Positions 1 through 61,871 are shown, numbered from the whole stretch's first letter. The stretch: 61,871 nt of DNA, filler included, from 6 parts of 6 records of this genome joined end to end with filler, not necessarily neighbours in it, one strand, 5' to 3'. The notes: generated from the sequence alone by a model not told the origin. Translations and numbers: made by a program.

Positions 1-30
1 GAGTTTAGAGTTTAGAATTTAGAGTTTAGA
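1..30. repeat. short tandem repeat (GAGTTTA-like units)
   Basis: gagtttagagtttagaatttagagtttaga at the contig start. Confidence 0.7.
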
Positions 31-545
31 ATTCCCGGACCTGATCGTCAAAAGGTTAGAAACCCAGGATGATTTGATTGCCACACTTTCTATGATTTAC
101 ATTACGCAGCTCAGTTCCGGTACCCGGGATGCAATGCCTTTCAGGATTTAAATCCAATTTGTATACATATTCTTGGTTTTGATATTATTTGTGGTGGTTA
201 TGAGTAAGATTGAAGGTTAGGCAAATATCACATTATTTAATGATGATCCGATTTAACAAATTTTCCCATGCTTCCAGCAGGGAAGACCATCCGATAAATT
301 CGATGATAAAATTTCTGATGAATGCAGTTTATCATCATACTGAAAATCAATCAAAAAAAAAGATAATATCATGCGTATTAATGTGGTGAAACAATCAATT
401 AGCCGCAATATTTTTATCCACAGCCTAATTGTTTACCTAGCCGTATAGTTTTGGATTGCAAGTGTTAATTGACAAATTCAGCTACAACATGGAACTTTCT
501 GGCACGAAACTTTTAGTATTTTTACGCCGATCCAAAATTTGAGTT

Positions 546-2174
546 ATGCATAAATCATTTGGAAAATATCCCGGTATCTTAGTTATCATGCTGATTTTCA
601 TTTCGGGGTGTGCAGTAAAAAAGATGGTGAAACAGGCCGAACAGTACGAAACTGCAGGCATGTTTAAGGAAGCATCGGACATGTACTTACAGGCCGTGCA
701 AAAAAAACCAAAAAAAGCAGAATACAAAATCGACCTGAAAAGAACCGGGCAATTGTATTACGAGGAACTGGCATCAGAGGCCAAAAGCAGCTTTAGCCGT
801 GGAGCATATAAGGAGACCGTTTACCATTTCCTGGAAGCTGAAGAATTGATCAGCAAGGTAGATCGAACCGGCGTTTCCATAAAAACCGATCCTGCCATGA
901 AGCGATATTTTGAGGATGCCAAAGACCGTTACCTCGAAGACCGGTATGAAGCAGGACAACGCCAGATATCCGACCAGGAATTTGATGAGGCAAAAACCAT
1001 TTTTAAAGAGATTTACAACATAGACCCGGATTATAAGGACACCCGAACCTACCTGAATCAGGCGACTTTTGAACCCATTTATCGTGAAGGATCCAAACTG
1101 TTTAACGATGGCCGGTTTATGGATGCATGGTATAGGTGGGATGAAATATACACACAGGAAAAAAATTACAAGGACGTAAAAGACCGTATGGATCAGGCCC
1201 TGAATGAAAGGTACAAAGAAGGCACAGTGTTGCTCATGAAGGAAGATTTTGATGATGCCGAGCATGCACTGGGAGATGTTTATACAGTAAATCCAAACTT
1301 TAAAGATGTGAAGGTGCAATACATCGAGGCCCGCAACGAACCCATTTACAGGCAGGCCAATGCAAATGTGGAAAAGGGCAAATGTCGCACAGCCTATTTT
1401 GAATATGAAGCCATCCTGGATGATGCCGGAACTTACAAGGACACAAAGGCGCTAAAAGATGAAGCCCTGGCATGCGCTGAATATCCCATTGCAGTTTACT
1501 CCAGGCCGGTGAAACATTACACGGCAGAAGCCATCAGGTTTGAAGAATCAACCGTAAACAGCCTGGTCAACCGCAACAATATCTTTCTGAAGATTTTCGA
1601 TCTGACGTCGATAAACAGGCGGCTTGAAAACCGGCTGATGAATGGCAACGGCGAACTGGATGACGCCTCATTAAAAGAATTGGAAAGCGATGACAATATC
1701 AAGGCTGTTTTAATTCTGGAATATAAAGATTTTGAAAAACGCGAAGGCCAGTTAAAGAAAGAAACCCAGACAGGCTTTGAACGCCAGGTAATTAAGAACA
1801 CCGAAGGGGAGTCGAGTGTGTATGATAAAAAGATCAGATACAGTGAGTATTCCAAACAAAACAGGGTAGCGCTAACGGTGAGTTATAAACTCATTTCCAC
1901 AGCAAATGGTGAGGTTTTGATTTCGGATAGTTACAGCGAATCTGAAAAAGACGATATCAGGTATGCCACTTATAGTGGTGATAAAAATAAATTGTATCCA
2001 GGGAAAAGCAATCGCGGAACATGGTCGGTGGATGAATCGGGATACCGGAAACTACAATCCCTGCTCAACTCCAACACCGAAATAAAAAGCGTGGAATATC
2101 TACAAAGACAAATATTCAAAGAACTTTCAGGCCGGATTGCTAACGACATCAATAATTTTAATCCTGAGAAATGA
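546..2174 (+). CDS. TPR-like repeat lipoprotein
   Basis: 542-aa ORF; lipobox-like ISGC after a hydrophobic stretch; repeated helical units (PDYKD..YL.QA..EPIYR). Confidence 0.75.
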   Translation: MHKSFGKYPGILVIMLIFISGCAVKKMVKQAEQYETAGMFKEASDMYLQAVQKKPKKAEYKIDLKRTGQLYYEELASEAKSSFSRGAYKETVYHFLEAEELISKVDRTGVSIKTDPAMKRYFEDAKDRYLEDRYEAGQRQISDQEFDEAKTIFKEIYNIDPDYKDTRTYLNQATFEPIYREGSKLFNDGRFMDAWYRWDEIYTQEKNYKDVKDRMDQALNERYKEGTVLLMKEDFDDAEHALGDVYTVNPNFKDVKVQYIEARNEPIYRQANANVEKGKCRTAYFEYEAILDDAGTYKDTKALKDEALACAEYPIAVYSRPVKHYTAEAIRFEESTVNSLVNRNNIFLKIFDLTSINRRLENRLMNGNGELDDASLKELESDDNIKAVLILEYKDFEKREGQLKKETQTGFERQVIKNTEGESSVYDKKIRYSEYSKQNRVALTVSYKLISTANGEVLISDSYSESEKDDIRYATYSGDKNKLYPGKSNRGTWSVDESGYRKLQSLLNSNTEIKSVEYLQRQIFKELSGRIANDINNFNPEK

Positions 2175-3541
2175 GAAACATTTTACTTTATTCCATTTTG
2201 ATTTTCCTGGCTGCCTGCTCTTCGAGCAGGAATCTGAGCTACGCGGAACTGATGGAAGGAGCACCGGGATGGGTGCGACAAACCCCAAACCAACCTGACT
2301 ATTACCATGGTGTAGGGATGGCCACCAAAGCCGGCAAACCCGACGATTACCGCGAAGTAGCCCGCCAAAACGCGCTTTCGGAACTGGCTTCGGGAATTTC
2401 GGTAAACATCTCCTCCACCTCCGTATTGAGCCAGTACGAGTTCAACAATGAGTACAGCGAATATTACCGCGACAACATTCAGCTCAGTACCGAACAATAC
2501 CTTGAAGGCTATGAACTGGTTGAAAACTGGGAAAACCCACAGCAGTACTGGGTGTATTACCGATTATCGAAAAGTAAATTTCAGCAAATCAAACAGGACC
2601 GGATCGATAAGGCTGTAACGGCTTCGAAATCAGATTTTGTGAAAGCCCGGGAATTTGCCACATCAGGAAATGCGCCTGAAGCCATGCGATTTTATGTGAA
2701 ATCGCTGGAAGAAATCAAGGACTTCCTCGGTGAGGACCTGAAAACGGACATTGATGGCCGGAGCCAGGGTTATTCGAGCTTGCTGTTTTCGGAGATGGTT
2801 ACCGAATTGCAGACCATCCGGATTATCTTCCCGGCAGAAAAGATTGTTTATACCCGCGGCACTGGTACGGATGATGAATCCATCCTTTTCACCGTGGTTG
2901 ATGAAAATGACAACCGCATTAAAAATGCACCGGTGGATATCCGGTTTTCGTTTTCACCAGGGAAGGTTATATCCGAGACTTCCAACTCCAACGGACAGGT
3001 GAGGGTAAAAATCCCGCAGTTTGATTCCAAAAAACGCGAGGAATATATTTCGGCCAGCATCAATATCGAAAAGCTGGTGCGCGAAAGTACTGACGACCCG
3101 ATGATTCGGCGCATGCTGGAAGGTTTGAATATCCCTGAGTATGTGCTGCCGGTCGAAATAATCTCTCCCAAATTTTACCTCGAAATTACCGAACAGAACC
3201 TTGGGGAGGTATTAAAAAGCAGCATTGTGCAACGAGAATTCCGCAACCTGCTGGAGCGTGACGGACTCATTGTAACAAACAGCCGGGCCAACGCTGATTT
3301 CATCATTCATTCCGAAACAGCCACCCAACAGGGAACGGAGGCCAAAGGAAAGTTCACAACCACATTGATTGCAGGTTTTAAGCTCGAAAATTCGCAGGGG
3401 CAGGTACAATGGTCAGATGATGGTGGTGAGATCACCGGATTGGGTGGTAGCTTTCAGGCTGCCGGGCATGATGCCTATAAATCGCTGCAAGGCAAAATCA
3501 GGATCAACATTTACCCGTCGATGTATCAGGCGGTTTTTTAA
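2171..3541 (+). CDS. LPP20-family lipoprotein
   Basis: lipobox LAAC; APGWV...YYHGVGMA...AR.NAL.ELA..ISV motif typical of LPP20; ATGA overlap with the upstream stop. Confidence 0.75.
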   Translation: MRNILLYSILIFLAACSSSRNLSYAELMEGAPGWVRQTPNQPDYYHGVGMATKAGKPDDYREVARQNALSELASGISVNISSTSVLSQYEFNNEYSEYYRDNIQLSTEQYLEGYELVENWENPQQYWVYYRLSKSKFQQIKQDRIDKAVTASKSDFVKAREFATSGNAPEAMRFYVKSLEEIKDFLGEDLKTDIDGRSQGYSSLLFSEMVTELQTIRIIFPAEKIVYTRGTGTDDESILFTVVDENDNRIKNAPVDIRFSFSPGKVISETSNSNGQVRVKIPQFDSKKREEYISASINIEKLVRESTDDPMIRRMLEGLNIPEYVLPVEIISPKFYLEITEQNLGEVLKSSIVQREFRNLLERDGLIVTNSRANADFIIHSETATQQGTEAKGKFTTTLIAGFKLENSQGQVQWSDDGGEITGLGGSFQAAGHDAYKSLQGKIRINIYPSMYQAVF

Positions 3542-3570
3542 CCCCCTCTAACTCCCCCAATTTGGGAGAG
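3541..3570. repeat. C/G-rich imperfect palindrome (REP-like or terminator)
   Basis: ACCCCCTCTAACTCCCCCAATTTGGGAGAG directly after the stop codon. Confidence 0.35.
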
Positions 3571-3821
3571 GATTCCGGCGAACATGGCCGCCGGGTGGTT
3601 TTGATGGAAATCGTTCTTTTTTGAGAAATTGTTAAATTACAGGAAATTCAGGCCTATGCGGTGAGACAGTGTCTCTCCGAAAAGTCTCTGCGGACCTTTG
3701 TGCCTTCTCTGAGCAGCTTTGTGTTACAGTTTAAGTTGTTGTTTCACAAAGGTGCCTCAAGGTTTCGCAAAAAATATTTTATTTTAACATTCACATTTTT
3801 CGTTTATCAACGAATTTCAAA

Positions 3822-4499
3822 ATGGAAAACAACCCCATCATAAACCTTGAAAACGTGTTCGTTTACCGCGATAAAATCCTGGTACTTTCAGATGTATCCC
3901 TCACCATCGAACATGGAGAATTTGTGTATCTTCTCGGCAAAACCGGGAGCGGAAAATCCAGCCTGCTTAAAACCCTGTATGCCGAACTGAAACCCGAAGA
4001 AGGCAGGGCATCCATCGCCGGCCATGATCTTTTTAACATAAAGGCCAAAGAAATCCCCTACCTACGCAGGAAAATCGGCATCGTGTTCCAGGATTTCCAG
4101 CTGCTCACCGACAGGACTGTAAACGCCAATCTGGAGTTCATCATGAAATCCACCGACTGGAAAAAGCAGGAAGCCATCGAGAAACGGGCCAACGAAGTGC
4201 TTGCCAAAGTGGGCATCCCCACCAAAGGGTTTAAAATGCCCCACGAACTCTCCGGTGGCGAGCAGCAGCGCGTTTGCATTGCCAGGGCGCTCATCAACAG
4301 TCCGGGCATTATCCTCGCCGACGAGCCCACCGGCAACCTCGATCCTGAAACTTCCAGAGACATTATACGGTTGCTGCACGAAATTGGCAAATCCGGAACC
4401 ACCGTAATCCTGGCCACGCACAACCACAATATGGTGAATGAGTTTCCGGGAAGGGTCATCCAAATGGACCGGGGGAAGATTTTGGAAGAACAAAGTTAG
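3822..4499 (+). CDS. ftsE: cell division ATP-binding protein FtsE
   Basis: Walker A GKTGSGKS, IPYLRRKIGIVFQDFQLL, LSGGEQQRV, ADEPTGNLDP. Confidence 0.85.
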   Translation: MENNPIINLENVFVYRDKILVLSDVSLTIEHGEFVYLLGKTGSGKSSLLKTLYAELKPEEGRASIAGHDLFNIKAKEIPYLRRKIGIVFQDFQLLTDRTVNANLEFIMKSTDWKKQEAIEKRANEVLAKVGIPTKGFKMPHELSGGEQQRVCIARALINSPGIILADEPTGNLDPETSRDIIRLLHEIGKSGTTVILATHNHNMVNEFPGRVIQMDRGKILEEQS

Positions 4500-4599
4500 A
4501 AGTAAGAAGTAGAAAGTAAGCAGTATGGCGGCCAAGACGTCCTATCGCGAAAACGTTACCCAACATAACAGAATTATTAACATATAAAGTTTTAAGTAC

Positions 4600-5241
4600 A
4601 TGAATAAATTTAATACACTTCTTCTTCAGACAGGAATAATATTCATATTTATCGCAATAGTAGGATGTAATAAAGATGATAATACCGAAACACCTCCAGA
4701 CCAAACAAATGGAACTTTTACGGATACTCGTGATGGTAATTTATATTCTTACAGCAAAATCGGTGATCAAATATGGATGACAGAAAATCTGACATATAAA
4801 GCCAACCAAGGTTGCTTGGCATACGACAATGATGAAAGCATTGCTGAAGATTACGGATATTTATATGATTGGGAAACTGCTGTTAATATCTGTCCCGACG
4901 GCTGGCATTTACCTACTGATCCAGAATGGCAGGAATTAATTGAATATCTTGGTGGTGAAGAGGTTGCCGGAGGAAAGATGAAAGAAGAAGGCACTTCTCA
5001 TTGGGGTGCGCCTAATACCGGAGCAACAAATTCCAGCGGATTTACCGGCCTACCGGGCGGAAATTATTCAATTTATGGTTTTCAGGGTCTTAATGGAGGA
5101 GGTCACTTTTGGTCTTCAACTCCACTTAATAACGCTGCAAAATCCTATTCACTTTATTACGATCATATAACAATTGGTTACGGAGTTAGTTCTTCAAAAG
5201 ATGTGGGTAGCAGCATAAGATGTGTTAAAAATGATAAGTGA
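4600..5241 (+). CDS. FISUMP (Fibrobacter succinogenes major paralogous domain) lipoprotein
   Basis: lipobox IVGC; FTDTRDGN.Y...KIGDQIWMTENL, YG.LYDWE, CPDGWHLPT..EW, N.SGF.GLPGG, SIRCVK. Confidence 0.85.
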   Translation: MNKFNTLLLQTGIIFIFIAIVGCNKDDNTETPPDQTNGTFTDTRDGNLYSYSKIGDQIWMTENLTYKANQGCLAYDNDESIAEDYGYLYDWETAVNICPDGWHLPTDPEWQELIEYLGGEEVAGGKMKEEGTSHWGAPNTGATNSSGFTGLPGGNYSIYGFQGLNGGGHFWSSTPLNNAAKSYSLYYDHITIGYGVSSSKDVGSSIRCVKNDK

Positions 5242-5327
5242 GTTTATTTTATAAAGAAAATGTCAATACGTGAGGTAATCAAGTAGACGCCCCGGTAAAA
5301 TAATGCAAGCCGGTTAAAATTATTGAA

Positions 5328-6038
5328 ATGCCAATAAATTTGATATTATTAAATAAAATTGCTGGAAAAGTCTTAAATCCAATCATGAGTTATTTGTTTC
5401 CTAAATGGTGGAAAGAACGAAATGAATTGGCATACTGGAAAATGAAAAAAAGAGAAGAAAAGACTTTATCGAATTTACACTATGAATTTTTTTATACTAC
5501 ACATTTTGGAATCGACAAATCAACATACAACAATAAAGTACTTCTCGATTTAGGGTGTGGTCCGAGAGGAAGTCTTGAATGGGCTAAAAATGCAAAAAGA
5601 AGAATTGGATTGGATCCATTATCAGCACAATATTTAAAATGGGGTGCGGATAAGCATGAAATGGAATATATGACCTACGGATCAGAACATATTCCCCTTG
5701 AGGACGGCGAATGTGATGTGATTTTCTCTTTTAACTCATTAGACCATGTTGAAGATGTTTTTGCAACAGTTAATGAAATAAAGCGCTGTTTATCTCCCAC
5801 CGGGTTCTTTTTACTGCTTGTAGAGGTTAATCATCTTCCAACAGCATGTGAGCCACATACATTAACGCCAAAGGGTATTTTAGCATTATTTAATCCTGAA
5901 TTTGAAGCTCAATTGGTTAAAGTGTATAAGCCTAAAGCAAATGGAATGTATCAATCTATCAAGTTAGGCGATACTTATTCTAATGCTTTAAATTGTCAGG
6001 AAGTTGGATGGTTCTCCGCCAAATTTGTGAGAAAATGA
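5328..6038 (+). CDS. class I SAM-dependent methyltransferase
   Basis: motif I VLLDLGCGPRG, IGLDP, DVIFSFNSLDHV; start could be 5385. Confidence 0.85.
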   Translation: MPINLILLNKIAGKVLNPIMSYLFPKWWKERNELAYWKMKKREEKTLSNLHYEFFYTTHFGIDKSTYNNKVLLDLGCGPRGSLEWAKNAKRRIGLDPLSAQYLKWGADKHEMEYMTYGSEHIPLEDGECDVIFSFNSLDHVEDVFATVNEIKRCLSPTGFFLLLVEVNHLPTACEPHTLTPKGILALFNPEFEAQLVKVYKPKANGMYQSIKLGDTYSNALNCQEVGWFSAKFVRK

Positions 6039-6208
6039 CGATTACTAATAGAGTAAACGGTCCCGGCCCTATATAACCGTTTTGAAGGGCTTGCTGAAAA
6101 AATCTGTTGAGTGTTTTGTCGTGAGATTTTATGAAACGTACCATAAAAACTTGACTTCGAATGGTAAAATGCATATTTTTACCATTCAAATTCAAAAACA
6201 AAAAAATC

Positions 6209-7135
6209 ATGAAATCCGACAATTATTTTACTTTTTCAGGTTTTGTAATTATTCAGCTTGTTTTGTTATTGTTTCTTACCAGCCCAAATACGCTGCTTGC
6301 TCAAAACATTAGCAGTATAGAAATTACGCCGAGCAACCCTACCATGAATGTTGGTGACACCCAAACTTTCGTGGCAGAAGGTTTTGATCAGGATGGAAAC
6401 CCGATTACTATCGCCGATCCCAATTGGGAGACTGATGCGAATTTTGGTGATTATGTGGTTAATCCGGACAACCCTGCCCAGTGCACATTTACGGCAACTG
6501 CTGAAGGTAACAGCTATATTTTGTGTTATGAAGGCCCTCCCGGTCAAGCTACTGTTCATGGTTCAACAGATATCACCATTACCGACGGAGGCCAGCAACT
6601 CACAACAATTGAGGTTACACCAAGTAATGCTACCATGAATGTTGGTGACACACAAACATTCGTTGCAGAAGGTTTCGATCAGAATGGCAACCCTATGACC
6701 ATTAGTCCGCAATGGTCAACTACAGGCGGAACCATCAATACGTCAGGAGAATACACCGCTACTACCAAAGGTAATTTTACGGTTACAGCCACAGTTGATA
6801 GAAACAGTGTGGAAGGGTTTGCATCGGTTACGGTTAACAGCACCGGTGTTGGTGAGCATGCTTCATCCGCTAAGTTCAGATTATTCCCGAATTACCCCAA
6901 CCCTTTCAGGTCTGAAACAACCATCCATTTCTACATACAAACAAATGATCATATCATTTTAAAAATTGTAAATCAATGGGGTCAGGAAATATCAGTACTC
7001 GCTGATTCGCAATTTGCACCCGGTACGCATAAAATTATTTTTAGCAGGAGCGGTTTGGCTCCGGGGATTTATTATTACACAATCCGCACCAACAACTTTT
7101 TTGATATCCAAAAAATGGTGGTTTTGAAATGGTAA
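6209..7135 (+). CDS. T9SS type A sorting domain protein with two Ig-like (Big_2-like) repeats
   Basis: signal peptide; duplicated IE.TPSN.TMNVGDTQTFVAEGFDQ.GNP; C-terminal NYPNPF...TTI.F...L.PGIYYY...KMVVLK; ATG at 6209 preferred over ORF start 6161. Confidence 0.8.
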   Translation: MKSDNYFTFSGFVIIQLVLLLFLTSPNTLLAQNISSIEITPSNPTMNVGDTQTFVAEGFDQDGNPITIADPNWETDANFGDYVVNPDNPAQCTFTATAEGNSYILCYEGPPGQATVHGSTDITITDGGQQLTTIEVTPSNATMNVGDTQTFVAEGFDQNGNPMTISPQWSTTGGTINTSGEYTATTKGNFTVTATVDRNSVEGFASVTVNSTGVGEHASSAKFRLFPNYPNPFRSETTIHFYIQTNDHIILKIVNQWGQEISVLADSQFAPGTHKIIFSRSGLAPGIYYYTIRTNNFFDIQKMVVLKW

Positions 7136-7493
7136 CAGAGGGTTTATACCTTGCCTATGCCTTCAGTCAATTTGAAGGATCATTTACAACACCCGACTCT
7201 GCGGTTAAGGTCTGGGAATTTCAAGTGTTAGAAATTTACACCCGTTCTAAATTTCATTTTCCCTAAATTTGGCACAAGAAAAAAGTTACGAATACCAACT
7301 TTAAGCATATTAAACCAATTGAGAAATTGAGAACCAATAGTAATCAGTCAGCAGATGTCAGTGGCATTTTAATATCAGGGAATACAAAACGGTGACTGCC
7401 TGCTGCCTACTTAATACTGCCTACTTTTAATCTCGAAAATTTTGAAGCGGTAACCATTTATTTGATTAGTAAAAAAAAGAAAAAAAACCGGGA

Positions 7494-8645
7494 ATGAGGA
7501 AGCCCAAAATCACACTGGCCTACGACGAACATCGCAACCGCGGGGTGGTGAGTTTGTGTTTTGAGAAGGATTTTGCGCTGATCAACAAAGTAAAAACCAT
7601 CCCCGGCACCGCCTGGAGCCAGAGCAAGGGTTGGTGGTACATCTTTAAGGAAGACTTTAATTTGGGGAAAGTTTTCGATGTTTTATCGCCGGTGGCTTAT
7701 TTGGATTATTCGGCATTGAAGGATGAACCATCCGCTCCTGTGACCATTAAAAAACCGGAAGGCAGAAAAAAAATTGTACCTGGTGATTTATCAGAGCAGC
7801 ATCAACAGGAACTTGACAGGTTCAAACGCTGGATGTTGCAACAACGCTATGCCGCAAACTCCATTAAAATTTACCAGTATTGCCTGTCCAATTTCTTCCG
7901 GTTCTACCCGAAAAAGGCAATCGATGAAATCAATAACCGGGATATCGAAAAATTCAATCTTGACTTTATTCTCAAAAACGGTTATTCATCCAAAACCCAA
8001 AACCAGTACATCAGTGCCATAAAAACCTTTTACCTGAAGATGAAAGGCACCAACCATACGTTGGCAAAACTCGAACGCCCCATCGAAGGACAAAAGCTCC
8101 CAAAGGTACTTGCTATCGAAATGATAAAAAAGATGATCGAAGGCATTTCAAACATCAAACACAAAACCGCACTCACAACAATTTATGCACTTGGGCTACG
8201 GCGCAGCGAATTATTAAACCTGAAATTAAACCACATCAGTTTAGAAAGGGATGTTGTGGAAATCATTAATTCAAAAGGAAAAAAAGACAGAGACCTGCCT
8301 TTGCCCAGAAGCTTGAAGCACCTTATCACAACATACCTCCGGCAGTTTGAACCCCGGATTTGGCTTATCGAAGGACAGAAGCCTGAAACACAGTATTCGG
8401 CTACAAGCCTCGAGAAGATTTTCAAGAAAAATTTGGCAAGGGTTACCAAAGATGATACTTTTACACTTCACTGTTTACGACATAGTTATGCAACACACCT
8501 TCTTGACATGGGCGTTGATTTGCGGATCATACAGGAACTACTTGGGCACAAAAGTTCCAGAACTACTGAAATTTACACGCATGTGAGTATGAAAAATTTA
8601 AAAAACGTAAAAAATCCATTGGATCAATTTGGAGGCCTGGCATGA
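7494..8645 (+). CDS. tyrosine recombinase/integrase (integron-like, lacks the IntI-specific insertion) with an extra N-terminal domain
   Basis: catalytic residues GLRRSE (R), SKGKKDR (K), HCLRHSYATH (H-x-x-R), LLGH, TTEIY (Y); SAM-like core-binding region. Confidence 0.92.
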   Translation: MRKPKITLAYDEHRNRGVVSLCFEKDFALINKVKTIPGTAWSQSKGWWYIFKEDFNLGKVFDVLSPVAYLDYSALKDEPSAPVTIKKPEGRKKIVPGDLSEQHQQELDRFKRWMLQQRYAANSIKIYQYCLSNFFRFYPKKAIDEINNRDIEKFNLDFILKNGYSSKTQNQYISAIKTFYLKMKGTNHTLAKLERPIEGQKLPKVLAIEMIKKMIEGISNIKHKTALTTIYALGLRRSELLNLKLNHISLERDVVEIINSKGKKDRDLPLPRSLKHLITTYLRQFEPRIWLIEGQKPETQYSATSLEKIFKKNLARVTKDDTFTLHCLRHSYATHLLDMGVDLRIIQELLGHKSSRTTEIYTHVSMKNLKNVKNPLDQFGGLA

Positions 8646-8665
8646 AAGAGTTTGAAATAAAAACA

Positions 8666-8738
8666 ACAAAAGGTGAACATATCCACAGCATGATGTTGGA
8701 TATGGTTACAAAAGGTGTACACATAAGAAGTTGTGCGG
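8666..8738 (+). other. putative attI-like primary recombination site
   Basis: direct repeats ACAAAAGGTG(A/T)ACA at 8666-8679 and 8708-8721; inverted repeat CATATCCA/TGGATATG; core GTTGTGCGG at 8730-8738, whose reverse complement closes the first cassette at 15623-15631. Confidence 0.6.
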
Positions 8739-8750
8739 CATACAAAGAAA

Positions 8751-8846
8751 GCCCACGCGCAAACAGGCACATTTGGTTTTTGCCGACACGCAAAGCCAAC
8801 GCTGAAAAACCAAAAGAGCCTGTTTTTTTTGCTAACGCTCGGACAG
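8751..8846 (+). repeat. structured repeat copy 1 (GCCAACGC-flanked hairpin)
   Basis: AAACAGGC/GCCTGTTT and TTTGGTTTTT/AAAAACCAAA stems; same architecture as 15509-15606. Confidence 0.55.
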
Positions 8847-8887
8847 AAACGATGAAATTTGAAACTGATAAAAAGAACTTAAAATAA

Positions 8888-10435
8888 ATGGCAAAAAAGA
8901 ACGGAAACGGAACGGAAGAACCGTTGGAAAAGCAACTCTGGAAATCGGCTGACAAGCTGAGAAAAAACATTGATGCTGCGGAGTATAAGCACGTAGTGCT
9001 CGGACTGATATTCCTGAAATATATTTCGGATGCATTTGAAGAACTTTACAACAAACTAAAGGCGGGAGAAGGTGAATATGCAGGTGCCGACCCAGAGGAC
9101 AAAGACGAATACAAAGCTGAGAATGTATTCTTCGTGCCAGAGAAAGCCCGTTGGTCTTATCTGCTCTCACAAGCCAAACAACCTACCATTGGTAAATCGG
9201 TAGATGAAGCCATGGACTTCATTGAAAAGGAAAACGTTTCGCTGAAAGGCGTTTTGCCCAAAGTATATGCCCGACAAAACCTTGACCCAACCAGTTTGGG
9301 TGAACTTATAGACATGATTGGAAACATTGCCTTAGGTGATGCCAAAGCCCGAAGTGCAGATATTCTAGGACATGTATTTGAATATTTCTTGGGTGAATTT
9401 GCCCTGGCAGAAGGTAAAAAGGGAGGACAGTTCTACACGCCAAGAAGCGTTGTAGAATTATTGGTTGAAATGTTGGAGCCATATAAAGGCCGTGTTTTTG
9501 ATCCTTGTTGTGGGTCAGGTGGAATGTTTGTGCAGTCTGAAGAATTTGTAACCGAACACCAAGGGAAAATCAATGACATTTCCATCTACGGACAAGAAAG
9601 CAATCAAACCACCTGGCGACTGGCCAAAATGAATTTGGCCATTAGAGGCATTGATAGCTCGCAGGTGAAATGGAACAACGAAGGCTCGTTTTTGAATGAT
9701 GCCCACAAAGACCTGAAAGCAGATTACATCATTGCCAACCCACCGTTTAACGTGAGCGATTGGAGCGGTGATTTGCTGCGCACCGATGGCCGCTGGAAAT
9801 ACGGCACACCACCTACAGGCAATGCCAACTACGCCTGGATTCAACATTTCATGTATCACCTTGCACCTAGCGGACAAGCGGGTTTTGTGTTGGCAAAAGG
9901 GGCTTTAACTTCTAAAAGTGGCGGTGAAGGTGACATTAGAAAAGAACTGGTGGAAGCCGATTTGATTGATTGTATTGTAAATCTGCCCGCCAAGTTGTTT
10001 TTGAATACCCAGATTCCTGCTTCGCTTTGGTTTATGAGCCGTAACCGAAGCAATGGCAAATTCCGAAACCGAACTGGAGAAATTCTCTTTATTGATGCCC
10101 GCAACTTAGGGCATTTGATCAACCGCAGAACCAAAGTACTTTCTCCCGAAGATATTGAGCAGATTACCAGCACTTACCACAACTGGCGAAATGTGGATGG
10201 CGATTATGAAGATATAAAAGGCTTCTGTGCATCTGCCACCAAAGCACGGGTAGCCGACCTGGACTATGTACTCACCCCTGGCCGATATGTTGGCTTGGCT
10301 GAGGAAGAAGATGATTTTGACTTTGCGGAACGCTTTACCAGCCTGAAAGCTGAGTTTGAGGCGCAACTTATAGAAGAAGCTCAACTCATTGAACGCATTG
10401 CCGCTAACCTTCAAAAAGTGAAAATTGATGAGTGA
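8888..10435 (+). CDS. hsdM: type I restriction-modification methyltransferase subunit M
   Basis: [30 protein letters not shown], catalytic NPPF. Confidence 0.95.
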
Positions 10436-11642
10436 GTGGAAGGAAGTTGGACTTGGAGAATTATGTGACGTTCGGGACGGAACACATGATTCACCGAAAG
10501 AGGTTACTCATGGTAAAAAACTTATAACTTCTAGACATATTAAAGGAGGGAAAATAGATTTTGGAACTGCTTATGAAATCTCTTTTGAGGATTATGAGTT
10601 TGTGAATAGGAGAAGTAAAGTAGATCAATTTGACGTTCTATTCTCAATGATAGGCACAATCGCAGAAACAGTTGTGGTTGATTTCAAGCCTGACTTTGCC
10701 ATTAAAAATGTGGGTTTGTTTAAAACAGGAGGTGATGAAAACCTAGCCAAATGGGTATACTACTATTTAAAGTCTACTGAGGCTAAAGCAGAAATTTATG
10801 CTTCGTTAAAAGGATCAACTCAACAATACATTACACTTGGTGATTTAAGAAAATTCCCAATTAAATTTCCTGATGAGTCAGTTAGGAGCAAAATCATTGA
10901 AGTCCTTTCCAGCTTAGACGACAAAATAGACCTGCTGCACCGCCAAAACCAAACCCTGGAGCATATGGCGGAGACACTGTTTCGGCAGTGGTTTGTGGAG
11001 GAAGCGGATGATAATTGGGAAGTATTACAATTACAGGATATTGCAGAAGTGAAAAATGGTTTTGCTTTTAGTAGCAAGTCATATGTTGATTATTCACCCG
11101 AGCATTTGGAAGTCTTAAAAATGGGGCATATCGAAAAAGGTGGTGGTTTGCGGACCAACCCCAAAAGAGATTATGCCCCAAGAGAAGAACGACTTGAAAG
11201 GTATATTTTAGATAAAGGGGACATTGTAATGGCAATGACAGACATGAAAGACAATGTTGTCATTTTAGGTGTTCCGGCTATAATTGATGAAAGTGGCAGA
11301 TACGTTCTTAATCAACGTGTAGCAAGAATCTCTTTAAAAAATAGAGACAGCTTAATAAATGAGTATCTGCTTTATGTGCAGCTTAAAGACCCTGATTTTA
11401 TTGCTGAATTACAAAGTAAAGCAAACAGTGGAGTACAAGTTAATTTGTCTACAGCATCAATAAAGGAAAGTGAAATACTTATACTGCCAATGGAATTGCA
11501 ACTTGAGAAAGGCAACTCTATTACGGACTTATACTTGAAGAAAGAGTATAACGACAAGCAAATAAAAAGTTTAACCAAACTGAGAGACACATTACTTCCT
11601 AAATTGATGAGCGGTGAAATCCGATTATTTGAAAATGGATAA
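10428..11642 (+). CDS. hsdS: type I restriction-modification specificity subunit S
   Basis: two TRDs; conserved spacer [30 protein letters not shown]-terminal [13 protein letters not shown]. Confidence 0.93.
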
Positions 11643-12279
11643 ACTAAGGAAGGTCATAGAAGAACATCCTGATTGGGATTTTTTAGGCGATTACGTTGAG
11701 CGAATAGTCACCTATAAGGAACTGGACTTTAGCCTTTCTTTTGAAAATGCGAAAGCCCTTCTGGAATCTACTGGTAAGGAGATTTGTCGTAAAGGAGGTA
11801 CTGATTTAAAGAAGAATTCTACTCTAAACGGGGTTATGAAGCAAGCGTTTAGTTCCTTAGGATTTACAAAAAGTGATATGATTAGACAGGTGTCAACTTC
11901 ATTAGCAACAATTGGTCAACAGATTGGCAACTTAAGAAATGATATTGGTTCGACAAGTCATGGAAAATCTGCTGATGAGATAAGGGACCGAAACAATAAA
12001 ATTGACAGTCTATCAAAAGACTTTTTAATTGATTCTATCGAAATAGTCTGCCTTTACCTAATAAGAAACAGTGAACTAAAAATTAATAACACGCCAACAA
12101 CTGGAACAGATTTAGACGTGCCTTATGCAAATGACAGCATGTTTAATAGTTGGTGGGATGAACAATTTGGTGAGTTCGAAATGGGAGTCTATTCCTACCC
12201 TGCAAGTGAGATTCTATTCAATGTAGATAAACAAGCCTATGTAAACGAATACAAAGCATACACCGAAACAGAAGAATGA
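11635..12279 (+). CDS. abortive-infection C-terminal (Abi_C / HEPN-like) protein
   Basis: ENAKALLES..K.I and LRNDIGSTSHG (R-N-x-H HEPN-like motif); overlaps both hsdS and hsdR. Confidence 0.7.
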   Translation: MDKLRKVIEEHPDWDFLGDYVERIVTYKELDFSLSFENAKALLESTGKEICRKGGTDLKKNSTLNGVMKQAFSSLGFTKSDMIRQVSTSLATIGQQIGNLRNDIGSTSHGKSADEIRDRNNKIDSLSKDFLIDSIEIVCLYLIRNSELKINNTPTTGTDLDVPYANDSMFNSWWDEQFGEFEMGVYSYPASEILFNVDKQAYVNEYKAYTETEE

Positions 12280-15200
12280 CAAGAATAACTGAACATAGTA
12301 TAGAAGATTTTGCCATCAAACTGTTAGAGCATTTGGGTTATGAATACATCTACGCCCCAAGCATTGCCCATGATGGCGAAAATCCAGAGCGGAGTTCATA
12401 CGAAGAAATCCTGCTCACCCATCGCATGGCAGAAGCGGTACGAAGAATAAATCCTACCGTGCCGCCTGCTTCACAGGAAGAAGCTATCAAAGAGATTCAA
12501 CGTATTCATTCGCCAGAATTATTGACCAATAATGAAAGCTTTCATCGCTTATTTACTGAAGGCATCAAAGTGAGCTATCAAAAAGATGGACACCAAAGAG
12601 GTGATTTAGTATGGCTAATCGACTTCAATACACCTGAAAACAATGATTTTATTGTTGCCAATCAGTTTATGGTGGTAGAAGATGGCGTAAACAAACGCCC
12701 TGATGTTATTCTGTTTGTCAACGGTATTCCTTTGGTGGTAATTGAACTCAAAAATGCAGCAGATGAAAACGCCACCATTAAATCTGCTTTCCGGCAGATA
12801 GAAACTTACAAAGCCGTTATTCCAAGTCTGTTTACTTATAATGCATTAACGATTATTTCGGACGGATTGGAAGCCAAAGCAGGAACGCTTTCATCGGGCA
12901 TGAGCCGTTTTATGGCTTGGAAATCAGCAGACGGCAAAGAAGAAGCATCGCACTTGGTGAGCCAAATGGAAACGCTCATCAATGGCATGCTCAACAAAGA
13001 AACCTTGCTGGATTTGGTTAGGCATTTCATTGTGTTTGAAAAGTCGAAAAAGGAAGATGCGAAAACAGGTGTCACCACTATTTCAACCGTTAAGAAATTA
13101 GCTGCTTATCATCAATACTATGCCGTGAACCGAGCCGTGGAATCGGCTATGCGTGCCACAGGACACACTATAGAAAAAGAAACGCCAACCAGTATGGTGA
13201 TGGAATCACCAGAAAGCTATGGTGTGGCTGGTGTAAAATCACAAATTAAAGGTGACCGAAAAGGTGGTGTAGTTTGGCATACCCAAGGAAGCGGTAAATC
13301 CCTTTCCATGGTGTTCTTCACAGGCAAAATCGTGTTGGCTTTGGACAATCCTACCGTTGTAGTCATCACCGACCGTAACGATTTGGACGACCAACTCTTT
13401 GACACATTTGCTTCTTCCACTCAGTTATTGCGTCAAGAACCCAAGCAGATAGAAAACCGAAACGACTTAAAGGTAAAATTGCAAGTCGCTTCAGGTGGCG
13501 TGATTTTTACCACCATTCAAAAGTTCTCGCCTGAAGAAGGCAACGTATATGAAACGCTTTCTGAACGAGAAAACATTGTGGTGATTGCCGATGAAGCACA
13601 CAGAACCCAATACGGTTTCAAAGCCAAAACAGTAGATGAGAAAGACGAGCATGGCAATGTGATTGGAAAGAAAACCGTGTATGGGTTTGCTAAGTACATG
13701 CGTGATGCTTTGCCCAATGCTACTTATATCGGTTTTACTGGAACACCAATTGAAAGTACCGATGTAAACACACCTGCCGTTTTCGGAAACTACATTGACG
13801 TCTATGATATTGCTCAGGCAGTTGAAGACGGAGCAACGGTTCGCATTTACTACGAAAGCCGTCTGGCTAAAGTGAACCTAAGCGAAGAAGGCAAAAAGCT
13901 GGTAGAGGAACTGGATGATGAGTTGGACGGTGAAGAACTCACCGAAACCCAAAAAGCCAAAGCCAAATGGACGCAGTTGGAAGCATTAATTGGCAGTGAA
14001 AACAGAATCAGGAATGTAGCCAACGACATCATTCAACATTTTGGCCAACGCCAAGAAGTATTTGAAGGCAAGGGAATGATTGTGGCCATGTCAAGAAGGA
14101 TTGCCGCTGACTTGTATGCCGAAATCATCAAACTAAAACCTGAATGGCATTCTGATGATTTGGACAAAGGCGTGATTAAAGTGGTGATGACTTCTTCATC
14201 TTCCGATGGACCAAAAATTGCCAAACATCATACTACCAAGCAACAGCGAAGAACCCTTGCCGACCGAATGAAAGACCCAGACGATGAGTTGAAACTGGTG
14301 ATTGTTCGGGATATGTGGCTTACTGGTTTTGATGCACCAAGCATGCACACGCTTTACATCGACAAACCGATGAAAGGTCACAACCTGATGCAAGCCATTG
14401 CAAGGGTAAACCGAGTTTACAAAGACAAGCCTGGCGGTTTGGTCGTGGATTATTTGGGTATCGCTTCTGATTTGAAAAAAGCACTATCGTTCTATTCAGA
14501 TGCAGGTGGAAAAGGCGACCCAACCATTGCCCAAGCCCAAGCCGTTGAATTGATGCTTGAAAAACTGGAAGTGGTTTCGCAGATGTACAGCGGTTTTCCA
14601 TATGAAGATTATTTCCAAGCAGAAACAGGACAAAAGCTTTCCATGATTCTGGCAGCCGAAGAACACATTCTCGGACTGGAAGACGGTAAGAAAAGATACA
14701 TCAATGAAGTAACTGCCTTATCCAAAGCCTTTGCGATTGCCGTTCCGCATGAGCAAGCGATGGACGTGAAAGATGAAGTTTCATTTTTCCAAGCCGTAAA
14801 AGCACGGTTAGCAAAGTTTGACGGAACAGGTTCAGGGAGAACAGATGAAGAAATTGAGACCACCATTCGCCAAGTCATAGATCAAGCCTTGGTTTCGGAA
14901 CAGGTGATTGATGTCTTTGATGCGGCAGGAATTAAGAAACCAGACATTTCCATTCTATCCGAAGACTTCTTGATGGAACTCAAAGGGATGGAACACAAGA
15001 ATGTGGCGCTGGAAGTTTTGAAGAAACTGCTCAACGATGAAATAAAGGCACGTTCTAAAAAGAACTTGGTTAAGAGTAAGTCGCTCAAAGAAATGTTGGA
15101 GAATTCTATCAAGAAATACCACAACAAAATTTTGACGGCTGCTGAAGTGATGGACGAACTCATTAAGCTGAGTAAGGAAATCGTAAACATGGACAGTGAA

Positions 15201-15503
15201 GCCAAAAAGCTTGGACTGACTGACTTTGAATATGCGTTCTATACTGCAGTAGCCAACAACGATTCCGCCAAACAACTCATGCAGCAAGAAAAGCTGAGAG
15301 AACTGGCGGTGATTTTGACCGAAAGAGTAAAGAAAAACGCATCCATCGACTGGACAATTAAGGAAAGTGTAAGAGCGAAATTGAAAGTAATCATCAAACG
15401 GACATTGAGACAATACGGCTATCCACCAGACATGCAAAAACTGGCGACAGAAACCGTTTTAAAACAAGCGGAGATGATTGCGAAAGAATTAACAACAGAC
15501 TAA
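12276..15503 (+). CDS. hsdR: type I restriction endonuclease subunit R
   Basis: RPDVILFVNGIPLVVIELKN nuclease; WHTQGSGKS, DEAHR, GFTGTP, MWLTGFD, LMQAIARVNR helicase motifs. Confidence 0.95.
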   Translation: MTRITEHSIEDFAIKLLEHLGYEYIYAPSIAHDGENPERSSYEEILLTHRMAEAVRRINPTVPPASQEEAIKEIQRIHSPELLTNNESFHRLFTEGIKVSYQKDGHQRGDLVWLIDFNTPENNDFIVANQFMVVEDGVNKRPDVILFVNGIPLVVIELKNAADENATIKSAFRQIETYKAVIPSLFTYNALTIISDGLEAKAGTLSSGMSRFMAWKSADGKEEASHLVSQMETLINGMLNKETLLDLVRHFIVFEKSKKEDAKTGVTTISTVKKLAAYHQYYAVNRAVESAMRATGHTIEKETPTSMVMESPESYGVAGVKSQIKGDRKGGVVWHTQGSGKSLSMVFFTGKIVLALDNPTVVVITDRNDLDDQLFDTFASSTQLLRQEPKQIENRNDLKVKLQVASGGVIFTTIQKFSPEEGNVYETLSERENIVVIADEAHRTQYGFKAKTVDEKDEHGNVIGKKTVYGFAKYMRDALPNATYIGFTGTPIESTDVNTPAVFGNYIDVYDIAQAVEDGATVRIYYESRLAKVNLSEEGKKLVEELDDELDGEELTETQKAKAKWTQLEALIGSENRIRNVANDIIQHFGQRQEVFEGKGMIVAMSRRIAADLYAEIIKLKPEWHSDDLDKGVIKVVMTSSSSDGPKIAKHHTTKQQRRTLADRMKDPDDELKLVIVRDMWLTGFDAPSMHTLYIDKPMKGHNLMQAIARVNRVYKDKPGGLVVDYLGIASDLKKALSFYSDAGGKGDPTIAQAQAVELMLEKLEVVSQMYSGFPYEDYFQAETGQKLSMILAAEEHILGLEDGKKRYINEVTALSKAFAIAVPHEQAMDVKDEVSFFQAVKARLAKFDGTGSGRTDEEIETTIRQVIDQALVSEQVIDVFDAAGIKKPDISILSEDFLMELKGMEHKNVALEVLKKLLNDEIKARSKKNLVKSKSLKEMLENSIKKYHNKILTAAEVMDELIKLSKEIVNMDSEAKKLGLTDFEYAFYTAVANNDSAKQLMQQEKLRELAVILTERVKKNASIDWTIKESVRAKLKVIIKRTLRQYGYPPDMQKLATETVLKQAEMIAKELTTD

Positions 15504-15508
15504 GAAAT

Positions 15509-15606
15509 GCCAACGCTCAACAGCCACACACATTGCCAAGCCGCTCAAAGCAACCGCACTAGCCAAAGCTTGTCAAAGAGTGTGTCTGAGCCAACGCACG
15601 GACGAA
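15509..15606 (+). repeat. structured repeat copy 2 (GCCAACGC-flanked hairpin)
   Basis: GCCAACGC at 15509 and 15590; imperfect stems CACAC/GTGTG and TTGCCAAGC/GCTTGTCAA with the same ACA/AGA internal loop as copy 1. Confidence 0.55.
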
Positions 15607-15622
15607 AAAAGAAAAAGTACGA

Positions 15623-15758
15623 CCGCACAACATTGTGTATAAGCAATAGCGGGTTTAGTGCTATTTCGAAATGTAAAACTATAAATCAAAGGTCGGTGCT
15701 ATCTGACAGTTCAGTGGTTTAAATCCGCTACTGCTCATACACCGGACCGTTACCATTC
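15623..15758 (+). other. attC-like recombination site (long imperfect inverted repeat)
   Basis: CCGCACAAC ... GTGTATAAGCAATAGCGGGTTTA (15635-57) / TAAATCCGCTACTGCTCATACAC (15720-42), 20/23 complementary ... GTTACCATTC. Confidence 0.75.
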
Positions 15759-15771
15759 ATTTAAAACGACG

Positions 15772-16761
15772 ATGAAACTAACAATTTACATAACGTTACT
15801 ATTCTTTTCATTCCAGGCATTTGGACAGAAAAAGCCATTTCGAGAGAATATCGAAACTGACTCTTCAACGATTGAAATAATTAGGAATTCAGTTTACAGA
15901 TGTTATTATGAGACTTACAAGTTTAAAGATTCGATTTGGACTAACATTACATTCATAGATGATACGACTCAACTTAATACTGAGGGGTGGAAAACAAAAT
16001 CAAAAAAATATTTAGGCATTTAGAAAGAATATAACAGACAAGGTGAATTAATGTATACATGGAATCATGAGACTGGAGTATGTGAAGTTAATAAGACACT
16101 TTATCCACATCATGATTTGCTTGAGCAAATGAAACTAAAAGCAGACAGCTTAATAATATCAGCTTATAGTCAAGAGTTTTTTGATAATCATGTAAGATTT
16201 GAAAATGATGGGTCCTCTTATGATAAAGATGGTTATGTTGGTAGTTGGACAGAACCTTTTAAACGAAAACCAACAGAATTTCTTTTTAGATATAGTGTCA
16301 AACTTGCAACATCTGATTGGTATACTGAGATGATTGTAATAAATTTAGATTCATTGGGGCGTTACATACCAAGCATTGATGATAGATGGAATAGATATGG
16401 ATTTGAAGAAGTAATGGGAGATAAAAAAACATTTAATATTGATATTCAAAAAGCAACGGAAATTGCTCAAACTCATGGATTAGTGTTCACTGACACAAGT
16501 GATATATCAGAATTCTTGACATGGGAGAACTTTAAAAAACAGACATTCTATAATGGACAGTTCCGATATTATATAACTGAATTAACGGGTAAAGAGGAAT
16601 ACACGGAAGGAAATGACAGAAAAGGAATAATATTTAGATTTAATGTATATTCTTTTAATCCTTGGACTGGAGAATTTATTGAAAAGAAAAAGATGAAATC
16701 AAGACGTGAGTGGGGAAAGCACAGTGGACATTCAACTGGATTAATGCCTGACAATAAATAA
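15772..16761 (+). pseudogene. secreted hypothetical cassette protein interrupted by an in-frame TAG at 16021
   Basis: ORFs 15772-16023 and 16051-16761 are in the same frame; read-through gives YLGI*KEYNRQGELMY (probably TGG>TAG); N-terminal signal peptide. Confidence 0.7.
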
Positions 16762-16766
16762 AAAAC

Positions 16767-16776
16767 GAATGGTAAC
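16767..16776 (+). other. left (AAC) end of the next attC-like site
   Basis: GAATGGTAAC is the exact reverse complement of GTTACCATTC (15749-15758), 5 nt after the cassette gene stop. Confidence 0.7.
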
Positions 16777-16802
16777 AACTAAGCGTCCTGCCTGGTTGCA
16801 AA

Positions 16803-16902
16803 NNNNNNNNNNNNNNNNNNNNNNNNNNNNNNNNNNNNNNNNNNNNTTAATTAATTAANNNNNNNNNNNNNNNNNNNNNNNNNNNNNNNNNNNNNNNNNN
16901 NN
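16803..16902. other. artificial contig linker
   Basis: N-run + TTAATTAATTAA + N-run. Confidence 0.98.
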
Positions 16903-18069
16903 AAGAGGATTCTGTCGAAACAACCGCTGCGTCCGCTCCTTATCGTTGTAATAGCCGGGTCCCACGCAAGGGCCCGAGAGCAACAATTCGCCGCGCGTCC
17001 CCTCCTCGACCGGGCGACAGTCTGCGTCGACGATAATTCCGGAGAAATCGGGAGTCAAGCGGCCCAGGGGGGGATATCCTTCCAGACATCTGAAATCTTC
17101 TTCGACCATGCGGTGTGCTGCGCAGATGCAAGTGCATTCCGTCGGGCCGTACATGTTGACGATATCGGCCCGGTCCGCAAAAAGGTCAAACAGCTTTTTC
17201 AGTCGCGGCATGGGATATCCTTCTCCGCCGAAGATGAATCGGTTTACGTCCGGCAACACATCAGGTTCAAGCAGACGCATGCTGTCCAGGTACATCAGAA
17301 CCGAAGGGACCGAGAACCAGGAGGTGCAGCCGCGCCTGGCCGTCTCCTCAACCAGAACCAGCGGGTTTTGGGCTTCTTCCCGGGTAAAGGGCGCCAGCGT
17401 GGCGCCGGCAAAGACCGCGGCGTAAAAATCGAATACCGAACCGTCGAAGCAGAGGAAGTTGATTCCGGTCAGCACGTCTCCGGGGCCGAAAGAAAAGTAA
17501 TCCCGACACCAGGCAATCAGCCGCAACAGGTTTTGGTGTGTGATGACGGCCCCTTTGGGAAAACCTGTCGTCCCGGAGGTAAAAGTGATGTAGGCCGGCA
17601 CGCCTCCGTGGGGCCCCGGCAGAGACAGCGATCGTGGGGCGCAGCCTGAAGCGGCGGCTTCAAACGCCTCGATTGAGGCCATCTTCAAGCGGAATTTCTC
17701 ACCGACGTCCGCCAACCCTCTCTCGAAAAGCCTTTCTTCCGCAACGAGCAGAGCGGGTTCGCAGGCTTGGATCATCTTTCGCTGTCTGTCCAAGGGACTC
17801 TCGAAATCGAGAAAAACATGGGGAGCACCGAGGTTCAGGCTGGCCAGTTGCAGAGCATAGAGAGCTGAGCTCTTTTCCGCGCAAACCCAGATCACGTCCC
17901 CTTGACAGATGCCTGAGTCGGCGAGCAAAGTCGCCATCTTCAACGAGTTTTCCAGTAGCTCTTCGTAAGTCAGAGTGGCTGACTTGAGACGGAGAGCGGG
18001 ACGCTTCCTGTTGCGATTGGCAACGTCGATGAACAGTTGAAATAGATTTCCCTGGCTCATGGAAGGCAT
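16903..18069 (-). CDS. amino acid adenylation domain protein (DltA/NRPS-like), 3' truncated by contig end
   Basis: LTYEEL, YITFTSGTTGFPKG, FDGSV, NMYGPTECT, GELLLSGPCVGPGYY. Confidence 0.85.
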
Positions 18070-18145
18070 TTTCGGCTATTGAGTGATCAATTGCACTTTC
18101 ATCGGTTTGCCTCTGCAGCGTTCTTATCCGCGCAACACTGTAAAT

Positions 18146-18403
18146 CTAAATATTATATTTTTCTAAGACAGACCTCAAGTCACTGTCAAGGGGAGAGGTT
18201 TGCGTTGTCCGCACAAGGGAGCGTATTTGCTCGATTCGGCCAGCCCATACATGGCCAAGAGCCATTGCCATCATTACGGCGGTGACAAAGCCAACGCTTG
18301 TTTGCATCTTGGCTTTGCCGCGTATGTAATGTTTCTCAAAACCAAAATCATTCACAATATTCTCATCGGGTAGATTATCGCGCACCAGATGGAAACGGTT
18401 CAA
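18146..18403 (-). mobile_element. C-terminal remnant of a DDE transposase
   Basis: NDFGFEKHYIRGKAKM...GF..AVMMAMALG resembles the C-terminus of IS4/IS1182-like DDE transposases; no intact N-terminus. Confidence 0.5.
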
Positions 18404-18787
18404 ATCAGAGTCTGTCTCGACATCCTTCCACGAAAAAAAGTAACGGACTCACTGCTGTCATGTTTTTGCCCCCATCAAATATTTGATCCTGTAACTTGAT
18501 GACGACATTATACAATATTCTGTTGTAAATTCAATCTTTTCCGGTGAATTTTTCGTTAATCCGGGGGGGACCCTTCCGGGGTCACGATCACCTGAATGCA
18601 TCCGTTTGCAGAATAGTGAGATCCATACGATTAGGTTTTTCATTTTGTTTTCCCTGCCGTTTGCAACCGTATCCTTAAAAATTTTGACCATGCAAAAAAA
18701 TCCGAACCTCTTTACCATAAATTTTGGGGTATGAAAACGTTTAACGCCGGTAAAAAACGGATATCGAGGACCCGATGAATTTTTTTC

Positions 18788-19381
18788 CTAATGGCAAGAC
18801 TCAACATACCCGTTTCTATGGATTCTGGGTTCTTTGCGGGGAGGGGTCTTGCTGGCCCCTCCGGGTGTTCCCATGGGAATAATCCCTACGATGTCAAGGT
18901 TGTCCGGAATATTCAGAACCGGACGCAGTTTTTCGGACCTGAAGAATGTAAACCAGAGTGCACCCAGTCCCATATCCGCGCAAGCAAGGAGCATATTTTG
19001 AACACAGGCTGAACCCGCCTGCATGGCCCCGTATTCCTGGCCAAAATAGCGACCCAAACCGCCGCGCGACGGATCGAAAACCACCACCACCAAAAGGGGC
19101 GCTTCCCTCAGAAAATCCATTTCATACCCTGTCGCCCATGCGGGGCCTTCCTTCTCCTTGACTTCCCCTTTGGCATCTTCACCGACCCTATGGATTTGAG
19201 CTTTGAGTTGGGGATCATCAATGAGAATGAATTCCCACGGCTGCAAATTCAGGGGGCTGGGAGCCCATCGACCGGCTTCCAGAATACTTGCCAGTTGAGA
19301 CTCGGAAGGGGTTGCTGTTTCAAAGGATCGGACACTCCTTCGTACTTTTACCAGTTTTTCGAATTCCATAAGGCTCCTCAT
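18788..19381 (-). CDS. nitroreductase family protein
   Basis: RRSVRSF, APSPLNLQPWEF, QNMLLAC..MGLG..W. Confidence 0.9.
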   Translation of the reverse strand: MRSLMEFEKLVKVRRSVRSFETATPSESQLASILEAGRWAPSPLNLQPWEFILIDDPQLKAQIHRVGEDAKGEVKEKEGPAWATGYEMDFLREAPLLVVVVFDPSRGGLGRYFGQEYGAMQAGSACVQNMLLACADMGLGALWFTFFRSEKLRPVLNIPDNLDIVGIIPMGTPGGASKTPPRKEPRIHRNGYVESCH

Positions 19382-19428
19382 CGTATACGCGGTTGGTCAG
19401 ATTTTCCCTTACTTCACTCCCCGGGCGA

Positions 19429-21186
19429 TCAAACAATTTTCGCCATCCCTTTTTTCGGTTTTTCAGGCTTTTTTCCGGACTTGGTCATACGCCTTCTCTC
19501 TTCATCCCGCACCTCCCGCCGCAGCAATTTGCCCACCTTGCTCTTGGGGAGCATGTCACGGAATTCGATATATCCGGGAAGCTTGTAGGAGGCGAGCCTC
19601 TCCCGGCACCATTTCATGAGATCCGTTCCCCCCACGCCTTTGGCGTCTTCCTTCATGACCACAATGGCCTTGATGCGCTCCCCCACCTTTTCGTCCGGAA
19701 TCCCCACCACGCAGGCCCCGATGACCGTCGGGTGGTCCTGCAGCACCGCTTCCACTTCGGATGCCGATACCCGGTACCCTTTGTGCTTGATCACATCGGC
19801 GGATCGCTCCATGTACACCAATTGACCGTCTTCGTCCCGGCTCACGAAATCCCCCATGCGGTAAAAGACCTGTCCGTCCATTTCAATATAGGAGCGTGCG
19901 GTTTCATCGGGCTTGTTCCAGTATTCCTTCAGGCTGTAGGGGGAGGTCACCAGCAATTCGCCGGTTTCCCCTTCCGGCACCGGTCTGAGGGTCTCCGGAT
20001 CCACCACCCTGCACGTGCGGCTTCGTAGCGGCAGGCCGATGGTGTTCGGTTTGGGGTTTTTCTCAATGCGGCTGTAGCTGACGTGACCCGCCTCGGTGGA
20101 GCCGTAGACCTGATAGATGGGCACCTTGAAACGTTCTTTCCAGCGATGAAAGACCTCCGCCGGCAGTACGTCGCCGCCGCAGTAACAGTACGAAAGGGTG
20201 CCGAGATCGTAAGATTCCAGGCGGTCGTTTTCGAGAATCATGCGGTAGAGTGCCGGAACCCCCAGAAACCATCGGGCCCCGAACCGCTCAATGGTGCTCA
20301 TGACGGCGTCCACCTGGGGGACCGGCATGAGCAGCACGGCATTACCCTTGTTCAGCCCGATGGCCATGCAAAGGCCCAGGGCCATGATGTGAAACAGGGG
20401 GTTGACGGCGATGTAAACATCCTCCCCTTCCTTAAGATGCCCATGGGCCACGTCGTCGGTGACGTCATTCACGTATGAGGTCATGCCCATATGGTTTCCG
20501 GGGACCCCTTTGGGGAAACCGGTGGTGCCCCCCGTGTAAAGGATGTATGAAAGGTCTTTAAAGGGATCCAGGGAGACCGTAGCGGAAAGGGGGTTTCGTT
20601 TCAGAAGGGATCTGAACCAATGGACCCTGACGTCCTTGTCCACCTTTCCGTTGGGAATTTTATCAAACAACGTTCCCAAAGAGCGTTTCCATAAGGGAAG
20701 AAGATCCACCAGATTGGTGACGATAATGTTTTTGAGTCCGGTTTTATCCGCCACCTCCTTCACATAGGAGAAATTGGTATCCAGACAGATAACGGTTTCG
20801 GCGCCGGAATCCTTGACCATATATTCCACTTCATGGGAGGTGTAAATGGGAGAGACGGGGACCAGCACGGCGCCCGCTTTTTGAATGCCCAAAAAAGCCA
20901 CCAGCCATTGAACGCAGTTGGACAGATACACCATGACGCGGTCGCCTTTTTTGACGCCCAGCTCCGTGAGGGCCCCCGAAAACCGCATGCTTAAGTCCCG
21001 CAGGCGGGCATAGGTGAACTTCTCTCCCAGATAGACCACCGCCGTGCGGTCGGGATAGGTTTCACACATGCGGTCAAATCGCGTGAACGTCAATTCCTTT
21101 GCCAGTGCTTGTTCGTTAATCTTCATGGGCTTAGAAAACTCCATTAACGGGTGTTTAGAATTGGTTTTGGGTGCCTTAGACCCCAA
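19429..21186 (-). CDS. long-chain acyl-CoA ligase (AMP-binding)
   Basis: YILYTGGTTGFPKG, QVYGSTE, YRMGD, LPKSKVGKLLRR; true start may be ATG 21144. Confidence 0.9.
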   Translation of the reverse strand: MGSKAPKTNSKHPLMEFSKPMKINEQALAKELTFTRFDRMCETYPDRTAVVYLGEKFTYARLRDLSMRFSGALTELGVKKGDRVMVYLSNCVQWLVAFLGIQKAGAVLVPVSPIYTSHEVEYMVKDSGAETVICLDTNFSYVKEVADKTGLKNIIVTNLVDLLPLWKRSLGTLFDKIPNGKVDKDVRVHWFRSLLKRNPLSATVSLDPFKDLSYILYTGGTTGFPKGVPGNHMGMTSYVNDVTDDVAHGHLKEGEDVYIAVNPLFHIMALGLCMAIGLNKGNAVLLMPVPQVDAVMSTIERFGARWFLGVPALYRMILENDRLESYDLGTLSYCYCGGDVLPAEVFHRWKERFKVPIYQVYGSTEAGHVSYSRIEKNPKPNTIGLPLRSRTCRVVDPETLRPVPEGETGELLVTSPYSLKEYWNKPDETARSYIEMDGQVFYRMGDFVSRDEDGQLVYMERSADVIKHKGYRVSASEVEAVLQDHPTVIGACVVGIPDEKVGERIKAIVVMKEDAKGVGGTDLMKWCRERLASYKLPGYIEFRDMLPKSKVGKLLRREVRDEERRRMTKSGKKPEKPKKGMAKIV

Positions 21187-21922
21187 AATAGGCCGAGCGG
21201 ATATCCGGGTTGCTCAGCAGTTCTTCCCGGGTTCCCTCCATGACAGCAGCCCCGTTTTCAAGGATAAAGGCGTAATCCACAATGGGGAGCACGGGCCTGG
21301 CGTACTGTTCCGTCACCATGATGGAAATATTGCGTTCATCCCGGATGACTTTGGTACCGCGTATCAAAATGGCCTGCATGAGGGGACTCAGGCCCAGGAG
21401 CGGTTCATCCAGCAACAGCAGCTTGGGTTGGGCCATGAGGGCCCGTCCGATGGCAAGCATCTGCTGCTCGCCTCCGCTTAGAAAACCGCCTGTGCGTCTC
21501 TTCAGTTTTACCAGGGCCGGGAATATTTCAAATATGTATTCAATGGTTTCCCTTGCCTGGGAAGCATTGGCCAGATAACCGCCGATCGCCAGGTTTTCCA
21601 TGACGCTGCTTTCCTTGAAAATCCTGCGTCTCTCGGGGCAGAGTACGATCCCCTGTCTGGCCCGGAGGCTCGGTTTGAGCCCCATGATCTGTTTCCCCAG
21701 AAACTGTATTTCTCCCATGATGGTGATGCGCTCCCCTCCGGCCATGTCTTCTTTTTTCCGAATATCTTCCATGATACCGGAAAGGGTATACATGAGGGTT
21801 GATTTCCCGGCGCTGTTGGCGCCGAAGACGCCCACAATCTGATTGTCGCCACACTTCACCGCCACGTTGTTGAGCGCCAGCATATTTTCGTAAAACACCA
21901 TCAAGCCGGTTGCCTCAAGCAT
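21176..21922 (-). CDS. livF: branched-chain amino acid-type ABC transporter ATPase (LivF-like)
   Basis: GANSAGKST, LSGGEQQMLAIGRALM, LLLDEP. Confidence 0.8.
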   Translation of the reverse strand: MLEATGLMVFYENMLALNNVAVKCGDNQIVGVFGANSAGKSTLMYTLSGIMEDIRKKEDMAGGERITIMGEIQFLGKQIMGLKPSLRARQGIVLCPERRRIFKESSVMENLAIGGYLANASQARETIEYIFEIFPALVKLKRRTGGFLSGGEQQMLAIGRALMAQPKLLLLDEPLLGLSPLMQAILIRGTKVIRDERNISIMVTEQYARPVLPIVDYAFILENGAAVMEGTREELLSNPDIRSAYFGV

Positions 21923-22703
21923 AGGTCATGACCTCCTCGATCTCTTCGGAACCGAAATAGGCTTCCTTTACTTTTTCATTGGCCATGACTTCATCGGAAG
22001 TGCCCTCGGTCAGTTTTTCGCCAAAATTAAGGACCATAATGCGATCCGCCACGCGGAACAGCTCCCGCAAACGATGTTCAATCATGATCAGGGTAACGCC
22101 GTCCATTTGCAGTCGCTCGATGAGGGGGACCATGCTGGCGATTTCACTCATGCTGAGGCCCGAAAACACCTCGTCGCACAGAATAATATCCGGTTTCAGG
22201 GCCAGGCATCGGGCCAGTTCCAGCCGTTTGAGGTATCCGGTGGGAAGGGTGGCCGCCATTTTGTAGGGAACCCGGGAATCCCGTTCGAACCCGATTTCCT
22301 CCAGGATGTCGATGCCCACCGTGTTTCGGTCCCCCAGTTTTCCACCACCCCGCCAGCCGCCTGTCCGCTTGGCCCGGGGTGAAAAGAGGGGAATCACCAG
22401 GTTTTTATATGCGGGGAGACTGTAATAGGGCCGCATAATTTGAAAGGTGCGGGTGACGCCCATGTCCGCGATTTTGTGGGCCGCCTTTTTTGTGATGTCC
22501 TTCCCCCTGAAAAAGATATTTCCCGAGGTGGCCCGAATGAACCCCGTGATGCAGTTCACAATGGTGGTCTTACCGGAACCGTTGGGTCCGATAATTCCCA
22601 GCACTTCGCCTTGGTTCAAATGGAAATTGACCCGGTTCAATGCCAGGATGCCGCCAAAGGCCTTGGTCAACTCCTTGACTTCCAGGATCGGTTGATCGCT
22701 CAT
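21915..22703 (-). CDS. livG: branched-chain amino acid-type ABC transporter ATPase (LivG-like)
   Basis: KAFGGILAL, GPNGSGKTT, RTFQ, KRLELARCLA, V.EAYFG. Confidence 0.8.
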   Translation of the reverse strand: MSDQPILEVKELTKAFGGILALNRVNFHLNQGEVLGIIGPNGSGKTTIVNCITGFIRATSGNIFFRGKDITKKAAHKIADMGVTRTFQIMRPYYSLPAYKNLVIPLFSPRAKRTGGWRGGGKLGDRNTVGIDILEEIGFERDSRVPYKMAATLPTGYLKRLELARCLALKPDIILCDEVFSGLSMSEIASMVPLIERLQMDGVTLIMIEHRLRELFRVADRIMVLNFGEKLTEGTSDEVMANEKVKEAYFGSEEIEEVMTYA

Positions 22704-23713
22704 ACTTTGACCCACCTTTCAAACTGATGATATTTTCTTTCTCCGTACACCATGATCCCTTCACTCCGAAACACCACGAAACCCACCAGCAGTAGGGCGT
22801 AAAACACGATGCGAAGGGTTCCGAAGTCCCTGAGCAGTTCCGATATGGGCACCAGGATCAGGCATCCCAGAACCGGTCCCACCAGGGTGCCGCTCCCTCC
22901 GATGACCGTGGCGGCAATGGGGAGGATGGAGAAATCGAGGGCGAACAGGGAAATGCCGCCCCACATGTAGATGTGCACCAGACATGCACCCCCCATGCAC
23001 CCCATGGCCGAGGCGATGAATACCGCGCCCGCCTTATAAAGGTTGACGCTCATTCCCGAGGCGCGGACCGCCTGGTCGTTGTCTTTGACCGCCCGAATCA
23101 CCAGACCGATATCCGTGTTCACCAGCCGTCTGATGGCGAAAAGAAAGAGGAGCACCAGGAGAATGACGAAATACTGCTCCACCCAGGCATTGGGGAAACT
23201 GTCGATCCCCATAATGCCGTCGGTACCGCCCAGAATGTCCGTCGCTTCAATGACCCGGGCCAGGGCCAGAGGATACATGAGGGTGACGATGGCAAAATAG
23301 ACCCCTCGAAGGGGAAGGCACGGCAACAGCAGGATGGTGCAAACCATGGCGCCCAAAAGCGTGGCAATGGGAATGGCCAGAAACGGGGGCATTGCAAAGG
23401 AAGTGTTTAAAATGGCCGACAGATACCCCCCCGTACCGATAAAAAAGGCCCCCCCCAGGGACACCAGCCCCACAAAATGGGCGAGAAAATCAAAGCTCAG
23501 GGCCAGAAGGGCATAGATGCACACGATGGTGATCACGCGGTTCCAGTACATGCTGGGCATCACCAGGGGCAATGCCAGTAATCCCACAATCAAGACCAGT
23601 CGGGGCAGGGTCAGATACGTTAACTCCTGCCATCCCATCATCGCATAGAGACCATCGGATCGAACCTTGATGCCCCGGTCCAGACGCTCTTTTCGTTGTT
23701 GTTCCGTATTCAC
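22700..23713 (-). CDS. livM: branched-chain amino acid-type ABC permease (LivM-like)
   Basis: multi-TM; LRGVYFAIVTL, GGTDGI, IGGSGTLVGPVLG. Confidence 0.8.
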   Translation of the reverse strand: MNTEQQRKERLDRGIKVRSDGLYAMMGWQELTYLTLPRLVLIVGLLALPLVMPSMYWNRVITIVCIYALLALSFDFLAHFVGLVSLGGAFFIGTGGYLSAILNTSFAMPPFLAIPIATLLGAMVCTILLLPCLPLRGVYFAIVTLMYPLALARVIEATDILGGTDGIMGIDSFPNAWVEQYFVILLVLLFLFAIRRLVNTDIGLVIRAVKDNDQAVRASGMSVNLYKAGAVFIASAMGCMGGACLVHIYMWGGISLFALDFSILPIAATVIGGSGTLVGPVLGCLILVPISELLRDFGTLRIVFYALLLVGFVVFRSEGIMVYGERKYHQFERWVKV

Positions 23714-23715
23714 GC

Positions 23716-24582
23716 CTATACCCTCTCTTCCAGTTCTTTTTGCTGCCCGAACAGCCCCGACGGTTTCAGGATCAGCGTTATAATGATGGCCAACAGGGCC
23801 ACCACCATCTGAAAATGGCTTCCCAGATAGACGGTGGTTAAAATCTGGGTAAAACCGATGAGAAATGCCGCAAGCACCGCCCCCATCCAGCTCCCCAGTC
23901 CTCCCACAATGCAGACGGCGATGGCTTGAATGAGCACGTCATACCCTTTCTCCACCACGATGTTGCCAAGGGGCAACAATAGGATGGCCGCCAGCCCAGC
24001 CAGCATGGACCCCAGGGCCATGGCCACCAGTGCCATGGTATCGGAGTCGATCCCCAGCATGAGGGCCGCCCGCTCATCCTGTGCCATGCCGCGTAAGGCA
24101 AGGCCGATGCGGGTGTAGTGGGTAAAGAGCCATAGAAACGCCACCAGTAAAACCCCGATAACCACCACCAGGATTCTCTGAAAATCGACCGGGATTTCGC
24201 CGATGGTAATACTCCCTTCCATGAATACGGGAAGGGTATGGGTGGTTCCCCTGAAACCACCCCAGCGAAGTCCCTCTAAAATAGCAAGCCCGATGGCATA
24301 GGAAGCGATGATTTCCGAAATGTTCATGCCGCGCACTCGAACCAACACGAACCGGTAAATGAGCGCGCCCAAAATCCCGGTCAAAACGAGGGATATGAGA
24401 ATGCTCAGAAAGTAGTTGAGATCAAACGATCGAACAAATACCCAGGTGATAAACCCGCAGAGGACATAAATAGCGCCGTGGGCAAAATTGGGAATGCGGC
24501 TGGTGCCGTAGACCAGGGCGAACCCCAGGGCCATGAGCGCCAGCATGATGCTGTTGATGGTGCCGTATATCACAATATCCAT
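23716..24582 (-). CDS. livH: branched-chain amino acid-type ABC permease (LivH-like)
   Basis: ALMALGFALVYG...NFAHG, GLALRGMAQD..AA..LGI, KPSGLFG; ATG at 24582. Confidence 0.8.
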   Translation of the reverse strand: MDIVIYGTINSIMLALMALGFALVYGTSRIPNFAHGAIYVLCGFITWVFVRSFDLNYFLSILISLVLTGILGALIYRFVLVRVRGMNISEIIASYAIGLAILEGLRWGGFRGTTHTLPVFMEGSITIGEIPVDFQRILVVVIGVLLVAFLWLFTHYTRIGLALRGMAQDERAALMLGIDSDTMALVAMALGSMLAGLAAILLLPLGNIVVEKGYDVLIQAIAVCIVGGLGSWMGAVLAAFLIGFTQILTTVYLGSHFQMVVALLAIIITLILKPSGLFGQQKELEERV

Positions 24583-24708
24583 AGCCTGATTCCGAAATAA
24601 GATTTTCAGGAAAGGGGCACTGAAAGGCCCCAAATAAAACCGCTTTTGGATCATGTCACCTTTTTGTCCGGGGTTTGAAATACCGGCAAAAAGGCGATGA
24701 TAAGGCTG

Positions 24709-24862
24709 TTATTTCGCTGATTTCATCCACGGAGGGAGCTGAATGGTTCCCGTGGCGATGGATTCGGGGAAAACCACCACCCGTTTTCCGTCCTGCCACT
24801 GGAAGATGCTGCCTACAGCGCCCTCTTTGGGATCAAAGGAAGGAATAACCTGGTGCCCTTTG
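24709..24862 (-). CDS. C-terminal fragment of ABC substrate-binding protein (LivK-like)
   Basis: minus-strand translation KGHQVIPSFDPKEGAVGSIFQWQDGKRVVVFPESIATGTIQLPPWMKSAK*; truncated by contig end; coordinates approximate. Confidence 0.7.
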
Positions 24863-24962
24863 NNNNNNNNNNNNNNNNNNNNNNNNNNNNNNNNNNNNNN
24901 NNNNNNTTAATTAATTAANNNNNNNNNNNNNNNNNNNNNNNNNNNNNNNNNNNNNNNNNNNN
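24863..24962. other. artificial contig linker
   Basis: N-run + TTAATTAATTAA + N-run. Confidence 0.98.
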
Positions 24963-25105
24963 TTTGACGGTGGATCAAGACGGCGTCAATCACTTTGAAG
25001 TTTCATTTCATTGAGCGTTTATTACTGTCCTCACTTGAATGAAAAGATTTTGATTCAGACCAAAAATCAAGAGTTTTGAGACAACTAGTAAAAGGAGGAG
25101 GGAAG

Positions 25106-25432
25106 ATGCAGAAAGCGGTTGGCCGTTTGTTTTGTATTTTCGCAGTACTTTTTGCACTACAGTTTCCACTGTACGTCTATGGGGGACAGGTCCAATCCGT
25201 TGAGTCAGAAGGATCTGTTGGATTTACCGGGGCCTATGAACCGATCGGCCCGCCTGATCCCCCCCCTAGCACCAGCCCGCAAAGTCCAGGCGGCTCGTTA
25301 CCCCAAACAAATATGATCGAAGGGGCATTTGTCGGATGGATCGGCATTCTCCTAGTGGTCGGCGTTTCATTGGCTGTAGGGGAGAAAAGAAAAAAGCAGT
25401 ACAAAAATTATTGGAATGAAAGAAGGGAATGA
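25106..25432 (+). CDS. small LPXTG-type cell-wall anchored protein of WxL locus
   Basis: RBS AAGGAGG; signal peptide; LPQTN + hydrophobic helix + KRKK tail. Confidence 0.75.
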   Translation: MQKAVGRLFCIFAVLFALQFPLYVYGGQVQSVESEGSVGFTGAYEPIGPPDPPPSTSPQSPGGSLPQTNMIEGAFVGWIGILLVVGVSLAVGEKRKKQYKNYWNERRE

Positions 25433-25435
25433 AGT

Positions 25436-26263
25436 TTGAAATTTATCCGTTTAACCACTGTAGTTGCACTATCCACAACAATCTTTGCCGGAGGCATCCG
25501 CGTTTTTGCAGAAGAAGCAGAAGAAACAGAGAAAACAGGTGAAGTAAGACAAATCACTACGAATGGGCAGATCACGTTTACTCCGAATAATGATGCGCCA
25601 AACGTTGAATTGGATCCAGACGGGCCAGAAGTTGAGATCCCGCCAGTTGTCGGTCCGGATGGAGAAAACAACGGTCCCTTAACCATTGCTTATGTACCAA
25701 CGATGAACTTTGGTTCACAAATTATCTCGTCTTCGGATAAGCATTACAACATGGTCGCTGAGAGACAACAAAAAGCAGGAACGACTGGTGACACAAACAA
25801 GGTGCCTTATGTAAGTTTTGTACAAGTCCAAGATACGCGCGGAACCAATGAGGGATGGAAACTAAGCGTGAGCTTGTCTGAATTTGAAGCAAAAGACACG
25901 AAAAACAATGTGTTAAAAGGGGCACAAATCAAGTTATTCGATCCTCAACTTCGATACAGTGTCAATGATGCGGAACAGGAACCGACCATTCACGCCAATG
26001 GGTTAGAACTGATTCCAAATAATGATGCTGTACCGATTATGACTGCCGCTGCTAAAAAAGGAGGCGGGACTTCGACCGCTACTTGGGGGAATCAAGTAGC
26101 CCTAGACAAACAGGTTGAAGCGGGCGCAGCCGTCGTAGAAAACGCCGCCATACAATTATTCGTTCCAGGAACGACGGCGAAAGATGCAGTAACGTATCGC
26201 TCTACTTTAACATGGAAATTGGAACAAACGCCTGACAACGAACTTCCTGGCATCGTCTTTTAA
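25436..26263 (+). CDS. small WxL domain protein
   Basis: GPLTIAYVPTMNFG, VQVQDTRGTNEGWKL, Y.STLTWKL. Confidence 0.9.
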   Translation: MKFIRLTTVVALSTTIFAGGIRVFAEEAEETEKTGEVRQITTNGQITFTPNNDAPNVELDPDGPEVEIPPVVGPDGENNGPLTIAYVPTMNFGSQIISSSDKHYNMVAERQQKAGTTGDTNKVPYVSFVQVQDTRGTNEGWKLSVSLSEFEAKDTKNNVLKGAQIKLFDPQLRYSVNDAEQEPTIHANGLELIPNNDAVPIMTAAAKKGGGTSTATWGNQVALDKQVEAGAAVVENAAIQLFVPGTTAKDAVTYRSTLTWKLEQTPDNELPGIVF

Positions 26264-26354
26264 TAACGAATTCGATTCCGTTACTGTTGTACTTTAGGTA
26301 CTGGCAGCGTTACAGGTCTCTGTAGCGCTGCTTTTTTAGAAAGGATTATGATGC

Positions 26355-27389
26355 ATGAGATACAAACAATCGTTGTGTACCTTTTTTTGGTTTCTAGCAG
26401 TATTCTTCGTATTCTTTCCGTTTTCAGTCGAGGCTGAAGAAACGACCTTGAATACGTATGTCACCCCGCATTTTCCAGAGAGTCAAGTGGATGAAAGCAA
26501 AGGGTATTATGAATTGCGCCTCGCTCCGGGGCAAAAAGAGACGTTGCGGCTGGAAGTCGGTAATTCTAGTGTAGACCCGATCAAGATCCAAATCACTCCA
26601 CATACCGCTTATACCAATGTTTTAGGAACCGTTGAGTATGGCAAAGATGCGCCTGAAGCAGACCCGACGCTGGTCCATTCTCTGGATGAGTTAATGACCT
26701 CTTCAGGGGTCATTGCATTAGCAGAAAATGAGACGAAGGTCGTAGAGATTCTTCTAGAAATGCCTGAAGAAGCCTTTGAAGGGTATTTAGCTGGCGGTTT
26801 ACGGATCGTCGAAGTAAAAAATGAGGAAGAAAGTGAAGCCCCAGAAGAGGAAGGGGTGGCTATCAAGAATGAGTTTGCCCATGTGGTCGGCGTCGTCGTC
26901 AGTAATACCGGTGATTCTGTACAGCCGGTATTAGAATTGTTGGATGTATTTGCGGATCAGTTGAACTATCGGAATGTGATTAGTGCGACCTTGCAAAACT
27001 TCACACCGGCTTTTGTGAATCGCTTAGAAGTGGAGGCCACAGTCAAACGTGCAGGAGAGAGTGACGTTCTCTATGAGGCAAGCAAAGAAATGATGCAGAT
27101 GGCACCGAATTCGAACTTCAACTTTCCGATTTCTTTAGAAGGGGATCGTTTCCGCAGTGGGAACTATGTACTGGAACTAAGAGCTAAGTCAGGAGAAAAT
27201 GAATGGTCGTGGACACGAATGTTTACCATCGATGCCGACGATGCCCGTAAGTTAAACCGTGAGGATGTCATGATCGACAATCGTCCGAATTGGTGGATGA
27301 TCAGTGCTCTATTTTTAGCAGTTGTCTGGATCATGTTAGGAACCTATCGATTTCTCTTACGTAGAAAACGTTTAGACGAAAGGGAGTGA
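26355..27389 (+). CDS. DUF916/DUF3324 (WxL-interacting) membrane protein
   Basis: P..PESQVDESKGYYELRLAPGQ, TAYTN..G.VEY, MAPNSNFNFPI, C-terminal TM helix. Confidence 0.88.
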   Translation: MRYKQSLCTFFWFLAVFFVFFPFSVEAEETTLNTYVTPHFPESQVDESKGYYELRLAPGQKETLRLEVGNSSVDPIKIQITPHTAYTNVLGTVEYGKDAPEADPTLVHSLDELMTSSGVIALAENETKVVEILLEMPEEAFEGYLAGGLRIVEVKNEEESEAPEEEGVAIKNEFAHVVGVVVSNTGDSVQPVLELLDVFADQLNYRNVISATLQNFTPAFVNRLEVEATVKRAGESDVLYEASKEMMQMAPNSNFNFPISLEGDRFRSGNYVLELRAKSGENEWSWTRMFTIDADDARKLNREDVMIDNRPNWWMISALFLAVVWIMLGTYRFLLRRKRLDERE

Positions 27390-29566
27390 GAAAAAGGATG
27401 AATAGTGTTAAAAAAATGACAATCGTAATAAGTCTGTCAGTCTTTCTGTTCAATGTCACTCTACAACCAGTTGTCGCAATCGAAAAACTACCTACGGACA
27501 AAAATATAGAAGAAACTGCAACACAATCAACGGATGAATCAGAGCAAAAAACACCTGAGTGGGAAGACCTACAGGAAATTGAGAGTTTAGAACCGTCGAA
27601 AAACGCGGAGGTACCGGAAACAAATGAATCGGAAAAAGAGCAAATGACAGACAAGAAAACAGTTCTCGACGAAACTAATACGAATAAGGAAGGCGAACTG
27701 AATCCAACTACCGATATAAGGAATGCGACAGGATCTTGGGGAATCGTTGAATGGTTATGGGAAGAAGCCACTCGAACAATTACGTTGAGTGGTGGAACAG
27801 CAGGATCAGTGGATTCAGCCCCTTGGAAAACTCATACTGATGTTTCAAAGATTGTGGTCGAAGGACGAGTGGTATTACCGTCAGATTCGTCGTATTTATT
27901 TTCAGAATTATCAAATCTCGAGATCATTGATCAGGCGGGTAATTTTGATACATCAAATGTTGCTAAAATGACTGGGATGTTCATGCTAACTACTAGACTG
28001 ACGGAGTTAGATGTTTCAAACTGGGATACATCTAGTGTTACTGATATGCATTCAATGTTCCATCAAGCTATTAGACTGACGGAGTTAGATGTCTCAAACT
28101 GGGATACGAGTAATGTTGCTAATATGGCTTGGGCATTCAGTTGGGCTAGTAATTTGATACAGTTAGATGTCTCAAATTGGGATACGAGTAATGTTACTTA
28201 TATGGCTTGGATGTTCAGTAATGCTAGTAATCTGACCGAGTTAGATGTTTCAAACTGGGATACAAGTAATGTTATTCATATGAACGGGATGTTCGAACTA
28301 GCTAGTAGTTTAACCGAGTTAGATCTCTCGAACTGGGATACGAGTAATGTTATTACTATGAGTACGATGTTCCGAGAGGCTAGTAGCTTGACCAAGTTAG
28401 ATGTCTCGAATTGGAATACGAGTAATGTTGCTCTCATGGATTTTATGTTCCAAAATGCTAGTAGTCTGACCGAGTTAGATCTCTCAACCTGGGATACATC
28501 AAATGTGGACCGCGCGACAATCTTGTTTTTTGGTGCGACAAACCTTTCTACCATTCATCTGGGAATAAGATCTCGTTTTGATCACTTAATGTCTCTGCCA
28601 ACTATGCCTGCCCCCCCTTCTTTGGGTAACCACACTGGAAATTGGGTCTATTATTTGAATCAATCAGAGATAACTCCGGACCCGTACATTACATCTTCGC
28701 CAACTGATTTTTGGCGGGAGTATGATGGTACTAATCCCGGAACTTATAAGTGGCAATCAGTAGGAACGGTAACTGTTCAATACAGAGATACTCAAAATCA
28801 TGAAGTAGCTGCTCCTCTGGTGATAACTGGTGGGGTACGTGCACCTTTTCAAATCGAAGAAAAAGCGATTGAAGGTTATACTATTCAAGAAGTTCCGACT
28901 AATCTTTCAGGTCGATTTACAGAACAAGAACAATTACTAATTTTTCGGTATTTGAAAGATCCTGTTTCACCTGTGGATCCATTAGCGCCAGAAAATGAGG
29001 TTGATCCAGAAAATCCCCCACAAATTCCAAACGATCAAGGCTCTTTAAGTATTGATTTTGCTTCTCAATTTACGTTTGGACAACAAACTATTTCTACTCA
29101 AATGAAGAGGTATTATGCACAACCTCAACGTTTATTGAGTGCTGACGGGACTAACAATAACGCCGAAGAACGACCAAACTATGTGCAGATCAGTGATCGC
29201 CGGCATGAAAATGAACGTAATGGTTGGCAATTAGCAGTTACACAAAATAATCAGTTTACGAACCTTCAAGAACATGAGCTTAAGGGTGCACGCTTGTTAT
29301 TAACGAACCAACAAGTGGCCTCTGTCCAACAAATGGGGGAACCCGAAGTGAATCATCAAGATGGCGTTCCTTTAGTTCCAGAAGAAAAGATGACGCTTTT
29401 AACCGCACATAATGATCAAGGTCTTGGCACTTGGGTCTATCGCTTTGGTGACAGAGAAAATGCTGGAGAAAGTATTGTACTGGAAGTTCCACCAACGGCA
29501 AACCCAAGAGCGACTTCCTATCAAACAACACTCACGTGGGAATTGAGTGCCGTACCGGGCAATTAG
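27386..29566 (+). CDS. large WxL surface protein with 26-aa DUF285/BspA-like repeats and a MucBP-like domain
   Basis: about 7-8 repeats LTELDVSNWDTSNV..M..MF..A; VTVQYRD...IEGY; C-terminal YQTTLTWEL. Confidence 0.88.
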   Translation: MRKRMNSVKKMTIVISLSVFLFNVTLQPVVAIEKLPTDKNIEETATQSTDESEQKTPEWEDLQEIESLEPSKNAEVPETNESEKEQMTDKKTVLDETNTNKEGELNPTTDIRNATGSWGIVEWLWEEATRTITLSGGTAGSVDSAPWKTHTDVSKIVVEGRVVLPSDSSYLFSELSNLEIIDQAGNFDTSNVAKMTGMFMLTTRLTELDVSNWDTSSVTDMHSMFHQAIRLTELDVSNWDTSNVANMAWAFSWASNLIQLDVSNWDTSNVTYMAWMFSNASNLTELDVSNWDTSNVIHMNGMFELASSLTELDLSNWDTSNVITMSTMFREASSLTKLDVSNWNTSNVALMDFMFQNASSLTELDLSTWDTSNVDRATILFFGATNLSTIHLGIRSRFDHLMSLPTMPAPPSLGNHTGNWVYYLNQSEITPDPYITSSPTDFWREYDGTNPGTYKWQSVGTVTVQYRDTQNHEVAAPLVITGGVRAPFQIEEKAIEGYTIQEVPTNLSGRFTEQEQLLIFRYLKDPVSPVDPLAPENEVDPENPPQIPNDQGSLSIDFASQFTFGQQTISTQMKRYYAQPQRLLSADGTNNNAEERPNYVQISDRRHENERNGWQLAVTQNNQFTNLQEHELKGARLLLTNQQVASVQQMGEPEVNHQDGVPLVPEEKMTLLTAHNDQGLGTWVYRFGDRENAGESIVLEVPPTANPRATSYQTTLTWELSAVPGN
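27945..28510 (+). repeat. 78-bp coding tandem repeat array
   Basis: recurring GAGTTAGAT(G/C)T(C/T)TC(A/G)AA(C/T)TGGGATAC at 78-nt periodicity. Confidence 0.85.
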
Positions 29567-30059
29567 TCAAAGATGAATAAGGGAAAAAATACAAGCACTA
29601 TTTCATCATTTTTTCTTTTTTATCTCTACTAGGAGATGGTTGGCCTTTGCAGAGATATTATTACTAGGTGATCATACACGTTCTGTTTCTTTAAAAGGGG
29701 TCCAATCGGCTCTCGGCTGTAGGACTTGAAACTTTTTGGAACTCACTACAACATACTGATTATTTCTCTTCTAGCATTAACATGAAAACATTCGAATGAT
29801 AAACAAACTACTTTGATCGTAACAAATTATTGGCTATGCCTATTGGATTATGCCTTTGAAACCGAGTATGTTCTTATGAAATGTTTTCCGAAGGCACGCA
29901 ATTGAATATGGGCGAAATACCAATTGAGTCCGTTGATAGATTGGAGCGCCTAACAAAAGAAAGCCAAGGTTTAAAAGTTATTTAATGAGGAATAGCCCTA
30001 AGGGGTGACTGAAACGATGGAAGTCGTTTCAAAATAAATATTACGAGAAGGAAAGAATA

Positions 30060-30410
30060 ATGGTAGAATTTCTAACAACAGAAACATACTTAAAGGGATT
30101 TCAGATAGCTTTTGATGAAGCGGAAAAAAGAGACGATAAAGACCTGAAGATCTATTTGCAAACTCTAGTACAACGATTAGAGACATTGATCGCACAAATT
30201 ACTCCGGAAAAATTCTGGCACGTTTGGTCAGAATTTTTAGGGATTGATGCCAAATTTGGGATAGTTGCGGAGTTGATTGTCTGTGAAGAATTTTCAGATA
30301 AAGAGATTATCCGAATCGTTGAGAATGATTACTGCTCCTATTTCAAAGAACTTTGCGGATATGATCTTAGTATGGCGCCAAATTTTTCGATAATTTTCAA
30401 TGTTATATAA
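30060..30410 (+). CDS. small acidic hypothetical protein (enterococcal)
   Basis: 116-aa ORF with RBS GAAGGA; followed by a hairpin at ~30457-30492. Confidence 0.65.
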   Translation: MVEFLTTETYLKGFQIAFDEAEKRDDKDLKIYLQTLVQRLETLIAQITPEKFWHVWSEFLGIDAKFGIVAELIVCEEFSDKEIIRIVENDYCSYFKELCGYDLSMAPNFSIIFNVI

Positions 30411-30916
30411 GCGGTGAGTGAATTCCTAGTAAAAAATTTAAACAGAAACTGTAGTAGAGTGTTAAAAAATAATAATTTTGAGCACTCTTTTTTAGGAGCC
30501 AACATGTAGAATTCCCTTCTTTTTAGGATATATATTTCTTTATAAGGATATATTCATAAAAAACGAGATATGAATTTTATAAGAATTTTTTGAAATATCA
30601 GCAGCTCAAAAAAGCTTTTGTTCTTTTTTATTGTTCATTGCAAGCTCCATCAACAGCTAAGTTAGTTAAGATCAGTTAGATATAAAAAAAAGTGGACAAT
30701 AGATGTTATGCTCGTGACTGTTCCTTTAGTTTTAAAGTATATTTTTCACTCTTCTAAGGCTACTTGTCACTTTTCTTTTTAATTAGCAAATTTTTTAAAT
30801 TTTAAATGGCACAAACTGTAAATATATGATTCCCCAAAAAAATCGCTTAGAAATAATGAAGTGATTTTTTTGCTTTCATTAAAAATATCGTGTTCAGAAA
30901 GCCACTAATTTCTGGA

Positions 30917-31041
30917 CACTCTTTTTAAATACCATAATTGATATGTATTGCTTTATTTTTGTGTTCATAAACTCATAACTAAATCATTGTTCAATTAATA
31001 TTTAGATTTATGAGTATTAGGACAAATGTTGGATGTGGTCA
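30917..31041 (+). repeat. ~125-bp direct repeat, copy A
   Basis: aligns by eye with 34381-34506 (CACTCTTTTTA.ATAC.A.AATTGATATGTA...TTTTTGTG.TCATAAACTC...AAATCATTGTTCA...TTTAGATTTATG...TGTGGTCA). Confidence 0.8.
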
Positions 31042-31081
31042 ACATGATAGTTTTTGAGTCCAGTCTCGGAAGAAGTTAGCT

Positions 31082-31110
31082 TTGACGTACACAAAAAAAC
31101 TTGTTATACT
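31082..31110 (+). promoter_or_regulatory. sigma-A promoter of putative antisense RNA
   Basis: TTGACG-17 nt-TATACT. Confidence 0.8.
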
Positions 31111-31116
31111 TCAGGT

Positions 31117-31207
31117 GTAGGTAAAAGGTATTGGTAGTACCTTTTACAGAACTGTTACGGCAGTAGTAATGAGGTTAGCTTAAAGGATCAGTCCTTTAAG
31201 CTTTTTA
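31117..31207 (+). ncRNA. putative type I antitoxin sRNA
   Basis: lies between a consensus promoter and a terminator; hairpin GTAAAAGGTA-TTGGTAG-TACCTTTTAC; antisense to the 3' end of a small hydrophobic ORF. Confidence 0.55.
31177..31207 (+). terminator. intrinsic terminator
   Basis: AGCTTAAAGGA-TCAG-TCCTTTAAGCT-TTTT. Confidence 0.75.
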
Positions 31208-31271
31208 TTTTGTTCGCAATCTCTAAGATCAAGTTAATGATCGTTAGGATTACTAGAATATTTTGCAACAT
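31188..31271 (-). CDS. putative type I toxin peptide (27 aa)
   Basis: MLQNILVILTIINLILEIANKIKSLKD: single hydrophobic helix with a lysine-rich tail. Confidence 0.55.
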   Translation of the reverse strand: MLQNILVILTIINLILEIANKIKSLKD

Positions 31272-31276
31272 TCTAT

Positions 31277-31312
31277 TTAGAACGTAACCTTTCCCATTCC
31301 ACTGTAATTCAT
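31277..31312 (-). CDS. putative leader peptide (11 aa)
   Basis: AAGGAGG 7 nt before ATG; MNYSGMGKVTF* ends 5 nt before the toxin ATG. Confidence 0.35.
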   Translation of the reverse strand: MNYSGMGKVTF

Positions 31313-31416
31313 TGGCAGACCTCCTTACAACCAACGTTTCAAAAAGAAATTGTAAAGTTGTTGGGGTCACCACGACCGAACAATACTACACCTGAAGGAC
31401 AACAAGTTTCCTTATC

Positions 31417-31425
31417 AGTATATCA
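31417..31425 (-). promoter_or_regulatory. extended -10 promoter for toxin mRNA
   Basis: minus strand TG-A-TATACT just upstream of the 24-bp inverted repeat arm 31386-31409. Confidence 0.55.
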
Positions 31426-32359
31426 CATTCTTAATTGATAGGTAGACTGCTTTAACACTCTACCTTTTTATTCAGAAAAAGCAATTAGTGATTCAAATTA
31501 ATAATAAAGGAGTGGATCAAATTTCGTTGTGTAAAATACTATAAGCAACTGTGGTCAAAAACTTAAAAGTTTCTGACTCATGTTTTTATCCGCACGCCCT
31601 AGTCTACATTTTATCGTGAACACATACAGCTCCCCATCAAAGCTCTATAGTAGAGGAACTGTTTTGTTCTTAATTGGATAGTGCTGTAAGAATTGGACAG
31701 CATTAAATATCCACTTGAGTCACTATGGACATTGGATGCTAGATTCGACTTGCCTGAATCAGTGGTTCCAAATGGCACAATGGCACATTGATCAAGGACA
31801 ATCTTTGCCTTTAAATAAGGCAAAGAGATCATGACTAATCGAAGAATCCCACACGAAGTGCGAAGGTGGGATGGCTATCGAATATACCTGAAGAAAAAGA
31901 AATCAAATAAGTTTAAAAGGTGATTGATTGGTAGCGTGTAATAACGTCCTAATTTTAGAGGAAAGAGAAGAAGAGATATGAACAGATTTATGAATTTAAG
32001 AATATCTATTGAGATAGAGGAAGAAATCAAAATTCGTTGAATAACTAGCATAGGTTCATGTGATTCTTACCAAAGGAGTTTATGAATTCTTTAACACATT
32101 TCAAATAGATCAATTAAAAAGGAGGTTTTAAGGTTTTTAGACATAGAATCATGTAAAGAGGGAAACGCAATAATAAAAAAGTATCCTTTTGCCACCGCAC
32201 CAGCCTATAAATATTGGCTGGTTTTTGTTTGAACGTGAATAACTAACTTCTCTATAAGATTCATATCTCATTCTTGAAATATACAATAGAACGAAATTGT
32301 ACTTGTTGAACAAGCACAAAAGGATGCCTCGTCGACGGGCAAGGTAGGGAGTAAACCAT

Positions 32360-32737
32360 ATGGAAATTATTATCTCAACATCTGGAGACAAACCAATTTA
32401 CGAACAAATCACAGCACAAATCAAAGAACACATTATGACAGGAAAATTAAAAACAGGCGATTCAATGCCATCAATGCGTGCTTTTGCCAAGTCACTACAT
32501 GTGAGTGTTATTACCGTTCCACGCGCATATGAAGATTTACAACGTGACGGATTTATCGAGAGTGCTGTTGGACGAGGCAGTTTTGTTGCTGTCCAAAACA
32601 AAGACGTGATAAAGGAAGAACAACAGCGGAAACTTGAAAGCTTACTACTAGAAGTAACTGATATTGCCCGTCAAAATGGCATAGGCATTGAAAGATTGAA
32701 AAGTTTGATCGATATTTTTTATCTAGGAGACGAATAA
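32360..32737 (+). CDS. GntR family (YtrA-like) transcriptional regulator
   Basis: KPIYEQI..QIK..I..G.L..GD.MPS.R..A..L.VS..TV.RAY..L..DG.I....GRGSFV. Confidence 0.9.
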   Translation: MEIIISTSGDKPIYEQITAQIKEHIMTGKLKTGDSMPSMRAFAKSLHVSVITVPRAYEDLQRDGFIESAVGRGSFVAVQNKDVIKEEQQRKLESLLLEVTDIARQNGIGIERLKSLIDIFYLGDE

Positions 32738-32739
32738 GA

Positions 32740-33606
32740 ATGACAAAACTAATAGAAATTAATGGACTAAAGAAGTCCTATTCAAAATCAGAATTCGCAC
32801 TTAAAAACGTAAACTTTTCCTTGGTAACATGCGAAATTATGGGGTTCATTGGCGAGAATGGTGCAGGAAAAACCACTACACTCGGCTGTATTTTAGGGAC
32901 ACTCATTAAAAGCTCAGGTAATATCAAACTGTTTGGTCAAGATGCTACCGATGAGAATTCATACTTAAGAGACAGTATCGGCGTAGTCTTCGATGTAGAA
33001 AGTTTTGGGCCACGCATGACACCAAAAAAAATTGCCAGTGTTATGAGAGATGTATACACCGATTGGGATGACAACTTATATCAAGAATATCTTAAAAACT
33101 TCAAGTTATCTTATAAGGCGAAAATCGTCACATTTTCACGAGGTATGACAATGAAATTGGCGTTAGCTGTAGCACTATCCCACCACCCCAAATTACTTAT
33201 TTTGGATGAGGTTACAGGTGGCCTTGATCCAATTGTTCGAGACGAAGTTCTGAACATTATTTTAGATTTTGTGAGTGACGGTCACAAATCGGTCTTGTTT
33301 TCATCACATATTACTAGTGATTTAGAAAAAATTGCGAATACCATTACTTTCATTCATGACGGTGAAATTATTCTGTCAAAAGCAAAAGACGTACTAACTT
33401 ACGAATATGGGATACTACGTTGCCCAGTATCAAAATTTTCCGACATAGATAAATATGATGTCGTGGCTTATAAAAAGCGAGATTTTCAAATTGACGTGTT
33501 AGTCCATAACAAAAGCGTCGTAGAAAAAAAGTATAAAGATTTGATCATGGATAAGGCAACCATTGAAGAAATAATGCTGATTATTATTAGAGGAGAGTCA
33601 CAATGA
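32740..33606 (+). CDS. ABC-2 type transporter ATP-binding protein
   Basis: GENGAGKTT, FSRGM.MKL, LLILDE.T.GLDP, SSHI. Confidence 0.9.
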   Translation: MTKLIEINGLKKSYSKSEFALKNVNFSLVTCEIMGFIGENGAGKTTTLGCILGTLIKSSGNIKLFGQDATDENSYLRDSIGVVFDVESFGPRMTPKKIASVMRDVYTDWDDNLYQEYLKNFKLSYKAKIVTFSRGMTMKLALAVALSHHPKLLILDEVTGGLDPIVRDEVLNIILDFVSDGHKSVLFSSHITSDLEKIANTITFIHDGEIILSKAKDVLTYEYGILRCPVSKFSDIDKYDVVAYKKRDFQIDVLVHNKSVVEKKYKDLIMDKATIEEIMLIIIRGESQ

Positions 33607-34282
33607 GAAAAAGTAAAACAATTGGTCTATTACAATACCGATTTTATAATCTGCCAATAGAAACTACATGGATGTACTTAATTGTCCTAGGGTGCGTAGC
33701 CATTGCCGTTTCACTTGGATGGACAACCATTGCAACAGGCATTCTTTTATGGTTAGTACCAAGCTTTATTAACTTTAACGGTATGGAAGTGGCAGAAAGA
33801 AAAAACACGAAATTACAGTTGAGCTTTCCTATTTCGAGAAAGCAAAATGTGGATATCAGATATATAAGTTTTATCATTGTTAACCTCATGGCCATTGGAG
33901 TGAGTTACATTTTTTACATGACAACGAATTTCTTCGTTGAGTAGAATATAATATCAATTTCAGCCTTGATCTAGATGGATTAAACTGGTTATTTGCTCAA
34001 GTGCCATTTTTAACTGTCGTAAAAATTGTATTGGGATTTACCTTGTTTCAGACAGCCCTTTACTATAGTTTATCTTATACAGTATTCAAAAATGTAGGAA
34101 AACCACCATTTTGGATAACCGTTATTATAACGGGCGTATATATGATGGCAGATTCCTACATTCATTTTATTAACTTGACATGGGATCAAATGCCAAATGC
34201 TATGTTAGGTGCGGGATTAGTTTTCTTTATAATTAGCTACTTCATTAGCGTCAAGGCATTTAGAAAGTTAGATTTCAGTTAA
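33603..34282 (+). pseudogene. ABC-2 type permease, frameshifted near 33940
   Basis: ORF 33603-33944 stops; another frame is open from 33941 (VEYNINFSLDLDGLNWLFAQVPFL...) to 34282 and ends in the permease-like YFISVKAFRKLDF. Confidence 0.65.
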
Positions 34283-34380
34283 ATAAGAAATCACCATAAA
34301 TAATAAATGAAATTTTGCCTATTTTTATAATTCAAAATATGAATCTTTGTTTTTACGAAATGATACAAATCAACTTCTAC

Positions 34381-34506
34381 CACTCTTTTTAGATACTACA
34401 ATTGATATGTACTACTCTATTTTTGTGATCATAAACTCGGAAAAAAATCATTGTTCATTTAAAATTTTAGATTTATGGTTATGAAGACTATTTTTTTGTG
34501 TGGTCA
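34381..34506 (+). repeat. ~125-bp direct repeat, copy B
   Basis: aligns with 30917-31041. Confidence 0.8.
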
Positions 34507-35737
34507 GAAAGTTTCTTTTTCAGAGGACAACGGAGTATGCTCTAGTAATAGAATTTTTTTAAAAAAATATCATTGACTTTTTTGAGTGATTTAATAGTAA
34601 TTAGTTCCTAATATAGACAATAGATAAGCTATGAGTGATTATGAGCTATATAATATTCCTATTTTATTTTAATAATGGTATATGATAGTATATTTCCATT
34701 CGCAAAACATTTTTTTAGGTGGGGAAACAACGACAATCTTCCCATCGATCAAGAATGAAGAAAACAGTTTCTACAGACCTGAGTAGGAGCTGAAAAAACT
34801 GAGTCTTCTACTTAATCCAAAAAATCTTGTAAGAGATCTAATTGGTGACTGGGCGTTATTCGCTTACTGATTAAATCATAATATAACCGTGCTAGAGAAC
34901 TATATATTGTAAGTCTTAAAGGGAAATGAACTGTAAATTTATTTGTGATTCTTCAGATCCATAAACTATAGAGAACATTGCCTCAGTTAGTCTATCATTT
35001 TTTTCTATTATATTTCCAACTAAAGCGTCAGTAGAAAATATGCAAAGTTCTCATTAAAGGGAATTTTTAGATTTTTTAATTCCTTAGTAGACATCGATTT
35101 GCAATCGCTTTCTTTCAAATATTTCTTAGAGAGACGAAAAATTTGATTACTTATTTACACGATTCCATTGTAAGCTAATAAGAGGAATAATTGTTAATAT
35201 TACCAATAAATATAACCAAACACTTTAAATGTAAGTTAACATTTAGTTTCTAAGGGAACTACTTAAACACAATAATTTTTTACTATCGAGATTGAATTGT
35301 AAATTAATCACAACGGTAAGGATAATTTTCATTTATTGAATAAGATGCTTTAAAATACCCTAAAGAAAAACGCTATTATCAATAACTGACGATTAGTTAT
35401 CCGGCGATCGGCCACCATCTGTATAACAATTACTCGTAATTTCTTGAAAATTTCATCTTTAGTGAATCTCGATTTTTTTTTGGACGCGCTTTTATGCAAT
35501 TCCTAATGAAGGATTTTTGCTTGAACAAACATAAAAGGTCAGTAGGGACTATTATAAGAAGTTAGTTGGCCTGGCGGTATCTCCAGCAATCCAACTGACT
35601 TAATGTGATTTGTTGAGCAATTATAGATGAGAATAGTAGTGCTTGAACCTAAGCTTTATTTGGAAATTAAATACTAAAGAAGTGATATCTACATTCATAG
35701 AAATTGTGAATCTGAGTAGAAGAAGAGGAGTTTTATT

Positions 35738-36585
35738 ATGTTGAAAAAATTAGGTATTATACTAGTAGTTGGAATGATGACGTTAGGTCATCCTCTTATA
35801 GCAGTGGCAGAAGGAATGGAAAAACCACTGCAGGAAAAGGAACGACTAGGAGAAGGAGACCAAGAAAGTGAGGATATGGAAAGAGACGAATCACCCCCTA
35901 AAAATGAGCTAAGTAATGAGAATGATCCTATTAATTCAGAAAACAGTAAGGATGAAAATGCAAGCGAAGACTCTTCACCTGTTCTTTCTGATTCAGATGA
36001 GAAAAAGCCTGAAAATAGCCACGAAGCCACCAACTCTGAGGAAAATGATCCTGATTTTTTGGATTCATCGGATACCATCGAACAAAAAAATGAGGAAAAT
36101 GAAGAGAAACTAATGGAGAAAACTGACTCAGACACTTGGGGGGAAGTTCCTTGGAGTTGGGATGAAGCCACAAAAACAATCACTTTAGAAGCAGGAGTTG
36201 CCGGAAGATCGTTACAAGCACCTTGGAGTTCACAGTATACTCAGGTAGAGAAGATTGTTGTTAAAGGAATCGTAGTACTACCTAGTGATAGTTCAGGGTT
36301 ATTCAGAAACACGAATCGATTGGCTGAAATCGATTCAGCTGCCAATTTTGATGTGTCAAATGTAACGAATATGAGTAATATGTTTCACCGTGCAGAGAGT
36401 TTGAAAACAGTAGACCTTAGTACGTGGGACACATCCAACGTGACGAACATGAGTAGTATGTTCACTAGTGCACGTGAGTTATCATCTCTTAATGTCAGTT
36501 CATGGGATACATCCAATGTGACTAACATGAGTAGCATGTTCAATAATACACCAATCTTATCCTCTGTTGATGTTAGTTCATGGGA
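35738..36585 (+). CDS. surface protein with 26-aa DUF285/BspA-like repeats, 3' truncated
   Basis: RBS GAGGAG; signal peptide; WG.VPW.WDEATKTITL..G domain paralogous to 27386-29566; DTSNVTNMSSMF repeats. Confidence 0.85.
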
Positions 36586-36685
36586 NNNNNNNNNNNNNNN
36601 NNNNNNNNNNNNNNNNNNNNNNNNNNNNNTTAATTAATTAANNNNNNNNNNNNNNNNNNNNNNNNNNNNNNNNNNNNNNNNNNNN
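36586..36685. other. artificial contig linker
   Basis: N-run + TTAATTAATTAA + N-run. Confidence 0.98.
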
Positions 36686-36701
36686 GATGTATCAAAAGAA
36701 A

Positions 36702-39236
36702 CTAAAATTTATATATCTTAATATCGTTATAATTTGTGTATGTAATATTTTGAGCAAAATCTTCGACCTCTTCCAGAGTTTTAAATAATATTTTTTTAGC
36801 AAGTCCGGGAAGAAGATCAAAATAGTTATCACTAAATTTTCCTTCTATATTTGTAGAGAGAAAAAGTGCTTTGACATATTTCTCAGAACTAATTTCCACT
36901 TCATAAGCTGCACCTATTTTTTTAGTTTTAAATTTAATATTAGTTTTTTCCAGTTTTAAATCTTTTTCATGAACTAAAAAATAGATATTTTTAGATAATA
37001 TTTCCCCTTCACTCTCAACAGCGGCATATATAAATTCACTGTTTTTATTTTCAATTAATTTGTCTAAATTTTCATGAAAATAGACTTCACTTGTTAATGC
37101 TTTAATTATGATCTCTTTTTCAATCTCTCGTTTGATTTCTCCATTTAAGCTCATTATTTTTATTTTTAATTTTGCTCTTTTTTCTTCTCTATAATCTGAA
37201 ACAACATATATTTGTATTGCTTCTTTATTTATTTTATTTTTCTCCTGTGTAATTGAAAGTAGTATAGGAGTATATGCATCTCGGACAGCATAATGCAGAG
37301 CTTTCCATTTACCATAATAATCAATACTAGACCAGCTCGCTACAGGCCAGCAGTCGTTTATCTGCCAATACAAAGTACCACCACAAAACTTCATACTCCT
37401 TCTATGTGCTTCCAGAGCTATCTTTACACCTTTAGCTTGAGACACCTGACTGAGAAAAATAAAGTCTGTAAAATTATCAAACTCACCATAATATTTTTGC
37501 ATATATTGTTTGATCAATCTATTTGCTTTAGATTGTTTTTGATGTGCAATCGTTGCTTTAGAATCAATATGAAGTTCATGTTCATCAGTATAAGTTTTTA
37601 CTGTGCTTAGTTCAGGAAATGATTGTAAACCATACTCACTCATAAATCTGCCAATAAAAGTTTCATAATTTTCATATGGTTCTTCTCCATGCCAAACTCC
37701 CCAGTAATGTATATCACCGGAAGTACTGGTATAAGTCGAATGCTCGTCATAATCTGTCATAGGAGATGATGGCCAATAGAAAGTTTTAGAGTTATGACTT
37801 TTTACTAATTCCGGCAGTAATTCATGAAATATCTTCTCATAATCATTCCATATTTTCTTTCTTGTGTGACTATCATATCTATCTTTCCAGCCCCAGCCGG
37901 CATTTTCATCTCTTTCTGACCAGGCTGTATCCATCTCATTGTTGCCACACCAAATAGCCATCGATGCATGGTTTCTAAGCCGCTTTATATTATAAATCGC
38001 CTCTTGTCTGATATTATCTAAAAAGGCGCTGTCTCCCGGATACATACTGCAAGCAAACATGAAGTCTTGCCAAACTAATATGCCGTATTCGTCACAGAGT
38101 TCATAGAAATAATCCTCTTCGTATACTCCGCCACCCCATACTCTTAGCATATTCATATTTGCATCAACAGCATCTTTAATCTCTCGCTCGAATATATCTT
38201 TCGAAACTCTGGACAAAAAATTATCATTAGGGATGTGATTTGCTCCTTTGATAAACACTGCTTTTCCGTTTAATTCAAAGCGAAAACTTTTCCCATATTC
38301 ATCTTTCTCTCTTATAACTTTAATATCTCTAATCCCGTATTTTTTACTATCTTCTGCTATTATCTTCTCAGCAGATATCTTTCTGATTTTAGTCTCTATC
38401 TTGTATAAATATGACTCCCCCAGTCCGTTTGTCCACCAAAGTTTAGGATTTTCTATCTCATATTTTATATCTATATTCTGCATTCCAGCCTTGGCTTCGA
38501 ACTCCTTATAGGATTTCAAGTAATTATTTATATATATTTCTACTCTGTATCTTGTCTGAGAATCACTATTTAGCTCAATACTGTTATTTAGGACAGCACA
38601 CTCTTGAGTCAGTTTCTCAGTAGTTATTCTCACATCAGATATTTTTATTCCAGACCAAGCTTCTAAATATATAGGTCGCCAAATTCCGGAAGTAACAAAT
38701 CTAGGCCCCCAATCCCAGCCATAATGATACGGAGCTTTTCTGGAAAAAACACTTAATTTATTGCCTTCTAAACCTCCGTCTTCTGAATGATCATTAATAG
38801 CCGGTAAGTTATAAGCTAATTTTTCCAATTTAGGCAGAGTTTCATTAATTGGAGATTTAAAATATATTTTTAAGCTGTTTTTTCCTATTTTAAGTATTTT
38901 TTTGCACTCAACTCTATATTCCAGAAACATATTTTCAGAATTAAGTATCAGCTGATTATTCAAAGACACCTCTGCATATGTATCCAAGCCTTTGAAAACC
39001 ATATCTATATTGTTCTCATCTAATATCTCTTTACTTATCTCAAATTCACTCTCATATACCCAGTCCTCTTTATCTATCCATTGAAGTTTTAGCTCATTAT
39101 CTCCGTAAAAAGGATCATCTATCAATTTATTCGCCAATAGATCAGTGTGAACAGTTCCCGGTACTGTTGCGCTATATGATTTTTGCACATTCGCATTTCG
39201 AAAAAACCAATTTTTGTTTAATTCAATCTTTTTCAA
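36702..39236 (-). CDS. beta-mannosidase (glycoside hydrolase family 2)
   Basis: RKAPYHYGWDWGPR, NMLRVWGGG.YE, WQDFMFAC, WCGNNE (acid/base), RFMSEYG (nucleophile), YWQINDCWP. Confidence 0.92.
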   Translation of the reverse strand: MKKIELNKNWFFRNANVQKSYSATVPGTVHTDLLANKLIDDPFYGDNELKLQWIDKEDWVYESEFEISKEILDENNIDMVFKGLDTYAEVSLNNQLILNSENMFLEYRVECKKILKIGKNSLKIYFKSPINETLPKLEKLAYNLPAINDHSEDGGLEGNKLSVFSRKAPYHYGWDWGPRFVTSGIWRPIYLEAWSGIKISDVRITTEKLTQECAVLNNSIELNSDSQTRYRVEIYINNYLKSYKEFEAKAGMQNIDIKYEIENPKLWWTNGLGESYLYKIETKIRKISAEKIIAEDSKKYGIRDIKVIREKDEYGKSFRFELNGKAVFIKGANHIPNDNFLSRVSKDIFEREIKDAVDANMNMLRVWGGGVYEEDYFYELCDEYGILVWQDFMFACSMYPGDSAFLDNIRQEAIYNIKRLRNHASMAIWCGNNEMDTAWSERDENAGWGWKDRYDSHTRKKIWNDYEKIFHELLPELVKSHNSKTFYWPSSPMTDYDEHSTYTSTSGDIHYWGVWHGEEPYENYETFIGRFMSEYGLQSFPELSTVKTYTDEHELHIDSKATIAHQKQSKANRLIKQYMQKYYGEFDNFTDFIFLSQVSQAKGVKIALEAHRRSMKFCGGTLYWQINDCWPVASWSSIDYYGKWKALHYAVRDAYTPILLSITQEKNKINKEAIQIYVVSDYREEKRAKLKIKIMSLNGEIKREIEKEIIIKALTSEVYFHENLDKLIENKNSEFIYAAVESEGEILSKNIYFLVHEKDLKLEKTNIKFKTKKIGAAYEVEISSEKYVKALFLSTNIEGKFSDNYFDLLPGLAKKILFKTLEEVEDFAQNITYTNYNDIKIYKF

Positions 39237-39253
39237 CTAGCCACCTCCTTATT

Positions 39254-41056
39254 TTAATTCAGCCAAATAGGGGATAACCATGCCCCATCACCATTTTTCA
39301 GCATAACTCTAATATAGTAATAACCTTTCTTTGCGTTTTCTATAATTTCAGCAAATTTAACAGTTTTTTTATTTACTAATTGCTGTATTAAGACAGCTCC
39401 GTTATGAATAATCTCATATTTATCTATCTCACCATCTCCGGCAATTAATCCTTTTACTGATAAGCTATTTTGCGAGTCTTTTTCCATTTTTACATCTATG
39501 ATTGTTTTATTAGCATTTGTTGCATAACATCTTCTGTTATATAGAGCGTCATATATATTTTCATAATTCAATTTTTCTGCATAAACTGCCGTTATGGCAT
39601 TTTTTCCTGCCTGTCCATCATGATTATCAGAACCGCCTACAAAACCTAATTTATAATTCATATCCAGTGCTTCTATGACACTTGTTTTTTCTTTTTCGTC
39701 TCCATATTCCAGTCTTTCTTTCATAACTTTTAGTTTTTCACTATTCTCACTTTGATCTCTGCATTCTGAACTGCCAAATATTGAGCATATTTCTATTAAT
39801 CTCATACTCTCATGAAAATACTCTTTTTTTCCAAGCCACATAGTGTGATGAAAAAATGCAAGTACATTTGGATAGATTTCATTTGAAGAGAGATATGTCC
39901 AAAATTCATCTATATAATTTTGCTTATTTTCTTTGCTTAGAATGTTCCAGTCTGATATATCTTTAGTAATAGTATTTAGATTTTTAACAATTCTATTAAT
40001 TAAATCAGGATTGTTCTTTTTAAAATAGAGATTCAGGTGATTAATATCAAGATAATGAGTCTCTCCTGCTGCAATTGGTATAAATTTATCTTTTAGCAAA
40101 TACTCTTCAGCTTTGTTACACTGATGAGATATTCTTTGAGCTAAATCACCCCTGCTGTCTCGTCCGAAACTATGATCTGCAACAGAGATAAAGTCCAGAC
40201 CTCTGGCATAAGCATCTCTATAAAGGTCATCTAATTCTCCTCTACCATCACTAATCTGCGAATGTACATGAAGATCGCCCCAATATATTTTTTTATCTAC
40301 TTGATTTTTTATCAATATAGGATTACTCTCCGCAAGTAGATTTAATTTTTTGTCTCTAACAGAAACATAATAAACACCTTCTTCTTTTGTTGTAAATTCA
40401 AACTCATTTCTGTTATGTAACTTATTTTCATCCCAGTTTTTCATAGTATATTTATACTTATCTTTATTTATTGTAATCTCCAAATCATTATTATAATCCT
40501 CACAAACATTGCCGTTTATATCTTCTGCATAGATAATTAATTTCTGTTTACTATTTATCTCTCCAATTGACGGTACTACGGCAAATAGTTTTTCAGCTTC
40601 TCCATTTTTTATCTTAAATTTAGGAAGTTCAATATCAATATAATTACTCTTGTTATCTAATTTTATTTTGCATTCAATTTTCAGGCACTTCTGTTTTCTC
40701 AAAACAAAGACTTTATTTTCAACAGTTCCAAATTCAACTATGATTTTTTCTCCATAATTTAAGTTTTTATTCTCTATTTTTATTTCCAGATCATTTAATA
40801 TATAAAAATCATGATTATTAATAATGTTTTCTACTTCTACTTCTTTACCATCACTTCTATATACTTTTACCAATCTGTTATTTAAACCGTTTTCATCCAA
40901 ACCATCCAGCAAGCCTTCCCAAGCTTTTAAATAAAAAGGAAAATAAAAACCTCCTCCAACTTTTACTCCTTCTTTAGGGGCATAAAGTTCTATTCTAATT
41001 CTGTTTTTTTCCATTATTTCTATTTTATTAGGAAAAATTTCTGTTCTTATATCCAT
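39254..41056 (-). CDS. PHP-like (DUF3604/CehA-McbA-like) metallohydrolase
   Basis: YWGDLHVHSQISDG, LDFISVADH, LGFVGGSDNH, YYYIRV...G..AWLSPIW. Confidence 0.75.
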   Translation of the reverse strand: MDIRTEIFPNKIEIMEKNRIRIELYAPKEGVKVGGGFYFPFYLKAWEGLLDGLDENGLNNRLVKVYRSDGKEVEVENIINNHDFYILNDLEIKIENKNLNYGEKIIVEFGTVENKVFVLRKQKCLKIECKIKLDNKSNYIDIELPKFKIKNGEAEKLFAVVPSIGEINSKQKLIIYAEDINGNVCEDYNNDLEITINKDKYKYTMKNWDENKLHNRNEFEFTTKEEGVYYVSVRDKKLNLLAESNPILIKNQVDKKIYWGDLHVHSQISDGRGELDDLYRDAYARGLDFISVADHSFGRDSRGDLAQRISHQCNKAEEYLLKDKFIPIAAGETHYLDINHLNLYFKKNNPDLINRIVKNLNTITKDISDWNILSKENKQNYIDEFWTYLSSNEIYPNVLAFFHHTMWLGKKEYFHESMRLIEICSIFGSSECRDQSENSEKLKVMKERLEYGDEKEKTSVIEALDMNYKLGFVGGSDNHDGQAGKNAITAVYAEKLNYENIYDALYNRRCYATNANKTIIDVKMEKDSQNSLSVKGLIAGDGEIDKYEIIHNGAVLIQQLVNKKTVKFAEIIENAKKGYYYIRVMLKNGDGAWLSPIWLN

Positions 41057-41099
41057 TCTGCTTTCTCCTATTCTATATAAATTTTAATTTTATTTATTA

Positions 41100-41132
41100 A
41101 TAAAACCCCTGATATTTACACAGGGGTTTATT
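41100..41132. terminator. stem-loop between ABC permease and hydrolase genes
   Basis: AAACCCCTG-ATATTTACA-CAGGGGTTT. Confidence 0.55.
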
Positions 41133-41168
41133 TTCTATTTGGGGTTTTATTATTTATTCTTTTATTTA

Positions 41169-42050
41169 TTAATCTTTTACTGCTCCACTAGTAAGTCCTG
41201 AGAATATAAACCTTTGGATAAACAGATACAGTATCACAATTGGGAGTAATATTACTACGATTCCTGCTCCCATGATGTTCCACATAGATACCTGATCATA
41301 TGTGAAGTTTAAAAAGGCGGTAACTATTGTTCTTAGGTTTCTGCTTGGCATAATTAAATACGGCATGATCATATCATTATAGATATAGATCGATCTAAGT
41401 ATTACTACTGTTGCAATTGCAGGTTTCATTAGAGGAAATATGATTTTTCTATAGATTTGAAAATATGTAGCTCCCTCAACAAGTGCTGCTTCATCTAATG
41501 ATTTCGGTATTTTTTCCATCTGTTGTATAAACACATAGATTTCAACAACACCTGCTGAAGAATATATTAGCAGTCCTGCAAAAATAGTATTAAAAAGACC
41601 AAGTGCTTTGATTACCTGAAACTGTGCTACCTGAATAGTTATAGGTGGTATCAAGCTGGCTACTATAAATCCTAGTAGAACTAATTTTTTGAATTTGAAA
41701 TCAAATCTTGTCACTACATATGCAACCATTGATCCAAACATTACAGAAGCCATTGTCGGTATTGTAAGTAAAATTACTTCATTTCTTAATGCCACTCCTA
41801 AGTTTGCTTTTTGAATAAAGTTAATATAATTATCAAAGTTAAAAAAACTCTTTGGCAGTGTTAAAAAGTCTGTTGTCATATACTCTGTATTTGTCTTAAA
41901 TGATACTAAAAGCACAATTATCATTGGTGCAAATACCATTATACTTAGTAAAATCAATAGCGCATAATTCAAACCTTTATGAATAGGATTTCTTGGATTT
42001 AATCCACTTGCAGCAAATTTAGTTTTTTTCATATTATTCATCCTCTCCAA
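41169..42050 (-). CDS. carbohydrate ABC transporter permease (MalG-like)
   Basis: EAA loop IPKSLDEAALVEGA, IIFPLMKP, GLTSGAVK; start may be 42032. Confidence 0.9.
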   Translation of the reverse strand: MERMNNMKKTKFAASGLNPRNPIHKGLNYALLILLSIMVFAPMIIVLLVSFKTNTEYMTTDFLTLPKSFFNFDNYINFIQKANLGVALRNEVILLTIPTMASVMFGSMVAYVVTRFDFKFKKLVLLGFIVASLIPPITIQVAQFQVIKALGLFNTIFAGLLIYSSAGVVEIYVFIQQMEKIPKSLDEAALVEGATYFQIYRKIIFPLMKPAIATVVILRSIYIYNDMIMPYLIMPSRNLRTIVTAFLNFTYDQVSMWNIMGAGIVVILLPIVILYLFIQRFIFSGLTSGAVKD

Positions 42051-42954
42051 AAAGTTTTCTCTGAATCATAATTACCGTAAAGATTATAAGTAAAAGTACA
42101 AACGAAAGTGCCGCCGCTTTTCCTATATTTCTAAAGTTAAACGCAATTTCAAGTGTTGATGTAATAAACGTATTTGTTCGTCCGGCAGGTCCACCTTTAG
42201 TAATTGCAAATGGTTCATAATACGCCTGCAAAGACCCGTTTATTCCCAGTAAAATTATTACATTTACGATAGTTTTTATATTAGGTATCGTAATATATCT
42301 GATTAATTGGAAGTAACCCGCTCCATCTATCTCGGCAGCTTCATAGAGAGCATTTGGAATAGATTGAAGTGCACCAAGGAAAATTATCATATTAAATCCT
42401 GTATATCTCCACATTCCGATAAATGCCAAAGCGAAATTATCCCAATAAACTCCTTTTAAAAATCTAATACCCTCAAACCCAAAAGATCTAAGAAATTGAT
42501 TAATCGGACTTGAGTCATAGTTGTAAAAATAAGAAAACATAAACGCTACAGCAATACCATTTAAAATATAAGGCAAGAAAATTACTGATTTAAAAAAGTT
42601 TTTTCCTCTTACCTGACCATCCAGAACAATTGCTAAATATAGAGCTAAAACTGTCTGGAATATCATTATTACAAAATAAGCAAAGTTATTTTGCAGTGTC
42701 ATTAATGTTCTCTTATCACTAAATACATCTTTATATTGATCTAAACCAACAAATGTTTTCTCCGGACTAAAACCGTCCCATTCAAAAAAACTAAGAATAA
42801 ATTGATACACTGTCGGGTAATATATAAAAAGAGTTAATAAAACTAAGGGAGCTACAAGGAAAAAGAATATAACTTTTTTCTTCTGTTTTTCCAAAGCGTT
42901 TTTGCTCGAAGCATTAGTTTTAGGCTCTTTACTTCCTACCAAAATATTTTCCAC
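42034..42954 (-). CDS. carbohydrate ABC transporter permease (MalF-like)
   Basis: FVGLDQY, ALQSIP..LYEAAEIDGA, TKGGP. Confidence 0.9.
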   Translation of the reverse strand: MENILVGSKEPKTNASSKNALEKQKKKVIFFFLVAPLVLLTLFIYYPTVYQFILSFFEWDGFSPEKTFVGLDQYKDVFSDKRTLMTLQNNFAYFVIMIFQTVLALYLAIVLDGQVRGKNFFKSVIFLPYILNGIAVAFMFSYFYNYDSSPINQFLRSFGFEGIRFLKGVYWDNFALAFIGMWRYTGFNMIIFLGALQSIPNALYEAAEIDGAGYFQLIRYITIPNIKTIVNVIILLGINGSLQAYYEPFAITKGGPAGRTNTFITSTLEIAFNFRNIGKAAALSFVLLLIIFTVIMIQRKLFGEDE

Positions 42955-43000
42955 TTTATTTCCTCCTAAACTTTAATAAAATGTTGCTCAATTTTTTTTA

Positions 43001-43038
43001 TTTTAAGGCTGATCGTTTTATTTGATCAGCCTTAAAAT
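43001..43038. terminator. stem-loop after substrate-binding protein gene
   Basis: TTTTAAGGCTGATC-GTTTTATTT-GATCAGCCTTAAAA. Confidence 0.65.
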
Positions 43039-43055
43039 TATTAGTTCACTATGAA

Positions 43056-44309
43056 TTATTTGTTTGATTTTTTCTTTGCTTTTTCCCACATTTCATTATA
43101 TTCCTCAATAACTGAAGCAGGGTCATCAGTTAAAACATACTCCTGAATTAATTTCCCTACATTGATTGTTGCTACTCTAAATACATTATCAAACTCATCT
43201 TGTCTTACTTGCTCCATACTTGGTAATCCTGAATTTAATAATTCTGAAATTCCAGGTGCTTCGATTTTTCCAGTTTTCATAGGCGATACTACCCCTACAG
43301 CTTTTGCAAATCTATTGTTATCAAATAGGAATCTTAAAAATGCTTTTGACGTTTTTGGATATTTAGTAGTTTTTGAAACTGCCATTGCGTTATCTCCACT
43401 TAGGTAAATTGCTTGAGTTTCAGGCATTGGGAACATTCCTACAAGATCAGAATCTAAACCTGCTTCAACTAACTGACTTGGGTACCAGCTTCCTAAGAAT
43501 GTCATTGCAACTTCTCCTCTAGCATGAGCTACTTTGAAGTTGTCCCAGTTTGTTGACATTAAGTCAGATTCTAAATATCCTTTTTGCCACATATTTCTAT
43601 AGAATTCTAAATATTCGTACATTCCGTTTCCTTCAACTAAGAATGACGCTTTTGATAGTTCATCTTTCCCATTTGTATTATTTACATATGTTTCAACATA
43701 ACCATTCCAGAACATTTGCTCTAATGGCCATTGATCTCTGAAGTTACTTGCAAACGGAATAATTCCCGCGTTTTTTAATTTCTCACATGCTGCATATAAT
43801 TCTTCAAGAGTTGTTGGTGTTTTAGTAATTCCAACTTTTTCGAATACTTTTTTATTATAAACGATTCCACCTGCAGAAACTGCTGATCTTACTTTGTATA
43901 AATTTCCATTAGTTATTCCTTCGTTGTAGAAATAGATCTCATTTTCATCAAATAACTCATCAATTGGCTGGAAATATGAAGGTAAATCCTGAATTCTCCA
44001 CTCGTTTATTACTATTGTTACATCAGGTAACTCACCTGCTGATGCTCTAGTTGATAAGATTGAATTAATTTGAGTTCCTGTTGCCGTTTGTATCTCAACT
44101 TTTGAACCAGGATGAAGTTTTTCAAATTCATCAGCTATATCTCTGATAGTATTGTCAGCTTTATCAGTACGGTTAGTAAAAAATACAATTGAACCAGCTA
44201 ATTTATCATCTGCATCTTTGATTTTATTTTTTGATTTAAAAAACCATCCTGCTTCTGCACTTCCAAATATAGTCACCATTAATAACATAATTCCAAGTAA
44301 TCTTTTCAT
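43056..44309 (-). CDS. carbohydrate ABC transporter substrate-binding protein
   Basis: signal peptide; FEKLHPG.KV, ASGELPDV-like motif, YNKKVFEK.GI...P.T.EEL, GEVAM...GSW. Confidence 0.88.
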   Translation of the reverse strand: MKRLLGIMLLMVTIFGSAEAGWFFKSKNKIKDADDKLAGSIVFFTNRTDKADNTIRDIADEFEKLHPGSKVEIQTATGTQINSILSTRASAGELPDVTIVINEWRIQDLPSYFQPIDELFDENEIYFYNEGITNGNLYKVRSAVSAGGIVYNKKVFEKVGITKTPTTLEELYAACEKLKNAGIIPFASNFRDQWPLEQMFWNGYVETYVNNTNGKDELSKASFLVEGNGMYEYLEFYRNMWQKGYLESDLMSTNWDNFKVAHARGEVAMTFLGSWYPSQLVEAGLDSDLVGMFPMPETQAIYLSGDNAMAVSKTTKYPKTSKAFLRFLFDNNRFAKAVGVVSPMKTGKIEAPGISELLNSGLPSMEQVRQDEFDNVFRVATINVGKLIQEYVLTDDPASVIEEYNEMWEKAKKKSNK

Positions 44310-44372
44310 TAATTTTTTCCTCCTTAAGAATATTAAAATATCTAATTCAAACTAAAAACAAAATCTTTTTTC

Positions 44373-44474
44373 CGGAAACGTTTTCGTTTTGTTATAGTAC
44401 TAATATACCGCATACAAAGCAAAGCGTCAAGTTTTTTTTGTCATATAAATCTAAAAAATGCGAAACCGTTTTCG
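44373..44474 (-). promoter_or_regulatory. promoter flanked by two LacI-type operators
   Basis: minus-strand TTGACG(44425-30)-17-TATATT(44402-07); palindromes CGGAAACGTTTTCG (44373-86) and CGAAACCGTTTTCG (44461-74). Confidence 0.75.
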
Positions 44475-44521
44475 ATAACAAATAATAATTTTTACTACTA
44501 TTTATTATGATCCAGTAAAAT

Positions 44522-45550
44522 CTAAATATTACTTTGGTCTTTTTTGACCTCATTACAAGACTTCCTGATTTTTAATTCAGGATAAAAAGTAATATTTTGA
44601 TTTTCATGTCTATTCCTAATCATTTTAAGCAGTAACTTCATTGCTGATCTTGCCATACCTTCAAAATCCTGCGATATTGTCGTTAGCTTAGGATTGATAA
44701 ATTTACTAGCTTCAAAATCATCATAACCTATTACAGATATATCTTCAGGCACTTTTAATCCTTTTTCCCGAAAAGCATTAATCAGGCCTATTCCCATGAT
44801 ATCACTAGATGCCAATACCGCTGTTGGTTTATTCTGCAATTTTGAAATATCATATCCAGCTCGTAAACCACTTTCAAAAGTAAAATCACCAGTAAATACA
44901 TACTCAGGTTTATAATTATTTATCCCCTCCAACTTCTCCTTATATGCCTCAAATCTTTCTATAGAAACATCCAGATTTCTATAACCTTTAACAAAGGCAA
45001 TATCTCTATGCCCTAATTCAAATAGATGCTGCATAGCGAGCTCAATCCCCATCTCATTATCGGAGCAAACCGTAGCAATATTATCTCCTTGAATTTTACC
45101 TTCCAAAATAACTATAGGTATTGCAGAATTTATTAATTCCTCCAATAGAGTATTATTTCTCTCAAAACCTATAAATATAGCTCCTTCCACTTTTCTTTCA
45201 AGACAAATATCCAAAAAAGTCCTATTATAATGCTCCCAATCGATACTATGCAGGACTAGATCATAACCTACTTTTTTTATCTCTTCTATCATAGTTGATA
45301 TATATTTAAATGCAGATGATTCTGTTTTTTGAATCGCTCCATTTGAATAAAAGAAGATATCAATTGTTTTACTCTTACTAGTAGCCAGCCTGGAAGCCAG
45401 AGCATTTTTTCTATAGCCCAGCTTTTTAGCAATTACTCTTATCTCTTGTTTTTTTTCTGAACTAATCTCATGACTATTATTTAGAGCTTTTGAAACAGTT
45501 GACAATGAAACTTTTGCCTTTTTGGCTACATCACTCATTTTAACTACCAT
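44522..45550 (-). CDS. LacI family transcriptional regulator
   Basis: MSDVAKKAKVSLSTVSKALN HTH; LGHRDIAF; VPEDISVIGYDD; P.LTTI.Q. Confidence 0.93.
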   Translation of the reverse strand: MVVKMSDVAKKAKVSLSTVSKALNNSHEISSEKKQEIRVIAKKLGYRKNALASRLATSKSKTIDIFFYSNGAIQKTESSAFKYISTMIEEIKKVGYDLVLHSIDWEHYNRTFLDICLERKVEGAIFIGFERNNTLLEELINSAIPIVILEGKIQGDNIATVCSDNEMGIELAMQHLFELGHRDIAFVKGYRNLDVSIERFEAYKEKLEGINNYKPEYVFTGDFTFESGLRAGYDISKLQNKPTAVLASSDIMGIGLINAFREKGLKVPEDISVIGYDDFEASKFINPKLTTISQDFEGMARSAMKLLLKMIRNRHENQNITFYPELKIRKSCNEVKKDQSNI

Positions 45551-45601
45551 ACGCTTACCTCAATTCTTTGTTTATTTCTGATTTGTGCTAATTATTTCTC
45601 T

Positions 45602-46055
45602 TTAATCAATCTCAAAATAATCAACAGTTTCGTTTAATTCCTCAACAACATTTGTGATCTCTTGTATCCCGTCAACTCTGGAAATCAATATTGAAGACAC
45701 ACTTTCAGAGATTTCATAATTTTGATTTGCTTTCTCCTCTATCTCTGCTGAATTATCCGATATATGATTTATAGCATTGATTATTTCTCTATTTGCTTCT
45801 ACCTGTTCTTTTACTAAGTAAGATACACTATCAACATTTTTTTCATTTGCTTCCGTTGCTGACTTTATATCTTTTATATTTTTTGATACAGTATCTGATA
45901 TTTTTCTTCCTTCCACAACACTGTCTTTTACACCTTGATTAGCTAATTTTACATTTGTTATCTCTTCTTGTATGTTATAGATTATTTTATTAATCTCATT
46001 AGTTTCTCCGTTAGTTTGCTCAGCCAGTTTTCTGATCTCATCAGCAACTACAGCA
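45602..46055 (-). CDS. methyl-accepting chemotaxis protein, C-terminal fragment
   Basis: minus strand reads AVVADEIRKLAEQT..ET.EI..II.NIQ, the MCP signalling hairpin; truncated at contig end. Confidence 0.85.
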
Positions 46056-46155
46056 NNNNNNNNNNNNNNNNNNNNNNNNNNNNNNNNNNNNNNNNNNNNT
46101 TAATTAATTAANNNNNNNNNNNNNNNNNNNNNNNNNNNNNNNNNNNNNNNNNNNN
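46056..46155. other. artificial contig linker
   Basis: N-run + TTAATTAATTAA + N-run. Confidence 0.98.
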
Positions 46156-46413
46156 GGTTACTGGTTCTCTCCTGAAAGAGAAATGCTTCAAGCAGCAATT
46201 GATAAAACTCAAGAAGATGTTGAAGGGAATGTAAAAGTTAAATTATATAAAGGTAATGTAACTGTAGTTGGTAGAGAATCAACTAAATCTTTATATGACG
46301 ATGCATACTCAACATTTGAAGAAGATGAAGTATATAACCAAAAAGATGCAGAAGGATTTATTAAACTTAATGCACTTAGATTTATTATTGCTGGTAAAAA
46401 AACTAGTAAATAA
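46156..46413 (+). CDS. argG: argininosuccinate synthase, C-terminal fragment
   Basis: [38 protein letters not shown]....[22 protein letters not shown]. Confidence 0.92.
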
Positions 46414-46432
46414 TAATATTATGTATAAATTT

Positions 46433-46463
46433 TAGAGAAAATGATTTTTTTATCATTTTCTCT
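46433..46463. terminator. stem-loop after argG
   Basis: TAGAGAAAATGAT...ATCATTTTCTCTA. Confidence 0.6.
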
Positions 46464-46563
46464 ACCTCTCTGAGATAATATTTTGATATAATATTTTTAA
46501 ATCGAAATATTAATACATTTGCTTATCAAATTCTATTATATATAAGATTTCTATATTTTTATT

Positions 46564-47667
46564 ATGGAAAATTTTATGAACTACTTAAAAGATTTAGAAA
46601 GACTGATAAAAATAAATTCCTATACACAAAATAAAATAGGTGTAGATGAAGTCGGGAAAGTTATGACTCTTTGGCTTGAAGAGTTAGGATTTAAAAAAGA
46701 GACTTTCAAAAGGGAACTCATAGGCGACCACTTATTATTTAAAACTCCAAAAAATGATGGTCCCAAAATATTACTGCTTGGACACAATGATACAGTCTTT
46801 CCAGAAGGCTATTTTGAAACTTTTACACAAGATGAACAATGGGTTTATGGACCTGGAGTTTGTGATATGAAAGGTGGAAATATTGTAGCTTTGCAAGCTT
46901 TACGAAATATCCACAAGAAAAATTCCCATATTTTTAATATTGATTTTTTTTTAGTTTCAGATGAAGAAACAGGAAGTGATGACTCTAAAGAACTTACATA
47001 TAATCTTGCAAAAGATTATGACTATTGTTTTGTTTTTGAAGCAGCAGGACAAAACCTTGAACTTGTAACATCTAGAAAAGGTGTTGGAAGGTCAATTATA
47101 AAAATAGAAGGAAAAGCAAGTCATGCTGGAACCTCCTATAAAAAAGGCATAAATGCAAATCTTGAAGGTGCAATCAAACTACAAAAATTTCATGAACTTA
47201 TTAATTTTGACTTAGGAACAATAATAAATGTTGGGAAATTCGCTGGGGGTATTGGTATAAATACTGTCTCACCATCTTGTGAACTTATGATGGAATTTAG
47301 ATTTGAAAAAAAAGATGAAGAGAAAAGAGTCTTAGACGGAATAAAAAAAATAACTCAAACCTCATTTGTAGATGGAACTATATCAAAAGATGAAACAATA
47401 ATCCAAAGAGGAGTAATGGAGGAAAATAAAAAACAACTAGAATTGATAAACTTTTTTGAGGAACTTATTTCACAAAAAATTCCAAAAGAAAAAAGAGGTG
47501 GAGTTAGTGATGCAAATATAGTTTCAAGTAGAGGTGTCGTTACACTTGATGGCTTTGGTCCTTATGGGGATGGGGATCATACAGTTAATGAAAGGGCATT
47601 AAAAAGTTCTTTTGAACAACGAATATCTATGATGACTAAGATATTAGATTATTATCAAAATAGATAA
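46564..47667 (+). CDS. M20 family metallopeptidase (glutamate carboxypeptidase-like)
   Basis: LLGHNDTV, GPGVCDMKGG, SDEETGS, FVFE, G..SHAG, GGVSD, GDGDH. Confidence 0.88.
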   Translation: MENFMNYLKDLERLIKINSYTQNKIGVDEVGKVMTLWLEELGFKKETFKRELIGDHLLFKTPKNDGPKILLLGHNDTVFPEGYFETFTQDEQWVYGPGVCDMKGGNIVALQALRNIHKKNSHIFNIDFFLVSDEETGSDDSKELTYNLAKDYDYCFVFEAAGQNLELVTSRKGVGRSIIKIEGKASHAGTSYKKGINANLEGAIKLQKFHELINFDLGTIINVGKFAGGIGINTVSPSCELMMEFRFEKKDEEKRVLDGIKKITQTSFVDGTISKDETIIQRGVMEENKKQLELINFFEELISQKIPKEKRGGVSDANIVSSRGVVTLDGFGPYGDGDHTVNERALKSSFEQRISMMTKILDYYQNR

Positions 47668-47687
47668 TTTCAAATTAGGGGAGGAAT

Positions 47688-48590
47688 ATGAGTAAAAGAA
47701 AAATTGGTATGTGGTTATATCAAAATGGTGGTGGAGATAAGATACAGGAAAAACTAATCTCACAATTAAGTGATAGAGGAATTGAAGTGATTCCAAATAT
47801 AAACTTAAGAGATGCAATAGCAAAAAATGGACATATATTATGGAATAATATAAAACTTGATAAATTAGATTTATTTTTTTCTTATAATGCGGGAGAACAA
47901 ACACAATACCAAATGTATTTGTATAAAGCTTTAAGTAGAGCTATTCCAACCATTAACTCTTTTGACTCATTTGAACTTACAGAAGACAAATTCCATACAT
48001 CTTTTTTACTAAGAAGAAATAAAGTTCAAACAGCAGACTATAAACTTTGCCATAGGGATGATACTTATCAATTGAAAGCAATTATGAAAAAATGGGACAA
48101 AATGGTTTATAAACCTACTGATGGTTGGGGTGGAGTTGGACTTACAAAAATAGAAAATGTAGAAACTCTAGATGTATTATTACCTTTTTTAAATAGTATG
48201 GATTTAAGATACTTTTATGTTGAAAAATTTATTGATTATGACAATACAGATTTTAGAATTGATATTGTTGATGGCCAATATGTTGGTGGGTATGGCAGAA
48301 GAGCTAATAGTAAAGATTGGAGAACAAATATAACAAGTGGAGGAAGTGTATTTAAACGAGATATTCCTGATGATGTAATCAATTTGGCACTAAAAGCAGC
48401 TAAAGTAACTGGACTTGATATTGCTGGAGTTGATATTATTTATGATAGAAAGAAAAAAGAATATTTAGTCTTAGAAGTAAATGGAATTCCTGCTTTTATA
48501 ACTCCTGAGCAAGAACTAGTAGGGATAGATTACAATGATAAAAAAATTAAAATGATTGTTAATTTAATTGATAAAAAAACTAAAAAGTAA
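47688..48590 (+). CDS. RimK/LysX-like ATP-grasp peptide ligase
   Basis: INS...ELTEDKF, KPTDGWGGVG, DFRI, WRTNITSGG, AGVDII, LEVNGIP. Confidence 0.88.
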   Translation: MSKRKIGMWLYQNGGGDKIQEKLISQLSDRGIEVIPNINLRDAIAKNGHILWNNIKLDKLDLFFSYNAGEQTQYQMYLYKALSRAIPTINSFDSFELTEDKFHTSFLLRRNKVQTADYKLCHRDDTYQLKAIMKKWDKMVYKPTDGWGGVGLTKIENVETLDVLLPFLNSMDLRYFYVEKFIDYDNTDFRIDIVDGQYVGGYGRRANSKDWRTNITSGGSVFKRDIPDDVINLALKAAKVTGLDIAGVDIIYDRKKKEYLVLEVNGIPAFITPEQELVGIDYNDKKIKMIVNLIDKKTKK

Positions 48591-48598
48591 AGGATTTT

Positions 48599-50107
48599 TT
48601 GATGAAGGATTTACCAAAATTAGGATTTTTGTATCTTGATTATGTTTTAAGGTTTTTTGATTATTCAAACTTCAAAGGTTGGCCTGATAAAATAGAATCA
48701 GTAACTTATCATTGGAAGAAAGATAAAGATAGATTTATTAAAGAGGTTAAAAAAAAGAAAATAGATATTCTAATTGGTAATATTCCAGCAACTGCTTATG
48801 ATACTTTTGTTGAAATTTCAAAAGAGCTTCCAAATGTTAGATTTGTACCCTCTTTAGAAACCCAATTTTCCAATAAATCAAAAGAAAATGTTACACTTTT
48901 TTGTAAAAAAAACAACCTTTCAATACCTAAAACAAAAATATTCTATGATTATGAAAAAGGTTTTGATTATCTTAAAAACAAAGCAAAATTTCCTCAAATA
49001 GTAAAAAGGTCTTATGGTCCTTCAAATTATGGTGGCTATTTTGTTCATAAAGTAGATAACTACAAAGAAGCAAAAAAACTACTTGAAAAGAAAAAGTATC
49101 TACCTATCTATACACAAAATGCCATTGACTTAAAATATTCTGGTGATATTAGAGTTATGTTAATAGGTCATAAACCTGTTTGCGCATTTTGGAGATTTTC
49201 AGGTGATGGAGAATGGATAACAAACACTTCTCAAGGCGGTTCTATGTCATATGAAAATGTTCCAATGAATGCCTTAGAATTAGCAGTTGAAGCTAGTAAA
49301 GCTGCAAAAGCTGAATACTGGGCTTGTGACATTGCAATTGATGCAAAAACAAACAAGGCATATATCTTAGAGTGTGCAACGGCATTTGCAGCGTTTCCTT
49401 ATATAAGAGATTGGATATGTCAATACTTGATGTGGGACTTTTCAAATGGTAAATGCCCTATGCCTCATGTTCCTTTATTTTCATGGGAAGAATTAGGAAA
49501 AATAGACTCTTCTCTACTTAGAACTATGAGACATATTGGTTTTAGTAAATATAAACCTTCATGCGATGGAACTTGGTATATAAATGACAAAACTGATGAA
49601 TTTGATATGGAAAAAACTTTATTAAGTATTCCAAGTGATGTTCCACAATCTATTACACCAGAAAAACTTCCAATAAAAGATGAATTAACTAAAAAACCAA
49701 AAAAACAGGAAGATTTTGTATTCCCTAAAATAAATTTCAATTCTGCTTCTCTTACAGATATCATGACACTTCATGGTATGGAAGAAGCTCTTGCTTTAGA
49801 GATACAAGAGTATATTGAAACAACTACAATAACTGATTCTACAGATTTACTAGAACTTGAATCTATCGATGAACAGATGTTAAAAACTTGGAATGATAAC
49901 TTAGATGATATGAGAGTTGATATAAATACAACTGATGAAGAAACACTTAAAAAAATCAAAGGCATAGGCTCTAAGTTAGCAAGAATCATTTTAGACTTTA
50001 GAGAAAAAATAGATGGATTTAAAAGTATTGATGAGTTAAAAAAGATTGATGGAATTGGCAAAAATAAATTAACTCAATTGAAGTCAAGATTAAAAATAGG
50101 AGAATAA
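48599..50107 (+). CDS. divergent ATP-grasp ligase fused to C-terminal ComEA-like helix-hairpin-helix domains
   Basis: N-half: NKSK, FPQIVK, DIRV, WITNTSQGG, ACDIA, ILEC; C-half: INFNSASL..IMTLHGM and DINT.DEETL.KIKGIG.KLA..I..FR....GFKSIDEL.KIDGIG. Confidence 0.8.
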   Translation: MMKDLPKLGFLYLDYVLRFFDYSNFKGWPDKIESVTYHWKKDKDRFIKEVKKKKIDILIGNIPATAYDTFVEISKELPNVRFVPSLETQFSNKSKENVTLFCKKNNLSIPKTKIFYDYEKGFDYLKNKAKFPQIVKRSYGPSNYGGYFVHKVDNYKEAKKLLEKKKYLPIYTQNAIDLKYSGDIRVMLIGHKPVCAFWRFSGDGEWITNTSQGGSMSYENVPMNALELAVEASKAAKAEYWACDIAIDAKTNKAYILECATAFAAFPYIRDWICQYLMWDFSNGKCPMPHVPLFSWEELGKIDSSLLRTMRHIGFSKYKPSCDGTWYINDKTDEFDMEKTLLSIPSDVPQSITPEKLPIKDELTKKPKKQEDFVFPKINFNSASLTDIMTLHGMEEALALEIQEYIETTTITDSTDLLELESIDEQMLKTWNDNLDDMRVDINTTDEETLKKIKGIGSKLARIILDFREKIDGFKSIDELKKIDGIGKNKLTQLKSRLKIGE

Positions 50108-50111
50108 GCTT

Positions 50112-52706
50112 TTGAAGCAATTATATCGTTCATATAATGAATCGACAGAAATATTTAAGCAGTATCAAAAAAGTTTCCCTAAATACTTTAAAATAGAATC
50201 TATAGGGGAAACTTGGGAAAAAAGAGATATAAATTTAATAACTATCTCTGAAAACATTGAAACTGCTGACAAAAAACCTGCTTTATTCTTTACTGGCACA
50301 ATACATGCAAGAGAATGGATTGGGCATGAGTTAGCAATTGAATTTACTAAATATATTTTAGAAAATATCGATATGGATCCTGCAATACAAGCTTATTTAA
50401 AAAAAGCAACTATTTATATGGTACCTTGTGCTAACCCAGATGGTTATGAATACTCAAGAACACACTTCTCTTTTTGGAGAAAAAATAGAAGAATGAATGC
50501 AGATGGCTCATATGGAGTTGATTTAAATAGAAACTTCCCTATTGGGTATGTCAAATCAACAGTTACAACTTCAAATGTCTACGGTGGTCCTGAACCTTTT
50601 AGTGAACCAGAAACAAGAGCCTTGCGAGATTTTGTAGAAAAGCATTCTAATATAACAATTGCTTTAGATTATCACTCTCAAGGAAATGTCTTTTTCCCTG
50701 CACACGATTTTAGACATGAAGATACAATTGATACAACAGACATGAATGTATTATGTGCAAATATGGCTGAAGCTATAAGAAAAATATCAGGAAGAGAATA
50801 TGGTATCCATCAAGGAAAACCTCCTGTAAAACTTATCTCAGGAAGTGGCAGAGAGTTTTATCACTCAAAAGGGATTTTATCAACTGTTGTAGAAGTAGGA
50901 ACAAGAAATATTTCTGATTATATGGATGATATGGATGAAAATATTAGAGAACATATTCCTGCACTTCTTACTGCTTTAAGAGAGGTTCCTAATTATTGTA
51001 AAAACAATAGTGTAAAAAGAGTAAATTCTTTTGAGATTACAGAGATTGGTTCAAACCATGTAAACCTAAAATGGGATTACGAATTTACAAATGACATATA
51101 TTTTGAACTTTATAGAGCAAAAAGAGATAAATATTATTGTAAAACTTCAAATCTAATTGCAAGAACAAGAGCTTTTGAATTTAGTGATATCAACCTAGAA
51201 ACCAATAAGGATTACTACTATAATATTAGAGTAGTTAATAAAAAGACATTAGAAAAATCACCTTTTTATCCCCAAATAAAACTAAAAACAGACCCCGAGT
51301 ATGATGAGTTTAGCAGAACTTATTATGCAAATGCTAAAGAAACAGGTTATGTCGCAGAAAATTTAAATGACAATGCAAAACATTTTGGTATAAACTCTTT
51401 ATTTGTAGGTATTGATACAAATAAAGGTGTATCCTATGCCGTTGTTACTATTGGGGTTAAATCGTTGCCTGATAATGCAATTATTAAAAATGCATCAATA
51501 AATCTATACCCAATCAATAGAGTATCAACAACAATTGAAAAATATGGCGAATGGAATGTAGGTATAGTAGACCAAGAAACAATGGGTGACATAACAAATT
51601 TTGATGATGTTGATAGCATGCAAATACTTGAATATGTAGGCAGACCAACACAATCACATCAATTAACGCAAGGTATTTGGAGAACTTGGGAATTTTCTGG
51701 GATAGAGTGTAAAACACTACAAGAGGTATCATTAAAATATGGCAAAATTGTTTTTAGAGTTGAAGGACCTAAAGAGTTGATTATTGGAAGAACAAGACAA
51801 ATGATGCAATGGGACATTGGCTATGGAAAATTTGGTTATGGACTTCCTTATAGACCAAGACTAGAAATAACATATACAATCTCTCCAACAACAATTGAAC
51901 TTTATCCAAAAGCTGTATATACAGTAGACAAAAATGGTGTATTAGAAGATGAAATTAGTGCAGGTTTTGATGAGGAAGGAAGAAAGATATTTTCAACCTT
52001 TGAATTCAATCTAGCTTCTCTGCCATCTTTTGATTATACTATGGTGAAAAAAGCCTACTTTGAACTAAACTCTACAAATATCTATATTAAAGATGATATT
52101 CGTTTCCATTTGGAGTTTGTTGATGAAAATATTGATAAAGACTATAAAAGTATTGCAAGTAGAGAAATCATTCAAACAATAGGATATGATGTAAGTGCTG
52201 CAGAGTTAAAAAACAATCAAACTCAATACTTTATCTTTGACACCTACTCAGAAATCACTTTAAATCAAAAATTAAAAGATAAAACAGATGTTGCTTTTGT
52301 ACTAAATCCAACATCATCACAAAAAGCTATAAAAAATAAAAGCGTATCATGGGAAATAAAGAACCAAAGCCTTTCACCTAAACTCATTATTGAATATATT
52401 CAAAAAAGAAGATACCCTTTAGAAAAAGTAAAAAATGCAAAACTTACTAAAGAAAATGGGAAAATAAAACTATCTTGGGATAATCCAAATGACCCAGATT
52501 TAAAAGGTGTAAAAGTTATCAAAAATCCATTTAGAAAGCCCTACTCTACACATGATGGACAGAAACTATATGCAGGTTTAGACAGCTATACATATGATGA
52601 TTTTGGTGCTAAAGATATTGAGAAGTATTATGCAATATTTACTTACGATGAGGTACCAAACTACTCTGAACCTGTGATAATTGAATATAACCCAAATAAA
52701 GATTAA
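50112..52706 (+). CDS. M14 zinc carboxypeptidase with FN3-like and additional C-terminal domains
   Basis: GTIHAREW, NPDGY, WRKNR, GVDLNRNF, FSEPET, DYHSQG; FN3-like V.LKW...YYYNIRVVN. Confidence 0.88.
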   Translation: MKQLYRSYNESTEIFKQYQKSFPKYFKIESIGETWEKRDINLITISENIETADKKPALFFTGTIHAREWIGHELAIEFTKYILENIDMDPAIQAYLKKATIYMVPCANPDGYEYSRTHFSFWRKNRRMNADGSYGVDLNRNFPIGYVKSTVTTSNVYGGPEPFSEPETRALRDFVEKHSNITIALDYHSQGNVFFPAHDFRHEDTIDTTDMNVLCANMAEAIRKISGREYGIHQGKPPVKLISGSGREFYHSKGILSTVVEVGTRNISDYMDDMDENIREHIPALLTALREVPNYCKNNSVKRVNSFEITEIGSNHVNLKWDYEFTNDIYFELYRAKRDKYYCKTSNLIARTRAFEFSDINLETNKDYYYNIRVVNKKTLEKSPFYPQIKLKTDPEYDEFSRTYYANAKETGYVAENLNDNAKHFGINSLFVGIDTNKGVSYAVVTIGVKSLPDNAIIKNASINLYPINRVSTTIEKYGEWNVGIVDQETMGDITNFDDVDSMQILEYVGRPTQSHQLTQGIWRTWEFSGIECKTLQEVSLKYGKIVFRVEGPKELIIGRTRQMMQWDIGYGKFGYGLPYRPRLEITYTISPTTIELYPKAVYTVDKNGVLEDEISAGFDEEGRKIFSTFEFNLASLPSFDYTMVKKAYFELNSTNIYIKDDIRFHLEFVDENIDKDYKSIASREIIQTIGYDVSAAELKNNQTQYFIFDTYSEITLNQKLKDKTDVAFVLNPTSSQKAIKNKSVSWEIKNQSLSPKLIIEYIQKRRYPLEKVKNAKLTKENGKIKLSWDNPNDPDLKGVKVIKNPFRKPYSTHDGQKLYAGLDSYTYDDFGAKDIEKYYAIFTYDEVPNYSEPVIIEYNPNKD

Positions 52707-52781
52707 ACTCTTTATTTGAGTTTGCTTTTTATTTTTCTACAAGATATAATAATTCTCAAATTTTATTACTAGGGAAAAATT

Positions 52782-53092
52782 ATGTTAATGAAGTTTAAAA
52801 ATAAATACCCACAAATACATCCTACAGCTTGGGTTGCACACAGTGCAGATGTAATTGGGGATGTAGAAATGGGAGAAAATTCTTCTATTTGGTTTCAGTG
52901 TGTTATTAGGTCAGATTTAACAAAAGTTAAGATAGGTAAAAACTCAAATATTCAAGACTTATCAATGATACATACTGATGTTGATACACAAACAATTATT
53001 GGAAATAATGTAACTATTGGACATAAAGTTATGCTGCATGGATGCACAATTGAGGATAACTGTTTAATTGGTATGAGTGCAACTATTTTAGA
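52782..53092 (+). CDS. gamma carbonic anhydrase family (YrdA-like) protein, 3' truncated
   Basis: ADVIGDV.MG..SSIWF..VIR.D, SNIQD..MIH, IG..VTIGH.VMLHGC.I.D.CLIGM.ATIL. Confidence 0.9.
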
Positions 53093-53192
53093 NNNNNNNN
53101 NNNNNNNNNNNNNNNNNNNNNNNNNNNNNNNNNNNNTTAATTAATTAANNNNNNNNNNNNNNNNNNNNNNNNNNNNNNNNNNNNNNNNNNNN
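53093..53192. other. artificial contig linker
   Basis: N-run + TTAATTAATTAA + N-run. Confidence 0.98.
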
Positions 53193-53267
53193 GTGCCAAG
53201 ATTTACAACATTCATTATAAGTAGCTTGAATGAATCAATAAATACAATATTATAAGGAAGTGATACC

Positions 53268-54092
53268 ATGAAGAGGAAAATTTTGATATTTTTAATATTA
53301 GTCATATCTATGCTAATAATAGGATGTGGAAACAAAGCTACTACTGAAACAGCTGAAAAACCTGCTGAAGTTTTAAAAGTAGGGATGGAATTAAAATGGC
53401 CTCCATTTGAAACAATAGATGAAAATGGAAAAGCTGTGGGGATCAGTGTAGATGTTGCTTATGAGCTGGGGAAATATCTGGGAAAAGAAGTAAAGATAGT
53501 TGATACGGCGTTTGGCTCATTAATCCCTGCTCTGGAAACAGAAAAAATTGATATTATCATCGCTTCAATGTCAATAACGGAAGAGAGGGCAAGAAAAATT
53601 AATTTTTCTGAACCATACTTCTATTTCTCATTAGTTACTCTGTTAAACAAAGAGAGTGAGATAAAAGGAAAAGATGATCTATTCACTAGAGAAGAAGTTA
53701 AATTCGTAGGACCGAAAAGTTTCGTTTCACTTAAGATTCCAGCTGAAAAAGCTAATAAACCTGTATTAAGAGAGTTTGACGACAAATCAAGTGCAGTACT
53801 TGAAGTAGTTCAGGGAAAAGCAGATGCATTTATTATAGATGCAATAGCAGCTTCGGAATTTAACATGAAATATCCAGATCAAACTGAGATACTATGGGAC
53901 CCTGTACAACAATCAAAAATCGGAATGGGACTTAGACAGACTGATACTGAATTATTGGAAAAAGTAAATAAATTCATCAGTGAGCTTAATACTAACGGTG
54001 TTTATGCGGGATTAGCAGAGAAATATAATGCAACAATTCAAAAGAGTCTGCCGGGACAAACATTAGATTTTTATACAACATCGGGAGAATAA
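53268..54092 (+). CDS. polar amino acid ABC transporter substrate-binding lipoprotein
   Basis: lipobox IIGC; LKVGMEL.WPPFE, F.SLIPAL...KIDIIIASMSITEERA..INFS.PY. Confidence 0.9.
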   Translation: MKRKILIFLILVISMLIIGCGNKATTETAEKPAEVLKVGMELKWPPFETIDENGKAVGISVDVAYELGKYLGKEVKIVDTAFGSLIPALETEKIDIIIASMSITEERARKINFSEPYFYFSLVTLLNKESEIKGKDDLFTREEVKFVGPKSFVSLKIPAEKANKPVLREFDDKSSAVLEVVQGKADAFIIDAIAASEFNMKYPDQTEILWDPVQQSKIGMGLRQTDTELLEKVNKFISELNTNGVYAGLAEKYNATIQKSLPGQTLDFYTTSGE

Positions 54093-54094
54093 TA

Positions 54095-54856
54095 ATGGAG
54101 AAGAAAGATAAATTTATTAAAGGGCTAAACTTCATGTTAGCCCTTCTTGTTTTTTTTAGTTTTGTAATTTTTATAATAAATAGATTACCATCCAGTAATT
54201 TTAGTTTTTCATTTTTAGAGCCGTATAAAAAAATTATTTTTATCGGTTGGCTGAATACTATATGGATAAGTACAGTTGCTTTGTTTTGCAGTTTAATTAT
54301 AGGTTTTGTAATTTATACGATGACCATAAATAACATACCGTATCTGAGATATTTTATCAGATATTTGGGAATAATATTTAATGAGATAATATTTGGCTCA
54401 CCACTTCTTGTCTTTGTATTGATAGTTTATTATTTCGTAGGAACAGCCTTCAGATATGAAAACAGAATGGTATTAGGGATAGGAGCATTGAGTCTCTACA
54501 TGGCACCCTATATGACTAATCTGTTTAAAGGTGCGGTTGAATCAATTAATAAGGATCAGCACTTGGCAGCAAAAATATTTGGATTTAGCACGACTCAAAA
54601 ATACAGATATATTATCCTGCCACAAATTTTAAAGATTATTATGCCTCCTTTAGCTGGGAATCTGACTTTTATAGTTAAAGGAAGTGCTCTCCTGCATATG
54701 ATAGGTTATAGAGAACTATTCTATACTATTTCTACAGCACAGTCCAGAACATATGCATTTACAGAAGGATATTTGCTAATGATGTTGTCGTATCTGTTCA
54801 TAACTATTCCTTTGATTAGAGTTACAACCTATTTAGAGAGAAGGTATACACGATGA
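54095..54856 (+). CDS. polar amino acid ABC transporter permease
   Basis: G.PLLV, ESI.K.Q..AA...G.S..Q.YRYIILPQ, multi-TM. Confidence 0.88.
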   Translation: MEKKDKFIKGLNFMLALLVFFSFVIFIINRLPSSNFSFSFLEPYKKIIFIGWLNTIWISTVALFCSLIIGFVIYTMTINNIPYLRYFIRYLGIIFNEIIFGSPLLVFVLIVYYFVGTAFRYENRMVLGIGALSLYMAPYMTNLFKGAVESINKDQHLAAKIFGFSTTQKYRYIILPQILKIIMPPLAGNLTFIVKGSALLHMIGYRELFYTISTAQSRTYAFTEGYLLMMLSYLFITIPLIRVTTYLERRYTR

Positions 54857-55584
54857 ATCTAATATTAAATAACTTACATAAGGATTATAATAAAAAAGTA
54901 CTTAACGGACTTAATCTGAATCTGAAAGAGAAGCATGTAGTAGGGGTAATAGGTCCCAGTGGTGGTGGTAAATCCACACTTCTGAGGTTACTTGCAGGGA
55001 TTGAAGAGATCACAGAGGGAACTATTATAATAAATGATATGGAGATCAAAAAAGAAAAGATGAAAGAGTATCATAAAAAAATAGGATTTGTATTTCAGAG
55101 TCATTGTTTGTTTCCTCATCTTAGTGTATTGCGAAATATTACTTTGATTCTTGAGGAGATTCATGGAATTAATAAAGAAAAGGCTGAGAAGAGAGCTATT
55201 TTGTTATTAGAAAAATTTGATCTGATAGAGCATATCAATAAAAAACCAAATCAACTAAGCGGCGGTCAGTCTCAGCGTGTATCAATAGTGAGATCACTAG
55301 CAATTGAACCGGAGATACTGTTCTTTGATGAGCCTACCAGTTCACTAGATCCTATTTTAACCTATGAAGTTCTTGAGACAATAATTAAACTAAAAGAAGA
55401 AAAGAAAGATTTTATAATAGTAACACATGAGATTGGTTTTGCCAGGGATGTTGCGGACTATATCCTATATATAGATGAAGGAAAAATTATGGAGCATGGT
55501 ACTCCGGAGATACTCAGCAATCCTCAAAGTGATAGTCTGAAAGCATTTCTATCAAAAGTTCTCAGTTGGCATCAAAACGGATAG
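54853..55584 (+). CDS. polar amino acid ABC transporter ATP-binding protein
   Basis: GPSGGGKST, GFVFQS..LFPHL, LSGGQSQRV, FDEPTSSLDP, VTHEIGFA. Confidence 0.92.
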   Translation: MNLILNNLHKDYNKKVLNGLNLNLKEKHVVGVIGPSGGGKSTLLRLLAGIEEITEGTIIINDMEIKKEKMKEYHKKIGFVFQSHCLFPHLSVLRNITLILEEIHGINKEKAEKRAILLLEKFDLIEHINKKPNQLSGGQSQRVSIVRSLAIEPEILFFDEPTSSLDPILTYEVLETIIKLKEEKKDFIIVTHEIGFARDVADYILYIDEGKIMEHGTPEILSNPQSDSLKAFLSKVLSWHQNG

Positions 55585-55599
55585 AGAATAATATGTTTT

Positions 55600-55677
55600 G
55601 TAGGGGCTGACTCCCATGTCAGCCCTGGTTTATTTTAGAATAATAAAAACAGGGCGAACATAGGAGTTCGCCCGTAC
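55600..55677. repeat. inverted pair of GTAG-family REP elements (REPIN/BIME-like)
   Basis: GTAGGGGCTGAC-TCCCAT-GTCAGCCC (55600-25) and, on the minus strand, GTACGGGCGAAC-TCCTAT-GTTCGCCC (55652-77). Confidence 0.75.
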
Positions 55678-55701
55678 TACTAAATTATTATCATAACAAA
55701 A

Positions 55702-56112
55702 CTATTCACTAAAATCGTTCCAATGAGGCAGTGGTTTTCCTGTTTCTCTTGCTTCTTTTATTCCGCCAAAATATCGTACTTTTCTTTGTACATGTCTCAT
55801 ATCTTTTTGCAATTGCTCTAACTGTTCATACACATGCTTTTCCTGCTCTGTTAATAAATTCAATATATCATCAATCCGCTCAAAGCCCTCTTTTTCATAT
55901 TCGAAAAACTCCTTGATTTTGGCTATGGTCATTCCGGTTCCTTTGAAGCAAAAAATAGTATGTAATCTCTCTATATGATCATCTGTATAAACCCTTTTAG
56001 TTGCACTCTCTTTTTGTACATCTTCCAGAATACCTATCTCTTCATAATATCTTAGAGTAGAAGCCGGTATACTAAACATTTTCGATATCTCTTTTATACT
56101 GTATTTGTTCAT
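55702..56112 (-). CDS. MerR family regulator (AdhR/NmlR-like)
   Basis: YSIKEIS....IPASTLRYYEEIG; Cys in IFCFKGTGMTI. Confidence 0.9.
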   Translation of the reverse strand: MNKYSIKEISKMFSIPASTLRYYEEIGILEDVQKESATKRVYTDDHIERLHTIFCFKGTGMTIAKIKEFFEYEKEGFERIDDILNLLTEQEKHVYEQLEQLQKDMRHVQRKVRYFGGIKEARETGKPLPHWNDFSE

Positions 56113-56147
56113 TTTATCTCCTTTCCTGATAAAAAATAATTTTCCTC

Positions 56148-56178
56148 TTTACTTCAAGTATACTTGAAGTAGTAATAT
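56148..56178 (+). promoter_or_regulatory. MerR-type promoter/operator
   Basis: TTTACT-19 nt-TAATAT overlapping the perfect 22-bp palindrome TACTTCAAGTATACTTGAAGTA (56150-71). Confidence 0.8.
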
Positions 56179-56306
56179 TTGTAAAGAGGATTATGCTTAA
56201 CTATAATTTTGTATAAATTATAAAAATATTAAAACAAAACAGTGCAAAGTAATATTTTCTTAGGGTATAATAAAGTGTAAAATTATTAATCTTTAAGGAG
56301 GAAAAA

Positions 56307-56945
56307 TTGAATTTAAAAAGAATCGTTGTGGGTAGAGGAGATACTAATTGTTATTTTCTGTGGGATAGTCAGAAAAATCTGGTAGTAGTTGATCCGGGAG
56401 ATAATAGTGATAAATTAATAGATATAATAAAACTGGAAAATTTGAAACCGCAGGTGATTATTCTGACTCATTATCACTATGATCATATTTTGGCTGTGGA
56501 GAAGATTAAAAAAGAGTACGGGCTTCCTGTTTATATTCATGAAAATGGAGTAAAAGGTTTGAAAGATTCTATTATTAATCTTTCGGAATTAAGGCCGGTT
56601 CCAACAACAAGTATTGAAGCCGATAAAGCTTTAGTTGATGGTGAAGTATTGGAAATTGGTGAAATGAAACTAGAGATAATTTATACACCGGGGCACACTT
56701 CAAGTGATATCTGTATAAAGTGTGGAGATATATTAATTACCGGAGATACACTGTTTAAAAATTCAGTCGGAAGAAGTGACTTTGAAGAGAGTAGTTATGA
56801 AAATCTAAAAAAATCTGTATTGAATAAACTTATGGTTTTAAATGATGAAGTTGAAGTTTATCCCGGGCACTATGATTCTTCAACTATTGGACAGGAGAGA
56901 AGGGTTAATCCAAAAGTAAAAATGATGATACAAGAAAATAATTAA
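56307..56945 (+). CDS. MBL-fold metallohydrolase (glyoxalase II-like)
   Basis: TNCY, VDPG, THYHYDHI, TPGHT, TGDTLF..SVGR.D, VYPGH. Confidence 0.88.
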   Translation: MNLKRIVVGRGDTNCYFLWDSQKNLVVVDPGDNSDKLIDIIKLENLKPQVIILTHYHYDHILAVEKIKKEYGLPVYIHENGVKGLKDSIINLSELRPVPTTSIEADKALVDGEVLEIGEMKLEIIYTPGHTSSDICIKCGDILITGDTLFKNSVGRSDFEESSYENLKKSVLNKLMVLNDEVEVYPGHYDSSTIGQERRVNPKVKMMIQENN

Positions 56946-56963
56946 CTAGAGGAGATTTAAAAG

Positions 56964-57344
56964 ATGAAATATAAATTGGCACATGCATGTATTAGAGTAA
57001 TGGATTTAAAGAAATCACTTGATTTTTATCAAACTGCACTTGGTTTAAGTGAAGTCAGAAGAATGGATTATCCAGAGTGGAAATTCACTTTGGTATATTT
57101 AAGTGATAGTGATAAAAATTTTGAAATAGAATTAACTTATAATTATGATACTGAAAAACCATACGATATAGGAAACGGATTTAGTCATTTTGCTGTATAT
57201 GTTGAGGAGTTAGAAGAATCTCATAAACAACATAAAGAAGCAAATTATGAAATTACAGATATAAAAGGATTATCTGATGGAGCAGCTTCATATTACTTTA
57301 TAACTGATCCTGACGGATATAGAATGGAAATTATTGGAAAATAG
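56964..57344 (+). CDS. gloA: lactoylglutathione lyase (glyoxalase I, VOC family)
   Basis: HACIRVMDL.KSL.FY..ALG, FTLVYL, IELTYN, YDIGNGFSHFA, FITDPDGYR.E. Confidence 0.85.
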   Translation: MKYKLAHACIRVMDLKKSLDFYQTALGLSEVRRMDYPEWKFTLVYLSDSDKNFEIELTYNYDTEKPYDIGNGFSHFAVYVEELEESHKQHKEANYEITDIKGLSDGAASYYFITDPDGYRMEIIGK

Positions 57345-57360
57345 TATAGGAGGAATGATT

Positions 57361-58263
57361 ATGAATAGAATGATACTAGCAGAAGATTTATCTTTATCGA
57401 GAATTATACATGGATGGTGGAGAGCTGCGAATTGGAATTTTTCTCTGGAGCAGAGAGTAGAGTTTATTGAGAAGTGTATAGAGATAGGAGTAACTACATT
57501 TGACCACGCTGATATATATGATGGTGGTATAGCTGAAGAACTATTTGGTGAAGTACTGGAAGCAAGGCCTGAGCTTAGAGAAAAAATGGAGATAGTTACA
57601 AAGTGTGGAATCAGATTTGAGCATCCAAATATGCCAAAAAACGACGGTCATTATTATGATACCAGTTATGAGCATATTATGTATACTTTTGATAAATCAT
57701 TAAAAGGACTTAAAACAGATTATGTTGACCTGTTGCTTATCCACAGACCAGATATATTTATGGATCCGCAGGAAGTAGCGAGAGCATTTACTGAGCTGAA
57801 AGAAAGCGGAAAAGTTAAACATTTCGGTGTTTCGAATTTCCTGCCTGAACAGTTTGACATGTTACAATCATACTTGGACTTTCCTTTAGTGACGAATCAA
57901 CTGGAATTATCAGTAGCTTGTTATGATAATTTTGAAAATGGTGCTATAGATAATGCACTTAAGAATAGAACAAAACTTATGGCTTGGTCGCCATTAGCAG
58001 GAGGAAAACTGTTCTCTTGGCAAGATGAGAAATATGTGAGATTAAGAAATGCATTAGAGCATGTGAGGCAGGAAGTAGGAGCTCACGGCATAGATGAGGT
58101 GGCGTATGCATGGCTTATGAATCATCCGGCTGATATTGCACCGATAACAGGTTCTGGTAATTTTGCGAGAGTGGAGTCTGCTGTGAGAGCTATTGATATT
58201 AAATTAAATAGAAAACAATGGTTTAAAATTTTAGATGCATGCAGAGGATTTGAAGTAGCATAA
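57361..58263 (+). CDS. aldo/keto reductase (YdhF/YcsN-like)
   Basis: TTFDHADIY, TKCGI, DLLLIHRPD, GKVKHFGVSNF, AWSPLAGG; RBS AGGAGG before ATG 57361. Confidence 0.9.
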   Translation: MNRMILAEDLSLSRIIHGWWRAANWNFSLEQRVEFIEKCIEIGVTTFDHADIYDGGIAEELFGEVLEARPELREKMEIVTKCGIRFEHPNMPKNDGHYYDTSYEHIMYTFDKSLKGLKTDYVDLLLIHRPDIFMDPQEVARAFTELKESGKVKHFGVSNFLPEQFDMLQSYLDFPLVTNQLELSVACYDNFENGAIDNALKNRTKLMAWSPLAGGKLFSWQDEKYVRLRNALEHVRQEVGAHGIDEVAYAWLMNHPADIAPITGSGNFARVESAVRAIDIKLNRKQWFKILDACRGFEVA

Positions 58264-58283
58264 ATTTATAATAAAATTAAGCA

Positions 58284-58324
58284 TAAAAAAATTAAGGGTG
58301 TATAATATGCCCTTAATTTTTTTA
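58284..58324. terminator. bidirectional terminator
   Basis: AAAAAAATTAAGGG-TGTATAATATG-CCCTTAATTTTTTT between convergent genes. Confidence 0.7.
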
Positions 58325-58330
58325 TTAATA

Positions 58331-58627
58331 TTAGTTTTTTAATAGTTTAAGATCCTGATTTATTCTTATATATCTTTTGACTCCAACGATTAAAATTACA
58401 ATTGAAGTTGCGATAAAAATAAATCCCAAAACTTTTATAAAAGACTGTTGAAAAACTTTTATAAAAGATATTCCGGCAACCATAAGACTTAGAAAAGTAC
58501 GTAAATATGCTAAAAAAGTACGTTCATTTGCAAGTATAGTCCTATCAGCTGCGAGTAAATCTCTTAAAACCATGTTATCTTTGTGCTTTTCGTATGCTGC
58601 TTCATTTTCCTGTTTCAGATTTTCCAT
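58331..58627 (-). CDS. DUF202 (YidH-like) membrane protein
   Basis: LRD.LA.DRT.LANERTFLAYLRT plus two TM helices. Confidence 0.88.
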   Translation of the reverse strand: MENLKQENEAAYEKHKDNMVLRDLLAADRTILANERTFLAYLRTFLSLMVAGISFIKVFQQSFIKVLGFIFIATSIVILIVGVKRYIRINQDLKLLKN

Positions 58628-58654
58628 AAAAAGACTCCCTATATATTAAAAAAT

Positions 58655-59701
58655 TTATTCATGCGATAAGTAGTTTCCGTTTGCATCAGTATACACTCTC
58701 CAGACAGCACCTAATACATCAATTGGAACATCAATCTTAAGTCTTTGAGCTGTGTGCATATTTAGCAATAAGTATGATTCTTGTGGATAGTCAGGTTTAA
58801 TATTTGTTATCTCCTGGCCATCAAGGATTTCATAACACATATTTAACCCCTGCAAAACGATGCCCATTGAGTTAATGGCTATTCCCATTAATGCACCATT
58901 CTCAACATTATTTTGCCAAAATGAAAAATGCGGTTTATTAACATTAGCATATTCCCATTGGAATTTTTGTATTCTATCATGTGTTTTTTTATCTTTTCTC
59001 GGTACTGGTCCGTCACAGATAATCCAGCCAACATCGGGATCATTATTGAACTCAAGTAATGCTTTTTGATAATCTTCGAAATATTCAAACTCTTCATAAT
59101 GTTTAACTTTTATCCCCAACTCTTCTGAGTCATTTTTCATTGATTCTTCGTCAAATAGGTTTGGTTGAACTAAAATGACGATCTCTTTTCCATTAAGCGG
59201 AGCCATTTTTTCTAATAAATAAACGGAGTTTCTATAATAATCTTTAGGCATAAGAAAAGTTCCGTTTACATTAGATTTTATTCTATCAGCACTTTCATTT
59301 AAGAAAACATATTTTCCGTTTTCTTTTTTCTCAATTCCACCGATTAAAACTACGGGAATCTCTGTCCCCAGAAGTGGAAGAGCGATATTATTTACCTGAA
59401 GTCCGTTTATAAAAACCACATCAGGCTTGATCTCTTTTATTTTTTTTATAATTTCAGGGCCTTTTCTATTTGTACCTTCCATAGAAAAAACAATAAAATC
59501 TGATGAAGTTTCATCCCAACCGTTTATTGCAAATTGTTCCTCAATAACTCCGGTGAAATAGTTAATAAAATCAGAATCATCATCTTTTACGAAAACAATT
59601 TTTTTCTTTATAATCTCCGCGAAACTCTGTAAATGAAATTGAAAAAACAAAGAAATTAAAAGTACACAAAAAAATATCCCTTTAGTAAATATTAATCCCA
59701 T
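58655..59701 (-). CDS. ABC-type substrate-binding / periplasmic sensor protein (ABC_sub_bind-like)
   Basis: signal peptide; IPVV..G, VENGAL.G, ILDG.....I......L.LN..TA..L.I..P..VL. Confidence 0.65.
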   Translation of the reverse strand: MGLIFTKGIFFCVLLISLFFQFHLQSFAEIIKKKIVFVKDDDSDFINYFTGVIEEQFAINGWDETSSDFIVFSMEGTNRKGPEIIKKIKEIKPDVVFINGLQVNNIALPLLGTEIPVVLIGGIEKKENGKYVFLNESADRIKSNVNGTFLMPKDYYRNSVYLLEKMAPLNGKEIVILVQPNLFDEESMKNDSEELGIKVKHYEEFEYFEDYQKALLEFNNDPDVGWIICDGPVPRKDKKTHDRIQKFQWEYANVNKPHFSFWQNNVENGALMGIAINSMGIVLQGLNMCYEILDGQEITNIKPDYPQESYLLLNMHTAQRLKIDVPIDVLGAVWRVYTDANGNYLSHE

Positions 59702-59844
59702 AACCCTCTCCCTATTAAGCGTATGGATATATTATAACCATATTAGAAGAAGAAGTCAACAGCTCATATTTTTCAATGTATTGCGTATATTATGATGGGA
59801 ATAGTGATAAAAAAAGAAACGAAGACATTTTTGTCAATCGTTTC

Positions 59845-60726
59845 TTAATTTTTTAAGTCATTGAGAATATTAATAAGTTCCATACGTTTTTTTATGTTAA
59901 ATTTTTTATAAACATTTGAAACATGTATTTTTACAGTATGTATACTGATATATAATTCATCAGCAATCTCCTGATTACTTTTTCCTTCACCAATCAATAG
60001 AGCAACCTCTTTTTCTCTATCGGTGATCTCAAGTGATTTGAATTTTTCCTCTATTGTAGTCTGTGAACTCTCTTGTGCAGGACTGGTATTTTCCTTTAAT
60101 TTTTCAATATCCCTGTATAGAGCTTTCATAATATAAACTATAAAGATTATATTAATAGTTAGAGAAAATTCGCTCTCTTCACCCATTTGAAATATAGGAT
60201 CAAGTATACCGTCTGATATAGCAGCGAGAATAAAAATAAAAAACCATTTTATTATACTGCTTTGTGTTTTGCTGGTCATCTTCTTTAAAGATGAAGGGAT
60301 GATGATGATTAAACTAATTATAATAAAAATGAATTCAGCATTTGATAAAATATCATAATAATTAAGTGGCGATTTAATTATAAATATATCAATTGTTCCC
60401 AGTAAAAATGTAACAGCTGAAATGATCGTCAGATATTTATATTTTTTATTTATATACTTTTTACTGATAATTTCATATAGAAAACATACTAGAAAATAGA
60501 GTGTAATTAAATCCATAACATAACTATATTTAAATGATGTTTTTTTTATAAATTCATTAGCTATAAATTCATTTGGTAAAAATGCAATTGCTGCAGATAG
60601 ATATCCTGCATTTATTAGCAATAGATCCAAAAAAGTTCTGTTTTTGTTTAATTTATAAGTTAAATAAGCTAAAAAACAGATTAAAACTCCTGTCGAGATT
60701 AATAAACTATAAAAAATTGCGTGCAT
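59845..60726 (-). CDS. membrane-anchored LuxR-family regulator
   Basis: several N-terminal TM segments; C-terminal ITDREKEVA.LI.EG.SNQEIADELYIS.HTVK.HV.NVY.K. Confidence 0.85.
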   Translation of the reverse strand: MHAIFYSLLISTGVLICFLAYLTYKLNKNRTFLDLLLINAGYLSAAIAFLPNEFIANEFIKKTSFKYSYVMDLITLYFLVCFLYEIISKKYINKKYKYLTIISAVTFLLGTIDIFIIKSPLNYYDILSNAEFIFIIISLIIIIPSSLKKMTSKTQSSIIKWFFIFILAAISDGILDPIFQMGEESEFSLTINIIFIVYIMKALYRDIEKLKENTSPAQESSQTTIEEKFKSLEITDREKEVALLIGEGKSNQEIADELYISIHTVKIHVSNVYKKFNIKKRMELINILNDLKN

Positions 60727-60742
60727 ATTCTAAAACCTTCCT

Positions 60743-61609
60743 CTATAAAATATTGAATAACTCTGTTCTTTTGTTAATGTTAAATTTCCTATAGATATTA
60801 TACACGTGGATTTTAACAGTATTAACACTGATACTAAGTTCGTCAGCAATTTCCTGATTACTCATCTCTTTTAGTATTAATATAACTATTTCTCTTTCCC
60901 GCTCCGTGATCTCATGTTCTTTTAGTATTTTTAGAAATTCAATTGATTGGAATCGATCAACTTTTTCACTGCTAATCTCTGGTTTGTTCATTACTCCTCG
61001 TAATCTGAAGCATATGTAAATTAACAATGGAAGACTAACTGTCATCTCTAAATTAAAATCAAAGCCCTCAGGAAAGAATGATTCGAATGCCGCCATTATA
61101 AATATCAATAATACAAAATAGATAATAAAAAGTATAACCAACGATTTCATTTTTTTATCTATTCTATCTATGAAGAATATCAGGATGATTAAGAGTTCCA
61201 AAATTAAAATAAAAGATAAACCTGCTGTTGTAAGTTCAAGAACTTCGTTCCCGATATTTGTTGTAAAGAGGTCAACTATAATTACAAAAAAAACAGTTAT
61301 TAACAAAGCTAAAGTTAATTTGTATTTTTTTTCTAATTTTTTATTCAAAAACATCTCGTATACGAAATAAAAAAGAAAAAGAGAACTTCCCATCTCAAAG
61401 AACATATCTAAATTTTTAGAAACGCGTATTATTTCTTTAGTTTTAATAAAATTTCCCAATAAAAAAAATGCAAGCGAACCTGTAGAAAGCATTCTTACTA
61501 CAAAAAAATCGAAGACATATTTTTTATCAGTAATTTTATAATAGATCCATAATGACATATTCAAAGTTAAACTAATTGCAAAAGTAAAAATATAAAAAAT
61601 CGTAAGCAT
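60743..61609 (-). CDS. membrane-anchored LuxR-family regulator (paralog)
   Basis: several TM segments; ITEREREIV.LI...MSNQEIADELSIS.NTVKIHV.NIY.K. Confidence 0.85.
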   Translation of the reverse strand: MLTIFYIFTFAISLTLNMSLWIYYKITDKKYVFDFFVVRMLSTGSLAFFLLGNFIKTKEIIRVSKNLDMFFEMGSSLFLFYFVYEMFLNKKLEKKYKLTLALLITVFFVIIVDLFTTNIGNEVLELTTAGLSFILILELLIILIFFIDRIDKKMKSLVILFIIYFVLLIFIMAAFESFFPEGFDFNLEMTVSLPLLIYICFRLRGVMNKPEISSEKVDRFQSIEFLKILKEHEITEREREIVILILKEMSNQEIADELSISVNTVKIHVYNIYRKFNINKRTELFNIL

Positions 61610-61871
61610 TTTCTCTCCTCAGATACAGTATCAAATAAGTATTGATTTTAAAGAGTTAATTATAAGTACTACTAAAGTATTAATCAGTATGACTAGTTAA
61701 ATAGTTCTTTAATTCGTACTAAAGTAAAATTCTAAACTTTGTACTTCAACTATATAATTATATCACATAATTTAGCGTGATTACAGAATATTCAGTTTAG
61801 CGTAAAAGATTTAAAACTTAATTAGAATTAAAAAAATATTCTGATTCGTTTTGACTTTAAAAAATATATAG

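Follow-up and report, generated by a model that had tools for sequence, protein, structure and literature searches.

Organization of the locus

The window analyzed here, a stretch of 61,871 nucleotides, consists of several contigs joined by N-linkers. The locus lies on the contig that ends at position 16802, with the linker starting at 16803, and comprises a tyrosine recombinase gene, an attI-like docking site and two cassettes on the same strand (Table 1). HsdM, HsdS and HsdR domains were identified by Pfam within one operon of cassette 1, which is thus a Type I restriction-modification system. The second attC-like site stops after 26 nt because the contig ends there. The window is a small example of the cassette platform described below, with its array cut at the contig end.

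A first-pass annotation of this DNA had described a tyrosine recombinase followed co-directionally by GTT...AAC units separated by a long imperfect palindrome. All of these elements were found where it had placed them, the recombinase as a plus-strand ORF at 7494-8645 and the palindrome with two 23-nt arms. Unit 1 extends from GTTGTGCGG at 8730 to CCGCACAAC at 15623, and unit 2 from GTTACCATTC at 15749 to GAATGGTAAC at 16767 (16767-16776), exactly as proposed. The position of the enzyme upstream of the array on the same strand, which had been set against the usual divergent intI, was also confirmed; some sedentary integrons have intI co-oriented with the array. An ORF of 81 amino acids at 8642-8887 was treated as spurious: it runs across the docking site and over the junction with cassette 1, and loci differ in its 3' part. 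Between the recombinase gene and cassette 1, a promoter and terminator scan gave nothing exceeding shuffled sequences.

Table 1. Features of the recombinase locus and its cassette array
Feature	Position	Strand	Basis or remark
Tyrosine recombinase gene	7494-8645	+	383-aa ORF
N-terminal domain, residues 1-77	7494-7724	+	Absent from IntI and Xer proteins
attI-like docking site	8660-8732	+	Direct repeats 8669-8682 and 8711-8724 around an inverted repeat
Docking-site GTT, start of first cassette	8730-8732	+	Locus comparison
Cassette 1, Type I restriction-modification unit, 7019 bp	8730-15748	+	End pair and cargo domains
hsdM (methylase subunit)	8888-10435	+	Pfam N6_Mtase (1.4e-109), HsdM_N
hsdS (specificity subunit)	10425-11642	+	Pfam Methylase_S, two stretches
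Abi_C-domain protein, between hsdS and hsdR	11614-12279	+	Pfam Abi_C (7.8e-10)
hsdR (restriction subunit)	12276-15503	+	Pfam HSDR_N, SWI2_SNF2, T1RH-like_C
attC-like site 1, 129 nt	15623-15751	+	Hairpin arms and covariance model
Site 1, R'' (CCGCACAAC)	15623-15631		Followed by 3-nt spacer
Site 1, left arm	15635-15657		Followed by 62-nt loop
Site 1, right arm	15720-15742		Followed by 6-nt spacer
Site 1, GTT	15749-15751		
Cassette 2, body 1028 bp	15749-16776	+	End pair; two ORFs without known family
Cassette 2 ORFs (83 aa; 236 aa)	15772-16023; 16051-16761	+	Pfam: no family
attC-like site 2, opening 26 nt	16777-16802	+	Rest lost at contig end

A recombinase without the IntI-specific segment

The 383-residue recombinase consists of an extra N-terminal domain, a SAM-like core-binding domain and a catalytic domain, and has Pfam matches to Phage_integrase and Phage_int_SAM_4. 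Putative catalytic residues are R236/R237, K261-264, H326, R329, H352 and Y361, which are invariant in 32 relatives. The best NCBIfam matches were XerA, XerD and IntI, and the protein scored below every family cut-off: 184.8 bits against 220 for XerA, 170.2 against 329.6 for XerD and 157.4 against 335 for XerC. The curated cut-offs thus do not place it among the Xer proteins. The closest solved relative is XerA (4a8e, 134 bits), and IntI4 ranks third among solved relatives.

The first-pass annotation had noted that the enzyme passes from KGKKDR to HCLRH without the IntI-specific segment. Both motifs are present, and the IntI profile TIGR02249 matched in two separate stretches only (161.5 bits, cut-off 265), leaving the segment for the additional domain within the catalytic domain, which defines the IntI family, unmatched. 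A BLASTP alignment to IntI1 (25% identity) has a 43-residue gap in the query opposite this domain. Relatives in three genomes matched TIGR02249 only at profile positions 2-181 and 235-314, and none exceeded the cut-off.

All members of the recombinase family carry the N-terminal domain of approximately 77 residues, for which Pfam returned no match in this protein. Its predicted fold is beta-beta-alpha-beta-beta-alpha-beta (model pLDDT 90.8). Fold comparison (VIA) gave middling values throughout, with the T4 UvsW N-domain at Z 6.1, the XPB N-domain at 5.7 and SMARCAL1 HARP at 3.9, all under the reliability level of this tool, since a Z below 8 possibly reflects a common arrangement. The best Foldseek E values for the domain were 0.06-0.16.

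In a phylogenetic tree, the window protein belongs to a clade with 100/100 support that leaves out the IntI1-like rows. This IntI sample comprises five rows, all of which share at least 74% identity with IntI1. Branches are long, and at least one "Xer-like" row, with a branch length of 10, probably derives from a wrong ORF. The backbone does not settle the sister group of the family, be it IntI, Xer or another lineage, and we used the tree for the clade of the window protein only. The protein is thus placed outside the few IntI1-like rows sampled, whereas clustering inside the IntI clade would have indicated a known integron.

Docking site and cassette ends

The docking site is conserved in nine loci, in which similarity 3' of the recombinase gene stops exactly at GTT. 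The same design recurs in approximately 50 further loci, in which near-identical sites are followed by different first cassettes. This applies to the groups L018/L019, L020/L023, L036/37/38/55, L057/58, L061/62/63/65 and L044/49, and likewise to L090 and L091, which lie on one chromosome. No two of the 43 readable first-cassette starts are identical. As with the attI of integrons, the site lies beside the integrase gene and the first cassette begins at its GTT core. Fixed downstream gene content without recurring palindromic boundaries would have argued against the first-pass reading; instead, the content downstream of homologs varies and the palindromic boundaries recur.

The canonical R' core consensus of integrons is GTTRRRY, which is matched by only 4 of the 43 first-cassette starts. 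The R' of this family instead reads GTT-R-nnnn-C-A/C-A.

The ends of each unit had been reported as complementary, and this was seen both here and in related loci. Among 17 cassettes with a known upstream boundary in those loci, 16 follow this end rule exactly, in that the variable hexamer next to GTT is fully complementary to the one that precedes AAC of the same cassette; in the remaining one a short site intervenes, and the exact complement stands there. Together with the AAC/GTT imperfect-palindrome sites, such complementary cassette ends are a defining feature of integrons. Taken alone, the end pairs in the window are at chance level, with five pairs of the form GTTn6...n6AAC in the 9.8-kb region, which contains 287 exact inverted 9-mer pairs compared to 216 in shuffled sequences. 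Their significance derives from their position and from the recurrence in 16 of 17 cassettes.

Covarying hairpins between the cassettes

The 23-nt arms of attC-like site 1 have three transition mismatches, and the folding energy of the hairpin is unremarkable (z about -1). The covariance model R1 identified 15623-15751 with 111 bits (E 9e-25) as the sole complete site, and gave none elsewhere on the other contigs of the window. Site length was 128-132 nt in all 17 sites measured.

Evidence for the fold comes from an alignment of 33 hairpin sites that was not fitted to structure. Pairing was observed in 82.2% of cells compared to 33-40% when slid, and double changes in 173 cells compared to 33-61. 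The covariation score was 0.666 against at most 0.127 in the comparison, and none of 500 shuffles attained 0.666. AAC and GTT are kept in 30-33 of the 33 sites. Of two A.C mispairs in the top strand, which read G.T in the bottom strand, one is fixed in 28 and the other in 32 of the 33 sites; the site in the window has both.

When sites were circularized, the bottom strand folded better in 18 of 22, by a mean of 2.4 kcal/mol, and the top strand was favored in 3 of 22. This preference for the bottom strand is modest.

Rfam gave no match at gathering score for five related loci, and for the window region just two sub-threshold matches of miRNA models on a nearby hairpin. A group II intron considered to follow cassette 2 of L001 was rejected, as Rfam gave no match and the ORF there encodes a DDE transposase.

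Signs of mobility, cargo and distribution

A cassette of approximately 300 bp is present as a tandem pair in L090 and as a single copy in L091, on the same chromosome and beside a different neighbor. In another metagenome, a contig of run X3 matches positions 8728-10445 and 10899-15630 at approximately 93% identity, so that its similarity starts and stops no more than 2 nt away from the ends of cassette 1; the variable region of hsdS differs between the two. Ten of 14 recombinase loci stop inside the recombinase gene or at most 200 nt past it, a pattern that variable or repeated arrays would be expected to give. A search for excision products in assembled contigs gave no credible circle or empty-site joint; the few joints seen had sides of 21-22 nt, and this result is neutral on excision.

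The longest ORF is co-directional in 22 of 25 cassettes. Cassettes of 6-8 kb occur among those measured, whereas those of classical integrons are smaller. The same recombinase family heads arrays of entirely different cargo, which besides many genes of no recognized family includes Type I, Type III and McrBC restriction systems, a DndB-like protein and a Barstar-like pair.

The first-pass annotation had suggested scanning Bacteroidota genomes with a covariance model of the site. The model matched 83 of the 151 genomes that were sampled from one phylum, to which G001, the genome with related locus L001, belongs. Full-length recombinases including the N-terminal domain were found in 32 of 301 genomes at E <= 1e-40; it is thus possible that another enzyme serves many of the sites. 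Arrays also persist beside broken recombinase genes, with an internal deletion at L006 and remnants at L007 and L008, unlike the intact linked gene in the window. Activity may therefore be rare or supplied in trans.

Discussion

We observe here an architecture of recombinase gene, docking site and cassettes with complementary ends, covariation of the intervening hairpins, variable first cassettes and one cassette common to two arrays. These observations make it likely that this Bacteroidales locus is a cassette-capture platform that operates on the integron principle with a recombinase of a different lineage. It would comprise a recombinase of the Xer/IntI superfamily that lacks the IntI insertion, carries an extra N-terminal domain and is encoded directly upstream of its own attI-like site. 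A mobile cassette would begin with GTT at its 5' end, carry one to several genes in the same orientation and close with an attC-like hairpin of approximately 130 nt. The adjacency of the linked recombinase suggests that it catalyzes the exchange. Given that a Type I restriction-modification cassette is held here, the platform is at least partly a store of anti-phage defense.

In the proposed cycle, two consecutive sites would recombine at their GTT cores and release a circle, which could then enter at the docking-site GTT. In the circle, the first nine bases of the cassette would pair with the nine that open its own hairpin site, and this pairing would complete a folded single-stranded substrate, most likely of the bottom strand. 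Since the partner sites share only GTT, probably one strand is exchanged, with the junction resolved by replication as in integrons.

The locus resembles sedentary chromosomal integrons, for which Vibrio cholerae is the model. Both have an integrase gene next to the docking site, crossover (here proposed) at a GTT core and a cassette 5' end that complements the start of the cassette's own 3' hairpin site. Both also have imperfect, strand-asymmetric hairpins of approximately 130 nt that contain unpaired spacers, and mostly co-oriented genes of no known function alongside toxin-immunity and anti-phage cargo. Defense cargo in integrons is the subject of a recent preprint (Darracq et al., 10.1101/2024.07.02.601686). 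By contrast, the recombinase of this family has an N-terminal domain in place of the IntI-specific domain, two fixed A.C/G.T mispairs 4 bp apart stand where integron sites have extrahelical bases, sites of distant hosts have almost the same length and cassettes reach 7-8 kb. The first-pass view of a platform analogous to, yet distinct from, canonical integrons thus holds, in that the cassette logic is shared and the protein falls outside the IntI definition.

It might be argued that the locus is a classical integron with a divergent IntI that lacks the extra domain and with ordinary attC sites, which would make it at most a new class of integron. The AAC...GTT polarity, the end rule and the hairpin plan are indeed the same, the recombinase has PF13495 as do IntI1-like proteins, IntI4 is among its nearest solved relatives and the tree backbone does not separate the family from IntI. 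Moreover, the insertion is "not fully conserved" in an integron-like subgroup according to Smyshlyaev et al. (PMC8138268), although that text holds it essential for integron function and for handling folded attC sites, and it is absent in every member of the present family that we examined. The N-terminal domain found in all family members and in no IntI, the best scores to XerA rather than IntI, the GTTRRRY consensus in only 4 of 43 cassette starts and the 100/100 clade that leaves out the IntI1-like rows further argue against such an assignment, which we regard as unlikely. Xer proteins (XerA, XerC/D and XerH) are the nearest named and solved relatives and have the same two-domain core; the present enzyme falls under all Xer cut-offs and has the extra domain. 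Its sites are long covarying hairpins that share only GTT, as opposed to the 28-bp duplex cores of the dif type. The relationship to Xer proteins, and the fact that modules of the pdif system are bounded by inverted sites, could favor a double-strand Xer/dif-type exchange between short duplex cores, a mechanism put forward for the pdif modules on Acinetobacter plasmids. Judged from the attI/attC junctions, however, the partners share only GTT, flanked by ..AAGAA at attI and by ..ACC at attC, and the six bases after GTT vary between cassettes, so that a common duplex core with identical overlap is lacking. The stems vary freely while pairing is kept, which points to an intrastrand fold and not to a sequence-specific duplex, and we consider duplex exchange very improbable.

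Exact hexamer complements in 16 of 17 cassettes, similarity that stops exactly at GTT, one cassette in two arrays, the constant 128-132 nt site length with fixed mispairs and the absence of a T-run after the stem are difficult to reconcile with a defense island next to a Xer-like recombinase. In such an island the palindromes would be terminators or repeats, the complementarity would be fortuitous and the genes would not move as units. The predominance of defense genes in the cargo, the terminator-like position of the hairpin 3' of stop codons, its unremarkable folding z and the two end pairs within chance would all suit this explanation, to which we attach a slightly lower probability still. 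A tyrosine recombinase beside hsdMSR is the usual layout of phase-variation switches, and the window and the X3 contig have different variable regions in hsdS, as would be expected if the recombinase were to invert hsdS segments in a shufflon without any movement of cassettes. The presence of a single hsdS, with no inverted hsdS repeats in the set of 132 inverted pairs found for the region, and of wholly different cargo behind the same recombinase family leaves this explanation with a negligible probability.

Integron surveys built on the IntI definition report almost none in Bacteroidota, and IntegronFinder 2.0 is described as reporting a single complete integron for this phylum (PMC9024848). 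Together with the low share of first-cassette starts that match GTTRRRY, 4 of 43, this would be in keeping with the first-pass suggestion that tools based on IntI and attC may miss the platform. We found no paper on cassette arrays behind this recombinase family in the full texts searched, among which few subscription journals are represented. A possible point of contact is the aph(3')-IVb unit of Riemerella anatipestifer, also of the Bacteroidota (AAC 2026, PMC13148043). It undergoes site-specific integration without flanking homology and has a 27-bp 5' leader and a 140-bp 3' region folding in a manner "analogous to attC". Compared by description, the dimensions of the Riemerella units match those of the cassettes here. 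The account given there of the unit, which cites lnu(H) (2018) and RATA (2024), names neither recombinase nor docking site and describes the mechanism as "yet to be fully elucidated".

We tentatively suggest that Bacteroidota may have their own integron lineage outside the IntI definition, in which a Xer-like recombinase recombines folded hairpins of approximately 130 nt and an N-terminal structure-specific DNA-binding domain replaces the IntI insertion. If so, this could be a main route for storing and exchanging defense systems, with sites in over half of the phylum species sampled. It could also have given rise to resistance cassettes such as those of Riemerella, which integrate in the absence of homology, and perhaps to the tet(X) context carried today by Acinetobacter plasmids. 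Folded-strand cassette capture would then be possible without the IntI domain, and a second system would be available for studying how a tyrosine recombinase recognizes a hairpin. Cassette logic of this kind in a system that lacks the IntI-specific domain, with sites in 83 of 151 sampled genomes, would revise current estimates of the range of cassette capture, and would explain the movement of defense systems, and possibly of resistance genes, in gut, marine and sediment Bacteroidota. Homologs of the recombinase are encoded on plasmids of cultured Chryseobacterium and also in Sunxiuqinia elliptica, which makes the platform open to bench tests.

Layout of the locus

The window consists of contigs chained by N-linkers (16803-16902, 24863-24962, 36586-36685, 46056-46155 and 53093-53192, each made of 44-N runs flanking TTAATTAATTAA) with no physical linkage across them; the first of these contigs (1-16802) has the locus at its end. 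The first-pass annotation had read this locus as an integron-like cassette array driven by a non-IntI tyrosine recombinase, and the motifs it named are present at their positions in the window sequence. We refer to a recombinase gene, an attI-like docking site ending in GTT and cassettes ending in an attC-like hairpin site as a platform. The platform in the window is small and truncated, comprising two cassettes and a single complete hairpin site: cassette 1 is a Type I restriction-modification unit beginning at 8730, and cassette 2 is a two-ORF unit beginning at 15749. Taken alone, these features are weak, given a hairpin folding energy of z ~ -1, 287 exact inverted 9-mer pairs in the locus region versus 216 in shuffles, and five pairs of the form GTTn6...n6AAC in that region.

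Features of the platform in the window
Feature	Position	Strand	Remarks
Tyrosine recombinase, 383 aa	7494-8645	+	Pfam Phage_integrase, Phage_int_SAM_4
hsdM	8888-10435	+	
hsdS	10425-11642	+	
Abi_C-domain gene	11614-12279	+	
hsdR	12276-15503	+	
ORF without family	15772-16023	+	
ORF without family	16051-16761	+	
Hairpin between the two units	15635-15657 and 15720-15742		23-nt arms; three transition mismatches

Upstream, at 4600-7135, lie genes for a Fib_succ_major-domain protein, for a methyltransferase and for a Por_Secre_tail sorting-domain protein, a gene set consistent with a Bacteroidota host. Two C/A-rich hairpin elements (8761-8825 and 15509-15590) bear the motif GCYAACGC, which has 8 matches in the window versus 1.2 expected; neither matched an Rfam family. 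Large depth spikes and loose ends at such elements in contigs of several metagenomes mark them as members of a high-copy family of short repeats. Two related loci, L002 and L011, have comparable elements close to restriction-cassette ends.

Docking site and cassette ends

Through relatives of the recombinase we collected 8, then 14, loci from species genomes and 51 from metagenomes; further loci were paralogous platforms of two complete chromosomes. Across 9 loci, approximately 85 nt 3' of the recombinase stop are conserved, with two direct repeats flanking an inverted repeat, and similarity between loci stops exactly at a GTT. About 50 loci whose recombinases are more distant show the same pattern. 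Near-identical docking sites are followed by differing sequence from the GTT on in the locus groups L018/L019, L020/L023, L057/L058, L044/L049, L036/L037/L038/L055 and L061/L062/L063/L065, and likewise in L090 and L091, which share one chromosome. First-cassette starts were distinct in 43 of 43 readable cases.

A single contig (L014) carries tandem platforms at 3637-6608 and 10001-11155. In the upstream one, a remnant recombinase gene is accompanied by one cassette and by a docking site of its own, whose GTT is at 5301; a second recombinase gene lies downstream. In L059 (1322-2699), ~1.4 kb separates the recombinase gene from the docking site 3' of it, and other sequence lies between the two; the usual spacing is 85 nt.

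The first sites were built into a profile, which recovered 19 distinct hairpin sites in the related loci (21 matches, two of them in duplicate loci), with every match on the recombinase strand. All 17 measured sites span 128-132 nt, counted from the start of the 9-mer that ends in AAC to the closing GTT. The upstream boundary is known for 17 cassettes. In 16 of them, the six variable bases that follow the initial GTT perfectly complement the six that precede AAC in the cassette's own site; in the single exception a short site intervenes, and the exact complement is located there. Cassette 1 of the window, counted among the 16, has ends complementary at 9 of 9 positions, and direct reading of the sequence gives 10 of 10 for cassette 2. 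Applied along L090 and L091, this end rule delimits four consecutive cassettes in each. A cassette of ~300 bp is present there as two tandem copies in L090 and as one copy, preceded by a different neighbour, in L091.

A 31-kb contig from another metagenome, run X3, matches window positions 8728-10445 and 10899-15630 at ~93% identity. Similarity is confined between the ends of cassette 1, with none beyond, and the gap inside is the hsdS variable region; the contig provides independent support for the cassette rule. The interval 10445-10899, inside hsdS, is the sole portion of cassette 1 unmatched by the 93%-similar cassette and points to a putatively exchanged target-recognition domain.

A second, short type of cassette-end site, ~50 nt with a 7-bp hairpin, occurs in L001 (~13101-13150), L008 (~11120-11181) and L092 (~13700-13765). 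In 2 of these 3 cases a GTTGAAC... start comes next, and L046 has the same start after its docking site. This type may mark array ends or form a distinct site class.

Some insertion sequences target integron attC sites. L091 carries two identical insertion sequences (9318-10874 and 12710-14266, minus strand) encoding a 518-aa DUF772 + DDE_Tnp_1_6 transposase, and both occupy the expected position of the closing GTT in two different hairpin sites, which suggests that this element targets them.

Structure of the hairpin site

We aligned 33 hairpin sites with MAFFT, without structure fitting, and scored 19 stem pairs. Stem cells were paired in 82.2% of cases, compared with 33-40% when the partner was slid by 1-3 columns; with the same displacement, cells changed on both sides fell from 173 to 33-61 and the covariation score from 0.666 to at most 0.127. 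None of 500 shuffles reached the observed score. The site is conserved as a structure rather than as a sequence. One-sided G-U-type changes are nearly absent from the stem in this alignment, which agrees with pairing of DNA.

At two positions 4 bp apart, a top-strand A lies opposite C in 28 and 32 of the 33 sites, respectively, corresponding to a G.T wobble on the bottom strand. When the start of its own cassette is joined to each site, 18 of 22 fold better as the bottom strand, with a mean advantage of 2.4 kcal/mol. GTT is the only sequence shared by docking and hairpin sites at the junction, which makes two-strand exchange of the classical kind, requiring an identical overlap, hard to picture. 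An integron-like reaction, in which one strand would be exchanged on a folded substrate, fits.

The recombinase

All catalytic residues are kept in 32 relatives of the recombinase. The window protein scores 184.8 against the XerA model (curated cut-off 220), 170.2 against XerD (329.6) and 161.5 against IntI (265), thus reaching no curated cut-off. For this protein and relatives in three genomes, matches to the IntI model are limited to profile positions 2-181 and 235-314. BLASTP against IntI1 of pKJK5 gave 25% identity, with a 43-residue gap facing the IntI-specific domain. The IntI score and this gap bear out the non-IntI assignment of the first-pass annotation. The closest solved relatives are, in order, archaeal XerA, IntI4 (in two stretches) and XerD. 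In a quick tree, whose unresolved backbone and narrow IntI sampling limit it to clade membership, nine family rows, the window protein among them, form a clade with 100/100 support that leaves out the IntI1-like rows. The family comprises well over 120 clusters at E < 1e-100, which bear no more specific names than 'site-specific integrase', 'XerD' and the like, and includes cultured Sunxiuqinia elliptica among its members.

All family members have an additional N-terminal domain, and some have two copies; longer recombinases of 457-486 aa with the second copy are found in L002, L004, L009, L012 and L090/L091. Searches against Pfam assigned this domain to no family, except DUF5710 in some duplicated forms. 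Its fold is predicted with confidence (pLDDT 90.8), and its best structural matches, all below the tool's safe level, are the N-domains of T4 UvsW (Z 6.1) and XPB (Z 5.7 and 5.5) and the HARP domain of SMARCAL1 (Z 3.9, rmsd 2.0 over 49 residues). The UvsW and XPB N-domains and HARP bind branched or forked DNA. As a lead, such binding would suit hairpin recognition.

Relation to integrons

Docking-site similarity that ends at the GTT, the end rule and the hairpin covariation establish the cassette platform as real. The platform works like an integron, yet its recombinase falls outside IntI by the defining membership test. The integron-like reading of the first-pass annotation is supported at the level of sequence, from which we infer exchange itself, its catalyst, the strand used and circles.

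The IntegronFinder 2.0 paper counts a single complete integron in Bacteroidetes (PMC9024848), the Darracq preprint places Bacteroidota among clades previously found without integrons, and Ghaly et al. list Bacteroidota among integron-bearing phyla (PMC8618304). A full-text literature search found no description of the present platform. The nearest published observation is a Riemerella resistance gene that has a 27-bp leader, ends in an attC-like tail of 140 bp and integrates without homology, by a mechanism that its authors call unresolved (PMC13148043); such units may belong to the present family. The platform appears to be a variant on the integron principle, undescribed in the literature searched, whose recombinase lies outside IntI.

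Cargo and spread

Cassettes range from 279 to 7818 bp, and 22 of 25 have a co-directional longest ORF. Among the genes they carry are those for Type I and Type III restriction-modification, McrBC, a DndB-like protein, a Barstar-like pair, redoxin, TPR and RlaP proteins, and many genes without family. In a sample of the phylum of G001, the genome of related locus L001, 109 of 301 genomes had recombinase matches at E <= 1e-40, 32 of 301 had matches covering the N-terminal domain, and 83 of 151 had matches to the hairpin covariance model. Hairpin sites exceed full-length recombinases in the sampled genomes, which disfavours a strict one-enzyme picture.

Full-length recombinase homologs are encoded on two Chryseobacterium plasmids, of which that of C. 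oryzae ADR-1 (NZ_CP094530.1) has a docking site and one cassette. On the Acinetobacter baumannii plasmid p34AB (L094, 4639-6830), tet(X3) lies directly 3' of a recombinase gene that is truncated and shares 47.6% identity in its core with the Chryseobacterium family member. The junction before tet(X3) is GTT-led, and AAC with left-arm-like sequence, without a right arm, follows the gene; the ends are not complementary. This unit may be a remnant of a platform cassette carried off by an IS91-like element.
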